A stretch of 60,421 nucleotides of DNA, the filler included, from Dugesia japonica (Eukaryota): assembly GCA_001938525.1 (NCBI GenBank). It is 4 parts of 4 records of this genome, joined end to end, with 100 filler letters (N's around TTAATTAATTAA, not from the genome) between each part and the next. Parts side by side here need not be neighbours in the genome. Positions count along the whole stretch, not along the records: positions 43,427 to 60,421 come from MQRL01643967.1; 3 more parts are not named here. The stretch is one strand, 5' to 3'. The notes beneath the pieces were generated by a model. That model was given only the letters and a program-made list of their open reading frames with translations, was not told the DNA's origin and searched no databases. How positions within the stretch are numbered: position 1 is the first letter of the stretch; each line of letters opens with the position of its first letter. Positions 1 through 60,421 of this stretch are shown here, piece after piece. The translations under genes were made by a program, and so were the position numbers.

Positions 1-2753
1 TAATACTGATAATAATAATAGTAAGAATAATAATAATAATAAAACAATAATTGTAATAATAATAATGATCAGAAGGCTACGAATAATAATAATACTCTGA
101 CGGTAATTATAATGATAATTAATAATATTAAGAATAAATATAATGATCCTAGTTNNNNNNNNNNNNNNNNNNNNNNNNNNNNNNNNNNNNNNNNNNNNNN
201 NNNNNNNNNNNNNNNNNNNNNNNNNNNNNNNNNNNNNNNNNNNNNNNNNNNNNNNNNNNATATTATTAAGGTAATGTTAATGATTAAATTGTACTCAGTT
301 AAATACCTATAAGTTTAAGACTATAAAAGATTAAAAAAATTAAAAATGATCTTTTAAATATTTAATAATAAATAAAAATATACTACAAACATAAGAAAAA
401 AAAATTTACATACTCTGTACTGCACTCGAAATAGGCAATTGACGGATCTTGAGACAGAGAACTGGATGGTAGTAGGATGATGATGAACGACAATTCGACT
501 GGATGTGGGATTGAGACGTGGAGGTAAAACAATTAGCTCGGGAACTGTTGTGATATTTGAACTGTTACGCTGGATTCTTTATTTTCTTGAAATTCCCGAA
601 AAACTGGAANNNNNNNNNNNNNNNNNNNNNNNTTAATTATCTTTCTTTGCTCGGATTTAAATACGGTTGCGGCACGATTGATCGAACGAATTATCTGATC
701 GATGTGAATTTTGCTAGACAATTTAGGTGAAGGGAAATTTGATCTGTTTCCTTCGGTTGTCGATCTGTTTACCTTTGATCATCAATTGCATCTTATCATT
801 CGAAATTTGTTTCTAACTTTTCTGCTTTGTTAACTTGGTTGATGAATGGCTTTGACTAANTTCTATACTGAGGAAACTCTGCTTTTTGGGTATGTTCTTC
901 TTGCATATACATCTTCTAATATTTTCTAATTAAAGATCTCTTCACTTTTATCATTGTCATCTTCTCAAATTGCATAAATTTGTTTGTTCCAACTCCAATA
1001 TTTTGTGTGTTGTCCACTTTTAAAATTGTATCTTTTCTTTTTAAGTCTTCAATTGTTAATGTTCAAATACCTTGATACCGTTCGTATATTTATTATCAAT
1101 ATTACGTAAGCCAAAAATTACCAAGAAAGGTTTATTCATTATTGTTTAACTAAATCGGGGAAATATATTTATTTGATAATTGCAAACCATTGTAATTATA
1201 AGTCATTATCAATTGAATCATTAAAGAGAATTACTAAATCATTTATAGATATTTTAATCAACGTATTTCATTCATGAAAAGTTATTAAATGTTATTCAAC
1301 CCTAATATTAACATTGAAAAACTTTAATAATTACTAACTCATTATCCTTAATAAAAAGTTTTTACTTAACGTTATCAGTTAATATAAATTTGTTATTTAC
1401 TTTAATTATTGCTAATTTATTATAAAAAGAATCCAATTATTGAAAATTATATAAGTAGTAAAATTTTTTCAATTTTAAAATTAGAAAATCACACAAATAA
1501 AACAATATTAACATAAGTCATTGATCGATCAGGAGCAAGCACCTGATTGATTGATGTTACTATGGCGATCTGGTTGCATTAATTTCACTCGAAATTAATT
1601 GTTTATCTTATACGCACTCGGGCGCAACTAACCATCTTATGACTAATCCAATTAATTTATTATTGATGAATTAATTTAGTTTAACAATAATTGGTTTATT
1701 TTACACGCACGCATTTACCACTAGTCTTCTTATGACTAATCCATTAATTCATTGCCAGTTGCTATAACAACCAGGTTACATAAATGTTAATTATTATCCT
1801 TTCGACTAAGTCGAAAATCGTTGCTAATTATTCAAAACAATTGATTACCATTTTTCACATTGAGTTTTTCTAGTCAGAGTTTGATTTCAGATCTCGAATG
1901 ATTAATTCTTCTGAAATTGCAAAGGTATTTTACTCGTTCTTCTATACGCCCACATTCATTTAGTTGGTTGGAATATATTTTTTACGTTTTCATTGGTCAG
2001 CTAATTTTAATTTTGTCACCTGTTCTTCCACATTNGTCGAAATTTTTTAATTCTAACTTTGTTGGTGTTTAATTGGTTGATCTTAAAACCCTTGTAGCTT
2101 CTTTCCTGGTCTAGCTGTGGTTTTCTCATTTAGATTTTTGAAGTCTCTGGTTTTTTTCTTCCATTATTTTTCTTGCCCTTTTTTTGTACTAATCGTAAGT
2201 CTTCATTTTGCGATATCTCTTGTATAACTTAGGGTTCTTTGTTATAAGAAATTATTTCAATTTACATAATTTATTTTATTCAATAAAATAAATTATTTAT
2301 TTTCCTTTCTTCTTGATTTATTGATTGGATTGCTGGTTTTTATTCCTAAATTGAATTTTAATTTAATTCAGTCGTTTGCTTTTAATAACTAATTCGTTTA
2401 ATTTATTTTCTTCCTGTTCAATTATTATTTTAATTTATTTTTCTTTATTTTGCATAATAAATTGATCGCTTGATTATTGCTTGTTATTTTCTTTGTCTTC
2501 TCTGCCTGTTGATGGTTTCTATCGTTTCTTTTCTGTCATTTGCTACGTTATTACCATTTATTTTCAGATTTAATTAGTCATTGTACATGTTTTAATTTCC
2601 TAATCCTGATTTTTCTTTACTCATTTCTTCTTTAACTAAGTTTCTGACCTTTTATCAGCTAGATTTTTCCCTTCTCTTTTTCATATCCTTTCTTCAATGT
2701 CTGTCTTACTCATTGCCATTATTATTTCCTATGCTNGTTGTTTCACTCCAACA
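1..2753 (-). repeat. Long LTR-like/retroelement non-coding segment, related to 31200-33690
   Basis: Ends in TGTTTCACTCCAACA (rc TGTTGGAGTGAAACA, a TG-start LTR-like terminus). The same motif occurs at 33573-33587 and 33676-33690. Both regions have AAT-rich tracts and T-rich blocks, and there are internal direct repeats at 1555-1790. Confidence 0.45.
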
Positions 2754-3439
2754 ATTATATAATATTTTTATATTGACCTTTACAAGAGTAAATTGACATT
2801 TATGTAATAATATGTGAATGCGTGATTGACTGTTTGAATGTTTGTATGATTTTAGTGCTCAGACATTATTGCAAAACTAATTCCTCAAAAGCTATACAGT
2901 GTCATTTTGTGAATTACATATATTTTATGCTTAATTTTATTTCCAAGTCTAACAATGACGAAGGAATTCTCTTATAAATGAATTAATCAGCTGCTTGCCT
3001 GATCTGTTATATGCCTGATGCATCATCAAAGCATACTGTTATATAAATGTAGATATTAAATAATAAGATATTAAACAAGTTAAAATTGTATTTTATAAAA
3101 TAGCAATATTAAAACAAATCAAATTCATTTTAATATTTTGAATATTTAATTTTAAATATTCAATAATTTGAATTGAGATATATTTAAATATTATGATAAT
3201 TTAAATATATCAAAATTCTCTCTTTGCTTTATCGATATTGAGGATTCGGATTCCTTGTTATTCTTTCTGGATAACGTCTCCTGATATCGCTTTCAATTCG
3301 TCAGTCAGATTGTACTGGTAAGGCTGTTTTATGTTTGCTTCTTAGTAATATTTGTGTCGATCCCAAAACCATAGGAAAACGTTTATTTTTTCATTCAACA
3401 TATTAATTGGTAATGCTCATTGACCTACATATTTGTTAC

Positions 3440-3720
3440 TACCTACAAATCACAAAAATCGAGAGGAAGAGAATATATCTGATAGATGTGAAATGCCCTT
3501 TAGATTGGGAAACAAACTTTAGAAAAGTAGACCTAAACAATTTTAAAAATACAAGAAGAATAAGTGGGAAAGATTAGATCAGATTACAAAGTAGAACTAA
3601 AAACATGCATCTTCGGGTCGCTTGGATCGATTCCACCACAAACTTCCAAATAACTCTGGCAACATAAAACATTAAAGTGAGTGAATAAATGGAAGCCATT
3701 AGTAGTATGCTAAATATGAA
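3440..3720 (+). pseudogene. Fragment of the restriction-like endonuclease (RLE) domain of an R2/NeSL/R4-type non-LTR retrotransposon
   Basis: Frameshifted translation KRIYLIDVKCPLDWETNFRK...KY...YKVELKTCIFGSLGSIPPQT matches the DVxCP..KY..GSLG pattern of RLE C-termini. Confidence 0.65.
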
Positions 3721-3836
3721 GAGTTTAATTGTTAAACATAGAGCAGAGTTATTTGGAAGTTTGTGGTGGAATCGATCCAAGCGACCCGAAGATGCATGTT
3801 TTTAGTTCTACTTTGTAATCTTTCCCACTTATTCTT
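3556..3836. repeat. Near-perfect inverted repeat (arms ~93-103 bp, 85-bp spacer)
   Basis: 3556-3658 is the reverse complement of 3744-3836, apart from 10 extra nt in the left arm. Confidence 0.95.
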
Positions 3837-4711
3837 ATTAAGCACCATTCGTCTATTATCATAAAACTTATTTATTATTCCTGTCCAAATTCTCCTTCTT
3901 TTAAAGTATTCCTTTATAAAGTTTTTAATGTAAATATTGATTAATTTAAAATTATTAAATCTGAAGATTAATTATTTATCTACAAATGCATATGTAGCTT
4001 TGCAATCACATTTCATTCATGAACAAATTTATGAACATTCGTCATCTTTTGCAAACGAATTAAATCTTAATTCTAATTAAAAGACTTATAACGATTGCTA
4101 GCAATTTCATATTTTTCTTCTTTTAAATTCATGTTGCGAAATATAAAAACTAAATCAATAGAAGAAATAAAATGTATTATTATTAGAATTTTTATTAAAC
4201 AATTTGAAAAGTAATTCTTTAACGAAATATACATTACTTCAATAATTACAAATAATTNNNNNNNNNNNNNNNNNNNNNNNNNNNNNNNNNNNNNNNNNNN
4301 NNNNNNNNNNNNNNNNNNNNNNNNNNNNNNNNNNNNNNNNNNNNNNNNNNNNNNNNNNNNNNNNNNNNNNNNNNNNNNNNNNNNNNNNNNNNNNNNNNNN
4401 NNNNNNNNNNNNNNNNNNNNNNNNNATTAAAACACATGAAAAATAGTCTGTATTTACTTTCTCACAACCATAATTTTTTAAATTTTTATATCTTATAAAA
4501 TTAATATTTAATAAGAATTCTTTTGTTCAAGAATTCAAATATTTGAATTGAAAAACAGATGTTTTTAGAAACCAAGATTTTTCCGCTTATTTCTTTTTAA
4601 TGTGATTTTTCAAATTTTACGTTTTTTGATTTAATTTGAAAAAATTTTAAGTATTTTATTTTAGCTGAAATTGGCAGCAATAAATAAAAAAAATTTAATA
4701 ATTTTAATATA

Positions 4712-4895
4712 CAGTGAGCCTATCTTATTGTAATCACTAGTTCTTAGAATCAAAAGCTTTATAAAATCAAATTCAAAGGATTGTTCTTTTACCTCCGTAC
4801 GGATTTAATATTTCCAATTTACTGTTATTAGAATACCCGTTTAATAGGATCGGTTATAAGTTTACAAACATGATTACAATAAGCTGTGCTTACTG
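4712..4895. mobile_element. Tc1/pogo-like MITE
   Basis: Imperfect TIRs CAGTGAGCCTATCTTATTGTAATCA / CAGTAAGCACAGCTTATTGTAATCA, with TA on the left flank. Confidence 0.6.
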
Positions 4896-5215
4896 TTTTG
4901 TAAGATAATAAAATATAATTATAAATTATATATGATTATTAAGGGATAAAGTATATTATAAAGTATACAAATGCAATACTATCTTATATTCAAAGCTCTA
5001 ATTGTCTTGATTTCAACATTAAATTGCTGTTTAATTTATTTATTATTATTTAATTTTAATTTGCTTGTCTTTAAACGTCAAATTTAATATTTATTTATTT
5101 AATATTAATTAAAATATTTTTAGTTATATTGTGAAAAATAATATCACATTGCTTTCAATCTAAATATTTATTTCATAAATTGTTTAAATAATATAGTTTG
5201 CATTGAAATTTTTAA

Positions 5216-6084
5216 ATGAATATTTTACCAAAGAAAAAGTATAAATTTTTATATTTTTGTAATTTATTATTCTGATTTACATTACTTTAGTTGGCATGTT
5301 TTGAAAAAAGAAAACATTTTTAAAGTTAAAGCTGATATTGCGAAAGCAAAGGAGGAAGAAGAAAATAATTTAAGAAAATCTGATATATCAAATCAAGAAA
5401 CTTACTTATCTATTCTTAGAAATAAATCAAAATCAAATACTTCTAACAGTTTAATTGCAACAAATGAAAATAAAAATATTAGAGAGAATGATCCATTGCA
5501 CTTGTTTAAACCTAACACTAATATTGAACACGAAAAGGAAGTGAAACAAACTCAGGAAAAATTGGAAAAAAATATAGGCCTACTAACATATTTGGGGCAA
5601 AGTATTATAGATTCCAGAGATAAAGATGATTTATGGTGGACTAAAGGAAATAAAAATTTTACAAATCAATTATCGGAAGATAAAAAACGTAAACATGAAA
5701 TGTTATTAAAAAAGGATGATCCTTTGGAAACAATTTTATCATTTCAAGACTCAATTGATAAACAAAAATCTTTTAAAAAGTCTTTAGTTGGTCCAAAAGT
5801 GAAATCTGTAAGTTGATTTTTGTTATTTAATTAAATTAAGTTAAATCTAATAGTACCCTAAAGAAGATTTTATTCATAAAACTAAAAAATCTAAGCATTC
5901 ACATAAGAAATCTAAGAAAAAGCGTAAACGGAGCTCATCTTCATCATCCAGTGATTCCAGTAGTCGAAAGCGAAAATTGAAAAAACAAATGAAAAAGTTG
6001 AGAAAAGAAAGAGTTGAAAGAGAGAAAGTTGAGAGTATTCGTGCTGAAAAAGTTATAAAAAACAACCGTTTGTTTCCCATTTAA
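5216..6084 (+). CDS. LENG1: Leukocyte receptor cluster member 1 homologue (CIR_N domain). Exons 5216-5238, 5291-5807, 5854-6084
   Basis: Splicing two GT-AG introns (52 and 46 nt) gives MNILPKKNWHVLKKENIFKVKADIAKAKEEE, the LENG1 N-terminal signature. It also contains GLLTYLGQS and a C-terminal LRKERVEREKVE, and the frame stays open to TAA at 6082-6084. Confidence 0.88.
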
Positions 6085-7039
6085 ATAAAAATCGAAAATT
6101 ATTTTATTGTTTTTAATAATAAATATTTTCTTTTCTCTTTTTAATATTCAGTAAAAGTTTAAAATTATTTTCTCAAATTGTCGCGATAATTTTTTAAACA
6201 AATTCTAAAGTTTTCCATTGGATATTTTTGAAAATAATCATTGTTTTGTTTCATTGAATTCCATTGTAACTGTGAGGGTGACGTACTTTTAAATATGGTG
6301 ATTTTAAGATTAAAAGAAATAAGTAATGGAACCCACTTTATAACTTATTCCTGTTTCACATAAAAATTTCAAGGTAAAACTCATGGTAAATCCGGTCATT
6401 TAAACTCGTTTAACATAAAGACACTTCCTAGTCCCTGGAGAGAATGTAAAATATGTTCATACTACGAAACATGATTACCCATAAATAATCATTTAGATGA
6501 AAACAATCACGTATAAATACACATACATACTCATAAGTAGGTAATGTAGCTAGAGCGTATAAATTGATAAGAAGTTTGCTTCATTAGTGCTAGGAGTCCA
6601 GTATCATGTTTACATATGAACAATTCACTTTTGAAAAAAATGGTGGTAACGGTATGCAACAATTGCTTAACCAATCAGCTTGTAATATCCAAACTGCTAA
6701 TATAAGTAGTTTAAATAATTTATGTAATTGCAATCACTATTCCAGCAATTACATAATATTTGCATAAAAATTTTGACTAACGAAATTATTGCTTAAAAAT
6801 TTTAAGTTCGGGACTGTTTTACTTTTGAATTTTTCGGAATATTAACCAGGTTAACAATATTTTAAAAATTCTACTTTAATATAATATACCAAAAAATAAA
6901 AACTAAATTTAATCATTCCAACAAAGTTTTAGTGTTTTACTCATTGCTCTTTAGAGTTATTCGAGCGTGAAAAACCATTTATATATGTTTGAGTGATGTT
7001 AAATTATTGAAGAATGTTTTATAATAGGCCAAAAGAATT

Positions 7040-10000
7040 TACATTTAAATATTGTTAGTTTTTGACCTCCCACGTGACATAATTCCTCGCGAATGAAATC
7101 AATAAGTTAGGCTGTCGATTGTCAGCAAGTTTTATTTTCTTTTTGTTATTTTCATTGATAATTAATAGTTCATCATTCATCTCAAATTTATCCATTCTTG
7201 AAAAATATTTACTTTTCGTCATCATAGAACTCAACTTACTATCACCGTTTCCTTTTTCTATATAATCAATAATTTCTCTTGCAACTATATCATCTCTTAG
7301 TATTTCTTTGATACGACATATATCAAAATTTGTTTTACCTAATACATTGTTTCTTTTAACCCAAACCCGTTCTCCCTTGAGATCTTGATGTGACGTCTGA
7401 CATTGTGAACACCAGCTTTCGACTATTCTTGAAAGTCCGTCAGCATTCTCATGTAATGCTCATTTTCTGAATTCTAGATCAAAATTAAATTCTGTTCAAT
7501 TTGTCAACCATGTTTGGAACTGCGAAATGATAGGTTTACTCGTATTTGTTATAAATTTCAGAGCTTTAGGATCTGTTTTTGATCTAAATTTTTTCCATAT
7601 GAATAATGTTTGAAATACACCATGAACTTGTGCAATGCCAACAACTCCTTGCGAGTTACGTAATATTCTTTTTCATGATAATTTATTAAGCTAATACACA
7701 TTCTAATCCGTCGTTTGTAACTTGGAGTAAAACTCCTGCAATTGCCTCAAAGCAAACATCTGTATCTAATATCATTTCCCTTTTATCATTTGGAAGAGCC
7801 AAGATAGGGCACCACATAACTTCATCTTTAACATTTGAAAATTATTCCCACATTCCTTTGTCCATTCGATGTTTTTTCATGGCCCGCGGTGGCTGCATAT
7901 AATGGTGATGCANCATCTATCATAATTGGTTACACCTAGATGTGCCCGTATTTGTGCGGCACATTTTGGTGTCTTTGCTTCTAGAATTTTACTGATGGTA
8001 TCGTCATTTATCTCTTCACCTTTAGCACAAATTGTATGACCCAAGAATTGCAAGTTCTTAGAATTAAAAATGCATTTATCGGGATTTNNNNNNNNNNNNN
8101 NNNNNNNNNNNNNNNNNNNNNNNNNNNNNNNNNNNNNNNNNNNNNNNNNNNNNNNNNNNNNNNNNNNNNNNNNNNNNNNNNNNNNNNNNNNNNNNNNNNN
8201 NNNNNNNNNNNGTCGAATAATTGATGCATATAACTTTTGAAAAATCCTAGTGCAGTGCACAATTCAAATGACACGCGATTAAAACAAAACGGCCCCATCT
8301 TCGTACTAAAAGCTGTTTTCAATTTCGATTGTTCACTTAACTCAATTTTATAGTATGCTTGTCCCAAATCAAGCGATCAAAATAAAATTGATCTCTCAAG
8401 CGTGTCTAAAAGTAGTTGAATATCAGGTACCGGAAAAGAGTATTTCTCTGTAATTGAATTTAATTTCCGAAAATCCATANACATTCTTATTGTTTCGTCT
8501 TTCTTCAGAGTAATTATCAAATGTGAATTCCACGGACGTCTGATATTCTGGATAAAATTTGCTTTTCTAATACTTTTCAATAACTCATCAAATTTGCTTT
8601 CCAATCGCATTGGTTGTTTTCTAGGATTAAACATTATTGGTCCACTTTTTTTTCAATGTGATGTTGCACTATTTTTGTAAATCCAAGATCAAATTTTAAT
8701 GTCATAAATATCTCTACGTGTTCTATTATTAGTCTTCTAATTTCTTGATTCACATTTTTATGAATATTCAGAACATTTTTCAGTCTTTTCGAAATCTCAA
8801 CAAATGGTTCAATGACATCCTTTGAATTAATTAAATAAACTTATGTTATCTTCGTTCTATATATTCTCACCATATCAATGCTCCCAATAAATTTGGGGCG
8901 AATATCTTTGACAATACTACCTCTTTTTCTCTTCGTTTCACATACCAGTGTAAATGTAATTTAGTTTTACTAATACATTTTTCTACTTTCTCTGAAAAAA
9001 CTTATGATAACCGAATCTGCAACTGCAATAACGCCGATGATACAATTCTTCTCCAAACTTCTGCACTCATTACTGATATTGATGCTCCTGAGTCCCATAA
9101 CACTTCAACTTCATATCAATTACACTGCATTATACTCCATTCTCTTCCATCTTTCTTCTGAAATACATTCTTTTTATTAAATATTATTCTTGCAACTCTG
9201 GTTTTACAAATTTTTCGATCTTACTGAAGAAATGAATGTAGTGGGTTGCCAATCATTTTTTATATCGTCATTCCCTATAGGTACATCATGTATTTAATCT
9301 ATAGATTCCCTTGTACAGCACCAATTATCATCCTCTTCTGCAATACACAAAACTTTAGAAACTAAAATATCTTTTAATCGAATTAGTAAACAATCCCAAA
9401 AAATATGATTTTCCTTTCTCTAAATAAAGCATTTACCTTTCAATGAGCAATTCATTTTTCTATGACTAGTTTCTCCACAGAAAGAAACATGCTTCTGTCT
9501 TTAGGATTTCGTTTCGCGGAGGTATCTTCCCTTTAACTTTACAATATAGTCTATTTTCTAAATGCTTCAATAAGTACTGCGGGAAATTATTGTAATGACC
9601 TTTTCTTTGTATCGGTTTGCTTTGTTTGAAATGCAAATCTTCTTGAAAGCGAGTTGGCTGGTCTCTAATATCTGTGTCCCTTTAAACACTTATCTTCAGG
9701 CGATTGTTTCCAAATTTGGATTGATATATATTGTATTTCAATCAATCATCATATATTTTTTTCACCATACTTACAAAGTTCACTGGTATTAAGTTATCCA
9801 ATTTAGTAGCCAATTCTCTTCGTTGAATATCTGTTAACTCTGGTTGGAGGAAAAATAATTCTTCCAACTTTTCGCTCCATAAGCCATTAGTATTAAACAA
9901 TGTAGCTATTTAATCTAATGACTTCTTACCTTGAAAATACTATATTAACTAGCTTTCTAACTCTACTTTCAAAATTCCGATATTTTTCATTTAATTTCTG

Positions 10001-10360
10001 AATTTTTTTTAACAAGATCGAAACTTTATCAACCAATGTTTTCTAAATAATGAATGATTTTTGAAAGCAANGTTCACAAATTTCAGTAAATAATTTCTCA
10101 ACTTCTTGTTTTTCCCCCACGACAATTCCTTAGCATCGTGTCGCAATAGCATATCAAAAGCAAACTATAATTCCGTCGGATCGAACAACGCGAACCATTT
10201 TGCTGTTTGAAGCCACTCTTCAGCTGTATCTGATGATCTATTAAAGAAATTTTTCTTTGGAATTATTAACTCCTGAGTTGAAAACGGTAATTTCTAAAAA
10301 ACATTTGTCTTTCATCTTTTTCTTTCTTTGCCATTGTGTTCACTGTAACGTGGTCACCAG
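7040..10360 (-). mobile_element. Decayed Ty3/gypsy LTR retrotransposon (gag, protease, RT, RNase H)
   Basis: PBS-like TGGTGACCACG at 10349-10359 just upstream of the gag ATG (10334). CCHC knuckles at ~9380-9490, protease VLWDSGASISV at ~9070-9100, RT fragments (DFRKLN, KTAFST, NPDKC, FLGH) and RNase H end (HENADGLSR). Many stops and frameshifts. Confidence 0.9.
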
Positions 10361-11026
10361 TTAGAACACAAGATTTTACCATTAATGATTATTTATTAAA
10401 GTTCAAAAAATAATTACAAAACTGATGTTATTTAAACAAGATTTATATATCAATTTTTAACTAATATATAACTGGAAATATTTCATTGACATTTAAAACA
10501 TTATANTAAAACATNAAGTAATGGAGAAATAATAAGTAGAGATTGGTTAGTTTATTCTATATCCAAAAATTCAACCTCATAATTCGATAAGAGACATTTA
10601 ATAACTCTTCTATTCACATACTTAAAATTTCAAAAACATCAATTATCAACAAAAATCAGATCGCTTTTTAATTTGACTCCTTATTTACTTATATATTTTC
10701 TTCNTCAACTTTTCTTCTGATTAAAGTGGGGGAAATGCATTTTAAAGTAAGCCAAAATTTCCCAAATGAAGTCATGAGCCTAATTTTGGAAAAAAACATT
10801 AAAAACTATTTATTATTCAATAAATTTTACAAAAACTCAGTTGATTTTCTCATCGAAAAAAAATGATTTCATAATCGTCCAGAGNCTTTTCGTTGTCTTT
10901 CACAATTTCCATAAATTCAATATTGTTAAATTCAAAAAGTCATTGATGAATTTAATATGCCAATTAACCAAAATGTTTTTTAAGAGTTTTTGCTTAAATT
11001 ACCCGAAATTAAGTCCGTGGTCTTAA

Positions 11027-11190
11027 CACATTCGCTGCCAGTTTGAATATGATTGATTGTACCCAGAAACCAAATTTCAACTATGAATTAAAATTATATT
11101 AGCCACACGTGCCATACAAAAACTGAACAGAAAAACAATATACAATGACTATACCATGTGCTCCTATAGGAACCGGTGGCAGAGAATGTG
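11027..11190. mobile_element. piggyBac-type MITE (164 bp)
   Basis: TTAA on both flanks (11023-26, 11191-94) and 14-bp TIR CACATTC(G/T)CTGCCA. Confidence 0.85.
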
Positions 11191-11305
11191 TTAATTTCCG
11201 AAAACTCCGGTAATATTTATTTTGTCAAGTATTTTCCGTATTATTTATTTTAATTAATTATTTAGTGTCTCATTGTTTTCACTTGATTTATGTTTCCATA
11301 CATTA

Positions 11306-12031
11306 GAGGCCGTCCATAAATAACGTCACGCAATTTTGACAGATTTTCAACCCCTATCCCACTCTTGTCACAAAACGTCTAACCCCCTTCAAAGATAACA
11401 TTACAAAGCTCTGCCCCGCCTCCTCCAAACAAGAAAAAATATTTCAAATGAAACACATTTAAATCACCCTAACTATTCTTAAAGTACAGATGTGCGTTAT
11501 AATATAGTACATATTTCATATGACAATGTACTCTGAGGTTGTAAGTTTTTATAAAACATGTATCAAGAGATATATTTTATAATTCTTTATTTCAAAATTT
11601 TAAACTGCTAGCAGTGAAAATTTATTTCTACTTCCGCTTCCTGCCTAACGAAGTAGTATTTTTATCAGAAGCAAAATATTTCAAATGGTAAAAAAATCAT
11701 TTATTAATCAAGTTTTTTGCGACTTACAATTAGCTATTAAAGACAATTTGATTTAAGTATGTAATCATTTTATTGTAATTTTAATAAAATCTGCCTGTNA
11801 ATATGAAAAATTTAAATAATCAAAAAATTAATATTAAAAAATCCAATCAAAATTAGTATTATGCACTTGTTATAACAATCAACTTACTATTTATTAAGTA
11901 AGACAAATTTTTACATTTTAAAAGCGTGCATCATTTCGATTTTCGAAGTTGTCACATTTCTCAAATCCCCTCCTCCTCGTCACAAATATCTGTACTCTCC
12001 CTAGTGTGTGATGTCATTTATGGACGGCCTC
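11306..12031. mobile_element. Non-autonomous DNA transposon (superfamily uncertain: Harbinger or Sola2-like)
   Basis: TIR GAGGCCGTCCATAAATAACGTCAC / GAGGCCGTCCATAAATGACATCAC with no coding capacity between. Confidence 0.8.
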
Positions 12032-12059
12032 ATATCTAGTGTTTAATACTAACTTCAAT

Positions 12060-13960
12060 TGCTAACTAGAACGTTACAATTTTATGTAATCCTAGATTGT
12101 AATCTTACGAGATAGGGTTCTCGGTATCAGTGAAATAAACAAGGTATTTAGTAATGATATTCTCAAACAAAAAACAAGATCTTCTAAAAACAAAATACAA
12201 TTGTTTTCTGGTGTATTCTCCGTGTTTTCTGGTCCCCCGATTCTGGACAGGCAGTCAGCATTTGAGTTTGCTTTACCCATTTTAAACTTTAACAGAGGAC
12301 AATAATCCTGCATTACCCGTTGCCACTTGGCCATTTTATTCCACCGTAATGGTTTCTGAGCCATGAAGGTGATTGGTAAGTGATCCGTATAGATTAACAC
12401 CTCGTGACCATGTATAAGTCATCGAAAATGTTTGGTNNNNNNNNNNNNNNNNNTTATCTCTCGTTCTGTAGTGCTGTAATTTAACTCTGCTCCTTGAAAT
12501 TTCTTGCTAAATTATGCGATTACTCTTTCTCTTCCTTGTTCATCTAGTTGGCTCAAAACTGCGCTTATCGCATAACCACTAGCGTCAGTGGCTAATATAA
12601 ATGGCTTTTCGAAATCTGGATGTACCAGAATCGGTGCAGTTAGTAATTTATCTCGTAACGTCTCAAATGATTGTTGTTGCTCCCTTATATTAATGCAGTA
12701 TCTTGCCTGACCAATTCCTGCATTGGTTTTGTAATTTTAGCGAAATCCTTTATGAATTTGCGATAATAGTTCGCGAGACCGAGAAATTTTTGTATTTTGA
12801 GCACAAAATTTGGCGATGCTAGATTTCGTATCTTCTCGGTATTTCGTGGAGCAGGCTCTTTTCCGTTATCCGAGATTAAATGACACAAATATGTCACTTT
12901 ATTCTGGGCCCACTCGCACTTGGTAGGTTTCACTTTCAAGTTCCATTTTCTTAACGGTATGAAAACACTACGCAGGTAATTGAGATTTCCTTCAAATGTT
13001 GGCGAATAGATTAACAGATCATCAATATAGGCCATACATTGGGATATACCGCGAGTTACATAATTCATCATTCGTTGAAAGGACGCTGGTGAATTAGTAA
13101 GCCCGAATGNCATACGGATGAACTGGTACAAGTCTTTGCCTGTAGAAAAGGCTGTTTTCTCTATCTTTTGGTTTGATTTTTATTTGCCAGTAACCACTTC
13201 GGAAATTCAACGTGGTGAATATTTTAGCGTTACATAGTATTTGCAGTAATTCATTAATGTCTGGTAATGGTATCTTTTTTAGTTTGTGCATTCAACATTC
13301 GGTAATCGATACAGAATCGTAGTGTCCCGTCTTTCTTATCCACTAACACCACTGGCGACTGCCATGGTGAGCAGCCAGAGTCTATTACACCGATTTTTAC
13401 TAATTTGGCTGTTTCTTTATTTGCAAACTCTTTTTTCTTCACCGTCATGGTATATGGCTTCTGTTTGCATGGGGTTTCGTCCGTTAGTGGAATCGTGTGC
13501 ATTGTCGCTGTGCACATACCCAACTCTTCATCAGTCCATGCAAAAATATCTCTGAATTCTTCCAACAATTGTANNNNNNNNNNNNNNNNNNNNNNNNNNN
13601 NNNNNNNNNNNNNNNNNTTAATTAATTAANNNNNNNNNNNNNNNNNNNNNNNNNNNNNNNNNNNNNNNNNNNNTATTTATTAATGAAAATGGGCCATGAT
13701 CTTTATGATAACTTTCTGTTTGTATCCTCTTGTTCTCTGTATGTCCAATTCTTTTCTGAATCTTCACAATGGCCACTTTTCCTTCTTCACCTCGATATTT
13801 TCAATCTTCATGTTATAAAGATTTAATAGAATGGCTTCAATTTTAATGAGATGAGTATTAAAACTACAGCCATTTATATAAAGATTCATCCAATCATGTT
13901 AAACTTGCATTACCCAATCAAATTCATACATATAAATATACACACTTTAACTTATATTAC
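12060..13960 (-). mobile_element. Decayed Ty3/gypsy pol (RT-RNase H)
   Basis: ORF fragments: [77 protein letters not shown]. Confidence 0.92.
13618..13629. other. Artificial contig linker N44-TTAATTAATTAA-N44 (also at 30810-30821 and 43371-43382)
   Basis: Identical 12-mer with stops in all six frames, flanked by exactly 44 N on each side, occurring three times. Confidence 0.95.
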
Positions 13961-13977
13961 TTATTAGGGTTTAGTGT

Positions 13978-14007
13978 TGATAATAATAATGGTAATAATA
14001 ATAATAA

Positions 14008-14059
<52 letters not shown>

Positions 14060-14109
14060 NNNNNNNNNNNNNNNNNNNNNNNNNNNNNNNNNNNNNNNNN
14101 NNNNNNNNN

Positions 14110-14163
<54 letters not shown>

Positions 14164-14233
14164 TAATAATAATAGTAATAATACCCAAAATAATAGGTTT
14201 CAGTCTTGGTCTTAATAGTAATAATAATAATAA
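13978..14233 (+). repeat. (AAT)n microsatellite
   Basis: Direct reading; partly gapped. Confidence 0.95.
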
Positions 14234-15180
14234 TTAAATTTATACTTATGGTATCTATCTATATTTGTATAACGTGAACATATTAGTCAATGCATACCTA
14301 TTGAAATTTGTAAGAAATTAATGGGATTTTTAAAGGACTTAATAATATTAGTATGATTTATTGTACTTAATGCATATTTTATTGGTATAAGGCATTAGTC
14401 TATGATGTATTGAATCTAGTGTATTACAGTTTGACTTAAGTGATTTGTTATGAAATAATGAAAACTAGTATGTTTTAATGAAAATAAGTTCATTTGTATG
14501 GAGTTTGATTATACTTTGAAGAAAGTACTGTATAATTATGAAACTTTGCAGTATAAATAATGTGTATATTAAGTTAATAGGTAATGGAATTGTTCTATAA
14601 GTTAATCAAGTTTGTATTCCTTTGTCATTTTATTTATGAAACTCATAATAAATCAGTTAAACCTATCATACCCAATGACAACAATGTATGAAATACAAAC
14701 TTATAAAACTCATGAAATCATAGAAAACTCTAAAAAGCTACGGAATACTTTGAAAACCATTGAGTATCCAAAAGCTAAAGAATACTCAGAAAACCATCGA
14801 TTATCCTAATACCGTTGAGTATTCTAAAACCAATGAGTATTGAAAAAGATATAGAATACTCAGAAAACAATTTAATAATGTACGAGTTATAGTCAAAAGA
14901 TGGAAACAAACAACTATATATTGATTTTATTAACAATGAAACTGATTATTTGGTATTTAAAGAAAAGAAGGAACACAGAAGACAGTTGAGCAAGCAGGGG
15001 AGCAGACGAGTAGAAGGAGGAAGAGCAAGCAAAACCATAGAAAGATGTATATTTTCTTAAAAAAGATACATGGTAACTGTTAATTATGTAACATATAAGC
15101 TAAATAAACCTATTGAATAATCATTTGTCATGAAATTTGAGTGACCAGTTGCTATTAGTTACTATATGCCAGTGCGCTCA

Positions 15181-15196
15181 TATCTATCTATCTATC

Positions 15197-15254
<58 letters not shown>

Positions 15255-15304
15255 NNNNNNNNNNNNNNNNNNNNNNNNNNNNNNNNNNNNNNNNNNNNNN
15301 NNNN

Positions 15305-15370
<66 letters not shown>
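15181..15370 (+). repeat. (TATC)n followed by (TAT)n microsatellite
   Basis: Direct reading; partly gapped. Confidence 0.95.
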
Positions 15371-16749
15371 AATTTGCTGTTATTATATTAAGCCATTACT
15401 GATCGAAGCTTTTATTTTAAATGAATTCTGAAAAACGAACAATCATTCTCGTAATAATTGTAATTTTAAAATTAGAATTAATTAATTTAAATGACTTAAA
15501 CAATGAAAAATATGTGGAAATATTTTAATAGCTTTTCATCAAGAAGAAAGCATGTTTCGATAGTAGTTTATTAAGCAATATATAGCAGTTTTTATTCTGA
15601 CTTTTATGCTTTAAAAATAAAACTAATTATAATTATAATTACAAATATAATCAACAATTTTAATTTATTTCGAGAACCAAGCTTTTTTAGCCATAAGTCA
15701 TTTAGGAAATGTATAGCCAGTTTTAATTTCTGAGTTTAATGATACGAATTTTGAGTTTATATTATCAATATTGGCTGAGAAAGTTCTAAACCAAAGTCAA
15801 AATGGTTTAGTGCGCTAGTACCTTTTCTGAGAGAACCAAGCATATTTATATAACAAACCTTATTTACATTTTTATCAGTTTTTTATTCTAAGAAGATTGA
15901 TACAAAATTCAACATTATACAATAATTTTTGACTGAGAAATAAATTATTGAGATTTTTTATTTTAAACTTTGACCTCGATTTTCATAGTAAAAGAAGCAG
16001 AAAGAAGAAAAAGTTTTGCATGAATATGTTCCTGACTTACTTTTTAATTTTCTATCGAATAATATCAATTTTGAGTCAAAATCGTTTAGAACACTGGAGA
16101 GGAGAAAACGGTTCACAAAGAACCAAGCATGCTTTAAAAAAGTAAAGTTATATTTCTATAGTTTTTAATTATGAGTTGAATGGGATAAAAATATTTTAAA
16201 AATTATAAATAATTTAATTACAATTAAAATTTATAAATTATTATATTGTTGGGAAATGAACTAACACAAAACACTAATGATACATAAAAATGCACAAACA
16301 AACAGCATAATAAGAAATACAAAATACACAATGTTAGATGAGTTTTGAGAACTCATCGGATTATAAACATCAGAACTCGAATTCATTACAAGATTTATTA
16401 AAACAAAAACTATGACTAACCATATTTATTTATTCAAACAAATTAAAACCCCGTGTTTTCATTGGTTATCATTTTTTAAAATTTTAAATCGAAAATTTTA
16501 TTTATTAAAAATTAATTTAATTTAATTTATTTAAAATTTAAGACAAAATTGTCGTTCACGTTAAAAATTTTACTTTATTATTCAATTTAAAATCGAAACA
16601 TTTATTTATTTAATTAGCCAAGGTTTGGTTTAGTCAAATAATTTTATAATTTATCATTAAACAAAATATTTGTTATTTAAATTTTTCATCAAAAATTTAA
16701 ATCTTTCTTTTAAAACGATAGTTTTCTATATTCCAATTTTATATTTAAG

Positions 16750-17634
16750 TTTGAAACTGTGATTTGATCGGTTTCTTAGTATTCAGCATAAAAGTGATAG
16801 CTTTATAGTCTGTTCTAAGAATAAATCTCATACAATTTAAGTAATATTTGAAATGAGTACAAAAGTAGTAAATTGCAAGCAATTCTTTCCACATAGTACA
16901 ATATCCTTACTCGTCATTGCTTGTGATCCATATACAATTACTCTTTTTTGCCCATTGTAGTCCTTTTGAGATAGTACTACCCCAATTGTATCGAAACTCG
17001 CATTCATGTCCAAAATAAATCCTCTATTTATATCTGTAAAATATAATATTGGAGACATCATTAGTGCTTCTTTCATTCTACTAAAAACTACTTTTAATTC
17101 ATTCCCACATTCAATTTTCTTGTTACTCGGCCCACTACACAGTTGTTCCAGCAATCTAGCTTTTTTCGAATAATCTTTAATAAACTTGCGATAGTAATTG
17201 CAAATTCCCAAAANGCTTCTCATCTTCTTAACGCATTTTTGTTTAAAAAAGTTCTTAATTGCTTCTATTTTAGTTGGATCTGTTTTGGCACCTTCTTTAC
17301 TGATAACTTGTCCCAAAAATCTGATCTCCTTTTCCATGAATTGACATTTTTCCAGATTAACTCTAAGACCAGCCTTTTTAATTTCTGTTAATACTTTATT
17401 GACTATTTCATAGTGTTGCTCTTTTGTTTCGGTAAGTTAGAGAATACCATCTAGATAAACCATTGCTCCTTTTATTTTCCTGATCACTTTGTTAATCATT
17501 TCCTGGGACGTACCTGGTACTGGTGCAATTCCAAAAGGTTTTCTATTGAAACAAAGTAGCCCGTATTTAGTTAAAAAAGCCGTTTTTTCTTGAGGATCTT
17601 CACTGAGTTCCACTTGATAGTATTTCAATTTCAA
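16750..17634 (-). mobile_element. Ty3/gypsy RT-RNase H fragment
   Basis: QEKTAF, PFGI, VYLDGIL (decayed YLDD), FLGQVIS, LGICNYYRKFI, IGVVLSQ. Confidence 0.9.
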
Positions 17635-18016
17635 TAATACAATTTCAAATTAAAAATTTTAAATATTTTTGAAAAATGTCTTTGATTTTTATAGGTTTAA
17701 AATAGTAATTTTAATAAAATATTATTAAAGAAAAGACTTTTATTAGAATATAAATTAATTTCTTATTGAAAAATTGTTAAAAATTTAAAAAATTAAAAAC
17801 TATAGCCATCTTATATTCAGTATAATTGCTTGAATCTTTGTTTAAATAATACAGATATAATAAACTAATTTTTTTCATTTATGTCTGATGATGACCGTTG
17901 ATCAATGGTAATATATAACAATAAAGTTTTATTTTAAATGGCTTTATTTATTTTATTATTATTTTTTTACCATTTATTTTTTGAATATTATTTCTGTACT
18001 AGATTTTAAATTTTAC

Positions 18017-18238
18017 CTCAATTCCTTTTCTGAGACCATCTGGAATATTAGTAAATCCTCCACTTGTCAAGTCTTTTACTGCTTGTATAAGACTGTTTTT
18101 GTTTACAGAATTATTCATTTGCTTTAAATGAGCTTTAATTTGACCTTGGTTACTGAATGAAGCCAATCCTAGTTCTGCGGTGTCTTCAACCGTTTGATTG
18201 ATGAATTCAACAACAGAGTTTTGCATGTTCTTTATAAT
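18017..18238 (-). CDS. Isolated internal exon encoding part of a VWA domain (CLCA-like)
   Basis: Bounded by AG (18240-39) and GT (18016-15). It is 222 nt, phase 0-0 and open: IIKNMQNSVVEFINQTVEDTAELGLASFSN...LTSGGFTNIPDGLRKGIE, a typical VWA 'GLVxF..GGxTxI..GL' pattern. Confidence 0.6.
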
Positions 18239-18329
18239 CTAAATAAATAAATTAATTTAATTATTCTTTAAAATTTGAAAAATGAAGAACTTATTAGAAA
18301 GATTAAATGAATACGACAAAGAATAATAA

Positions 18330-18580
18330 TATTACAATAAAAATTATTGCGAAAATAATTGTTTTACTTAACCATTGATCGTTTTTGAGATTTTATCAAA
18401 ATAAAATCTTCTATCAAATCATTTTTGATTTTGCTAATAATTCAAATTTTCGGCTGTCTTTTTCAGGAATTGATTTTTTTTTGAATAATAAAAAAGTCAA
18501 TTTCTGACGAAGACAAAGTCGAAAATTCGAAATACTATCAAAAACAAAACTTATTTTATTAAAGCTTTTATCTTAATGAA
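18330..18580. repeat. Fold-back MITE family copy (others at ~15400-15470, 21085-21320, 34649-34790)
   Basis: Shared AAAGCTTTTAT..AAATGAATTCT..AAAACGATCAATGGTTA..ATTATTCTCGCAATAAT arm and a palindromic centre (TCAGGAATTGA / TCAATTTCTGA). Confidence 0.7.
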
Positions 18581-18598
18581 AAAAGAATAACAAATATA

Positions 18599-19841
18599 TT
18601 AAGGGTACAGATAAATAATGGGGATTTTGTTTATAATCGATTAACTAAAATATGATAATATAATTTTAAATTAAAAAATAATTCATTTTCTTTAAATAAT
18701 TGCTAATTAATAGGGTAAATATGTAAATTTTCATAATATGTTAATATATTGAAACCTTTTAGATCTAAACATGTCAACAACAAAGGTAATTTGCAGAAGT
18801 TCTTATTCATTATTTTATGATGAATACAAGTGCTGTAGAAAGCTAATGGATATTTTGTGATGTTTATAGATAACATGTAGTATATCAAAATGTGTGCAAG
18901 CGTTAGTTTAAGCGCTTCAGAAATGAGGATTTCAGTGAACAAACAACCTTCAGGCCGTCCTTCCTTCAGGCCGTTAGAAGACCAAGATTTAGAAACTTTA
19001 TTGGATGAAGATTCATGTCAACCCCAAAATCAACTTGCGTCAACATAAGATGTTACTCAGCAGTCAATATATGCGCGATTACATGATATGAGCAAGCTTT
19101 TAAAGAAAGGAAAATGAGTCGCTTATCAATTAAATAAAAGATAACTGGACAACCAAAAATTGGTCAGTAAAATGTTGTTACAGCGGTACGAAAAAAGTCT
19201 TTCTTCCATCGAATTTTGACAGGAGATAAAAAGTGGATTTATTTTGAAAATGTAAAACGTAAAGAATCATGTATTAACCCAGCTTAACCGTCAAAGTAGA
19301 TTGATAGACCAGACCGCTTTGGAAGGTAAGCAGTGCTCTGCGTCTGGTGGAATAAAACAAGGTGTACTGTAACATGAGTTTCTCAAACCAGGTGAAGCAG
19401 TTAATTCCAAGCGCTACCAAAACCAAATAGTCCAGGTGAATCACTCTTTAGTAGCTAAACGTCCAGAATGGGTAAAAAACATGGCAAAGTAATTTTGCTC
19501 CATGACAACGCAACGCCACACATGTCTAAAGCAGTTAAAAGATATTAAATGGGAAGTACTCACCCACCCGCCGTATTTATAAAATATTGCTCCTTTATAA
19601 TTTCATCTGTTTTGATAAATGACCTATGGACTTGCTGACCAGCACTTTGAAACATTCGAAGATGTCAAAAATGGGTCTCTGAATGGTTCTCCTCAAAACC
19701 AGAGAAGTAAATTTACTGAAAGATTGGAGAAATGTGTGGCTAGCAATGGCAATTACTTTGAAGAAATTATTTTTGATGTATCCTTTGAAATTATCATTCC
19801 TTTGTTATTAAAAAATCCGCATTATCTATCTGTACCCCTAA
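18599..19841 (+). mobile_element. Near-full-length decayed mariner element (~1.24 kb)
   Basis: TIRs TTAAGGGTACAGATAAATAATGGGGATTTT / TTAGGGGTACAGATAGATAATGCGGATTTT with TA on both sides. Transposase relics GRP, ILTGDKKWIYFEN, LLHDNATPH and HPPY, interrupted by stops. Confidence 0.92.
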
Positions 19842-21412
19842 TAAATATCATTTGAAATCAATAAATAATCAGAAGCAGCATTTCAAATATTATTTTACAA
19901 AATTGTGAAGTTTTAGAAATTAATAAAATTAAACAATAAAGATTAAACATTAAAAATTAAAATCTTTTGTTGATTTATAGTATTTATAAGATTAATTAAC
20001 AAATTATCGCCTGTCTGGTCAGTTAAAAACGTATTTAGATGAAGACGTTAGGTTTGAATCTATTTAAGGAATATCGCAATATTTAAATGAAATTTAAAAA
20101 GAAAGAATTACTGTAAAGTGTTCATAAAAATAAACCACATATGCAATACAATTCAGCATTACAGAAAATAAATGAATATAAAAAAAACTATATAGATACA
20201 GAGTGATATTCGTTTTGATAATTACAAGGCTGATATATTTGAGACAAGAATTACAGACCTTGTTTGTCTACTTGAATCTTTAAAACAAAAAAAGTGTCAA
20301 TTGAGTTACACAAATACTTTTATTTATAGATTTACAGTTGCCAACATTTGTTAACTACTCAACTGGAGGATTTCCCAAAAAACTATCACAATATTTTATT
20401 TATTCAATAATCATATTATATTTACTATATTTATAATGCTTCTTATTTCTTAAAATTGTATTTTTTCTGAATTTGGTGCTTGCAAATAATTTATTTTGGT
20501 CATGCTGAAATAAATAAGAATGAAAAGCTTCGCAGTTCATGTCGAAATTAATTATATTAAAGAATAATAAATAAAACATTGATATTCCTAGTGAAATTAC
20601 TAGTAAAACTGGAAACTGGATAAATGACTCTAAAATTGGAGTCTCCAGGCAAAAATGACATGGTTAGTAACCCTAGGTAGATTACATTTCTTGCTTACAA
20701 AACGAACAACAGTTGTTTAAACTATTTGTATTTCTTAACAGCGAAATTAAATAAAAAATATTGCTCTAGGATTAGATGTATTGATAGCAAGCCTTTAAAT
20801 AAGGAAAGAATCATTATTTACAAAACAAGACATTTTATTTGAATTTATTTAATAATATCAGTAAGAAATTGAAAAAATAACCAAATATATAATTGTAAAA
20901 AATCTGCAAAACTTTAAATTAAAATTCAATCTTAATGTTATTTTTGAATTATTTAAAAACTTTAACAAATGTGCAATAAATAGAAGATAAATCAATACTT
21001 ATTAAAACAATTTTATAATATAATAAAAATAATAAAAATTAAAGAAAATAAAAATAATTAATAATATTACAAACAATTAATATTAATTCATTTAATATAA
21101 AAGCTTTGATCAACATTTTGCTTTTTTATTGATATTGGATAACAAATCGATATTTCGACCTTGTCCTCGTCAGGAATTGACTTTTTGAATTATTATCCAA
21201 TATCAATTAAAAAAACCAAAATTTTGGTTAAAGCTTTTATATTAAATGAATTCTATAAAACGATCAATGGTTATGTTCAACAATTATTCTCGCAATAATG
21301 GCAAGTGTAAATTAATATTAATATAAATATTTAATAATAATAGTAAAAATAATTAATATTAATCAAAAAAAAATTCAAGATGAATAAAAATTTACATTAA
21401 GTACTAATTTTA

Positions 21413-22586
21413 TCGAGTCATCGGGAAAGTCCTGTAAGTTTTGTCAAACAAATTTTAAATGAAAAATTTAATAAAATTAAAACACTTTTATTGAACAAAA
21501 ATTCCTCGAAGATAGATAGTTGAAAAAGTCATCTAGAAACGTCTTGATGGCCTCAAATGAATTAAATTCTCTTCCACTATAGAAATTTTTTAATAATCCG
21601 AATAAATGGTAATCCAAAGGGGAAATGTCAAGTAAGCATGGTAGATGAACTATAAGGTTCCAGCGGTAATTCTGGATTACTTACCGCACAATCAAGTCTA
21701 GCATTATCATGATGTAAAACAACACAATCCGTTCAGCCAATTTCGGTCGCTTGACATCAATAACAACCTTAAGATCTTCTAGCTAAGAAGAATAATTTTC
21801 AGAATTGATCGTTTAATTGTGCGGCATCAATTCATAGCAGTATATCTATTAAAAATTCCACCACACGACAGTAACAGCTTTCGCGGAAAAAGATCAGCTT
21901 TTGGCGTTTTTAATGGACTTTCCCCTGCCTTACCCCAAAAACTCCTTCTTGTGACATTCTTATTCTGGTACCATTTCTCATCCCCTGTGATAATCCATCT
22001 TAATAAAGATACAATTTCATTTATTTTAAGTACAGATTTACAAGCATTAATTCTAGCAGTTCTATTCTTTTCTGTCAGTATGAGGAACCCAGACATCGTA
22101 TTGACTGATGAATCCAAAATTTTTAAAATTATCGTGAAAAGTGCTTTAAGTTCTTCTGCAATTTCTTGAACAGAGATTTTTCAGTATTAACTCGTGCAAC
22201 ATATTTTCATCGATAACCGAAGGCTTACTTTCCAGACTGAAATCCGAACCGTTAACTTTAACAAACCATCTACGAACTGTTTCTGCAAATACTGTTCCTT
22301 GTCCATATACTGCACAAATCTGTTAGGCAGTTATCTTAACAGTTTTACTCTGTTTAAAACGAAACAACATTATATGATAAAAATTATTCTGTGGTAGATT
22401 CGGTTCTTAATCCAAAAACAAACATCAATCAATACATCCATGTTTACAAATAACTAATTGGTATTTAACACAGCTCAATATTTCTTGGTTTTTTGATTTA
22501 AAAGAACAAATTTTACTTTTATAATAGGTTTTATAAATAGAATAAAACAGGTTCGAAAAATCCACAGGACTTTCTGGATGACCTAA
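21413..22586 (-). mobile_element. Decayed mariner element
   Basis: TIRs TCGAGTCATCGGGAAAGTCCTGT / TTAGGTCATCCAGAAAGTCCTGT with TA flanks. Relics IITGDEKWYQN, LHHDNA and DYHLF. Confidence 0.9.
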
Positions 22587-24013
22587 TATAATAATTTTAA
22601 ATATTTCTAACATTTGACATGCTACTAGATACATCAAGAACTAAAACTAATTTTCTATTTCTTCCAGATAAAATTGTGAAATCAGGATTGCTGTAATTCT
22701 GCTGAATGAGATTTCTATCTGAAAATTGATATCAATAAATTTATATTTTTTAAAAAAGTTAAAAGCTATAATTTCAGAACACAATTTTCAAAGATTTTTT
22801 CTAATTGTGGGGAAATGTATAATTCTCGAATGTTTTAAGTTCTTTTTGTAATTATTTTAATGTCTTATCAATTAAAAAAAATAAGCGATTGTTTAAATGT
22901 TTTACTTAAATAAAAATTTAGTAATTATTTGTAAAAATTATTATTTACAACAAAACTTTTTATGTTTAGAAAATTGATTTTTACTAATAATAATTTTTTT
23001 CTGACTAGAATTAAATTTCCAATTATAAGTTAATATTGTTTTTACAAACCTTTGAATCCAAAAGATTATTTAATTTAACTTTACCTTTAAATTTATCACC
23101 ACAATCATTGTAATTTTATTCTTTCATTTTAATAATTCAATGTAAATTATTTTATATTTAAAAGACTATTTTTACTAGTAGGTAGATAATAGCACACTCG
23201 AACAGCACACATTCAGATTAATGATATCATGAAATTTAATCATAATTTTTTTAGTTGGAAATTTAACTTTACCTTTAAATTTATCATCACAATCATAATT
23301 TATTTTATATATAAAATGTTTGAAGGGATTAAATATTTTAAATGCAATAAATGTGAACAAATATTTTTTACAAAACAGATTATAGTATCGTTCAAAAAAT
23401 AATTGTTTTAAAAGAGAACAAGAAAGTATTTCTTTAACCAAATTTCAAATAATCAAGAAAATAGTTCATTGAAACCAAAATATCATGAATGTGAAAATAA
23501 TTAGTTATTGAATTATGATATATAAAGTGAGGAAAGAGAAAGAGGAAATGAGGAATTCAAAGTAATGTAAAGAAATATAAAGTAATGTAAACTGAAAAAA
23601 AGTGATGTAGAAAAATTTAAACTGAACTAGAGTGAAAATAATTTTTTTCAAAAGGAAATAACCCTTTCTTGAAGTGTTTAAACTTCTACTTTTAAAAAAT
23701 GCCTTAAAGTAAAGTTCTAGATGAAATTGAATTGAATTATATTAAAAAATGGAAAGATAAAAAGATTGAATATCCAAACAAAACTAATGGAAAAATCGCT
23801 AAAGAAAAAAATCTTTCAATTAAAAAATTAAATGAGATTTAAAAAATAAATTAAGTAAGAGTAAAACTAGAAAAGATACTCTTTTGATCATATTTTAAAA
23901 TACTTCGTTAAAATTCCCAAGGAGAATATATTTATGATTAGCAATTAAACAGTAAAAATTTGAAAGAAACACTCAAAAAGAAATGAAAAACATTAATCTA
24001 ATTTATTGGTATA

Positions 24014-25008
24014 AATAGGTAGATAATATAGCACTGGATCACCTCCACCACGGTATTAGATTATTTAATGAAACTTGCTCCTAATGTATTTAGTTGGGAA
24101 TTTAAAAATGACATCATATAAGGTAATATTGCGCAACTTATCCAGTATTTGTATTGTGGTTGAGAAAATATTTTTCACACAAATTATGTGGAAAATTAAT
24201 TTCATCGTCGAGAATTTTACGTAATCGGATTAAGTGATCCAGAATTTTTTCTGTGTATTAAGTTGGGTAAAACATTTTAGGCTTTTTAGGCTGTAGTATT
24301 TGTTTAGGTAGCAAAATTTTTTTCAAGCTTTTTCGTTGGAAATTTACTCAGTGAGGTCGAATGAGGTCAATTTTTAATTGGTTTTAGTTGGGTTTCGACT
24401 GGAAATACATCAGTGAGTACGAATCTGGGAAAACTTGATTGATTTTAGGTGTTTTTGGATGATTATTTACTCGGTGAGATTGAATGAGCTCGGTTTTTGG
24501 TTAGTTTATGTAAATTAATTGATAACCTTCTTGGAGAGCTCAAAAATGGATAATTTTTGTTTGGTTCAAGTGCATTTGAATGAATATCTCCTTGAGATTG
24601 GAAAATTTTGGTAATTTTTGGCTAATTATTTCCTCAGTCTGGCAAGTTTGGGTAATTTTGAAGTAACTTTGTCAAATTCTTCTTTGGGTTTGGCAAGTTT
24701 GGGTTGAAATTTTACGGAAATTCATGGAAAAAATCCAATTTGTTTAAATTTTNNNNNNNNNNNNNNNNNNNNNNNNNNNNNNNNNNNNNNNNNNNNNNNN
24801 NNNNNNNNNNNNNNNNNNNNNGTTTTAATTTTTCAGATATAAACCTAAAATAGCCCAAGTTTATCTGATGACCATATTTATCGAATTTTCTCTTTCAAAA
24901 TTAAGTTTGATGATTTTAGTTGATGTTTTTCTTGATGAACGTTTTTCATTACATCAGCTAATACTGGGGGGAGGAGAGATGTTCAATTGCGCCACTATCT
25001 ACCTACTG
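24014..25008. mobile_element. ~1 kb non-autonomous DNA element with ~65-bp imperfect TIRs and internal ~60-bp degenerate tandem repeats
   Basis: TAGGTAGATAATATAGCACTGGATCACCTCCACCACGGTATTAG aligns with the rc of the right end, CAGTAGGTAGATAGTGGCGCAATTGAACATCTCTCCTCCCCCCAGTATTAG. Repeats of TTTACTC(A/G)GTGAG lie at 24340-24600. A third terminus lies at ~23175. Confidence 0.6.
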
Positions 25009-25644
25009 GCATATGTAAAAAATTAAGAAGAATATCCAAAAATAAATAAAAAAGATTATCATGAGGCTAATTTATCATTGGGAAAATTACCTAACCCTTC
25101 CAGAATCTATGCTTTAAAATAAAATAAAGCAATGAGAGAAATTTTGAAATCTCTAAAAGAAGATTCTTTAGAAATAGAGATGATGATAAATTTTTAAAGA
25201 CCTTTAAAAAACAAAAAAGTAAAATTTTATATTTTTTGCTTAGGAAAATGGTTGATTATGTTGATAATGTTAAGCAATATCTCGAGTTTTTAAATGATTT
25301 ATGAAAAGATTTTTCAATAGTTTGTAATTTAACTTCCTAAAAGCAAAGTAATATGTTGTAAGAAATTCATCAAAATTGTAAGACAATTATAAAAACAGGA
25401 GAAATAATAGTAGAAGTTATTTGTGATATGTATTACGAAAATGTAGCATTAACTGAAGAAAATAATTCTTTTAATGATGTTCTAAATAAAAATAATTCAT
25501 GAAATGCAGAAAATCTAAAGTTTTATAGAGATAATACGAACGAGTATTCTCACAACAAAAATCAATACTAAATTATAGAGTAGAAAAAATATTAAAAAAA
25601 TTAGATAGTTTGTCATATTGAAATTACTAAAATTACTTCTTTAA

Positions 25645-27435
25645 CCTCTTACAACATGGTGGATCATATATGGCACAAATACTATATTATTCACAAAAAC
25701 CAATTAAATCTAAAAAACAAACTAAATTTCTTGCATGAAGTGCCATATTTGGAACCGACACACAGTTATTGTTGACATAGTGACATATATTGTTGTGTTT
25801 GTGGAACTAACATTCAAACTTCTGTAATGGCTACCAGTGAATCAGCTGAGTGACATACTGTTGATTTATAAAGTCAATTTTGTGTGTAAATTGTGTAATA
25901 ATTACTCATCAAAAATATATTTATAATGTATGTCTTATAGAAAGTGATCAAAACAAAAAGTATTTTGTTTATTTCCCTGTCTATTTTACAAATAATATGT
26001 TTGCGCCTTATATGGCAAAACATTAATTTTAGATATAAATTGAGTTTATTATTTTTTTCCTATTAGTATTTTCAATCCGAGAATAATTTATGGCTCGAAC
26101 ATCACTGTTCAGAGCATACCAGTATAAAGTGACGATGAAGAACTATCTGAAATCGAACATGAAGGAAATGCATTAGTTCCAGAATCTGACTATGACAAAC
26201 AATGTAAAGCAAACCTATCCGACATTATTATTGATGAAACAGATGCAAAAAAATCTCAAAAAAGTAAGAGCAATATACCTTTTAGTGAAATACGTTTAAA
26301 ATTAAACAAAAACAAGCAGTTTTCTACGTGGAAAATAGGAAATTTACTAATGTCAGAAGAAAAAAATAAAATTTCATGGCAATTTAAATGTCACAACTGA
26401 ATTAAAAAGATTAGATTCTCCTTACTGTTTGTTCAGATTCTGTCTAACAGATAAAATTGTGAGTGAAATTGTCTCTATGTCTATCTTGTACACACAAAAA
26501 GATCAAATAATCTGATTATTCTCAATAAACAAGTGCTAGAACAGTTTATATGTACCTGTTTGTACATGTCTATTGTACAATTGCTTAATGTTAGAAATTA
26601 CTGGAATATGAATCTCAACTATCGTTTAGTATCAGAGGTGATGTCCTGTAATATGTAGGAAGAAATCAAAACATTTTGCACTTTTTTAATAATGATGATG
26701 CTATTTAAGCAAGTGTTCCAGGCAAGAGCAAATTTTACAAAATCCAACCATTTCATGTTAAATTTCGTCATCAATTACTAAAAGTCTCTAAAGAAGAATA
26801 TTTGACCATAGATGAACAAATAATCTCTACAAACGCTCATTAAATAATCATACAATACGATCCCAAAAGTCCTAATAAATGGAGATACAAAGCATTTGTC
26901 TTTAGTGGTGTCAGCGGATTTTCATATGACTATGAATTCTTTTAGAAGGTCAGAGTAAAAAAATGTCTGATTGTTTTCTTGACTTAGGTATGAGCTTCAA
27001 TGTATTACTATAATTGACAGAGTAGGTGCCAAGATTAAGTGCCAATTATAAGTTCTTTCTTGATAATTAGATCAATAGTGTTCCGTTACAAATTTATCTA
27101 TCAAAGAAGGGTTTGTATTTGTAGGAACCGTTAGAATAAATAGGGTGAGGAATTACAATATGCCAAAGGAATTGGAACTGAAAATGAATGGTAGTGGAGC
27201 TATGCTAGAAAAAGTGTCCACCGTCGATGATATCAAAATATCTGTAACATCTTGGTATGAAAATAAAGTAGTGAATATCATGTTCATGTTTACATATGTT
27301 GAAAGTATTCCAATAGTTGAAATAAAGCGTTTCTCAAAAGAAAATCAAACCTATATAATGGTTCTATGTCTAAATGCAGTAAAGGTTTAAATTAAATAAA
27401 AAAATATAAAAGGTGTAAATCATCTCGATTCCTTG
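25645..27435 (+). mobile_element. Decayed piggyBac (PGBD-like) transposon, 3'-truncated
   Basis: TTAA+CCTCTT left end and acidic N-terminus. Relics IDEQII, QYDPKSPNKW, SGVSGFSYDYE, FxDN, GTVRINR and SWYENKVV. Confidence 0.85.
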
Positions 27436-27439
27436 TATA

Positions 27440-28288
27440 TTGAGCAACAGATTGGGTAACATAAGTCTTGGAAATCGAATTTGAAATGAATGAAACTAAA
27501 CAAACAACGACCCAGAAGAGTCCAGCGGAAGTAGTGTTTGGTCAGCAGATTAGCCTAGACGAGGTCGAGGAGCAAAAGAAGAACAATTACGGGTCAGGAT
27601 ACAAAGAATAGAAGAGAGATAAAGACGAAGAGACTATTTAAATTAGGTGATGACGTATTAGTAAAAAAAGATACATGAGACAAAAGACAAGACCAGTACG
27701 TATTATCGTATGAGGTGGTGAAACTTATCCAAGGTAGACCGTGTGTGTTAGAGGGTCAAGATGGACAGAAAATAACATGAAACGTCGAAAAAACTTAAAA
27801 AGGCCCTAAAGAGGGGGATGTGAGGAAAAATTAATAATAATAAAATTAGTAAGGAATTGTTTTAATATTCGCAAAATAAGCATGATAAATTACCTTAAAT
27901 TATTAAATTAAGAATTACTAATAAAAAAATTATTATCGTTATCTTACAACAGTTGATTGCAGTTAATTTAAGAAGGTAACATTTAGACGAAAACATTTGC
28001 GGTTTACTGTTACTATGAGTAGTATTTTGTTGTTGTATTTTTTTATATATTACTATATATCACTTTTAAGGTTTGCAGTTGTGTTTTTCAATTAATAAAT
28101 TTTACTAATAAACTTTATTAACGTAATAATTAACTAATAGTAATTATACTAACTAAATAAGCTAATAAATTAATTATATTAATTCTACTATTAATCAAAG
28201 ATTTTTTTAAACTAAGCTATCGATAAATACTATTATTATTATTAATCTGGTCTATAGGAAATGTTAGAAAGATCATAATCCCCTAACA
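27440..28288 (+). mobile_element. 3' end of a gypsy element with PPT and 3' LTR (27819-28288)
   Basis: Integrase C-terminal relic (SPAEVVFG, GDDVLVK). Polypurine tract AAAGAGGGGGA directly before TGTGAGG, and the LTR ends CCCTAACA. Confidence 0.75.
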
Positions 28289-30734
28289 AGCACCATTTTA
28301 ATCACGTTAAAAACTACATATACATTGTTTCATCGAAAATGTGTTTTCTCTCAGTCCAACAACCCTCTAACCGATTGAAGGTTTTAAAAATTTGATTTTC
28401 ACATTTAGATAGAAAATTATAAAGTAAGATAGAAGCACACAAAACTTATGATAATGACTCCTTTCCATTCAAAATGGCGGCTAAAGGTACATATCAATTT
28501 TCGAGGTCAAAGTCCATTTAAAATCATATTTTCTGGTCAAATGTGATATTGTTAGATGTGCAATAAGATTATTGACACAATAGCGTTGTTTTAATTTTAG
28601 TTCGATGTAATGATAAAAAGTTATTAAAGATTTAAAATCTTAAATATTTTAAAAAATCTAAAAACAAAATAAAAATTTTCCAATTACACCCATCAATGTT
28701 TTGATAGCTTGTGATAGAGAACTCAAAGTAGAATATATCGGACTTATAAATTTTTAAATAAAAATGTTTTCCTAACGACTATATTGATAAAGCACAATAT
28801 TTAACCCTACTGCGGTGGTTTCAATTTTTTGAGTTGAAACCAAAATCATCGGGTTTATAATGAAAAATGCATCCTTCATGACTAAAAATAATCGACATTA
28901 GAGTAGTGAAACATGTCACCTTGACACCACCAAAAATCATCACATTGCTGACAAACTTAGTACCATTGAATTTGTAAAAGCTTGAGGAACAAAACTGCTA
29001 TCTTGGAATTTCAATCTGACAAATTAGTGTCGAGTTATTAAAAATTTAGACATTTAAAGTTTAAAAGTCGCACGCAGACTCAAACGTTTATCATCAATAC
29101 TTAAATTAAATACTATTGAGTTGGAAATTAAAAGCTACTTATACATGATCAAAATGATTAGTATACTAAAATGCATACTTTCCTAGTAAATCATAAAATA
29201 AAGAACAAAGGACTTTTAAACAATATTTTAAAAATTGATTTTTGGCCCATAATTTTGAATGGTAATGATATGAAAAATACATCTGTCAAAACCGTTTTAC
29301 GAATAAGTAGCGAGATATTCGACTTTTAAATTTTAAACCTGAATAAAAAATGAAGTGATTATTCTTATAACTACTTTCACTGACATAATTTACTTAATAT
29401 TGTCTACTCATTCACCAAAATTACACGATCAATACACTTAATTCATTCAAAGTTTCTATACAATTTATTCATCTAGTTAATTTCATTAATAAAACCAGTC
29501 ACTAATTGTTTTAACTTATTCATTCTACTCTCTAAATACATCCATACTATCCAATTATATATGTTTCTCAGGGGAAATCCAATGGTAAAGTCCACAGGGA
29601 AAGATAAACACCAGTATACTCACTTTGTTTGTAAATTCGTTTATTTAATCAATTTGATTGTCTATGCGCGCATGAAGAGTGCTCGTTTCCCTATAAGACA
29701 ACTTCATGCGATAACCCGTTTGTATGCTTATTTAGAAGTCTATTAAAAGACTGTGTGTACTAATCAACCAGTAAGATACCTTAGAGGCCTATGACGTTCG
29801 TCAACGTATTTTATTGATTCAGTCGTTTAATTGATTTGGCTATTTCAATTCACGTGTTCTTTAATGAATTTTATATATAATTTGTTGTATATATTTTATC
29901 AATAAATCTTATTATTAAAACTGAGATTTTTCATTTTTGGAATTATTAGGTCATTCGTATATTAATGGCAGATTTTTAAACCCAACACAAATAACGACAC
30001 ATAAACAAACGCAAATATATATTCAAAAAAATAATCAACAAGTTACTCAAAAGAAACAACACCGAATATTCGAAACAATCCAACAAACGTGAAATTTTAA
30101 AAAAACCATTTTTTTTTCATTATTTATTATCGTCTATTTTGTGTTTATTAAAGTTAATAATATTAAAGTTTATAATTTTTATATTAAATCATATTAAAAA
30201 AATATAATTTTCGGAAATAAAAAAAATTTTTATAATATATTTTTATAAATAATAATAGAAAAATATGAAAATTTTTTTATAAACATGGAATTTGTTTGCA
30301 AATATTTTTTTGAATTTTGGTCAGTGAATTCAAGCAGAATCAATATAAATACTGATCTTTTTTTATGAAAATTAGTATAGTTTAATACGGAGAGATTGTT
30401 AGTAGATATTACAAAGGTGCAAATAATAAAAACCAGAAAAAGTATTTGAAATTACATAAAAAAGTGAAAAAAGAAATAAAATAAATAAATTTTAAAACAA
30501 TAACAAATAACAATAAAATAATAAAAGAAAATGAAATTTTAATGAAGAATAATAACGTAATTTATAATAGCAGATTATAATAAAGCTTACTAAAATCACT
30601 GTGACGGAGAATTATATTTGAAATACTTCTCTGATTACAATTTGTATTTTGGAGAGATGATGCCAATTTATTATGAGGTCGATTTTTGTCATTGCAAAAC
30701 AGTTCACTCTAAAATAATAATAATTTATAGATAT

Positions 30735-30765
30735 TCTTCTTCTTCTTCTTCTTCTTCTTCTTCTT
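30735..30765 (+). repeat. (TCT)n microsatellite at a contig end
   Basis: Direct reading. Confidence 0.9.
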
Positions 30766-31199
30766 NNNNNNNNNNNNNNNNNNNNNNNNNNNNNNNNNNN
30801 NNNNNNNNNTTAATTAATTAANNNNNNNNNNNNNNNNNNNNNNNNNNNNNNNNNNNNNNNNNNNNCGACGATCCCATAGTAATTCCCATTTAAATTCCAT
30901 ACCTGTTTATTTCTATAATGGATAGTCGATTAAGCAAATCTCTATTTAGCAAAATTGAAATATAATTAATTCATATTCAGTTTATATTTAACAAGCGTAA
31001 ACTACAAATAAAAGAAAACATTGAATGTTAATTCATAAAATATATATGAAAAATTGACCAAGTATACTTTGACTGAGAAGTTACATCATTGACTTAATTA
31101 GTGGGTACACTCCTCATCGATNNNNNNNNNNNNNNNNNNNNNNNNNNNNNNNNNNNNNNNNNNNNNNNNNNNNNNNNNNNGGTGCTCCACCCTTCCATT

Positions 31200-33690
31200 C
31201 GTCAGGTAATGGGCTATTAATTGTTTAAGTCTAACTGATCGCCGTTGTTGTTTGATCCATTTTAGAGTGCGTCGCAGTTTTGCCGTCATTAACTGAAAAA
31301 TTAGAATCTAGTAAAATTTATATTTTGATTTTAAATTCTCTTAGTCCGTCAAGGACCCGGATGATGACACTATTGATCAAGTCGATTAAAATAATAGCTA
31401 GGAAATAATAAAGAGCGGAAAGGTCAGGATGTGTAAAATGATGGTTTACGAGTGGTAATAGGATTAATCGAATACTAATACGTTTATCCGCCTAAGAATG
31501 GTAGTTATAATTTGGGTGATACCAATGGGGTATTGATCATAATACTAGTACTAATAATAATACGGATAATAATAATAAAAATAATGGTAACCATACGAAT
31601 AAAGGTAATAACAATTTTAATAATATCAATAATAATAATAATAATGAGCGTAATCATCACTGCATGAGTAACGACGAAATTAATCGTAATAATAATATCA
31701 ATCATAGCAACCAAGATTATAATAAGAATAATAGTAATAGTAATAATAATAGTAATAAGAATAATACTCGAAATAATAACAATGACGATGCCGGCAATAA
31801 TAATCGTAATAATACCATCGTCACTGATAATAAATTCCTTATTAACAAAACAAATATTTATTTATTATTTATAAACATAATGAAATCATTGTATGATGAA
31901 ATATCTGGGTGTAATCATGATATTCAAATTCCCGCCTGCATCGTTACTTGGCAATAGGTTAACTCTCAATTGCTCGGTTGTATTTGCACACCGACTAGTC
32001 AGCGGTTATACACACCAACAGATATATATGCACAACTAGCAGCATGCACATCCTCCACTGATAATTTTCTTATCGGACAAAATTTTCAATGACAGATCTA
32101 GTTATTATGTCGATTACCCAAAAACATAATTATGCAGCATTTCCACTGCTATTCTCATTTTAGAAAAAGAGGTGTTTCATGCAAATTATCCAGTTAAGGT
32201 GAACACCTGAATTTATAAAAATCCGAATGAACTTTTCGACCGATTCCGGATGGGCAACCAGAGACTGATCTGGCGTCACGTGATTGTTGGTCTTGTTAAT
32301 GATTTACAAACGGTTTAGCTTTCTTTGGTAACTGTTAGTCGAATCAAGAATATTCGTTGCAGATATTTCTCCCCCTATGGATTTATTCCAATCGTTATGT
32401 AGAAAAGGANNNNNNNNNNNNNNNGCATAGCTATGTGTTGCAATGAATGACAGAAGGTTTATCTATTATATTCTGGATTTTCTGGAGTTTAACAAAGAAA
32501 GGGTTTTAATATATTTTCTTTTATTGGTTTTTCATTAATTATTTTATCTATGGTTTAATAACGAAATAAAGTATGAATAAACACATGAACGTAAAATNAA
32601 ATGACTATAAAATTACGTTTATTTATAATTATAGTAACATATATATAGAAACATAAATTTTACTTTTCGAATAAAGAATTTGTTTCTGCAATCGGGGACA
32701 ATAAATGAACTGAGATATTTCTGCTTGGTTTTACTTCACAACTAAAATAATTGACGTGTCCAATTGATGCCTTAATTTTGTCCACTAGGGAAATTCAATC
32801 TTTATTGGAACTATTGACGGTAACTTAGAGTGAGGTTACGCTAACAANNNNNNNNNNNNNNNNNNNNNNNNNNNNNNNNNNNNNNNNNNNNNNNNNNNNN
32901 NNNNNNNNNNNNNNNNNNNNNNNNNNNNNNNNNNNNNNNNNNNNNNNNNNNNNNNNNNNNNNNNNNNNNNNNNNNNNNNNNNNNNNNNNNNNNNNCACGA
33001 CTAGACCTCGATTTGCTGATATTTTTAGATCAGCCTTTTTCTGCTTTCATTGGATCTGGTGCTATTTTTTTACAATTTTCTCTGAATTTTGGTGCTGCCA
33101 TTGGTAGTTATTTTTATCAGATTTTTTGGTCTTTGTTTTATTTTTATTTTCAGGATGCTCATTGGTTGGATCTTAGAAGTCTTATCATACCTTTCTGGAA
33201 GGTGGTACGTTTTTTCTGTTTTGGCTTCTAGTTGCGCCTGATTATTTCCTTTTCAATTTTTCTTGTCTGGATTTTCTCCGACTTCCTGGGCCAAAGGTAT
33301 CTGTAAAAAACAGAATTTTATCTAATTTTGCTTCTTTTCCGTTTTAAAATTAATTAATTTTTCTTCATTAATTAATCATTTTCCATATTATTTTTTCCTG
33401 TTATTTCTTTTTATTTTATAAATTCTTCTTAATTCTAATCGTAAGCAACTTCCATTTTTCCATACCCCTCTTTGAATTAATTTCGTTTTTTCTTATTGCG
33501 GCTTTTGTGCTTTATTTTCCCTCCTTGTCGATTATCAAGATTCGACGTTGGCTTATTTTACGCCTTAGTGGGTGTTTCACCCCAACATTTCTTTTATTTC
33601 TTATTATTTTCTTATTCATTTTCTTATTAACCTTTAATTTATTTCTTTCACTGTTTTTCATATTTCACAAAAGGCTGTTTCAGCCCAACA
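31200..33690 (-). repeat. Long LTR-like segment related to 1-2753
   Basis: Two termini, TGTTTCACCCCAACA and TGTTTCAGCCCAACA, an AAT-rich tract at 31540-31830, and similar T-rich blocks. Confidence 0.45.
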
Positions 33691-34318
33691 ACTCTATTAC
33701 ATGATAACCTGATATCAACTAACAAGCTCAGCAACAATTAGCCAGAAAAATTATGCAAAATGATCATTGAATTTTCGAAGTTAAATTATAGTACAAGAAT
33801 ATAGAAAAACAGCTCATTGATCTCAACAAAGTATTGTCTGATATTCTAAATGATCCTTATCGCCCTTCATCTGAACTTGTAATAGCTTTTTTGAAACGTG
33901 AGAACTTGAAACTGTTTGAACTGAATTACCTTGAATTGACAGAAATCATTTTGAAGATGATCCTCTTAATCTTAAAATTAATCAGTAGAAAACAGGATTG
34001 TCTAAAACTAAGAATAATATTTTGAAGTGTTTAATTATGACGTAACAAATGTTCGCGTGATTGATTTCTTTGTCATTTCAATCACGTGTTTTGACAAATC
34101 TAAGTTGGTTGGAAAAGGTAAAATAAGTGCGTTTATTATTTTTATTCTTTTACAAAATGAATCCAAAAGCTTATTGAAAATAGGAATTTTATTGAATAGA
34201 AGTCACAAAAGCTGCTTGATACATGTTGAGAACAATTACATACAATTAAATTCAAGTTTTAAATATATTTGGATTGCTTAAATTATTCTGGGAACCAACT
34301 ATATCCCAATACATTTTA

Positions 34319-34615
34319 AGCGCCGTTCACTAATCATGTCAACCAAATTTGGGAGGGGAGAAAGTTTGAAGAAGTTTGATAATTATTGACAAAGAGAAGG
34401 AGGATGTCCAAAATAAATTGATGTCAACAATTTTTAAAGATAAATTTAATAAATCAATAAAATTAGGTAAAATTTTGTTAATTTATGGAATGAAAGTAAA
34501 CATTTGTTGACGTAATTTTATTACAAGGGTCACTGAAATTTTGACAGTTGAACAAAAGATGGAGAGGGGTTAGAAAGTGTCTGAAAATGGTCGACATAAT
34601 AGATGAACAATCCCT
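34319..34615. mobile_element. MITE related to the 11306-12031 element
   Basis: Imperfect TIRs GCGCCGTTCACTAATCATGTCAACCA / GGATTGTTCATCTATTATGTCGACCA. Confidence 0.55.
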
Positions 34616-35783
34616 TATAAAAAAAACAAACAGAAATAAATTTCTCCTTAATTCATTTAAAATAAAAGCTTCGATCAAAATTTTTGTTTTTTTATTGATA
34701 TTTGATAACAATTCAATATTTTAAATGAATTCTGTAAAACGATCAATGGTTAAGTCCAAAAATTATTCTTGCAATAATTGCAATTGTAAAAAATTCTCCT
34801 TAATTGCTGCATTTTAATTAAAAACAGTTAAGTTTCAGTTTAATAATTTAATTTGCATTATTTCTCAGAGAGAAAAGATTTTAGATCTTCATATTACTTA
34901 TCATTCTATAACTCTGATATGTCGCACTTTAATATAATGTAAAAAATCTAGGCTTGCTGCAAGAAAGNNNNNNNNNNNNNNNNNNNNNNNNNNNNNNNNN
35001 NNNNNNNNNNNNNNNNNNNNNNNNNNNNNNNNNNNNNNNNNNNNNNNNNNNNNNNNNNNNNNNNNNNNNNNNNNNNNNNNNNNNNNNNNNNNNNNNNNNN
35101 NNNNNNNNNNNNNNNNNTGATAAGACAATAAAAAACAAATTACTTCATTCAATTCAGCAATTAACTGGTTTTTTGCTTTTAATAAATCAATTTTTGCCAT
35201 CAATATTTTTGTTATTATAAAATGTTACGAATAAAAATATAAATAAGAAATTTTCATTATCTATAAGATATAATTTCTAAGATGAATTTCTTTCAAATTT
35301 TACATTCCAAAATATATTTTTTTTAATTCAGAAATTTCTCGAAAAAAATTATTTTAATTAATAAGAGCGAATTCATAATTTGGGAATTTATATTAAAAAT
35401 ATTAATATTTTAAACCTAATTTTATTAATTTTTAGATACATTTTAATAAAAAAATGTGAACTAATTTAACACAAAATTGCCATTTCCGATTAATTGAAAT
35501 ATATAAACTTTGAATTTTAATAAAAATTTCAGTAAATTAAATTTAGTTTTGCAACCAAATATTTTTTAAAAATGAAAATTTAGAAATTAAATGAAATTGA
35601 TATTTATTATAAATATTTTAAAATTAAACAAATTTAATAAAGTTTTTATTTTACAAAGTTTGTGTTTTAATTTGCTATTTAAATAATCACTTTTCTGGAA
35701 AACGCTGTTGCATTTAGTTAATATACAAACTTAGGAAAGTTGTTATCTTCATTTATTTTTAATTTAATTTTGTGATATTCTAG

Positions 35784-37064
35784 ATGGTTAAAGAGACTAA
35801 ATATTATGACATTCTCGGAGTTAATCCAAATGTATCAGAGCAAGAATTAAAGAAAGCTTATCGTAAGCTTGCCCTTAAATATCATCCAGACAAAAACCCA
35901 GATGCTGGGGATAAAGTATATTTATAATGATTTTATATATCAGTTTTAATTGAATTATAGTTCAAAGAAATATCACAAGCATTTGAAGTTTTAGCTGATC
36001 CCAAGAAACGTCAGATTTATGATGAAGGAGGTGAACAAGCATTGAAAGAAGGTGGAGGAGATTCAGGATTTCACAATCCTATGGATATATTTGATATGTT
36101 TTTTGGTGGTATGGGCGGAGGCCGAAATCGAGGCCCTCGAAAGGGAAAAGATGTTATTCACCAGCTAAATGTAACATTAGATGAATTGTACAAAGGGAAT
36201 ACAAGAAAATTAGCAATACAGAAAAATGTTATTTGCGATAAATGTAATGGTAGAGGTGGTAAAGAAGGTGCAGTTCAAAAATGCGGTTCTTGTAGGGGAA
36301 TGGGAGTTGAAGTTCATATTCGTCAATTGGGCCCGGGAATGGTACAACAAATGCAAACCACTTGTAGAACTTGCAAGGGTGAAAGAGAAGTTATTAATGA
36401 AAGAGATCGTTGCAAAAAATGTGAAGGGCAAAAAGTTGCGCGTGAAAAAAAAGTTCTTGAAGTTCACATTGACAAAGGTATGACTGACGGACAACAAATC
36501 AAATTTAGTGGCGAAGGAGATCAAGAACCGGGTTTAGAACCTGGAGATATTTGCATTGTTCTTGAAGAGAAACCACATAATGTATTCACTCGAAAGAAGG
36601 CGGATTTAATTTATAATATGAAATTGGATTTAATTGATTCTCTTTGTGGATTTAAACGAACAATTACTACGTTAGACAGTCGAGTATTGGTTATCGAAAC
36701 AAAACCAGGAGAAGTCATTAAAAATCTAGAATATCGCGCTATAGAGAATGAAGGAATGCCAAAGTATAAAAATCCATTTGAACGTGGAAGATTAATTATT
36801 GCATTCGATGTTGTTTTCCCTGAAAATAATTTTCTCCCTACCGACAAACTGAATAAATTACGATCGATATTACCACCTTCACAATTTTCATCACAGTTAG
36901 ACAATATGAATGAAGCCGAGGAATGTGTTCTACATCCGTACGATCCAAGTATGGCTAACAGTAAAAGTCAAGACAGATATCATGAGCGTCATCAAGTGTA
37001 TGACAGTGATGATGAAGGGGGTATGCCTGGTGGAGCTCAACGAGTCCAGTGCGCATCTAATTAA
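35784..37064 (+). CDS. DNAJA1: DnaJ/Hsp40 subfamily A co-chaperone (DNAJA1/Ydj1 type), 411 aa. Exons 35784-35915 and 35961-37064
   Basis: [13 protein letters not shown]...YHPDKNP J-domain across a 45-nt GT-AG intron, G/F region, four CxxCxG zinc motifs, C-terminal domain and CAAX box CASN. The paralogue assignment (A1/A2/A4) cannot be resolved. Confidence 0.96.
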
Positions 37065-38631
37065 TCATCATGAAGCAAAATTATTCAGTTTTGTTATGTT
37101 ACTGGTAGAATAAATGTTTAATAATTCAATTCATATTCAAATTTGCGAAATCAGTAATAAATTTACAACTTATTTTATTGATTTCGTCAGTGGATATATT
37201 TGTGTAAATATTTCCATTATATTATTTATTTCGCGAACTTTGTCTTCAACTTGTAATTTGTTAGTTAAGTCTTTTAATTAAATAAACTTTGCAATATATA
37301 TGTAGATTAATTAATGAAATTTAACTGTTCTATGTCCTATAGTGGCTAGTTTTTAATGTATGTTTTTTAAAATTTCAAATATTAGGATAAGTGAACGCTT
37401 AAAAAAAGGATTGGTTTATAATACAGTTATGGCTTCTCATAATTCGTAATTATCTACGTTTGTAAATTCTTTATTAAGTTCGAAATGTTTTACAAAAATT
37501 GTCTAGTGATAGTGATTTACATATGGTTTGCAAGAGATTCGGCGAATATTTTCTGGTAATTTTCTCGTTAACACCGTTTTCTTTCACACAGTCAAGTGTG
37601 TATTGTAAATTCGTGATAAGCGTTTTAGACGGTCAGATGAATTAAATAATCTCGTAGCTCAAGGGTCTCAAATAACCTTGGGCCTCTAGTTAAAATTTGG
37701 TAACCGCAGTAATGCTGTAACTGTAGAGGAAAAATATAAATTTTATAACACTAAAATTAAAGTAATTTGCTCTTCAATTAGCAGTTTTAAATTTATTAAA
37801 GAGCATCAACATCGGGATTTATGTCACGTAATACAATCAGTCTTGAGGTTGCCTGGAAATGTTAATTGGCGAACCTTGATGCGACGACAGATTTGTTAAT
37901 CTTCATTGACGCGAAAAATCATTCGTACAAATGTGCTTTAGAACATTTACATCATATTGACACACGATGGGTAAGTTACAAACATTTATTAGAATCTGGA
38001 AGGTCAACAGCCATATAATTCTGTTTCAGAATGGTGTCACTTTGAATTTCCCATATGCCATAAATGACTAATGCTATGCAACTTGGTTATGGCGCCAGGC
38101 TTAGTTGGTTAAGATAAATCATTCAAAAATTGAAACACGTGATGAGAATTTTATATCAGAGTTAAACTAATTAATTAGCTAAACGTTGATATATTTTTGC
38201 TAGTCCCAGCGAAGCATTTAGGCACAACTCATGCTTCTTGTTTCAAACCGTTGTTGTAATTCTATCCAATTTTCTCATCTTTTATTTTTTAGTCTTCCTG
38301 TATTAAAAATTGTTACCGATGTAATCAAATAATTCTATTACATTTATTTATATCATTGTCAAAAATTAAATCCACACATTTCGATTCACCACCAATAACA
38401 TGGGTTGCNCTATTTGACTTGATAGAGCAGAAGAGAGGAGAATTATTTTTATACGCCTATTTTCATTAATTTTTAGCAAATGTTGACCAACCCAACGATT
38501 AAATGTATTTAAAAGTATATCATTATATTCGACGGCTTTAATTGACATTCTAAAAAATTTAACTGCGCAATATGGACAAATAAGTTATACAATTTTATTA
38601 CTAAACCTTTTACAAAAACTACAATAGAAAC

Positions 38632-38954
38632 CAGGAGTCAGCAATCAGAGGCCCACCGAGCAATAACAAAATTACATTAAATGAAAAACAACGGGATGCT
38701 GTGAACATACACAAGTGAACTCTCATAAGTTTGAGCAATATGTTTTTAATGCATACATATGACTCCTTCTACTAATTCTAAAACCAAAACTTTTGGGTTT
38801 GGTTGTATCATTTTATTCGTTGTGTCATAGCTTAATTTTTATTATCATCTTATAATTATATTCCTACTAAATAAAGATATTTTGGAGTGTGCTCACCTAA
38901 AAATATTTAATTTGTAAGCGGCCCACTATGCTAAAAAGTTTGTTGAACCCCCTT
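38632..38954. mobile_element. hAT (Charlie-like) MITE
   Basis: Ends CAGGAGTCAGCAA / TTGTTGAACCCCCT with sub-terminal GGCCC motifs. Confidence 0.55.
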
Positions 38955-41900
38955 TATATAAAAATTTACTAAAATAATAATAATTGGAGCAAATTATTTT
39001 TGATCTTATAAAACGAGAAATTTGACTTTTTTGACTTTAACAGTATTTTGACTTTGTTTTATTTAAACAATTATCACCACTTAGTGTTAAGATTTAAGAA
39101 AATTGAGTTTGATAAATGAAAATTATATATCAATTATTTGTTCACAATATATTAGATATTACGACTATATAATTTTTGTTTTTTTGCCAATGATATTGAA
39201 TGAAAGTCTTTATTAAAAAAAATTGAATGTATTTAGTAATTTAATAATCAAAAAAATTCAATTTCTTTCTCAAAAAATTAAATCAGTTCTCATTATTTAA
39301 TTTATAAAAATTTAATTGTTGTTGTTTTTATAGTTAGGGATAGATTGATTTGATTTTTTTGGGGCTTTCTTGAATTTTTGATCAAATCCTTGACGATATT
39401 GATTTGATAAATTTTTAAATAAGATACTTTTATGTGGCCATAGACAATTTTGTATATTATTAACAAGTTTTAAGTGACTTTACATGTAATATACTTAATT
39501 TACAAAAAAACCCCTCGAATTTACACAATTTACTTTCCAAAACAATATTAAAACAATCGCTTTTAAAACATCATTTAAAAATTTGTTTTCCTTAAAAAAT
39601 TCATATTTAATTATTTCTCTAATCATACTCTTCTAAAAGTTAAAGCTTTTTCACTTGCCTTTTCACCAGCTTACCGTTTTCTTCGATTATCGCATATCCC
39701 CTCTCATGGATTTTCTCTACGATCTAAAACTTGTCTGCAAATCTATTCTGACTCTTATTTTCTTACTGTGAGAATGATATTTGAATTGTTTAATTTCAAA
39801 TTTATATGTGCAATTAAAATATTTATAAAATCTTTGAAATTTAAAATATTTCAAGAAAATAATTAAAATAATTATTGCCAATTTGTTTGAATATTAAAAC
39901 TTTTCTAATTAGTTTTTATTTGATATCAACTTTGTCTTAAATAAATGTTTGATGAGAATAGCATTTTTCTTGCTAATACTTACTATGAACTGTCCTTTTG
40001 TCGACATTTCCTCTCTCATCTCCTCATCTTTGTCCAATCTTTCTGTTTCCTACTGTAAGGTTATTCTTTCTATAAAAATGTATTCTATTCTAATTTTTTT
40101 ATCCAAAATGTATTTATATACAAATGTATATACACATGCATATATATAAATTAGTAATAAAACCATTTATGATATAAAATATTGTCAATGAAAATTATTG
40201 AAACAATTTAAATTTTTAAAAGAATATTAAAACTTGGCAATAACCGAAAATTGAAACTTTGTAAAGGAGAAAGAGATTAACAGAACAAGGCTGAATTTAA
40301 AATATTAATACAAAAATAAAACAGTGAATTTGGCAATCACCAATAAATTTAAAGTGTATTTCCCAGTTCTAGAGAAATAAAAAATTTGAAAAAACTTTTG
40401 TCAAATCGTTTGTCCTTGTCTGTAACTTGACACTTTTGAAGAAAGAAAGACAAGAAAGTTCAACAACAGTTAAAAAAAATACAGATCATTAGTGATTCTA
40501 AATCGGTTTGAAAGTTCTACCACAACGAACAGTAATTAATTCTTTTTGGCTAATAAAATTTTTATTATATCTTTTATGGTTAATCAGTTGTTATTTGTTT
40601 TATGTTTTTACTATCGATAAATAATTCTTGATAATAAAATTATCCACATTTTTGTAAACGTACACCACAAATGTCCTTACTAGGAAATTGTTTATTGGGC
40701 CTACAAATTCTATAAATGATCTGTAAATAAAACTAATGAATAAATTAATAATACTAGGCAAAGTAAATAAGTAGAAGTATTAATTATTAGAAAAATTATA
40801 AAATAAGTTATTTAAGGTACTCTTGTACATTACTCATACCATCAATACAACCAATGTGTTTCCAGTACACAGTTTTTGCCAGAATCAATAATATTGTCTT
40901 CGGTTTAGTGTCATTCTTAAGAAATTATACTTCTGCTATAATACCTGTCTAGTATGTAACATTGATCATCGTAACATTGATCAGATTTCTAATTGTCCGA
41001 ATTTGTTTCTCAAACCGACCGTTAGTGTTGTGATGATACAAATTTCAAGTATACTGTTAGTAAATCTTCAAATGATAATTTATTTTAAAAATCAGAACTA
41101 TTACTTTAAGACAAATTTTTATTTCATTATTAACTCAGATGACCCGCTTCACGTATGGAACCCCGCCCATTCCACCGGTAGCAGGGACCAGCATTAATAA
41201 CTTGTTGTGGGAGTTCAGCGACTTGACGGGTTCAGAAAATAAAGAGAACGTTGACCCAGTGCCCATACCAGCAAACATCGAAACGATTAATGATAATGCG
41301 AATTCATGAGGACGAATCTGTGTTTTCTTTTATTGTTATATTTAAAAAATAAATTAAGTGTAATATGTAATTAAGTCTTAACCCATTTATTTTTTTTATT
41401 TCTTCCTATGTCAGTATGTTTGATTCGTAGAGAGTAAATGAGGTTCATATTCGATAGGTGAATTTTGATTGTTGATGATTGACATCTAATAAATCTTTCT
41501 ATAATAAAATTAATGAATAATTAAACTTTAGTGAACTCTTCACTAAACCGTTCGATAGCCTCAAAAAAGAAGGTCTGATAGGATAGCGAGGACATAGAGA
41601 TGTCCTGGAACCTTTATAAGTTGGTCAAACAGAAATGGGAGGCCAAAACAGCCACCGCGAACGCCAAGGGGTAGCGTTACCAAAATAAGTGTCGTAGCTA
41701 CTGATTAGAAGCAGAGGAATCACACGCTTAGGTGCGTATTTAAAAACGGCAAGCAGAGTCCTTCGCAGATATTATCCGGTTCTTCCATGATCGTGAGAAT
41801 AAACTGGAATCAAATTTGTTGAAAATGCGAAAGCATGTTCCTCTGGAGGCTTTGATGGTGGATAAATTTACCCAAACTAGGAATTAAATACCTAAATGTT

Positions 41901-42550
41901 TTACTGTAAATAAATATTATTGATACTATTTCAGTATCTTAATTTTTCTGTCTGGTTTTGTAAATTCATCATCTCTTTATTTTTTTTCAGTGCTACGAAT
42001 TCAGTTACCCACTAGTCTTAAACAGAGTCATCGTTTAATCCAGAAGCTCCCATTGAAAAGGCATATTAATAGACAAAATAAACGCGCACTGCTCAAACAT
42101 CTCAACCATAGAAATATATTAATCAAAAAATTGGATATCAAAATTAAAAACAAGGGAAGTTGGCGGAGCGTTCCAAACAGATGTTGGAGAATAAGATAAA
42201 TTTCCTAAATGGTAATATTACTGATTTGTCCACCCGTCTCGAGCTAGGCTCATGGACTAGGTGGAATAGTGATGATGATGAGGCCACCTTCGATTTTGAG
42301 AATGGCGAGGCCACCCAGTGGTTAGACCCTGGGGCATTAAGTTATATGTAAATAAATAAAATTTTCTTGTAACGTTGTTGTTGAAATTAATTTATTAATC
42401 ACTAAAATTAATATAATGGGGAATTAATGAACCCAAAATAAAGGTGTACGAGTGTTTAATTCAAGTCAGCGTTTGAAGTCAACCACTCTGCACCGATGAC
42501 CTAATTACGGACATTAGGTAAGTTCTTGGACGGGTCACATGAGGGCTGTC

Positions 42551-43325
42551 TTTTCCCCAGTCGATCATTTTTTTTCTAACAACTTACTCAGGTGGAACCC
42601 CAACAATATGGATATTTACACTATTATGTACATCAGAATAATATTAAAAATCTAATATGATATGCTCAATAATCGTTTTGAGCATAATTAACTATTACTT
42701 TTAATTTTTATATAATTTTTTAAAGTTATCATTTTATTTACATTTTTATTGTCTAACCCTTATCATTAATATACGTCTTTAATTGATCCATGAATATCTT
42801 TATGTTTATAGTTATTTATATTATATAATATTTTATATATAATTAATATTTTTACTTAATTAATTATTTGCCATAATATAAATATTTAATTTTATTTTTT
42901 AATGATTTTCTTATTGTTTACTTCATGTAAACTAATAAAGCGCTTTTTGTTTATTCAGGGATTCGATGATTGATGGTTGTTTCTATTCATTTCATGTTCT
43001 TTATCAAATGTCAATAACTACTGAGACCACATGGTTCACTCATGTCAAACAAACTAATAATTAGTTCATTTCTCAAAAGGTATAAATAGCTGGTTTTTTT
43101 TCATTATTTTTTATTTTTATTACTCACTTTGGTTTATTACTCACATTCGTCGATTTTTGGGTAATTTTTAATTTTTTTAAATACTTCTTTATTATTATTG
43201 TTAATTTGTTTTAACTAATATTATAAATATTTTTCTTAAAATTCTACTTCGATGTTTCTTATTATAATTACTTTCGTTGGGGTTCCACCTGAGTTACCTA
43301 TCAAAAAATGGTTGGCTGGGGAAAA
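42551..43325. repeat. Inverted repeat pair (42551-42604 / 43276-43325)
   Basis: TTTTCCCCAG..CATTTTTT..ACTCAGGTGGAACCCCAAC and its reverse complement. The right arm is cut by the contig gap. Confidence 0.75.
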
Positions 43326-43426
43326 ANNNNNNNNNNNNNNNNNNNNNNNNNNNNNNNNNNNNNNNNNNNNTTAATTAATTAANNNNNNNNNNNNNNNNNN
43401 NNNNNNNNNNNNNNNNNNNNNNNNNN

Positions 43427-43974
43427 AAATTATTAAATGTCTTCTGTGAAATATTAAATCTAAAATGTTAAATGTTTTTATGTCAGTCACGAATATTAAA
43501 ATATTAAATATTATTGTCCGAATCCATATGAAAAATCTAAAATATTAAAATATTAAATGTTTTTATGTCAGTCACGAATATTAAATTTTAAATATTATTG
43601 TCCGAATCCATATGAAAAATCTAAAATCTAAAACTGTATTATTAAATATTTATATATAAAAATGAATCCATTATTCTGTGAAATTTGTAATAAAAGATTT
43701 TTACATCAAAATCATGCAAGAACTCATTTTAATTCTTTAAAACATAAACAAAAAGTTATTAAATTTAATTTTAAACAGTTACCTGGTGAAGAAACACTTG
43801 ATTTTGATCCTGAAATTAGAGATATTTTAAAAATTTATAGAGATCATGAAATAACTTATTTATTAAATAGTAAAGTTGAAATGAAATTAAATGTTGATGA
43901 AAATTATGAACCTGTCAGAGAAATTGATGTTTTTAAAAAAGAAATTAAACAAATTGTTACAAAATATTTTAAAT
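43427..43974 (+). repeat. Left TIR of the Polinton (contains a ~85-bp tandem repeat and the first 104 codons of polB)
   Basis: 43553-43974 is the reverse complement of 60000-60421 with about 3 mismatches. TAAATGTTTTTATGTCAGTCACGAATATT...CATATGAAAAATCTAAAAT occurs twice. Confidence 0.95.
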
Positions 43975-46900
43975 TTGTAAAACAAATAAATGTAAGTATG
44001 ATAGTAAAATGTAAATATTTAAAAGAAGACCGTGAAAGAGATTTAAATTCATATTCATCTAGTAAAATAATTACAATTAAANNNNNNNNNNNNNNNNNNN
44101 NNNNNNNNNNNNNNNNNNNNNNNNNNNNNNNNNNNNNNNNNNNNNNNNNNNNNNNNNNNNNNNNNNNNNNNNNNNNNNNTATTATTGATTACACTTTATA
44201 TTTAAATAAATATAAATCAAAAGCTGGTGCAACATATTACAAATTACCATTTACAAAACAAGGTGTTATTAATATTGAAAATAAAGATAATAAATGTTTT
44301 TTATATTCAATCCTAGCACATAAATATCCAGTTGTTAATCCAACACGTGTAAATAATTACATTCCACATTTAACAGAATTAAAATCAGATTTTGAATTTC
44401 CAATGAAAATAATTGATATTCCTAAATTTGAGAAATTAAATAATTATAAAATTAATGTTTTCAGTGTCACTGCTAACAAAAAACTTGAACCACTTTACAT
44501 TTCACATCATACTAGAAATCCTAAATCTGAAGAAAATAAATGTAATCTTTTAATTTATAAAAATCATTATGTTTTATGTCGAGATTTNNNNNNNNNNNNN
44601 NNNNNNNNNNNNNNNNNNNNNNNNNNNNNNNNNNNNNNNNNNNNNNNNNNNNNNNNNNNNNNNNNNNNNNNNNNNNNNNNNNNNNNNNNNNNNNNNNNNN
44701 NNNNNNNNNNNNNNNNNNNNNNNNNNNNNNNNNNNNNNNNNNNNNNNNNNNNNNNNNNNNNNNNNNNNNNNNNNNNNNNNNNNNNNNNNNNNNNNNNNNN
44801 NNNNNNNNNNNNNNNNNNNNNNNNNNNNNNNNNNNNNNNNNNNNNNNNNNNNNNNNNNNNNNNNNNNNNNNNNNNNNNNNNNNNNNNNNNNNNNNNNNNN
44901 NNTCTAATGAAATCTGAATATTATTGTTTTACAGGTGAAAATATTTATCTAGAATTCTTTAAATTTTTAGATGACACTAATAATAAATTACAAGAGATTA
45001 AAGATAATAAGTTAATAAAAAGATATACAGGAAATGAAATATTTAATAATGAATTATGTTATTATTGTAATAAAATAATCACCGACACTCCAGTTAGAGA
45101 TCATAATCATTTTACAGGTGAATTTCGAGGTTTTTCATGTAATACTTGTAATATTAATGATTAAGTGTTAAGAATTTATTTATTCCATTTTATTTTCATA
45201 ATGCATCTGGTTATGATAATCATTTATTTTTCAAAGAATTATTATTAAAATTTCAAGGTAAAGTTAAAAAAATAATTCCACATTCTTCAGAAAATTATAT
45301 TTCATTTCAATATGAAAATATTAAATTCCTAGATTCAGCTAGATTACTTCCATTTACATCTATAGAAACTATGGGTAATTTGTTAACATCTTGCAATAAA
45401 TATCCAATATTAAAATCATTCAACCTAAAACCTAAAAAAGTAATATTTTCATATGAATATGTAAAAGGTAAAAATATCACAGAAGTCATTAATTTATTAA
45501 AATCTAACAGAATTCCAATGAAACAAGATTTTTTTAACACTCTAACTCAAAAAGAAATATCTGATCAAGAATATCAAGAATTTAAAAATGATTTTAAAGA
45601 TTTTCAAAATATGTGGAATTATCTTCTGTATTATATGAAATTAGATGTGTTAATTTTATCTGATTTCCTTGAAAATTTTAGAGTTTCATGTTTAAATAAT
45701 ATTTTAAAATTAGATCCTTGTTATTCATATTCTGTACCAGGATATTCATGGGAAACTGGAATGTTAAATGCAAATGTTAAATTAAAATATGCTAAATCTG
45801 AAACTTATGATATGTTCTTAACAATTGAATCTGGAATTAGAGGTGGATTTTCAGGTGTACTAGGTGAACGTCAAGTCTTTTCAAATAATAGTAAATTTAT
45901 TAAATATATTGATGAAAATTCATTATATGCTAGTTGCATGACAAAATCACTTCCAACAGGTGAACTTGTTAATTGTGAAGATTTAACATATCAAACTGCA
46001 ACTGAAAATATTAATTTTATTTATGAAGTTGACCTTGAATATCCAAAAGAATTACATGATAAAACTAAATATTTCCCATTATGTCCTGAAAGAATAAATA
46101 TTACAAATGACATGTTAAGTAATTACCAGTTAAGTTTTAATAAGAAAATATTAAATGATAACATTAAACTAACATTAAATCAATTCGATAAAAAAAATTA
46201 TATAGTTCTTGGATCAACTTTAGAACTTTATTTAAAACTTGGAATGAAACTTATAAAAATTCTTAAGAAAATTCAAATGAAAACATCTACATGGTTTAAA
46301 GATCATGTTCATAGATTAATTACCCTAAGAAAAGAATCTAAAATAATTAAAGATGTTTTCGGTGATTATATTTATAAATTAATGTTAAATGCTTTCTATG
46401 GAAAAACACTAGAAAATATTAGAAATCGTTGTAATATTGAAATTTTTGATACTGACAAAGCATATCAAAGATTTGCATTTAAAGTTAATTTTAAATCATC
46501 TAAAATTTTCACTTTAAATGATTCAAATGAAGCCACAGTTGCTGCAATTAATATGATAAAGAATAAATTAAAATATAATAAATTTCCATATATTGGATTC
46601 ACAATTCTAGAATATGCTAAAGAAGTAATGTATGATTTTATTTATAATCAAATGCAACCTTTAATATCCCAAGATAACTATAAAATTCATTATACTGACA
46701 GTGTTACATTTGACACTCCAATATTACTAAGAAAAGATAATAAAATAATAATTAAAAAGATATCTGAGATCTGTAATAATTATATAAAAAACATTTATGA
46801 TGACAAATATTATTCTTATCCTGAAAATTATGAAATTTGGACTAAAAGTGGATTCATTAAATTAAAAAAAGTAATTAAAAATAAAACAAATAAAAAGATT

Positions 46901-47773
46901 TATAGAATAAGAACTAAATTAGGAATTGTTGATGTAACAGAAGATCATTCATTATTAAATNNNNNNNNNNNNNNNNNNNNNNNNNNNNNNNNNNNNNNTG
47001 AAACTAAATTATTACACAATAAATTTAAAACATTAATATCTTTAAATAATAAATTTACATGTGACATTTTAAATAAAACAATTCAAGATAAAATATCTTT
47101 ATCTAAAGCTTATTATTTAGGAACATCTTTAGGAATGAATTTAATTGATACAGAAGATTTTAAAATTCAAGAAGTAAAATCAGAAATTGAAACTAATCTA
47201 CAAACCGTAAGATTTTTAAGAGAAAATCTAGAAGATGTATATGATATTGAAACTGAAGATGGAACATTTAATTGTGGATTTCCATTGATAATAAAAAATA
47301 CCGATTGTATCTTTGTTGAAATAAAACATAAAGATAATCTTTTAAAATTAGAAAGTTTACTTGGTGATAATTTATTTCAAATGAAAGATGAAAAACCTAA
47401 TTGTGAAATATTACAAGGTAATTTTATAAAATCAAAATCTTATGCTTATTCTTACACTGAAACCCATAAAGCAGGTTTCGATTCTAGAAATAAAGGTGTT
47501 AAGAAAAATAATAAATTATTAATGGATGATTTTGATTTAATATTAAAAGATTCAAATAAAATATTTTATGGGACAAATTATACTTTAAAATCAGATTGTC
47601 ATGAAATTGAATTAATAAGTCAAAAGAAAATTGTATTAATTGCATTTGATGATAAAAGAATCATTGAAGATAATGCAATTATAACATGGCCACATGGAAA
47701 TCAATATCACTGTGAAAAATGCGGTATTTATCATTTTAGATTAGATTTAATAAATAAATGCCTAAATTGTTAA
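43662..47773 (+). CDS. polB: Protein-primed family B DNA polymerase with N-terminal C2H2 finger, terminal-protein region and endonuclease VII domain. Frameshift near 45160; contains an intein
   Basis: CEICNK..H..H finger; DNKCFLYSILA; VRDHNHFTGEFRGFSCNTCN (Endo VII); FHNASGYDNH and FLDS in the downstream frame before ATG 45371; IRGG; DENSLY (motif A); KLMLNAFYGK (motif B); YTD|TDC (motif C); KSY; KGV; FDDKR. Confidence 0.95.
46700..47299 (+). mobile_element. Mini-intein (~200 aa) in PolB motif C
   Basis: Block A SVTFDTPILL, block B DVTEDHSLL (TxxH), block F VYDIET, block G IIKN followed by +1 Thr. Removing it restores HYTD-TDCIFV. It contains a 38-N gap and no intact LAGLIDADG motifs. Confidence 0.93.
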
Positions 47774-47789
47774 ATAATAATATTAATAA

Positions 47790-48326
47790 ATGAGTGATAT
47801 AACTGAAGAAGAATTAGAAAGAATAGTTAATTCTAAAAAATGTAAATCAGTTAAGATCAATGGTAAAAATTATTATATTTCTAAAAAGGTTAAAGATGAA
47901 GTTAAATCCCGAAAATCCCAGTGGGACCCTAAAGAAGGTGGATTTGCATTTTTAGCTGCAATACCTTGGGTAATTGGCGCTTTAGCAAGTTCAGCTGGAG
48001 TTGCATCTGGAATTGCAGGTACAGTTGCAAGTTCTAGAGATGCTATTAAAAAGAAAAAAGAATCAGAATTAATTGATATACAGAAACAAAATGAAATCCA
48101 TAAAGGCAAAGAACTTATAAAAAAATCTACTCCAGTTCCAACACCAACAACAGGATCTGGTATTTTTTTAAATCCATATCAAGGTTCAGCAATTCATAAA
48201 TATTTAAAAAATATAATTCCAAATTCAGATTTAAAACTATTAACTAAAAATTTTAAAGGTGGCATTGAAATTAGTAAAAATGGAAATGACATNTATTTAA
48301 ATCCTTATAAAAAGGATGAATTGTGA
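47790..48326 (+). CDS. pX-like core/membrane-active protein
   Basis: GGFAFLAAIPWVIGALASSAGVASGIAG resembles the adenoviral pX/Polinton hydrophobic segment. It has possible adenain sites (EGG|F, GSG|I, KGG|I) and a repeated LNPY. Confidence 0.7.
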   Translation: MSDITEEELERIVNSKKCKSVKINGKNYYISKKVKDEVKSRKSQWDPKEGGFAFLAAIPWVIGALASSAGVASGIAGTVASSRDAIKKKKESELIDIQKQNEIHKGKELIKKSTPVPTPTTGSGIFLNPYQGSAIHKYLKNIIPNSDLKLLTKNFKGGIEISKNGNDXYLNPYKKDEL

Positions 48327-49275
48327 AGAAGTACATGAAAGAATTAAATTGTTAAAATCACTAGTTGAATCTCAAAAGAAATATAGTAATTTTTATTGTC
48401 CAGAAATAAAAGATGAATCTTTAATAGAATCAATAAAAGAACCAATAAAAGAACCAATAATAGAAGAAGAACCTATAAAAGAACCAATAATAGAACCAAT
48501 AATAGCACGTAAAAAATCACCTAGAAAACTTACATCAAAACAAAAAATAATACAGTTGTTAAAAGATAAAATTAAAAATAACGAAGAAGATTTTACTGAT
48601 TTTACTACAGAAAAAGATATTCACAAATTCTTATCACAAGAAAATATAATACCATTTACAATATTTTTAAACCCCTCAGAAGAAAATTTAACACCATTAA
48701 CAACACCTATTATAGAAGAAATAACAGTTAATTCTAAAACATTTACAACAATTAAATTTCCAAATAATGATAATTTGATATATTTAGTAAAAGAAAATAA
48801 AAATAATTATTATTATTATAGATCAGAAACATTACCTTTTTGGTATAAATATAAACATGTAATTTTGGGAGATAAAAATTTAATAGATAAAGAAGATAGT
48901 ACAACAAAAGAATTTATTATGTTATATGTAACTGAACTGACAAAAATAGGATTAAAGTATGATAAAGATGAATATTGTAAATTTTTATTAACTAGAAAAC
49001 AAGGTAGACCTCCAAAAAGAACATTTATGGAAGAAATAGAAGATTCAGATACAGAATATATAGAACCAGAACCAGAAGCAAAATATGAAGAAAAATATGG
49101 TTATGCTGTTGGTCCAATAAATTTATTTGAAAAGTTAACATTATTAATTTCAGCTGTAAAATCTGGACATGATAATCTTAATGAAGATATTAAAAAAGTA
49201 TGTAAACAATTAAAATCTCAAGGTTTATTATCTAAAAAGATTTATTTAAGATATAAAATGAAATATTTTAAGTGA
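48316..49275 (+). CDS. Polinton hypothetical protein
   Basis: 319-aa ORF with EPI(K/I) repeats. The C-terminal LFEKLTLLISAVKSGHDNLNEDI..L resembles a motif common in Mavericks. Confidence 0.75.
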   Translation: MNCEEVHERIKLLKSLVESQKKYSNFYCPEIKDESLIESIKEPIKEPIIEEEPIKEPIIEPIIARKKSPRKLTSKQKIIQLLKDKIKNNEEDFTDFTTEKDIHKFLSQENIIPFTIFLNPSEENLTPLTTPIIEEITVNSKTFTTIKFPNNDNLIYLVKENKNNYYYYRSETLPFWYKYKHVILGDKNLIDKEDSTTKEFIMLYVTELTKIGLKYDKDEYCKFLLTRKQGRPPKRTFMEEIEDSDTEYIEPEPEAKYEEKYGYAVGPINLFEKLTLLISAVKSGHDNLNEDIKKVCKQLKSQGLLSKKIYLRYKMKYFK

Positions 49276-49313
49276 AACATGTTACATGTTACATTTTATA
49301 TTTAAAAAATAGC

Positions 49314-49986
49314 ATGTCACATCAATTCTTAGTTGTTGGAAAAGAACAAGAATTAATAATAGATTTAAAATATCCTATAGAATTAGATTCTGAATATGAA
49401 CTTGGATTGTTATGTTTTAGTGTTTACGATGTTATTTTTAATATTACAAAATTAAATAATGAATTTACAGTTGACAATAAAAATTATACACTTGAACCTG
49501 GATCTTATGAAGTTAAAGAAATTTCAGAAAAACTANNNNNNNNNNNNNNNNNNNNNNNNNNNNNNNNNNNNNNNNNNNNNNNNNNNNNNNNNNNNNNNNN
49601 NNNNNNNNNNNNNNNNNNNNNNNNNNNNNNNNNNNNNNNNNNNNNNNNNNNNNNNNNNNNNNNNNNNNNNNNNNNNNNNNNNNNNNNNNNNNNNNNNNNN
49701 NNNNNNNNNNNNNNNNNNNNNNNNNNNNNNNNNNNNNNNNNNNNNNNNNNNNNNNNNNGAAAAAGGAGAAACTGAACAAATAAATTTATTACATTCATTT
49801 CCAATTAATACGGTTGGTTTGGGATATAAAATCCTAGAAAGACCAGCTACACCAATTTATTCTAAAATTAATACTAATTACATTTCAAGATTAAAATTTA
49901 ATGTTGTAGATGAACATTTTAATACTATTGATTTTAGTCAAGAAACAATTACAGTTTTAGTTCATTTAAGAAAATATAGACATTAA
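49314..49986 (+). CDS. Minor capsid protein (penton, PX); middle gapped
   Basis: PIELDSEYELGL..FNIT..NN..LEPGSYE and LHSFP..GYKILERP..PIY..DEHFNTIDF.QETITVLVHLR. Confidence 0.85.
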
Positions 49987-50067
49987 AGAGTCATTTTTTA
50001 ATATAAAAGAGGTAGTTTTCTAGACATTCAAATCCAGAAATTATATTTAATATTTAATATTTAAGAA

Positions 50068-50500
50068 ATGAGTGAAGAAGATTATAATTTATTAGATTTT
50101 ATAAAAACATTTGGAACTCAAACAACAACAAATTTTGATTTATATTCAATTGCTGACTTTTTAGATTTACCTTTAGAGATTTATATGAAAAATGAAATAC
50201 CTGATATATTATCTGGAAATATTATATTTAATTATCAAAATTCAAATCAAAAGGGAACACATTGGACATGTTACAAGAATATATATTATTTTGATTCTTT
50301 TGGTTTAAAACCTTTAGATGAAATCGCGGAGCATACTAAAGTTTATAATGAAATTCAAGTGCAACATATTGGAACTAAAATATGTGGAATTTTATGTATT
50401 TATTTTTTTATATAAACTCGGAGAACAAAAATTTGAAAATATTATATCTGAAATGTTAGATCTTTATAATTCAATATTAGAAAAGAAGGAAGATGAATAA
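50068..50500 (+). CDS. Adenain-like cysteine protease (frameshift in T-run near 50405)
   Basis: GTHWTC, YFDSFG and QVQ....ICGILCIYF carry the catalytic H/D/Q/C. The C-terminus continues in the 50318-50500 frame. Confidence 0.9.
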
Positions 50501-52743
50501 GTTTGGAGAAAGTATTTTAAATGTAAATACAACACAATTGTTAAAAAATGTTAATGCTAAAATTAAAATGTCAGAAGCTCAAAATGAAAATAAATATGTA
50601 AATGAAACTGGTGATACAATAACATCTTTAAAAATAAAAGAAGATCCTAAAGATTTAAATGATGCTGTTAATTTAAAATATATAAAAACCCTTGAAGATA
50701 AATTACAAAAACATGAAATTCTTTTCAATAAATTATTAAAAGTTGATGGTTTTACAGTAAATAAATTATATTTAGAATCTAAAATTAATGAATTAAAAAC
50801 TTTGAATCTTGATATTTTAGATTTGAATAATAAAATTCAAAAATTAACAAAGAACTGTAATCAAGAAACATTTGACAAAATCAATTATGAGATTAAAAGA
50901 TTAAAACAAGAACTATTTCCATTTAAAAGAAGTGATTTAATTAATAAATTAAAAGAATTAGATACTCTTGATTCATCTAAAATAAAAAAAGAAATTGAGA
51001 TAATAAAAAGAAGAATTGACAAATTACATGAAGATATAGACAAGAAAACATTTGATATTTATATTATTTCTATTAATAATCTTAAAATCTATATCGGAAA
51101 ATTTAAACCTATAATTTTAAAATTAACTTCTGAAATTATAAATGTAAATGTAAACCAACATAAAATATATAGTGATAAAATTGATGCTGCATTTAAAAAA
51201 TATAAAGAAACACTTTCAGATTTAACATATAAAGATTTAAAAAGTTTAATTGATAATTATTTATCTTATGTACACAAATCTAATACTTATAAGATATTTT
51301 CAATTAATAATTATAAAAAAGATCAATATGTTGGTTATAATATTATGGATAAATATGTTAATGATTTTAATTTTATAAGAAAAAATTTAACCATTTACAT
51401 TGATGATGGATATTTTTATCTTAATAAACCTTTAGAAATTTATTTACATACAAAATTAAATGAAAAAATTAGTATAAGTATTACNNNNNNNNNNNNNNNN
51501 NNNNNNNNNNNNNNNNNNNNNNNNNNNNNNNNNNNNNNNNNNNNNNNNNNNNNNNNNNNNNNNNNNNNNNNNNNNNNNNNNNNNNNNNNNNNNNNNNNNN
51601 NNNNNNNNNNNGTAATAATTTTACCTGAAAATATTTTTATAAAGGAAATAAGTGTTAATTTATATAAATTAGAAACACTTGAAAAATTTAAAAAAGAATA
51701 TGAAATGAAAAAGTTTCATAAGTTACATAATGACAGAATTAATGGTTATTTTAAAACTTATAATTTTAAAGCATTAAGAGAAATGTTTGATAATTATTTA
51801 CCATATGTTAAAAGTAATAATCCTGATATCTTATTTTCAATTATTTCTAATAAAGAATTTAGTATTATAGATAAATATATTAATGGTTTTGATATAAAAA
51901 GTAAAAAAAAACATATTATTTTACATACAAAATTAAATTGTAAACTTATTATAACTATAGATGGAAAATGTGAGATTCAAAGATTTACATATGTCATTAA
52001 AATAAATCAAATTGCTGTTTCATTTTTATGTATTCCGTCTAAAGCCCAAAGGGACCCAGCTAAATATTTAACATTTATCGGAAAAGCAGTGAAATTTTAA
52101 TTGTTAGTAAAATAAATTTCATAGAAATAATTTTACCAGAAGTAGTTGACATGAATAATTTAAATATTAAATTAGTTGAGTTTAAAATTCCAGATGAAAC
52201 AATTAAAGAATATGAAAGAATAAAACCAGAACTTCATTTATCTCATGTTAACAGAATTAATCTTTTGATAAAAACTTATTTTGAAAATGGTGAAGAGTCA
52301 ACATTTAAAAGTATAAAAGAATTAATTGATAATTACTTACCTTATTATAATAGTAAATTAGAATTAAAATCAAAATTTTATTTTTGCATGGCTTGGATGA
52401 AAAATGATCTTCCTTGTTACGATATTGGTGAAGAAATAGAAAGAATAGATTTTAAAAGAAAAGGTAAAGTTATTAAATTAAAAAAAAACAACATTTTTGT
52501 CTATAAGAACCATTTGTTATATCTATAAAGTTTAAGACTATGATATCCACATCAATTTTTATAAATGGTTATTCTAAGAAAAGTTTTAAATATTACATTA
52601 AATATGATAATGAAATAAAAGAATATACTTCGACTACTAATAATGGTGAATTTGGGATAGAAAAATATAAATTTCGTTATGTAAATTTTATAGAATTAAC
52701 TTTACCTAAAGATATTTGCTTTGCTGCAATTTATTTCTTATAA
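50493..52743 (+). CDS. Putative fibre-like protein with three ~190-aa repeats, split by two frameshifts (~52098, ~52500)
   Basis: N-terminal YVNETGDTI..EDPKDLNDAVNLKY motif, coiled coil, then three repeats of (I/F)DNYL(S/P)Y...I(I/T)LP. The pieces join across frames. Confidence 0.65.
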
Positions 52744-52746
52744 GAA

Positions 52747-53343
52747 ATGGAGAATAAAATATATCCTAGTTTACATGATGATTATACAATCCTAGATTTA
52801 AAAAATAAACTTGCTTTATCTAGAATTAAAGATTTTGAAAATGATCTTTATTATATTAAAGATAAAATTAAACATTATAAGAAATTAGAAAAAAGATGGA
52901 ATAGAATTGATTTTGGAATTAAATATACACAAATATTAGTTTCAGCTGGAATTGGAATAGCCGGAATTGTATTAATTACTCCGGTTGGAATTGCACTAAC
53001 AACAATTGGAATACCAGTGATTACTGGTGCAATTTCAGTTTTACCTGTAATTGGAACATTAAATACTTCATTTGTTAAATCCAGAAAAGAAAGATATTCA
53101 AAATTAATANNNNNNNNNNNNNNNNNNNNNNNNNNNNNNNNNNNNNNNNNNNNNNNNNNNNNNNNNNNNNNNNNNNNNNNNNNNNNNNNNNTAATGATTT
53201 CAAAGAAAATGGTGAATGATGTACATGAATTAATATCAAATCAAAAACAAGAAAAAAGTAAATATGATGATAATAATTTAAAATTGTTACTTGAAAATCA
53301 AAATAAAGTTATTAATGAAATGAAGATGAAACTTGGAATATAA
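52747..53343 (+). CDS. Polinton/adintovirus hydrophobic membrane protein (gasderminX-like)
   Basis: IYPSL N-terminus, amphipathic helix and a long Gly-rich hydrophobic hairpin (SAGIGIAGIVLITPVGIAL..GIPVITG). Confidence 0.7.
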   Translation: MENKIYPSLHDDYTILDLKNKLALSRIKDFENDLYYIKDKIKHYKKLEKRWNRIDFGIKYTQILVSAGIGIAGIVLITPVGIALTTIGIPVITGAISVLPVIGTLNTSFVKSRKERYSKLIXXXXXXXXXXXXXXXXXXXXXXXXXXXXMISKKMVNDVHELISNQKQEKSKYDDNNLKLLLENQNKVINEMKMKLGI

Positions 53344-53387
53344 ATTTTTCTGAAACCTAACCGTATGATTAAAAAAAATATCTTAAA

Positions 53388-53669
53388 ATGACAACAGAAA
53401 ATCCTACATTTACAGTTGAAAACATTAAAACTCTTGAAGATATTTATAGACATTTTGTTTATATAGAAAAACATCCTTCATGTAAAGAAAATATTGAAAC
53501 ATATATTGAATATAGAAGAAATAATCCTATTTTTCCACATGATAACATTAAAATTCTTGAAGATATAGAAAAATATATAAATTTTAGAGATGAAAATCCC
53601 AGTGTTTCACTTAAAGAAATAAAAAATATATTAATTATAAAAAAAATGCTCGTCGTGAGCGTTTACTGA
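53388..53669 (+). CDS. Small hypothetical protein with an internal repeat
   Basis: 93-aa ORF with ENIKTLEDI / DNIKILEDI and YIEYRRNNP / YINFRDENP repeats, preceded by the shared upstream motif. Confidence 0.6.
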   Translation: MTTENPTFTVENIKTLEDIYRHFVYIEKHPSCKENIETYIEYRRNNPIFPHDNIKILEDIEKYINFRDENPSVSLKEIKNILIIKKMLVVSVY

Positions 53670-53872
53670 AATTCTGAAATTGAAACTGAAATATAAAATA
53701 TAAAAACTGGCTCACCGGTGAGCCTGAAATCTAAAATATTAAAATATTAAATATAATATAAAATTGTTACTAGAAAATCAAAATAAAGTTATTAATGACT
53801 AAAAAAGAATATAAATATCCATAAAGGAAGAAACCTGAAACCTAACTGTATGATTAAAAAAATATCTTAAAA

Positions 53873-55227
53873 ATGAATGAGATTTTTTATGAATTAAATG
53901 TACTTATAAAATTAGTTTATCAAAAAACATGTGGACATGTTGATTTTTACTATCACGAATTTTTAAAAAACTTAATATATAGTAAATTAATATTTGAATA
54001 TATGAATGATAATAATTGTGATTCTGCTGATGCTAAGGATTCTATGTATAATATAATGGATTTATATGATAAGATGTTAGAGGATTTTGATTTTAAATAT
54101 AAACCTAAAATTGAAATATTAAATTCTGAATCTGAATCTGAAAATGAATCTGAAATATTAAATGTAAAACCTAAAACATCTAAAAAACAAAATTTTAGGA
54201 CATACTCACTTTTGAAACCTGGGACTGAAATGATAAATTCTGAATCTGAAGATGAAAATGAAAATGAAATTGAAGAATATGAAAATAAAAATGAAATTAA
54301 AACTGAGACATATATAATATTAAATTCTGAACCTGAATCTGAAATAATTCCAGTGAAAATTAAAAATATAAAATTTAAAGATGATGATGATAAAATGATA
54401 AATTCTGAATATAAAATTGAAGAATATAAAATTGAAAATGAAATTTCACCTGAAATATTAGAATATGAACCTGAAATCCTAAAAACTGGCTCACTGGTGA
54501 GCCAGGAAATTGAAATATTAGAATATGAATCTGAAATTGAAAAAATAAAAATGAAATTTAAAGATGATGATGAATCTGAAACTGAATATGAACCTGAAAT
54601 CCTAAAAACTGGCTCACCGGTGAGCCAGAAAATTGAAATATTTGAATCTGAATCTAAAATAATAATACCTGAATATGTAAATAATAATCGAGAAATAATA
54701 GATTTAAATAATGATGAAACAAAAAAATTCAAGAAGGTAAAATCAAAAGATCTAAAATTTCAAATATAACATTTAAAGAAGAACTTTTAAAATCAATAAA
54801 TGTTAACAATGAAATAAGTTTAGATAAAATAGAAACTATGAAACATAAAGAATATGTTTCTTTAACCATAAATAAAAATCGTGAAGATTTAATACAAAAT
54901 ATAAAAAAATATCAAGTTTGAGTGACAAGATCTAATCAAGTAAAATTAATTTGTTATGCTCAAATAGGAACATTTCTTATGTATTTAAAACATGATTTTA
55001 CAAAAAATAATGGAAAGTTTAAAGTTGAAGATTTTTTAAATTATTTGAGTGGATATGAAATTAATTATGATAAAAGTTATATAAATAAATTAATTAGATT
55101 TGCTTTAATAGTTGATAGATGGAGTGAAATTGTTTATAGTACTTTTTCATTTAAAAAAATTACAAATAATTTAAAAGAAATTGAAGAAATCATTGGAATT
55201 GGAAATAAAATAGAACAAGATATATAA
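53873..55227 (+). CDS. Acidic repetitive hypothetical protein, probably continuing into the 54922-55227 ORF
   Basis: 298-aa ORF rich in ESE and EPEILKTGS repeats, followed closely by a 101-aa ORF that lacks an ATG start. Confidence 0.55.
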
Positions 55228-55326
55228 ATTCGTTTCGCGCGCGACCAATTTTAGAATAATAAACTAAAATATTAAATATTAAACTTAAAACTGAAACTTA
55301 AAACTTAAAACTTAAAACTTAAAATA

Positions 55327-56095
55327 TTAGAATAAATCATCTAACAATTCATCAGTTTCCTTGTTAAGATAAAAATAATTATATTTAGTTTTCCAGTGAA
55401 GATTAACTTCATAATCATAATCTAACTTGTTATTNAAAATATTTGAAAATAATTCATAATAAACATTATTTTTATCAGTTTTATTTAATTTAAAGAAGAT
55501 GTAACAATTTTAATTATTACGTATAGAATTTTTATCTAAATCATAATATGTTTGAGAAATATATATCACATTACAATTTGAATGTCTTCCACGAGTGAAA
55601 TAACTTTTTTGAACTTGTTGATTCTTTTCATTAACAACATCATCGAAAATTATAAGATTTTTCTTGTCTTTTGAAAGTTTATCACATGAAATTATTTCAT
55701 CTGGTCGATTACTTAATATTACTTATATTTATTGTTCTAGATCTTCTAGTAACTAGTTTTTTTTCAATGAAATATTGTATAACTTGATATGGAGTAGTTA
55801 GATTGTTAGGTGTTATATTTTGTTTTTCAAATATTAAACTAATTTCTTCTTTTGACAAGCCATTTTCTAATCCAAGATATAACAATTGAATTTCAAATTG
55901 ATTAATTGTTGTAGAATAGATTATTAAATTGTCATAATCTAAAAAATCAGGAATCAATAACATTTTCATTAATAAAACATTTTTACCAGAACCTGAAGAA
56001 CCAATTATTAATAATCTAAAATTATTTGGAAGGATTTTATTATTAAATTTTGTAATATTCTTATTCCAGATAAATACACTGCTTTTTTCAGACAT
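55327..56095 (-). CDS. A32/FtsK-like packaging ATPase (frameshift near 55710)
   Basis: Walker A LIIGSSGSGKN. The downstream frame gives Walker B LIIFDD, FTRGRHSN, YISQ and IRNN, ending at TAA 55329-27. Confidence 0.93.
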
Positions 56096-56103
56096 TTATT
56101 ATC

Positions 56104-57441
56104 TTAAAATATAGTTTTTTGAAGTTCACTTGTATAAAATCTACCAAGTATCTTGCCACCATTAATATTTGAAATTCTAAATGTAAATGGTTCAGTTTTA
56201 CCATTTCCAAGTATTTTGTTAATAATATAAATTTTTTTAGACCATTTTAAAGTATAACTTTTTTCAAATAACTTTTGTTGTTTAAAAATTCTAACTCTAT
56301 CACCAATTTTAAATTTTAATTTTTCAGAGAAAGATTCTACAGGTTTAATTTCAATATTTTCAGGATTAATACTTGCATTTTTAGGTGAAATATTAATACT
56401 AGAATGTTTAGTATTATTATAATTATTAACAATTTTATCTAATAATTCTTGTGTGATATCTTGATTTCCAACGGCAGTAAAATGTTTAAAAAGCTTATTT
56501 TTAAATGTTCGGTTGAATCTTTCGATTACAACAGCTTTACCTTGATTTTCAGTAGAATAGATTTCAATATTATTTTCATTACAAAAAGATTTAAAATCTT
56601 TATTATAAAATTCTAAACCATGATCAACCCATAATTTCAATGGCATTCTAAAACTTTTATCAAGAATTTTAATAAAAGCATTTTTAACTGATTTTCCAGA
56701 TTTATCATTACAGAGTTCAATGAAAGCAAATCTTGTGCAGAGATCTATAACTGTTAATATTACTATTTTCTTGTGAAATATTAAATCTGCTGACCAAATT
56801 TCATCTTTATAATTAACAATTACTTTTAATAAATGTTTAGGTTTTCTATATTCTTAATGAAGTTCGTCTGCTAAAATATAATTTTTATCACCAATTTCTG
56901 ATAATATTTGATTTAATTTAAGTTTATTCTTTTCTTCTTTAGTTTTAATTTTTAATTTATTTTTTGATAATATTGATTTTCCTATCATAATTTTACCTTT
57001 CATAGCTAATTTTACTAGTGATCTTTGAAATTTTTCAGTTCTACTTGGATCCTTAATATTATTAAGATCATGAATTAAATTAACATCAGCAATATGACGA
57101 TCGCGTATGTTTTCAGAAATATACGCAATATCATGTTTTAATGCTGCTGCATCAATTTGATTAATTGGTTCTTCACCTGGCAATGGATTATTATCAGAAT
57201 CTAATCTAATATCTAATCTTGTTCCAGGTCCAGTGTAATTATGTTTAAATAAATGACGTTCACCTGGATATTTTTCTGTTGTAATTGGTTTTAATAATTT
57301 AGATATTACTGTTGAATTTTGAAGATCACCACCTATCCTTTTATGTTCTTTGTTGATACATAAATTTAAATGTCTAGATTTATTATTTTTTAATAATATT
57401 TTACCACAATAATCACATATAAAATTCTTTTTAGAGGACAT
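56104..57441 (-). CDS. Zinc finger-parvoviral-type PLA2-retroviral-like (rve) integrase fusion with one in-frame TAA at 56856-56854
   Basis: One continuous reading frame: CDYC..H..C, NYTGPG..D.AALKHDIAY..AD (PLA2), LADELH*EYRK, IWSAD, VID..TRFA, LWVDHGLEF, VIERFNRT (DDE), FKIGDRVRI. Confidence 0.9.
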
Positions 57442-57463
57442 TTCTATTTATTATATTTAACAT

Positions 57464-58728
57464 TTAACCTTTAACATTTTCAACAATAACAACTTTACAA
57501 TTAGCAAGTTTCATTTCAACATGTTTTTCTTCAAGAATACACCAATGAANNNNNNNNNNNNNNNNNNNATCTTTATTAATTTTAATTGTAACATCAACAT
57601 TATTAACATTCATTTTATCATCATGTGCACTGATATCAAAACAGAACATTGAATATAAATTTCCAAAATCTATTAATGATAATTCAGGTTCAATAAAAAA
57701 TTATAACAACAATTTACATAATTTAAATATGGCTGTGCCATTTCATTATTTGACATGTTAAATTTACATTCATTTGCAGGATAATTTGTATTATTTAATT
57801 GAAGTTGTATTCCTTTTAAATAAGAATGTTTTGTTTCAGCAACTGCTGGTGTTATTGAAGTTTTTTGAATAAATAAATTATCATTAGTTTGAAATGAAGA
57901 ATCTGATTTTTTAAAACAAATTAATATAAATCTAGGTTGATATGCTAAACTTGCAATTTTAATTGAATAAAATCCACCAGTTTCTAAATTAGTTTTACCG
58001 GTTATTCTGTTCAAATATGAAACTTTAATTGGTTTATTTGTAGATATTCTATCCAACATTAATATTTCAGATTGAGGTAATAATCTAACTTCTGGAATAT
58101 GAAATTCTAATGTTTCTAATGAAAAACTAGCTTTTGTTGCCGCTTCACCAAAAAATAATAATTTATCTTCAATCTGACGATTACATCTAAGTTCTATACT
58201 TGTATTATATAAATATCTATTATAATTTTGCATAAATCCAAATAAATTTTTTAATGGAAAGTAACCTTCAAATTTTTCTTTTTTATATAATTTTTTCCTG
58301 GTATCATAACCAGTATTATTAAAATCTCCAGCATCAACATCTGGAATCCAACCTGATAATTGTCCATATTCTTTTTTAGTTGTTTCAGTTGAAAATATAA
58401 AATTTAACATNNNNNNNNNNNNNNNNNNNNNNNNNNNNNNNNNNNNNNNNNNNNNNNNNNNNNNNNNNNNNNNNNNNNNNNNNNNNNNNNNNNNNNNNNN
58501 NNNNNNNNNNNNNNNNNNNNNNNNNNNNNNNNCTTCTGTTATAATTTTAAATCTAAAATATAATAATGAATTGCAAATATCTAATGGATTTGTAGATTGT
58601 AAACTTTGAAATACAATATCACCAGATGCATTTAATTTGCTTAATGTTCCAGCTGAAGGTGAAATTACTAATGTATCATTTTTAATTGCTACATGTTGAA
58701 ATTGAATATTATTATCTAAATCCGTCAT
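57464..58728 (-). CDS. Major capsid protein (double jelly-roll, hexon/PY); frameshift near 57695
   Basis: PLKNLFGF..Y, LRCNR, HIPEVRL, PRFILICF, LNNTNYP, Y..Y..F, then MFCFDISAH in the next frame. Confidence 0.85.
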
Positions 58729-58744
58729 TTCTTAAAGTAATAAA

Positions 58745-58888
58745 TTAACATTTAGCTGCATAAATTCTTTTAATCTTTTTTTCAAATTCTTTTGGTACTT
58801 TGACACGAGTCATTGTTTCAGTTAATTCTTTTCCATAATATTTTGTTATTTTACTAATATCATCATATTCTAGAATTTTATTATTCAT
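58745..58888 (-). CDS. 47-aa ORF paralogous to the C-terminus of the upstream 211-aa ORF
   Basis: MNNKILEYDDISKITKYYGKELTETMTRVKVPKEFEKKIKRIYAAKC versus NKVISHEDCVKMSKEITESVLKFPETMTRIKVPEEFENKVNRVYAGK. Confidence 0.7.
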   Translation of the reverse strand: MNNKILEYDDISKITKYYGKELTETMTRVKVPKEFEKKIKRIYAAKC

Positions 58889-58904
58889 TTATTAAAGAAA
58901 TATT

Positions 58905-59540
58905 TTAAGATTTAGGTTTAGGTTTAGAATCTTTAATTACAATTGAATCTTGTTTACCTTTACCTGCATACACTCGATTAACCTTATTTTCAAATTCTTC
59001 TGGAACTTTAATACGAGTCATTGTTTCAGGAAATTTTAGTACAGATTCTGTTATTTCTTTTGACATTTTTACACAATCTTCATGTGAAATAACTTTATTT
59101 TCATTTTTAATAATTGTTAATTTTAAACCAGGATGTTCTATATGTTTTGGTTTTTGTGGTCTATTTAATTCTACTCTTAATTTATTAACTTCATCTCTTT
59201 CTTTTTGATAATCAATTTCTAATTGTTTAATTATTTCTCTATTTCTTTTATCATGATAATTCATGTCATTTATTATTATACTTTTACAATCCGATTCACA
59301 AAATTTAGTTACCATAATAGTCATTATAACTTTAAAAACTTTACATTTTTCAGTATCTTTACAATTTTCAACCTGATCATAAATTGATTTTAACATATCA
59401 TAATAATATGTTGCAGATTCCTTTGTAAGTTCATAATTTCTAAAACATTCAATTTCATCAATAGATAATTTTTTTGAACCTAAAATATTAGTAATAGTGT
59501 TGAATAAAGTATTTAATGTCATAACTTGTTTATCCTCCAT
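58905..59540 (-). CDS. Polinton hypothetical protein
   Basis: 211-aa open ORF with a coiled-coil segment. Confidence 0.7.
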   Translation of the reverse strand: MEDKQVMTLNTLFNTITNILGSKKLSIDEIECFRNYELTKESATYYYDMLKSIYDQVENCKDTEKCKVFKVIMTIMVTKFCESDCKSIIINDMNYHDKRNREIIKQLEIDYQKERDEVNKLRVELNRPQKPKHIEHPGLKLTIIKNENKVISHEDCVKMSKEITESVLKFPETMTRIKVPEEFENKVNRVYAGKGKQDSIVIKDSKPKPKS

Positions 59541-59628
59541 TTTCTATATATAAAATTTAGTTTATTACAATACGATACGATCATACAATACAATACGATA
59601 CAATATTTTAAAAATTTATCTTATAAAA
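59541..59628. promoter_or_regulatory. Divergent promoter with (TACRA)n repeats
   Basis: Lies between head-to-head ORFs. Contains TACAATACGATACGAT..TACAATACAATACGATACAAT and a TATATA near the left start. Confidence 0.45.
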
Positions 59629-59937
59629 ATGAATGATAGTACTTTTTATAATATGTTAAAAGATTATGATTTTATTAAAAATTCTGTTATAAGTTTTTGT
59701 AGAGAAAATAATGTAAATGAACAAACAATAAGAAAATATTTAAGGAAATATAATATTCCTTATAATAGAAAAAATATTTCATTATTACCAAAAAGAGATG
59801 TTACAGGAAATTTTCAATCTTTAGAGAAAAGATTTAATATAAAAATTGTAGAAAGCAAACCAAAAATATGTTATTCAAAAATGAATAATGATGAATTTAA
59901 AAATCATATTACTTTTATTACAAATTTCACAGAATAA
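59629..59937 (+). CDS. Helix-turn-helix protein
   Basis: SVISFCRENNVNEQTIRKYLRKYNIP HTH pattern in a 102-aa ORF. Confidence 0.7.
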   Translation: MNDSTFYNMLKDYDFIKNSVISFCRENNVNEQTIRKYLRKYNIPYNRKNISLLPKRDVTGNFQSLEKRFNIKIVESKPKICYSKMNNDEFKNHITFITNFTE

Positions 59938-59994
59938 TGGGAAAATCATTTTAACCATAAGCCATTTTCAGATTCTAGATTTAATATTTAAAAT

Positions 59995-60312
59995 TTAATA
60001 TTTAAAATATTTTGTAACAATTTGTTTAATTTCTTTTTTAAAAACATCAATTTCTCTGACAGGTTCATATATTTCATCAACATTTAATTTCATTTTAACT
60101 TTACTATTTAATAAATAAGTTATTTCATGATCTCTATAAATTTTTAAAATATCTCTAATTTCAGGATCAAAATCAAGTGTTTCTTCACCAGGTAACTGTT
60201 TAAAATTAAATTTAATAACTTTTTGTTTATGTTTTAAAGAATTAAAATGAGTTCTTGCATGATTTTGATGTAAAAATCTTTTATTACAAATTTCACAGAA
60301 TAATGGATTCAT
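59995..60312 (-). CDS. Truncated copy of the PolB N-terminus (C2H2 finger) inside the right TIR
   Basis: The first 104 aa are identical to PolB except for 2 residues, followed by Tyr and a stop. Confidence 0.7.
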   Translation of the reverse strand: MNPLFCEICNKRFLHQNHARTHFNSLKHKQKVIKFNFKQLPGEETLDFDPEIRDILKIYRDHEITYLLNSKVKMKLNVDEIYEPVREIDVFKKEIKQIVTKYFKY

Positions 60313-60421
60313 TTTTATATATAAATATTTAATAATACAGTTTTAGATTTTAGATTTTTCATATGGATTCGGACAATAATATTTAAAATTTAATATTCGT
60401 GACTGACATAAAAACATTTAA
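60000..60421 (-). repeat. Right TIR of the Polinton (runs off the window)
   Basis: Reverse complement of 43553-43974. Confidence 0.95.

What the first reader, a model, noticed from the sequence alone, without database searches (positions are those of the whole stretch)
43427..60421. Near-complete ~17 kb Polinton/adintovirus with full virion module and nearly identical TIRs
It encodes MCP, penton, protease, ATPase, pX-like, fibre-like, integrase and pPolB genes. The visible 422 bp of TIR differ at only about 3 positions, suggesting a young insertion or TIR homogenisation. Yet polB, protease, fibre, ATPase, integrase and MCP each carry lesions, Walker A reads GKN, and motif C reads TDC. Several frameshifts fall in homopolymer runs, so some may be sequencing errors and an intact copy may exist.
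Basis: partly seen in the sequence, partly recalled or inferred. Interest (0 to 1): 0.7.

Follow-up and report, generated by a model that had tools for sequence, protein, structure and literature searches.

The report
Giant-virus intein in planarian Polinton polymerase
This is a broken copy of a common virus-like jumping element in a flatworm genome, but its DNA polymerase gene carries a self-splicing protein insert (an intein) of a kind known from giant viruses, a type of element that animal genomes are said to lack.

Summary
The Polinton/Maverick is real: pPolB, integrase, packaging ATPase and double-jelly-roll capsid pass Pfam cut-offs, and the TIR arms match over 422 nt. It fills its own contig, so termini and target site are unseen. 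A neighbouring contig carries a 99% match to Dugesia japonica Hsp40. It is one decayed copy of a large, diverse family; the lesion count fits the TIR divergence. It groups with giant-virus PolB inteins at the same site (99/97). Seven other Polinton-type polymerases carry this allele, those read in full with a LAGLIDADG nuclease. They are scattered over the polymerase tree, and one has a 98-99% identical empty twin, which points to homing. Host DNA runs suggest both filled and empty sites. This copy lacks the motif-NX histidine, so its own splicing is doubtful. In the library searched I found no report of a splicing-domain intein in a Polinton polymerase or an animal genome. The scan noted this allele before only in Bodo saltans virus.

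The parts
43427..43974 (.). Left TIR, outer end missing (contig start). Holds an 84-nt tandem repeat x2 and the first ~105 codons of polB
   Evidence: only 43553-43974 has a visible partner
43662..45164 (+). pPolB, first piece: C2H2 zinc finger, OTU-like region (motif only; label recalled), endonuclease VII (HNH) insert; ends at a frameshift
   Evidence: PF12171 and PF02945 above cut-off; collinear with P0259-P0261 across the frame change
45161..47773 (+). pPolB, second piece: exonuclease/polymerase, motif C split by the intein
   Evidence: PF03175 E 1.4e-21; 97 relatives, best 37-45% identical
46700..47299 (+). Mini-intein, 200 aa, in frame inside motif C (pol-c / site III). Ser1, TxxH, block-F Asp, Lys-Asn end, Thr+1; endonuclease deleted; motif-NX histidine absent in this copy
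   Evidence: TIGR01445 39.8 bits vs cut-off 24.5; 609 and 1,299 hits; model pLDDT 92, all 16 PDB matches at E<=0.001 are inteins
47790..48326 (+). Small ORF with a pX/Mu-like hydrophobic stretch (label recalled)
   Evidence: no informative profile hit
48316..49275 (+). Open ORF of unknown function, 319 aa
   Evidence: no profile hit
49314..49986 (+). Probable penton (minor capsid); middle unreadable, the two readable ends are in different frames
   Evidence: weak Atlas leads only; no Pfam or PHROGs hit
50068..50500 (+). Probable adenain-type cysteine protease (His, Asp, Cys motifs recalled); frameshift in a T run after the catalytic Cys
   Evidence: no profile or PDB hit
50493..52743 (+). Fibre-like protein (label recalled) with three internal repeat units, in three pieces
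   Evidence: pieces 1 and 2 share repeats at E 1e-11 and 1e-9; piece 3 only a 10-residue match
52747..53343 (+). Membrane protein, weakly SLATT-like
   Evidence: NF033634 E 0.03, below cut-off; SLATT is labelled on Alpha adintovirus maps (PMC8502044 Fig. S2 text)
53388..55227 (+). Accessory block, mostly specific to this copy or subfamily: 93-aa ORF, acidic 298-aa ORF, and a downstream ORF with an in-frame stop
   Evidence: summed depth 300-600 over 53592-54659 against 20,000-60,000 on most core genes
55327..56095 (-). A32/FtsK-type packaging ATPase; one frameshift, one in-frame stop; Walker A reads GKN
   Evidence: PF04665 on two pieces
56104..56853 (-). Retroviral-type integrase core with D-D-E; no start codon of its own before the first catalytic Asp
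   Evidence: PF00665 E 8e-10
56854..57441 (-). Zinc-finger-like start plus parvovirus-type PLA2 domain, same frame as the integrase, separated from it by one stop
   Evidence: PF08398 E 1.6e-9; read with X at the stop, 445 codons
57464..58728 (-). Double-jelly-roll major capsid protein, one frameshift near the 3' end
   Evidence: PF21738 54.6 bits vs cut-off 27
58905..59540 (-). Open ORF of unknown function, 211 aa
59629..59937 (+). Small ORF, weak helix-turn-helix hint
   Evidence: PF13518 E 0.046, below cut-off
60000..60421 (.). Right TIR, cut by the window end; carries a truncated duplicate of the polB 5' end on the minus strand

Best explanation
A decayed genomic copy of a high-copy Polinton/Maverick family in a planarian (most likely Dugesia japonica), whose protein-primed polymerase carries a mini-intein of the pol-c allele. 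SHOWN: the insert is an intein and sits between the two catalytic aspartates of motif C; its closest non-Polinton kin are giant-virus PolB inteins at the same site; other Polinton-type polymerases carry the allele with a LAGLIDADG nuclease, patchily and beside empty twins. INFERRED: (1) the allele moved between giant-virus PolB and Polinton pPolB, most likely from giant virus to Polinton, in a shared cell; (2) it spread among Polintons by homing; (3) in this lineage the nuclease was deleted while the splicing domain stayed in frame, because the polymerase cannot work unless the intein cuts itself out (Ser1 acyl shift, Thr+1 attack, Asn cyclisation); (4) filled and empty lineages both multiplied in the host genome; (5) this copy stopped working after insertion and gathered about ten breaks.
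For: Intein: TIGR01445 above cut-off; 609 hits, nearly all PolB with an insert at the same motif; fold matches inteins in PDB and giant-virus polymerases in BFVD, best E 4e-14, TM 0.80. Site III as defined for Mimivirus and N. equitans (PMC549080); the only PDB sequence hits are NEQ068 (E 0.02). Tree: 7 Polinton + 17 giant-virus-type inteins form one 99/97 branch among 42 rows. 19 of 19 viral contigs with the signature motif encode RNA-primed-type PolB, 17 named as giant-virus MAGs. Homing: 8 intein rows among 93 pPolBs need 8 changes, 7 forced by starred branches; P0358 (filled) and P0361 (empty) are 99.5% and 98.3% identical in the exteins. Host: a joint skipping the intein to within 4 nt of each end appears in all 3 DNA runs; depth over the intein is about a quarter of the upstream flank; a contig 14% divergent also carries the intein's end. 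Hsp40 on another contig of the window is 99% identical to D. japonica; Mavericks are reported expanded in Dugesia (10.64898/2025.12.11.693146, passages).
Against: No host flank: integration is inferred from decay and from presence in runs of three studies. The host name comes from a different contig. This copy lacks the histidine found in 211 of 211 other rows, which aligns with the motif-NX histidine needed for splicing in three tested Ser1 inteins (PMC10189870), though that paper lists one natural Asn case. Monophyly of the Polinton inteins is weak (62/94), the window's branch is long, and direction of transfer is not shown. The empty-site joints have only 23-25 letters on the short side, under the tool's caution level of 30. 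Summed contig depth is no copy number. The one RNA run laid gave 342 reads, 13 of them at least 99% alike. Hosts of the other intein-bearing pPolBs are unnamed.
Confidence: 0.82

Rival explanations
1. The intein is real but dead in the whole planarian subfamily: it no longer splices, and intein-bearing copies were multiplied in trans by polymerase from intein-free copies.
For: Motif-NX histidine absent here; intein-free copies appear to coexist and could supply polymerase.
Against: 36 of 41 well-conserved positions are kept (one departure is unreadable, three are shared with 12-35 other rows; the first, seventh and last positions were fixed by how rows were picked), the frame is open, and the deletion spares the splicing domain. 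About two substitutions are expected in 600 nt from post-insertion decay alone (rate).
Confidence: 0.2
2. One reading: a young, essentially intact element whose lesions are mostly sequencing errors, with TIRs kept alike by homogenisation.
For: TIRs 99.3% alike; 3 of 7 frameshift regions in A/T runs; at the polB and MCP breaks some other contigs differ in length from this copy.
Against: Copy-specific contigs of 204-377 nt match the window with no substitution in all three runs; at the ATPase stop the window's state keeps depth 25, 8.5 and 8.4 while the family differs; the number of stops fits the TIR divergence. The frameshifts themselves were not individually confirmed.
Confidence: 0.12
3. The contig comes not from the planarian but from a protist, prey or symbiont, so the intein is not in an animal genome.
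For: No flank; GC 21% against 26-29% on the other three contigs; PolB inteins in endogenous viral elements are known from algae and a labyrinthulomycete (PMC10710043, passages).
Against: All 7 runs holding 0.31-0.54 of the words carry one organism label and come from 3 studies; the family is very abundant and diverse in the three laid; Maverick expansion is reported for Dugesia.
Confidence: 0.07
4. The intein is ancestral to this pPolB clade and was lost many times, without recent homing or transfer from giant viruses.
For: All 8 filled rows lie in one starred 58-row clade; tree counts cannot tell gain from loss.
Against: It needs many precise losses: 50 of those 58 rows are empty. Six relatives keep both LAGLIDADG motifs, as expected of an active homing cycle. 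Protein-primed and RNA-primed PolBs are far apart (established knowledge), yet their inteins share a 99/97 branch.
Confidence: 0.15

Closest known systems
Polintons/Mavericks, animal 'adintoviruses' (Starrett et al. 2021, PMC8502044; section 3.1, passages and the readable start of the supplement)
   Same: pPolB, rve integrase, FtsK-type ATPase, protease, hexon, penton, PLA2 domain, ITRs, about 17 kb
   Different: Intein in pPolB (the word does not occur in the main text); PLA2 domain in frame with the integrase rather than joined to pX; broken copy. The paper's sequence files were beyond the part of the supplement held, so they could contain unnoticed cases.
Mimivirus PolB intein, pol-c / site III allele (Ogata et al. 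2005, PMC549080; first third read), and kin in other giant viruses and N. equitans NEQ068/NEQ528
   Same: Insertion in motif C, Ser1, TxxH, terminal Asn, Thr+1, homologous splicing domain
   Different: Host is a protein-primed polymerase of a small integrating element; endonuclease deleted (200 vs 351 aa); lies in an animal assembly
PolB inteins in endogenous giant-virus elements of Klebsormidium, Tetrabaena and a labyrinthulomycete (Gallot-Lavallee et al. 2023, PMC10710043; passages)
   Same: A viral DNA-polymerase intein inside a nuclear genome
   Different: Those hosts are algae and a protist; the passages speak of viral-like polymerases and do not mention Polintons or animals
HNH and VSR nuclease inserts in Polinton pPolB (Jeong et al. 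2023, 10.1101/2023.08.22.554363; Krupovic et al. 2024, PMC11071308; passages)
   Same: Mobile nuclease domains inside pPolB; Krupovic et al. suggest they 'result from intein invasions'. This polB also has an endonuclease VII insert
   Different: Those inserts are described as nuclease domains; no splicing domain is mentioned (0 hits for intein, HINT or LAGLIDADG in Jeong et al.). Here a splicing domain sits in the active site.

Membership tests
Polinton/Maverick | Protein-primed family B polymerase | tested here: met
   PF03175 above cut-off
Polinton/Maverick | Retroviral-type (rve) integrase with D-D-E | tested here: met
   PF00665; residues read
Polinton/Maverick | Long terminal inverted repeats | tested here: met
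   422 nt visible, 3 mismatches; outer ends missing
Polinton/Maverick | AG...CT termini and 6-bp target-site duplication (recalled) | not testable with these tools
   Contig start on the left, window end on the right; no genome held
Polinton/Maverick | A32/FtsK packaging ATPase | tested here: met
   PF04665 above cut-off on one piece; gene broken
Polinton/Maverick | Double-jelly-roll major capsid protein | tested here: met
   PF21738 54.6 vs 27 bits; no PDB sequence hit
Polinton/Maverick | Penton (minor capsid protein) | tested here: inconclusive
   Weak Atlas lead; no Pfam or PHROGs hit; middle unreadable
Polinton/Maverick | Adenain-type cysteine protease | tested here: inconclusive
   Recalled motifs only; no hit
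Adintovirus (Starrett et al.) | OTU-like domain at the PolB N-terminus | tested here: inconclusive
   Region aligns with relatives at E about 1e-15; no profile names it OTU
Adintovirus (Starrett et al.) | PLA2X (PLA2 domain with C-terminal pX) of Alpha-type virion modules | tested here: inconclusive
   PLA2 domain present but followed in frame by the integrase; the pX-like ORF is separate
Adintovirus (Starrett et al.) | Alpha or Beta PolB class | not tested
   Reference sequences were not in the readable part of the supplement
Adintovirus (Starrett et al.) | Free linear genomes or virions | not testable with these tools
   Contigs cannot show ends
Class 1 intein, pol-c allele | In-frame insertion in polymerase motif C, with empty alleles in relatives | tested here: met
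Class 1 intein, pol-c allele | Ser/Cys1, block-B TxxH, block-F Asp, terminal Asn, Ser/Thr/Cys+1 | tested here: met
   Lys before the Asn is the commonest state, 116 of 212
Class 1 intein, pol-c allele | HINT fold | tested here: met
   pLDDT 92; 16 of 16 PDB matches at E<=0.001 are inteins
Class 1 intein, pol-c allele | Motif-NX histidine of Ser1 inteins | tested here: not met
   Present in 211 of 211 other rows, absent here; bears on activity of this copy, not on descent
Class 1 intein, pol-c allele | LAGLIDADG homing endonuclease (full-size inteins only) | tested here: not met
   Deleted here; two motifs in each of P0358/P0001, P0266, P0278, P0343, P0008, P0045: a mini-intein
Class 1 intein, pol-c allele | Protein splicing activity | not testable with these tools
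   Needs an assay

The most novel reading that the evidence does not exclude
A giant-virus intein allele has colonised the protein-primed polymerases of animal Polintons and still homes among them. True self-splicing inteins would then be carried, some in many copies, in the nuclear genomes of several animal groups (this planarian; probably molluscs), recording direct DNA exchange between giant viruses and Polintons in shared cells and making Polinton replication in these lineages depend on protein splicing in animal cells.
Probability: 0.5. Interest if true: 0.82.

Novelty: new variant of a known kind. Interest (0 to 1): 0.68.

Why it matters
[quoted passage not shown] An intein in a multi-copy Polinton family of a model planarian would be an exception, with the caveat that it sits in a virus-like element, not in a host gene. 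An allele shared by RNA-primed giant-virus and protein-primed Polinton polymerases is a marker of contact between the two groups, and bears on the open question of whether animal Polintons have an infectious phase. Filled and empty sites among many copies in one genome would let the homing cycle (invasion, nuclease loss, intein loss) be read directly. Ser1/Thr+1 cis-inteins are also a small, useful class for protein engineering (PMC10189870). The element itself, without the intein, is ordinary.

Tried and rejected
Whole genome: none held, so no flanks or copy count. Pfam did not see the intein; NCBIfam, homology and fold did. The search for related loci in viral contigs found no relative of P0266, of the window's pPolB or of its integrase. 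The motif scan of prokaryote genomes gave one locus, L024, which my classifier did not print; left unclassified. In metagenomes 4 loci: 3 RNA-primed-type, 1 pPolB in two ORFs (L022). The first intein tree (79 rows) finished only as a quick tree and put one giant-virus row among the Polinton inteins; the careful 42-row tree is the one cited. The pPolB tree is FastTree only; 9 proteins without motif C or too short were dropped and P0258 was not included. No RNA holder was listed by the run index; this is no evidence on expression. The motif search in the adintovirus supplement is uninformative, since the file is cut before the sequence files. The search for 'block NX' found nothing; the paper was then read by DOI. 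Rejected: TDC as a lesion; the insert as an intron (open frame, intein motifs, present in DNA) or as a Hedgehog-type HINT (Ser1, terminal Asn, Thr+1, PolB site). No complex prediction was run.
Full report
1. What the window is. The window is four contigs joined by N-spacers; the element fills the fourth from its first base, 43427, to the window end. No genome is held. The other contigs hold retrotransposon- and transposase-like ORFs (labels recalled) and a DnaJ ORF 99% identical to Dugesia japonica Hsp40; the next hits are 55-66%. I take the host to be this planarian; that is an inference across contigs. 1,026 bases of the element read N and were left so.

2. The observation. TIR arms match over 422 nt with 3 mismatches and include the first ~105 codons of polB. 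pPolB, integrase, ATPase and MCP pass Pfam cut-offs. Penton, protease, pX-like and fibre-like genes are named from position and recalled motifs; profiles did not confirm them, apart from a weak penton lead. Breaks: frameshifts in polB, protease, fibre-like gene (two), ATPase and MCP; a frame change inside the unreadable middle of the penton; a likely one in the accessory block; in-frame stops in the ATPase, between the PLA2 domain and the integrase, and in an accessory ORF.

3. Young, intact or dead? I laid 4 of the 24 listed runs on 43980-59990. In three DNA runs from three studies 65,727-67,041 contigs lie on the element, most 85-95% alike: a large, diverse family, in line with the reported Maverick expansion in Dugesia. 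One of these runs may be the source sample. Contigs of 204-377 nt match the window with no substitution at depth 8-12, so this copy or a near twin is in all three. At many listed sites nearly all depth differs from the window and a small residue remains; of 11 such sites that I picked, 7 keep a residue in all three runs and 4 have none in at least one. At the ATPase stop the residue is 25, 8.5 and 8.4, so that lesion is most likely real and private (a third letter is not excluded). At the polB and MCP breaks 2-4 contigs per run differ in length from this copy. The TIR divergence predicts 3.3 stops (0.7-9.6) and 3 are seen, so decay since insertion explains both facts. The RNA run gave 342 reads from 1.9 Gb, 218 under 90% alike: traces of related copies, little of this one.

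4. The intein. polB motif C reads HYTD, then 200 in-frame residues from Ser to Lys-Asn, then TDC. The insert passes TIGR01445. A search with it found 609 proteins among 4,584 candidates and 1,299 among 1.84 billion representatives; nearly all of the 120 listed show the same split motif. The model has pLDDT 92; all 16 PDB matches at E<=0.001 are inteins and the top eight BFVD matches are giant-virus-type polymerases (one unnamed). This is site III of Ogata et al.. Against six full-size Polinton inteins, the window's lacks the LAGLIDADG region and keeps both splicing regions. It agrees at 36 of 41 conserved positions but lacks a histidine present in 211 of 211 other rows; by alignment to the N. 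equitans intein this is the motif-NX histidine, critical in three tested Ser1 inteins, with one natural Asn case among 58. This copy may therefore not splice. DTDC occurs in 5 of 85 intein-free pPolBs with a readable motif C, so TDC is within natural variation.

5. Not a one-off. 3 of the 120 listed hits and 3 of the 97 hits are Polinton-type pPolBs with the same insert, 337-348 aa with two LAGLIDADG motifs; locus L022 is a seventh, in two ORFs. In the cluster of P0001, 5 of 15 listed members show the intein, 1 the empty site and 9 do not cover it; filled P0358 and empty P0361 are 98-99.5% identical outside it. On a 93-row pPolB tree the 8 filled rows need 8 changes, no fewer than shuffled labels (mean 7.8), all within one starred 58-row clade that includes two proteins named from Mytilus edulis. 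The window's three nearest relatives are empty. P0343 is named as from a symbiont MAG of a Ctena clam; I infer host DNA. The other hosts are unnamed. In the planarian runs a joint skipping the intein appears in 2-3 contigs per run, with short sides of 23-25 letters; summed depth over the intein bin is 9,500-11,500 against 35,000-41,000 just upstream and 300-600 on copy-specific DNA. I read this as many filled and more empty copies; it is no count.

6. Origin. From 212 inteins extracted, 79 and then 42 were used for trees. The 7 Polinton rows and 17 giant-virus-type rows sharing an FNxGxxL end form one branch at 99/97; the Polinton rows alone get 62/94. The DNA pattern for that end hit 19 viral contigs, all encoding RNA-primed-type PolB, 17 named as giant-virus MAGs. 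The allele is common and diverse in giant viruses and rare in pPolB, which favours giant virus to Polinton, but the tree does not show direction.

7. What is known. Searches: intein+polinton (18 papers), intein+adintovirus (4), intein+maverick+DNA polymerase+transposon (13), inteins+metazoa+eukaryotic viruses+DNA polymerase (8), intein+pPolB (6). I read passages of PMC12220804, PMC11071308, PMC3671162, PMC5718144, PMC5784728, PMC7765530, PMC4104785, PMC13768754, PMC10710043, PMC10189870, 10.1101/299784, 10.1101/2023.08.22.554363 and 10.64898/2025.12.11.693146; section 3.1, passages and the readable start of the supplement of PMC8502044; and the first third of PMC549080. The other listed papers I saw only as search listings. 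None of what I read describes a splicing-domain intein in a Polinton polymerase or an animal genome. Krupovic et al. guess at intein invasions from nuclease inserts; Green et al. state that metazoan genomes lack inteins; Gallot-Lavallee et al. found polymerase inteins in endogenous viral elements of algae and a protist. The library lacks most subscription papers and Repbase, and preprint supplements were closed, so prior mention is possible. The scan's own notes hold this allele only for Bodo saltans virus and nothing for this genome or for P0358.

8. Verdict. The element is a new, broken member of a known kind. The intein is a known allele in a new class of host gene and, probably, a new kingdom of host genome: a new variant of a known kind, interest 0.68. 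Shown: intein identity, site, kinship with giant-virus alleles, patchy spread in Polinton-type polymerases. Inferred: integration in the planarian, homing, direction of transfer, splicing in active ancestors.

Noticed in passing
window 56104-57441 (-): Zinc-finger-like start, PLA2 domain and integrase lie in one frame with a single stop between them, and the integrase has no start of its own: possibly a PLA2-integrase fusion. Not checked in relatives.
   Followed up: partly
window 53709, 54488, 54611: A GC-rich 16-nt palindrome occurs three times (once with one mismatch) in the low-depth accessory block of a 21% GC element.
   Followed up: no
window 53253-53318 and 53733-53798: Duplicated segment, 83% alike, each copy upstream of an accessory ORF.
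   Followed up: no
window 59995-60312 (-): The right TIR encodes a 105-residue truncated duplicate of the polB N-terminus with the zinc finger.
   Followed up: no
window 55233: A single TTTCGCGC (E2F-like site, recalled) between the converging gene blocks; the only one in the window.
   Followed up: no
window 35961-37064 (+): DnaJ/Hsp40 ORF beginning inside the J domain, 99% to D. japonica Hsp40; used to place the host.
   Followed up: yes
window 7055-8376, 12685-13625, 16837-17436, 21827-22180: Fragments resembling LTR-retrotransposon pol genes and a mariner-type transposase on the host contigs (labels recalled).
   Followed up: no
proteins P0143, P0145, P0152, P0165, P0177, P0179 and others: Related inteins ending in HN-TDG, apparently in a host protein other than PolB.
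   Followed up: no
L024:1752-1784: The intein-end pattern also hits a 248-kb contig of a bacterial MAG; possibly a misbinned giant-virus contig.
   Followed up: no
window 13574, 30766, 43327: 100-nt spacers join separate contigs; features across them are not neighbours.
   Followed up: yes

Follow-up and report, generated by a model that had tools for sequence, protein, structure and literature searches.

The window, by which we mean the whole stretch of 60,421 nucleotides from Dugesia japonica (GCA_001938525.1) that was analysed, contains an element recognisable from its genes as a Polinton of about 17 kb, with a protein-primed DNA polymerase gene (pPolB), an integrase, a packaging ATPase, a capsid gene and inverted repeats. 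The polymerase part of the pPolB gene is interrupted by a predicted intein. The features are the following.

43553..43974, no strand: left terminal inverted repeat, at least this long, with 99% complementarity to the right arm; its true end lies near masked bases
43662..45164, plus strand: upstream part of the pPolB gene with a C2H2 finger and an Endonuclease VII domain, ending in a stop
45371..47773, plus strand: polymerase part of the pPolB gene (PF03175), with motif C split as YTD/TDC
46700..47299, plus strand: predicted mini-intein, Pol-c allele, 200 aa (13 masked), from Ser1 to Lys-Asn and followed by Thr+1
46937..46948, plus strand: intein block B TxxH (T80-E-D-H83), invariant across 57 aligned inteins
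47048..47095, plus strand: approximate junction of the endonuclease loss; about 150 aa of LAGLIDADG present in the relative P0020 are absent, the last endonuclease helix being the sole remnant
47237..47299, plus strand: intein blocks F and G (VYD..., GFPL signature, penultimate Lys, terminal Asn)
50068..50415, plus strand: possible adenain-like protease, a motif-based label without library match
55709..56095, minus strand: A32-like packaging ATPase fragment (Pox_A32, E 0.00085, under the curated cut-off)
56104..56646, minus strand: retroviral-type integrase fragment (rve_3, E 0.0027, under the curated cut-off)
56854..57441, minus strand: parvovirus-like phospholipase A2 domain protein, PLA2X-like (E 1.6e-9)
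57673..58728, minus strand: double jelly-roll major capsid protein (PF21738, E 1.3e-14), short in this copy
60000..60421, no strand: right terminal inverted repeat, cut by the window end

The Polinton and its copies in the host

The terminal inverted repeats match at 99% over the 422 nt that lie within the window, and subterminal repeats on the left side reach 43433. Several signs of decay are visible: the capsid, integrase and ATPase ORFs are short, and the pPolB reading, after a stop at 45162-45164, picks up in another frame from about 45170, so that the polymerase gene is broken in this copy. The label of the ORF at 50068..50415 comes from motifs that we take to be adenain-like, and no profile-library match to a cysteine protease or a minor capsid protein was obtained among the window ORFs. 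The left flank of the element is eukaryotic DNA, AT-rich and full of repeats, in which retrotransposon pieces and a DnaJ gene are found; over about 100 shared residues counted by eye, the DnaJ stands at about 69% to a DNAJA2 chain and about 50% to yeast MAS5/Ydj1. Animal adintoviruses typically carry PLA2-like genes, such as that of the element, according to PMC8502044. The DnaJ and PLA2-like genes make an animal host likely.

Parts of the stretch are contained in 14 listed sequencing runs, 13 of them from one organism. About 19,000 contigs per run, a figure that is not a copy number, fall on 45000-47800 in three DNA-type runs and are mostly 80-95% alike. A joint deleting a net 600 nt at 46695-47298 is present in four runs out of four, one variant inside the intein is carried by up to 89 contigs, and dozens of contigs have intein-internal variants. 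The joint and the variants together point to a large and diverged Polinton family in the host, in which filled and exactly empty sites are both present. An assembly artefact was ruled out by the recurrence of intein-flank and empty-site contigs in four DNA-type runs. Two raw RNA runs were searched over roughly a quarter of their content; the matches on the intein were only partial and poly-A-like, at 46856-46896, and a small number of divergent reads fell on the flanks.

The intein and its phylogeny

The 200 codons of the intein are in frame within the ORF 45371-47773. An earlier note on this DNA had placed the intein at 46691-47310; the intein is real, and the extra ends of that span are the flanks YTD and TDC. 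All the motifs that the note had quoted are found (SVTFDTPI, WTKSG, KKIYRIRTKLGIVDVTEDHSLL, ETKLLH, VYDIETEDGTF and KN/T), while the endonuclease deletion and the upstream break of the polymerase gene were absent from it. The insert matches TIGR01445 (intein_Nterm) at 39.8 bits (cut-off 24.5; E 7e-10) and is not detected with Pfam alone. Its AlphaFold model, obtained with a 57-row alignment, adopts a Hint fold with a pLDDT of 92. The 16 PDB fold matches listed at E<=0.001 are all inteins, and the best viral fold matches (top eight) are NCLDV DNA polymerases or unnamed proteins; the viral matches include Pithovirus LCPAC302, Megavirus courdo11, Marseillevirus LCMAC201, HaV01, Klosneuvirus and Pandoravirus. 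T80, H83, D182 and N200 are invariant in the same 57-row alignment and S1 is nearly so. The residues of class 1 inteins are present (N-terminal Ser, block B TxxH, block F Asp, terminal Asn and Thr at +1), with the exception of the penultimate His, which is replaced by Lys199. This His is not obligatory for inteins, and the KN end is found in 154 of 326 PolB Pol-c rows, redundancy included, and in all 28 rows of the nearest NCLDV lineage. Sequence and model thus predict a self-splicing class 1 intein of the Pol-c allele. At least one of the LAGLIDADG motifs EN1 and EN3 occurs in each of the 28 other complete pPolB inteins and neither is found here; an intact homing endonuclease is missing from this copy. 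The intein also weakly matches Nanoarchaeum NEQ068. A Hedgehog-type Hint was ruled out, the insert sitting within a polymerase motif and the labelled matches listed being PolB, pPolB or topoisomerase II inteins.

The protein search with the intein returned 731 matches at E<=1e-3. Among the best 120 of them, P0020 ranks first (E 6e-40), a pPolB whose intein has a LAGLIDADG domain, and the next NCLDV PolB stands at 1.4e-23; other pPolB-type carriers include P0021, P0022, P0029, P0035, P0037, P0050 and P0068, and the remaining matches are mostly PolB or topoisomerase II. A scan of 1.84 billion representatives gave 1299 matches; of the 135 new sequences within the best 150, BLAST comparison with a small set of labelled sequences assigned none to pPolB, and the fragment P0400 looks pPolB-like by eye. 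Among the 10 loci from the prokaryote genome scan are three PolB inteins of the classical archaeal kind and one that, from its gene context, we take to belong to a T4-like polymerase; the archaeal and T4-like inteins are outgroups. One pPolB locus, L081, was present among the 80 kept from the metagenome scan, and viral contigs scanned with P0020 and P0377 contained no relatives of these two. P0377 is an RNA-primed PolB of presumably iridovirus-like character, represented by a single sequence on a 3.5-kb contig and forming a long branch. Overall, 405 complete inteins were extracted by pattern, redundancy included, and the term NCLDV-type as used here rests on motifs, on BLAST and on the position relative to named anchors in an extein tree rather than on genome context for every row.

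Over the Hint domain the window intein is 72% identical to P0020 and 50-60% identical to PolB inteins of the Imitervirales IM_01 type. A Hint-only tree (95 rows and 144 columns, dereplicated, with 7 mis-cut or other-site rows dropped) joined the window intein with P0020 (100/95) and grouped ten pPolB rows plus P0377 (98/92), inside a 38-row clade (97/95) with a common G-F-P-L-type C-terminal signature, hereafter GFP. Full-length trees were built from 54 rows and, with P0377 left out, from 50 rows and 334 columns. The former recovered the pPolB clade at 100/99 and joined it with the NCLDV GFP lineage at 92/98; the latter gave 100/99 for the Polinton clade and 100/99 for the window intein with P0020, the NCLDV GFP-signature lineage being their sister at 87/86. 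Bootstraps in the Hint-only and both full-length trees are to be read as not settled. The nearest kin of the window intein are Polinton inteins in every tree, and the Polinton clade lies several nodes within NCLDV-type inteins in the best trees. The hosts of the GFP-type inteins fall in Imitervirales in 28 of 30 cases in the extein tree, and 22 of the 30 are in a clade with three IM_01 genomes (genome labels from the supplement of PMC8575486, where IM_01 corresponds to Mesomimiviridae).

Judged from these comparisons, both the Polinton intein clade and its link to NCLDV inteins are firm. The earlier note had likened the intein to giant-virus PolB inteins, and its nesting in the best trees agrees with membership of the NCLDV Pol-c family; separate intein and extein comparisons also bear out the expected combination of a Polinton pPolB extein with an intein nesting among those of NCLDV, which implies an exchange between polymerase classes at some time. 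The YGD/TDS site given there for the Mimivirus intein is confirmed by the legend of Fig. 3 in PMC549080. The nearest NCLDV lineage is mostly Mesomimiviridae-like (IM_01) and not Mimivirus. A grouping with archaeal, phage or Hedgehog-Hint sequences, named in the note as contrary evidence, was not seen. On the Hint columns, sequences of the Hedgehog, phage and classical archaeal kinds reach 34-38% and form the outgroup, and an origin from any of them was ruled out. The Hint-only tree puts P0377 within the Polinton clade (96/83) and the full-length trees put it outside, a shifting placement that may point to more than one exchange.

Probable homing among Polintons and origin of the family

The histories of intein and extein differ markedly in the pair closest by intein. 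The window and P0020 share 72% of the Hint residues and 20% of the N-extein residues, and their exteins have no BLAST match to each other. The window extein groups with the intein-free P0228 and P0229, and that of P0020 is a very long branch. From their motifs, we take these two exteins to represent the two main Polinton polymerase groups. The fragments P0009, P0017 and P0400 join the group of window and P0020 inteins (98/99); by eye, the flanks of two of these three suggest a third pPolB type. Among the remaining Polinton carriers, intein identity roughly tracks extein identity, a pattern that a long vertical descent with losses would also fit. A Polinton-only clade congruent with the extein had been named in the earlier note as opposing its reading. 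The clade was found (100/99), and congruence, with the window intein constrained to Polintons of similar exteins and apart from P0020, was rejected in the largest set only (AU test, 50 rows, p=0.027; p=0.38 and p=0.39 in smaller or Hint-only sets).

The distribution of the intein is patchy. The 120 exteins nearest to that of the window comprise 2 with an intein, 115 with an empty site and 3 of uncertain state. In the cluster P0037, the 15 members listed out of 136 include 7 with a filled site, 6 with an empty one and 2 not covering it, and the full-length exteins among them are 94-99.7% alike. All 10 columns that separate filled from empty members fall within -7 to +44 of the site, and the filled flanks are closer to another family (P0050, P0174) than to the two empty siblings compared, a signature of co-conversion. 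The filled P0158 and the empty P0161 have exteins identical at 571/573 and 169/169 positions, with 2 differing residues out of 742. Taken together, the LAGLIDADG of the relatives, the filled and empty alleles and the co-conversion tract suggest that the family likely homes among Polintons. Atlas leads for P0037, all below 0.9, are clusters of Arthropoda and Mollusca.

We therefore favour, with a probability of about 0.7, a reading in which a mini-intein occupies the polymerase motif of a Polinton and belongs to a Polinton-wide clade that likely derives from one old exchange with giant viruses, likely homes between Polintons and has lost its endonuclease here. After translation, the intein would be released through Ser1, the TxxH of block B, the Asp of block F and the terminal Asn, and ligation of YTD to TDC would restore the polymerase active site. 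In full-length relatives, the LAGLIDADG domain would cleave further Polinton copies of that nucleus at their empty DTD site, and repair would copy the intein into the cut site along with some flanking sequence. An Imitervirales-like or bridging large DNA virus may have taken part in the old exchange, followed by a spread within Polintons and at least one crossing between the deeply different pPolB lineages of the window and P0020. The DNA around the site agrees with that of the nearest NCLDV lineage at only 10-13 of 18 nt (19 loci), which counts against this exchange as a hard jump for homing; a series of transfers bridging distant sites was argued for in PMC549080. The lineage of the window would then have lost the endonuclease, leaving a passive intein in part of a large and decaying host Polinton family. 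A broader version, to which we grant slightly better than even odds, is that of a live family of true inteins in animal nuclear genomes, in which the giant-virus Pol-c intein entered Polintons once and is now homing among endogenous copies, across the deepest split of Polinton polymerases.

The earlier note went further and proposed homing of the intein out of a nucleocytovirus and into the present element, in keeping with a virophage-like or helper-dependent life cycle. Such a recent transfer, to the element or a recent ancestor sharing cells with a giant virus, is very improbable. The family and site are those of NCLDV Pol-c inteins, the KN end and GFP signature are common to an Imitervirales lineage, and two smaller or Hint-only sets did not reject a placement of the window intein with NCLDV (p=0.105 and p=0.22). 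However, its nearest kin are Polinton inteins (100/99) and its placement with the NCLDV GFP inteins apart from other Polintons was rejected in the largest test (50 rows, p=0.037), so the proposed direct route is not supported. The endonuclease is gone, the base composition of the intein resembles that of the exteins (GC 0.20 vs 0.22-0.23), no NCLDV gene was detected among the 21 window ORFs scanned, and haptophytes are the hosts of those viruses of the nearest lineage that are named and in culture (PMC8575486). The presence of both partners in one cell, which the note deduced, would be needed once, at the base of the clade, and implies no helper dependence of this element; nothing in the data supports a helper-dependent life cycle. 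A single old shared cell would suffice, possibly in a protist, and one old giant-virus/Polinton exchange is the likely explanation rather than a present-day giant-virus helper.

The opposite polarity, with an intein ancient in Polintons or in a Polinton/NCLDV ancestor and giant viruses acquiring it from Polintons or inheriting it in parallel, agrees with the tracking of identities in most Polinton carriers, and a rooting that makes the Polinton inteins basal to every NCLDV-type intein was not rejected (AU test, 50 rows, p=0.32; p=0.63 in a smaller set, where the constrained tree was 7.5 lnL above the quick free tree). We nonetheless regard it as unlikely: the best trees place the Polinton clade inside NCLDV-type inteins, NCLDV PolB and topoisomerase II hold a far greater diversity of the family, the intein is rare in pPolB, and Hint identities of 48-75% across exteins down to 15-20% exceed what descent from a shared pPolB ancestor would leave. 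The direction from NCLDV to Polintons is favoured as likely but not proven, the test leaving it statistically unfixed. Repeated exchange into or out of Polintons through a P0377-like large DNA virus outside Imitervirales, infecting Polinton hosts, is a still less probable alternative. P0377 has the GFP signature, joins the Polinton clade on Hint columns and has its extein outside Imitervirales, and GFP-type inteins occur in 2 of 30 non-Imitervirales PolBs tested; the long branch of P0377, its departure from the clade in full-length trees and its status as one sequence on a short contig without relatives in viral contigs argue against this role.

The favoured reading, that of a Polinton-wide intein clade, would have several implications. 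The Pol-c intein itself is known and its host class, the Polinton pPolB, is new; the family would thus extend inteins to protein-primed polymerases and would likely mean that many copies of them reside in animal chromosomes. Because single Polinton families comprise both filled and empty alleles, with a co-conversion tract, nuclear homing would become directly testable in a eukaryote. A jump between pPolBs that are 20% alike suggests that unrelated Polintons meet and recombine, and the Imitervirales link would mark a past encounter of Polintons with giant viruses at the base of the clade, silent on helper dependence now. If true, a live Polinton intein family would contradict a review which states that metazoan genomes are without inteins (PMC8529194).

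Comparison with known systems

The element shares with animal Polintons/Mavericks (adintoviruses, PMC8502044) the pPolB, integrase, ATPase, capsid, PLA2-like gene and terminal inverted repeats. The word intein is absent from the available text of PMC8502044 and of 10.64898/2026.10.13.758929 and from the main text of Jeong et al. (10.1101/2023.08.22.554363), and no report of Polinton inteins was found in the literature covered, mainly main texts of papers available without subscription. A survey of eukaryotic inteins lists viral ones, in the text available, only in NCLDV families and unclassified viruses (PMC5784728). The HNH/VSR nuclease insertions of Polinton pPolB (Jeong et al. 2023; Krupovic et al. 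2024) are likewise selfish-looking nuclease inserts, and Krupovic et al. (PMC11071308) suggested that they "result from intein invasions". In the accessible descriptions they are nuclease domains with no splicing domain mentioned, whereas the insert of the window is a predicted Hint intein in a catalytic motif, with relatives carrying LAGLIDADG. Inteins of viral-type PolB on algal and labyrinthulomycete nuclear scaffolds and those of Anaeramoeba (PMC10710043) are likewise virus-derived and located in eukaryotic chromosomes; the genes that hold them are viral-like DNA polymerases or host genes, in eukaryotes other than animals, and the words polinton and animal are absent from the text available for that study.

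The closest known systems are the PolB inteins of NCLDV. The Mimivirus PolB intein (Ogata et al. 2005, PMC549080) and its NCLDV kin share the motif C site with the window intein, and those of Bodo saltans virus (P0002), HaV01, Megavirus and Pithovirus LCPAC302 share its Ser1/Asn/Thr+1 chemistry and Hint fold, the Bodo saltans virus intein being 34% identical over 99% of the window intein. They sit in RNA-primed PolB, whereas the window intein sits in a protein-primed Polinton polymerase, and its endonuclease is deleted, unlike in these relatives; the C-terminal signature is GFP, of the Imitervirales-lineage type, in the window intein and AGIG in Bodo saltans virus. The PolB inteins of Imitervirales IM_01 (Mesomimiviridae), such as L001-L003, share both the GFP signature and the KN end and form the sister or enclosing lineage, from which the Polinton inteins differ as a separate and well-supported clade.

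NCLDV-type inteins in archaeal and bacterial MAG contigs

PolB genes with Pol-c inteins of the NCLDV (giant-virus) type were found at two loci, L162 (4010-5017) and L161, on contigs from two MAGs, one of a Promethearchaeota (Asgard) member and one of an uncultured archaeon; the intein of a further locus, L097, is identical to that of L161. Over the Hint splicing domain, the L162 and L161 inteins share 49-50% identity with the intein of the window, whereas classical archaeal inteins share 34-35%, and in trees they are nested among NCLDV-type inteins. A small literature search on Asgard archaea found no clear report of such inteins. By eye, the genes adjoining these two PolB genes have an archaeal look.

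Intein-bearing, NCLDV-like PolB genes also occur at L163, L164 and L165, on contigs filed under bacterial MAGs (Patescibacteria, Bacteroidales), which are probably mis-binned giant-virus DNA.

A possible bridge virus

P0377, an RNA-primed PolB of 716 aa on a 3.5-kb Logan contig, is placed outside Imitervirales and may be iridovirus-like in look; its intein bears the GFP C-terminal signature and an endonuclease of decayed appearance. This intein adjoins the Polinton inteins in trees, in an unstable position, and the source of P0377 is possibly a bridge virus.

The Polinton polymerase gene and its surroundings

Features in the window:
35961-37064: host DnaJ gene, DNAJA-type, a long single exon with a CAAX-like end
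42572-43308: 33-nt inverted arms, 671 nt apart, immediately left of the Polinton
43662-43974 (+) and 59995-60312 (-): parts of the terminal inverted repeat with the polymerase N-terminus
47700-47773: Cys-rich tail (C-x2-C ... C-x2-C) of the polymerase ORF, beyond the usual C-terminus

Polymerase codons 1-105 fall within the terminal inverted repeat, and a truncated copy of the N-terminus therefore lies at the right end of the Polinton. The Cys-rich tail may form a zinc finger, and the inverted arms probably belong to a small non-autonomous DNA transposon.

Empty sites and topoisomerase carriers

Two intein-empty pPolBs of cluster P0037, P0192 and P0194, carry C-D-S after the insertion site in place of T-D-S, and could be endonuclease-resistant alleles. 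The intein family of the window is also present in type II topoisomerases (L016, L024, L025, L059, P0040, P0103 and P0117), at a D|T-D-G site (33 rows), a non-allelic jump in which the family reached a similar D-[TS]-D motif.

What the first reader, a model, noticed from the sequence alone, without database searches (positions are those of the whole stretch)
46700..47299. Intein inside the protein-primed DNA polymerase of a Polinton endogenous virus in an apparent animal genome
Seen: motif C of pPolB is split as ...KIHYTD | SVTFDTPILL...DVTEDHSLL...VYDIETEDGTFNCGFPLIIKN | TDCIFV. The 600-nt in-frame insert has the residues needed for class-1 splicing: N-terminal Ser, block B TxxH, block F Asp, C-terminal Asn and +1 Thr. 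Excision rebuilds YTDTD. Established: inteins target polymerase active sites in archaea, phages and large DNA viruses, but canonical inteins are essentially unknown from animal nuclear genomes. I do not recall them as a standard part of Polinton pPolB. Inference: replication of this virus/transposon depends on protein splicing, and it carries an intein into a metazoan germ line.
Basis: partly seen in the sequence, partly recalled or inferred. Interest (0 to 1): 0.95.

Follow-up and report, generated by a model that had tools for sequence, protein, structure and literature searches.

The report
Giant-virus-type intein in Polinton polymerase
A self-splicing protein insert (intein) of the kind known from giant-virus DNA polymerases sits in the catalytic motif of the protein-primed polymerase of a 17-kb Polinton-type virus-like element. 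This is a new host gene for such inteins, but nothing in the piece shows that the element lies in an animal genome.

Summary
Window 46700-47299 is an in-frame insert between the D and the T of polymerase motif C (YTD|S...KN|TDC) of a protein-primed family B polymerase (PF03175).

- **The gap:** only one frame is open on each side of the 38-N gap, and as written it is the same frame.
- **Intein by homology:** 1299 relatives in 1.84 billion proteins, best E 2e-28. NCBIfam intein_Nterm scores 42 bits against a cut-off of 24.5.
- **Intein by fold:** the AlphaFold model has pLDDT 86.6, and all 50 best PDB matches are inteins.
- **Where its relatives sit:** in RNA/DNA-primed PolB of giant viruses (giant-virus genomes assembled from metagenomes, Bodo saltans virus), at the same YGD|TDS site. 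They share the same Ser1, Lys-Asn end and +1 Thr.
- **New host gene:** none of about 270 closest intein relatives sits in a protein-primed polymerase. 118 of the 120 closest pPolB relatives have an uninterrupted motif.
- **The element:** a Polinton with terminal inverted repeats, rve integrase, double-jelly-roll capsid protein, packaging ATPase and a PLA2-like gene.

The "animal genome" and "endogenous" parts are untested, because the piece starts and ends inside the inverted repeats. GC is 20% and the closest relatives come from unnamed metagenomes. This copy carries frame changes in three core genes, so present-day splicing-dependent replication is inference.

The parts
46700..47299 (+). Intein (about 200 codons as written, 187 known). 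Ser1; block B T-x-x-H at residues 80-83; C-terminal Lys-Asn.
46700..46960 (+). N-terminal splicing half of the intein (blocks A and B).
   Evidence: TIGR01445 at E 1.4e-10, above its cut-off. Pfam Intein_splicing at E 0.019. PDB 5oxw NEQ068 at E 0.0088.
46961..46998 (.). Assembly gap of 38 N, just after block B, where the linker or endonuclease of inteins sits. Its length is only an estimate.
   Evidence: Not filled and not looked up.
46999..47299 (+). C-terminal half of the intein (linker, one helix, blocks F and G, ending in Lys-Asn).
   Evidence: 56 of the 150 best relatives also match this half.
43662..47773 (+). [quoted passage not shown] It is broken by one frame change, carries the intein, and has one assembly gap.
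   Evidence: PF03175 at E 1.3e-18. 203 relatives, best 1.5e-111. It matches the full-length relatives P0002 and P0017 in two frames.
43671..43748 (+). C2H2 (jaz-type) zinc finger at the N-terminus of the polymerase, inside the left inverted repeat.
   Evidence: P0002 has the same domain.
45045..45155 (+). Endonuclease VII / HNH-type domain inside the polymerase.
   Evidence: PF02945 at E 2.1e-5, above its cut-off. Many relatives carry it.
45413..46651 (+). Match to the DNA_pol_B_2 profile (positions 75-465 of 468), ending just before motif C.
46691..46699 (+). Motif C, N-extein side (Y-T-D).
47300..47773 (+). C-extein. It starts with T-D-C, which completes motif C, continues as the polymerase C-terminal part and ends with a Cys-rich tail.
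   Evidence: It aligns to P0002 residues 1106-1243 directly after the N-extein match.
43553..43974 (.). Left terminal inverted repeat arm. TIR-like DNA with an 84-nt tandem repeat extends to the piece edge at 43427.
   Evidence: 3 mismatches in 422 nt.
60000..60421 (.). Right terminal inverted repeat arm, cut by the end of the piece.
57464..58752 (-). Double-jelly-roll major capsid protein gene, broken by one frame change and holding one assembly gap.
   Evidence: PF21738 at E 1.3e-14. It matches P0329 over 98% of its length in two frames.
56854..57441 (-). Phospholipase-A2-like gene.
   Evidence: PF08398 at E 1.6e-9. Integrated relatives have the same gene next to the integrase.
56104..56853 (-). 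rve-type integrase. The frame is open over the whole match, but no ATG/GTG/TTG stands at its head.
   Evidence: PF00665 at E 7.9e-10. A single in-frame match to relatives' integrases, E 4e-50.
55459..56095 (-). A32/FtsK-type packaging ATPase gene, broken by one frame change.
   Evidence: Pox_A32 at E 8.5e-4. It matches a relative's ATPase in two frames, E 1.6e-27.

Best explanation
The insert is a class-1 mini-intein of the 'pol-c' family, the family that occupies the YGD|TDS site of family B DNA polymerases in giant viruses and archaea. Here it sits at the equivalent point (YTD|TDC) of the protein-primed polymerase of a Polinton-type element.

How it works (inferred):
1. The polymerase is translated as a precursor in which the two catalytic Asp of motif C are about 200 residues apart.
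2. Ser1, helped by the block-B Thr and His, forms an ester at the N-junction.
3. The +1 Thr attacks that ester.
4. The terminal Asn cyclises and releases the intein.
5. The ester rearranges into a peptide bond, giving a contiguous Y-T-D-T-D-C motif.

No homing endonuclease is recognisable in the known letters, so the intein is now inherited with the element rather than homing by itself.

Origin (inferred): lateral transfer from a giant-virus PolB gene into the homologous site of a Polinton pPolB, most easily in a cell where both replicate.

Shown: homology, junction residues, fold, position, and absence from pPolB relatives. Inferred: that it splices, and the route of transfer.
For: Homology:
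- Best E 2e-28, with 460 hits at E<=1e-10.
- The hits lie inside proteins that Pfam calls DNA_pol_B + DNA_pol_B_exo1 + Intein_splicing. They interrupt PF00136 at profile position about 228.
- One hit is named 'intein [Bodo saltans virus]'.
- 529 stretches in IMG/VR encode a relative, many on giant-virus MAG contigs.

Junctions of the relatives:
- Position -3 is Y in 100 of 140, -2 is G in 100 of 140, -1 is D in 128 of 140.
- Intein residue 1 is Ser in 137 of 140.
- The penultimate residue is Lys and the last is Asn in 31 of 33.
- +1 T, +2 D and +3 S in 31 of 33.
- The window has the same pattern.

Other support:
- TIGR01445 scores above its cut-off.
- In the 19-sequence alignment the block B residues T80, D82 and H83 are invariant.
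- The model has pLDDT 86.6 and pTM 0.79. All 50 best PDB fold matches are inteins; the 20 best have probability 1.00 and TM (query-normalised) 0.35-0.59.
- pPolB relatives lack the insert.
- Mini-intein relatives that match query residues 1-200 in one stretch span about 186-231 residues. Relatives with both junctions defined are 189-369 residues long. The estimated gap size is therefore in line with the family.
- The Mimivirus PolB intein is documented at YGD|TDS with Ser1, terminal Asn and +1 Thr, the same 'position III' as the Nanoarchaeum split (PMC549080). This matches the NEQ068 hit.
Against: - Splicing itself is not shown.
- The penultimate residue is Lys, not the canonical His. This is the family norm (31 of 33), but its effect on Asn cyclisation is unknown to me.
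- The C-terminal half alone hits no curated profile and no PDB sequence.
- About 13 codons, possibly more, are unread in the gap, so an in-frame defect or a hidden endonuclease cannot be excluded.
- This copy of the polymerase gene has one frame change elsewhere, and two other core genes have one each. The copy may be dead, or the draft assembly (10 N runs) may be error-prone.
- Intein GC (19.6%) equals extein GC (22-23%), so there is no compositional sign of recent arrival.
Confidence: 0.87

Rival explanations
1. One reading: the element is an endogenous virus in an animal germ line, so this is a canonical intein carried in a metazoan nuclear genome.
For: - The element's gene set (pPolB with an HNH-type domain, rve integrase, PLA2-like gene, A32 ATPase, DJR capsid protein) matches Polintons integrated in megabase contigs that also hold LINE-type reverse transcriptases.
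- PLA2-like genes are described as typical of a class of animal-tropic adintoviruses (PMC8502044).
- HNH inserts in pPolB are described for Polintons of terrestrial nematodes, and of oomycetes (PMC10748475).
- Frame changes in three core genes and the many scaffold gaps suit a multi-copy, decaying genomic element.
- No close copy is present in environmental metagenomes or in IMG/VR.
Against: - There is no host flank in the piece, because both ends lie in inverted-repeat DNA.
- A GC of 20% is rare for animals, from my own knowledge.
- The nearest relatives, at 40-47% identity, are on short metagenome contigs of unknown origin.
- All close relatives of the intein are in giant-virus-type polymerases. 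Giant viruses of that kind are known mainly from protists, which points to a protist cell as the meeting place.
Confidence: 0.27
2. The element belongs to a protist or fungus, or is a free virophage-like or Polinton-like virus genome. The contig is the element alone.
For: - The contig is bounded by inverted repeats with no flank.
- GC is 20%.
- The intein family is that of giant viruses. Intein transfer between a giant-virus PolB and a Polinton pPolB is easiest if both replicate in one cell.
- The closest pPolB and capsid relatives come from metagenomes.
Against: - Frame changes in the polymerase, ATPase and capsid genes are not expected in a replicating virus, unless they are assembly errors.
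- There is no close copy in IMG/VR or in JGI metagenomes.
- More distant relatives are integrated in large eukaryotic contigs.
Confidence: 0.5
3. The intein is real by descent but is now a fossil. This copy is a dead pseudo-element, and no splicing takes place today.
For: - One frame change each in the pPolB, ATPase and capsid genes, and no start codon at the head of the integrase frame.
- No endonuclease domain was found.
Against: - All known splicing residues are intact, and the insert is open in frame on both sides of the gap.
- The inverted-repeat arms differ at only 3 of 422 positions, so the copy is young.
- Indel errors are common in drafts of AT-rich DNA.
Confidence: 0.35
4. The insert is not an intein. 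It would be either an ordinary lineage-specific polymerase domain (like the HNH or VSR inserts) or a mis-assembly that joined giant-virus PolB reads to a Polinton contig.
For: - A gap lies in the middle of the insert.
- Nuclease-domain inserts are known in Polinton pPolB (PMC10748475).
Against: - Both extein-intein junctions lie in contiguous sequence.
- Both exteins are of pPolB type and not PF00136 type.
- A curated intein profile scores above its cut-off.
- All 50 best fold matches are inteins.
Confidence: 0.03

Closest known systems
Mimivirus PolB intein (pol-c allele, 'position III'; PMC549080)
   Same: It is inserted between the D and the T of motif C (YGD|TDS). It has Ser1, a terminal Asn, +1 Thr and the block-B Thr/His, so it is a canonical Asn-type class-1 intein.
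   Different: Its host protein is a Pol-delta-like, RNA/DNA-primed PolB of a giant virus, and it is 351 residues long with a LAGLIDADG endonuclease. The window's host protein is the protein-primed PolB (PF03175) of a Polinton. Its intein is about 200 residues as written, with no endonuclease recognisable.
PolB inteins of giant-virus MAGs and of Bodo saltans virus (P0183, YP_010806471.1; IMG/VR GVMAG contigs)
   Same: These are the nearest sequence relatives, at 31-50% identity and E down to 2e-28. They share the Ser1 start, the Lys-Asn end and +1 Thr-Asp-Ser. Many are mini-inteins of about 190-230 residues.
   Different: All sit in PF00136-type polymerases, with a few in PF00204 (DNA gyrase B family) proteins. 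None of about 270 listed sits in a pPolB.
Nanoarchaeum equitans split PolB intein (NEQ068/NEQ528; PDB 5oxw, 5oxx)
   Same: It occupies the same polymerase site (PMC549080). Its N-half is the only PDB sequence hit of the window's N-half (E 0.0088) and a fold match.
   Different: It is naturally split, archaeal and trans-splicing.
HNH and VSR nuclease inserts in Polinton pPolB2 of nematodes, oomycetes and molluscs (PMC10748475; read as traces of intein invasion in PMC11071308)
   Same: These are foreign mobile-element-type domains inside a Polinton pPolB. The window's polymerase also has an Endonuclease VII/HNH domain.
   Different: They are nuclease domains retained in the mature protein, at other positions and with no splicing domain. 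The window's insert is the splicing domain itself, with no nuclease found.
Inteins in viral-like PolB genes on nuclear scaffolds of Klebsormidium, Tetrabaena and a labyrinthulomycete (PMC10710043)
   Same: An intein carried into a eukaryotic genome inside a viral DNA polymerase gene.
   Different: Those are endogenous giant-virus-type polymerases in algae and protists. Here the carrier is a Polinton pPolB, and its integration is not shown.

Membership tests
Intein (Hint fold, class 1) | An in-frame insert at a conserved site of a host protein, with relatives that have the site uninterrupted. | tested here: met
   118 of the 120 closest pPolBs have a contiguous motif C. In P0002 the extein matches abut.
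Intein (Hint fold, class 1) | An N-terminal Ser or Cys nucleophile (block A). | tested here: met
   Ser at 46700-46702. The position is Ser in 137 of 140 relatives.
Intein (Hint fold, class 1) | Block B Thr-x-x-His. | tested here: met
   T80 and H83 are invariant in alignment A1. TIGR01445 covers profile positions 2-82 of 83.
Intein (Hint fold, class 1) | A C-terminal Asn followed by a +1 Ser, Thr or Cys. | tested here: met
   Asn then Thr at 47297-47302. The same holds in 31 of 33 relatives.
Intein (Hint fold, class 1) | A penultimate His (block G). | tested here: not met
   It is Lys here, and Lys in 31 of 33 relatives. This is a trait of the family. From my own knowledge, inteins without this His are known to splice.
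Intein (Hint fold, class 1) | A curated intein profile scoring above its threshold. | tested here: met
   NCBIfam TIGR01445 scores 42 bits against a cut-off of 24.5. Pfam PF14890 reaches only E 0.019 on the N-half. Nothing hits the C-half.
Intein (Hint fold, class 1) | The Hint fold. | tested here: met
   The AF2 model has pLDDT 86.6. All 50 best Foldseek PDB matches are inteins. Caveat: 13 unknown residues stand in the gap.
Intein (Hint fold, class 1) | Autocatalytic protein splicing. | not testable with these tools
   There are no protein-level data.
Intein (Hint fold, class 1) | A homing endonuclease domain (present in full-size inteins, absent from mini-inteins). | tested here: inconclusive
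   No LAGLIDADG or HNH hit in the known letters. The gap lies where such a domain would sit. Some relatives carry LAGLIDADG_3.
pol-c allele inteins of family B polymerases | Insertion between the D and the T of motif C (YxD|TDS). | tested here: met
   PMC549080.
pol-c allele inteins of family B polymerases | The host protein is an RNA/DNA-primed PolB (PF00136 + PF03104). | tested here: not met
   The host here is PF03175, the protein-primed type.
Polinton / Maverick (Polintoviricetes) | A protein-primed PolB. | tested here: met
Polinton / Maverick (Polintoviricetes) | An rve-type integrase. | tested here: met
   PF00665 at E 7.9e-10, above its cut-off. Match to relatives at E 4e-50.
Polinton / Maverick (Polintoviricetes) | A double-jelly-roll major capsid protein and a packaging ATPase. 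| tested here: met
   PF21738 at E 1.3e-14. The ATPase has a Walker A motif and matches a relative at E 1.6e-27. Each gene has one frame change.
Polinton / Maverick (Polintoviricetes) | A Ulp1/adenain-type cysteine protease and a minor capsid protein. | tested here: inconclusive
   ORF 50068-50415 looks protease-like by eye only. It has no Pfam, NCBIfam or PDB hit. No penton protein was identified.
Polinton / Maverick (Polintoviricetes) | Terminal inverted repeats several hundred nt long. | tested here: met
   422 nt with 3 mismatches, cut by the edge of the piece.
Polinton / Maverick (Polintoviricetes) | Integration with a 6-bp target-site duplication. | not testable with these tools
   The element's ends and flanks are not in the piece.

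The most novel reading that the evidence does not exclude
A splicing-competent intein of the giant-virus PolB family has moved into the protein-primed polymerase of a Polinton. If the source is an animal, it now rides in a metazoan germ line. That would be the first canonical intein in an animal nuclear genome, and direct sequence evidence of gene traffic between giant viruses and Polintons.
Probability: 0.2. Interest if true: 0.85.

Novelty: new member of a known kind. Interest (0 to 1): 0.6.

Why it matters
- **New host gene.** Inteins at the YGD|TDS site were known from archaeal and giant-virus PolB. Finding the same family at the equivalent site of a protein-primed PolB extends this 'allele' across the deepest split within family B polymerases.
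- **Nested mobile elements.** This is an intein inside a self-synthesising virus-like transposon.
- **A link to giant viruses.** The nearest relatives are giant-virus inteins. The case is therefore a molecular trace of contact between Polintons and giant viruses, which bears on the virophage-Polinton link.
- **Fits an earlier suggestion.** It gives substance to the suggestion that nuclease inserts in Polinton pPolBs are relics of intein invasion (PMC11071308).

Tried and rejected
- **Source by exact look-up.** The look-up of the capsid protein found nothing on record.
- **Weak first searches.** Pfam on the two halves of the insert gave only a sub-threshold hit on the N-half. The PDB sequence search of the C-half gave nothing relevant.
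- **Naming the relatives.** Cluster look-ups of pPolB relatives gave no organism names, apart from one contig filed under a spirochaete MAG. Sample accessions of the relatives were found in no paper.
- **Closest relative's contig.** The closest pPolB relative, P0001, was checked for an insert of its own. Its contig switches to an FtsH-like gene instead.
- **Close copies.** None of the pPolB in IMG/VR or in JGI metagenomes.
- **Older literature.** Kapitonov & Jurka 2006 and Krupovic & Koonin 2015 could not be read. I could not check whether an intein in a Polinton polymerase was mentioned there.
- **Other features.** No tRNA genes. The protease-like ORF stayed unconfirmed.
- **Readings rejected.** Assembly chimera and ordinary polymerase domain (see the rival explanations).
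Full report
**1. The observation**

The piece 43427-60421 has about 20% GC. An open frame listed as 45371-47773 matches Pfam DNA_pol_B_2, the protein-primed 'organellar and viral' family B polymerase, at E 1.3e-18. The polymerase reads ...Y-T-D, then an insert that starts with Ser and ends with Lys-Asn, then T-D-C-I-F-V.

I tested the gap first. On each flank of the 38 N (46961-46998) exactly one frame is free of stops, with 0 stops against 18-40 in the others. It is the same frame in window coordinates on both sides. As written, the gap equals 13 unknown codons and keeps the frame. Its true length is unknown, so continuity is likely but not shown. Each extein-intein junction lies in uninterrupted sequence on its own side of the gap.

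**2. What the insert is**

Homology:
- The insert as it stands (N read as X) was searched against 1.84 billion representative proteins. There were 1299 hits at E<=1e-3 and 460 at E<=1e-10, best 2e-28.
- The hits are internal stretches of long proteins. Pfam calls those proteins DNA_pol_B plus DNA_pol_B_exo1, often with Intein_splicing and sometimes LAGLIDADG_3. The matched stretch interrupts PF00136 at profile position about 228.
- One short hit is named 'intein [Bodo saltans virus]'.
- A scan of IMG/VR found 529 stretches that encode a relative, many on contigs named as giant-virus MAGs.

Junctions of the 150 best relatives:
- Extein residues before the intein are Y (100 of 140), G (100 of 140) and D (128 of 140).
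- Intein residue 1 is Ser in 137 of 140.
- The penultimate residue is Lys and the last is Asn in 31 of 33.
- The following residues are T, D and S in 31 of 33.
- The window has the same pattern, including the unusual Lys.

Other tests:
- The N-half passes NCBIfam TIGR01445 (intein N-terminal splicing region) at 42 bits against a cut-off of 24.5.
- The N-half weakly hits Pfam Intein_splicing and the Nanoarchaeum NEQ068 split-intein chain.
- An AlphaFold model built on a 19-sequence alignment has pLDDT 86.6 and pTM 0.79. All 50 best Foldseek matches in the PDB are inteins.
- The C-half alone hits no curated profile. It is matched by 56 of the 150 relatives.

The published Mimivirus PolB intein sits at YGD|TDS with Ser1, a terminal Asn and +1 Thr. 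That is the 'pol-c / position III' site, which is also the split point of the Nanoarchaeum polymerase (PMC549080). The window's insert therefore belongs to that family.

**3. It is foreign to this polymerase family**

- None of the 120 best pPolB relatives shows similarity to either half of the insert.
- 118 of the 120 have a contiguous motif C at the expected place.
- In the closest full-length relative (P0002, 40% identity, a JGI metagenome) the alignments of the two exteins abut.
- Conversely, no pPolB extein similarity was found among the 150 best intein relatives or the 78 IMG/VR loci.
- In the word-indexed search of 5.8 billion clusters, the listed hosts are nearly all PF00136, with a few PF00204 and one PF03747. 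PF03175 appears only once, as a cross-hit beside PF00136.

So a giant-virus/archaeal-type PolB intein occupies the homologous catalytic site of a distantly related, protein-primed PolB. The 18 nt around the site agree with giant-virus loci at 10-13 positions. Intein and exteins have the same GC (19.6% against 22-23%), so there is no sign of a very recent arrival.

**4. The surroundings**

The piece is a Polinton-type element:
- Inverted-repeat arms of at least 422 nt with 3 mismatches. The right arm is cut by the end of the piece, and the left end is also repeat DNA with an 84-nt tandem repeat.
- An rve integrase.
- A double-jelly-roll capsid protein, a PLA2-like protein and an A32-type ATPase.
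- The polymerase carries an N-terminal C2H2 finger and an Endonuclease VII/HNH domain, as do its relatives.
- More distant relatives with the same gene set are integrated in contigs of 0.2-2.9 Mb; one of the two also holds a LINE-type reverse transcriptase.

State of this copy:
- The polymerase, the ATPase and the capsid gene each match relatives in two frames, which means one frame change each.
- The integrase frame is uninterrupted but has no start codon at its head.
- There are 10 N runs totalling 1026 N.

I cannot tell real decay from draft-assembly error.

**5. Host**

Nothing in the piece shows a host junction. The window's capsid protein is not on record. The relatives carry no organism names, and no paper names the samples. 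No close copy exists in IMG/VR or in JGI metagenomes.

- For an animal host: the PLA2-like gene (PMC8502044) and the HNH-bearing pPolB known from nematode Polintons (PMC10748475, which reports it for oomycetes as well).
- Against an animal host: the 20% GC and the giant-virus kinship of the intein, which suggests a protist cell as the place of transfer.

My verdict is that the host cannot be told; I put the animal reading at about 0.27.

**6. Mechanism**

Standard class-1 splicing is inferred from the intact residues:
1. An N-O shift at Ser1, helped by the block-B Thr and His.
2. Transesterification to the +1 Thr.
3. Cyclisation of the terminal Asn.
4. An O-N shift.

This joins Y-T-D to T-D-C. 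The insert separates the two metal-binding Asp of motif C, so an unspliced precursor should be inactive. That follows from established knowledge of family B polymerases. With no endonuclease detectable, the intein should now be inherited with the element.

**7. Novelty**

The searchable literature holds no report of a splicing-type intein in a Polinton, Maverick or other protein-primed polymerase. The nearest statement is that nuclease inserts in Polinton pPolBs may result from intein invasions (PMC11071308, citing PMC10748475, which does not use the word intein). Two older key papers could not be read. One review states that inteins are absent from metazoan genomes (PMC5784728). I file this as a new member of a known kind (pol-c PolB inteins), in a new host gene and a new type of carrier.

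Noticed in passing
43662-43974 and 59995-60312: The polymerase gene starts inside the left inverted repeat. The right arm therefore carries a 105-codon duplicate ORF with the same C2H2 zinc finger.
   Followed up: partly
43461-43627: An 84-nt unit is repeated twice in tandem within the left terminal repeat. Offset inverted matches show the same unit at the right end.
   Followed up: no
45045-45155: The polymerase holds an Endonuclease VII/HNH-type domain, as do many of its relatives. It resembles the HNH insert described for pPolB2 of nematode and oomycete Polintons (PMC10748475). This polymerase therefore carries two separate traces of homing-type elements.
   Followed up: partly
56104-57441 (-): The PLA2-like ORF and the integrase lie head to tail in the same frame, separated by one stop. 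The integrase frame has no ATG/GTG/TTG at its head.
   Followed up: partly
Piece 43427-60421: There are ten N runs (1 to 315 N, 1026 in all). Several lie inside ORFs, so ORF lengths read through them are not reliable.
   Followed up: yes
P0361-P0364, P0236, P0378, P0419, P0428 (relatives, not the window): Close relatives of the intein also sit in PF00204 (DNA gyrase B family) proteins and in one PF03747 protein. This intein family therefore spreads to non-allelic sites in the giant-virus gene pool.
   Followed up: no
L001:1986-2690: The contig of the closest pPolB relative (P0001, assembly GCA_043755215.1) passes from the polymerase fragment into an FtsH-like gene. This is either an integration site or a chimeric contig.
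   Followed up: no
48422-48505; 53873-54769; 50493-52100: A short Glu-Pro-Ile-Lys-type tandem repeat, an acidic Ser/Glu-rich ORF, and a 535-codon coiled-coil-like ORF. None has a family match.
   Followed up: no
47650-47770: The polymerase ends in a Cys-rich tail with a weak DUF5894 hit at E 0.0027, possibly a zinc ribbon.
   Followed up: no
50068-50415: A 115-codon ORF with a His-Trp ... Gln ... Cys-Gly pattern that recalls adenain/Ulp1-type proteases by eye. No profile or PDB hit supports it.
   Followed up: partly
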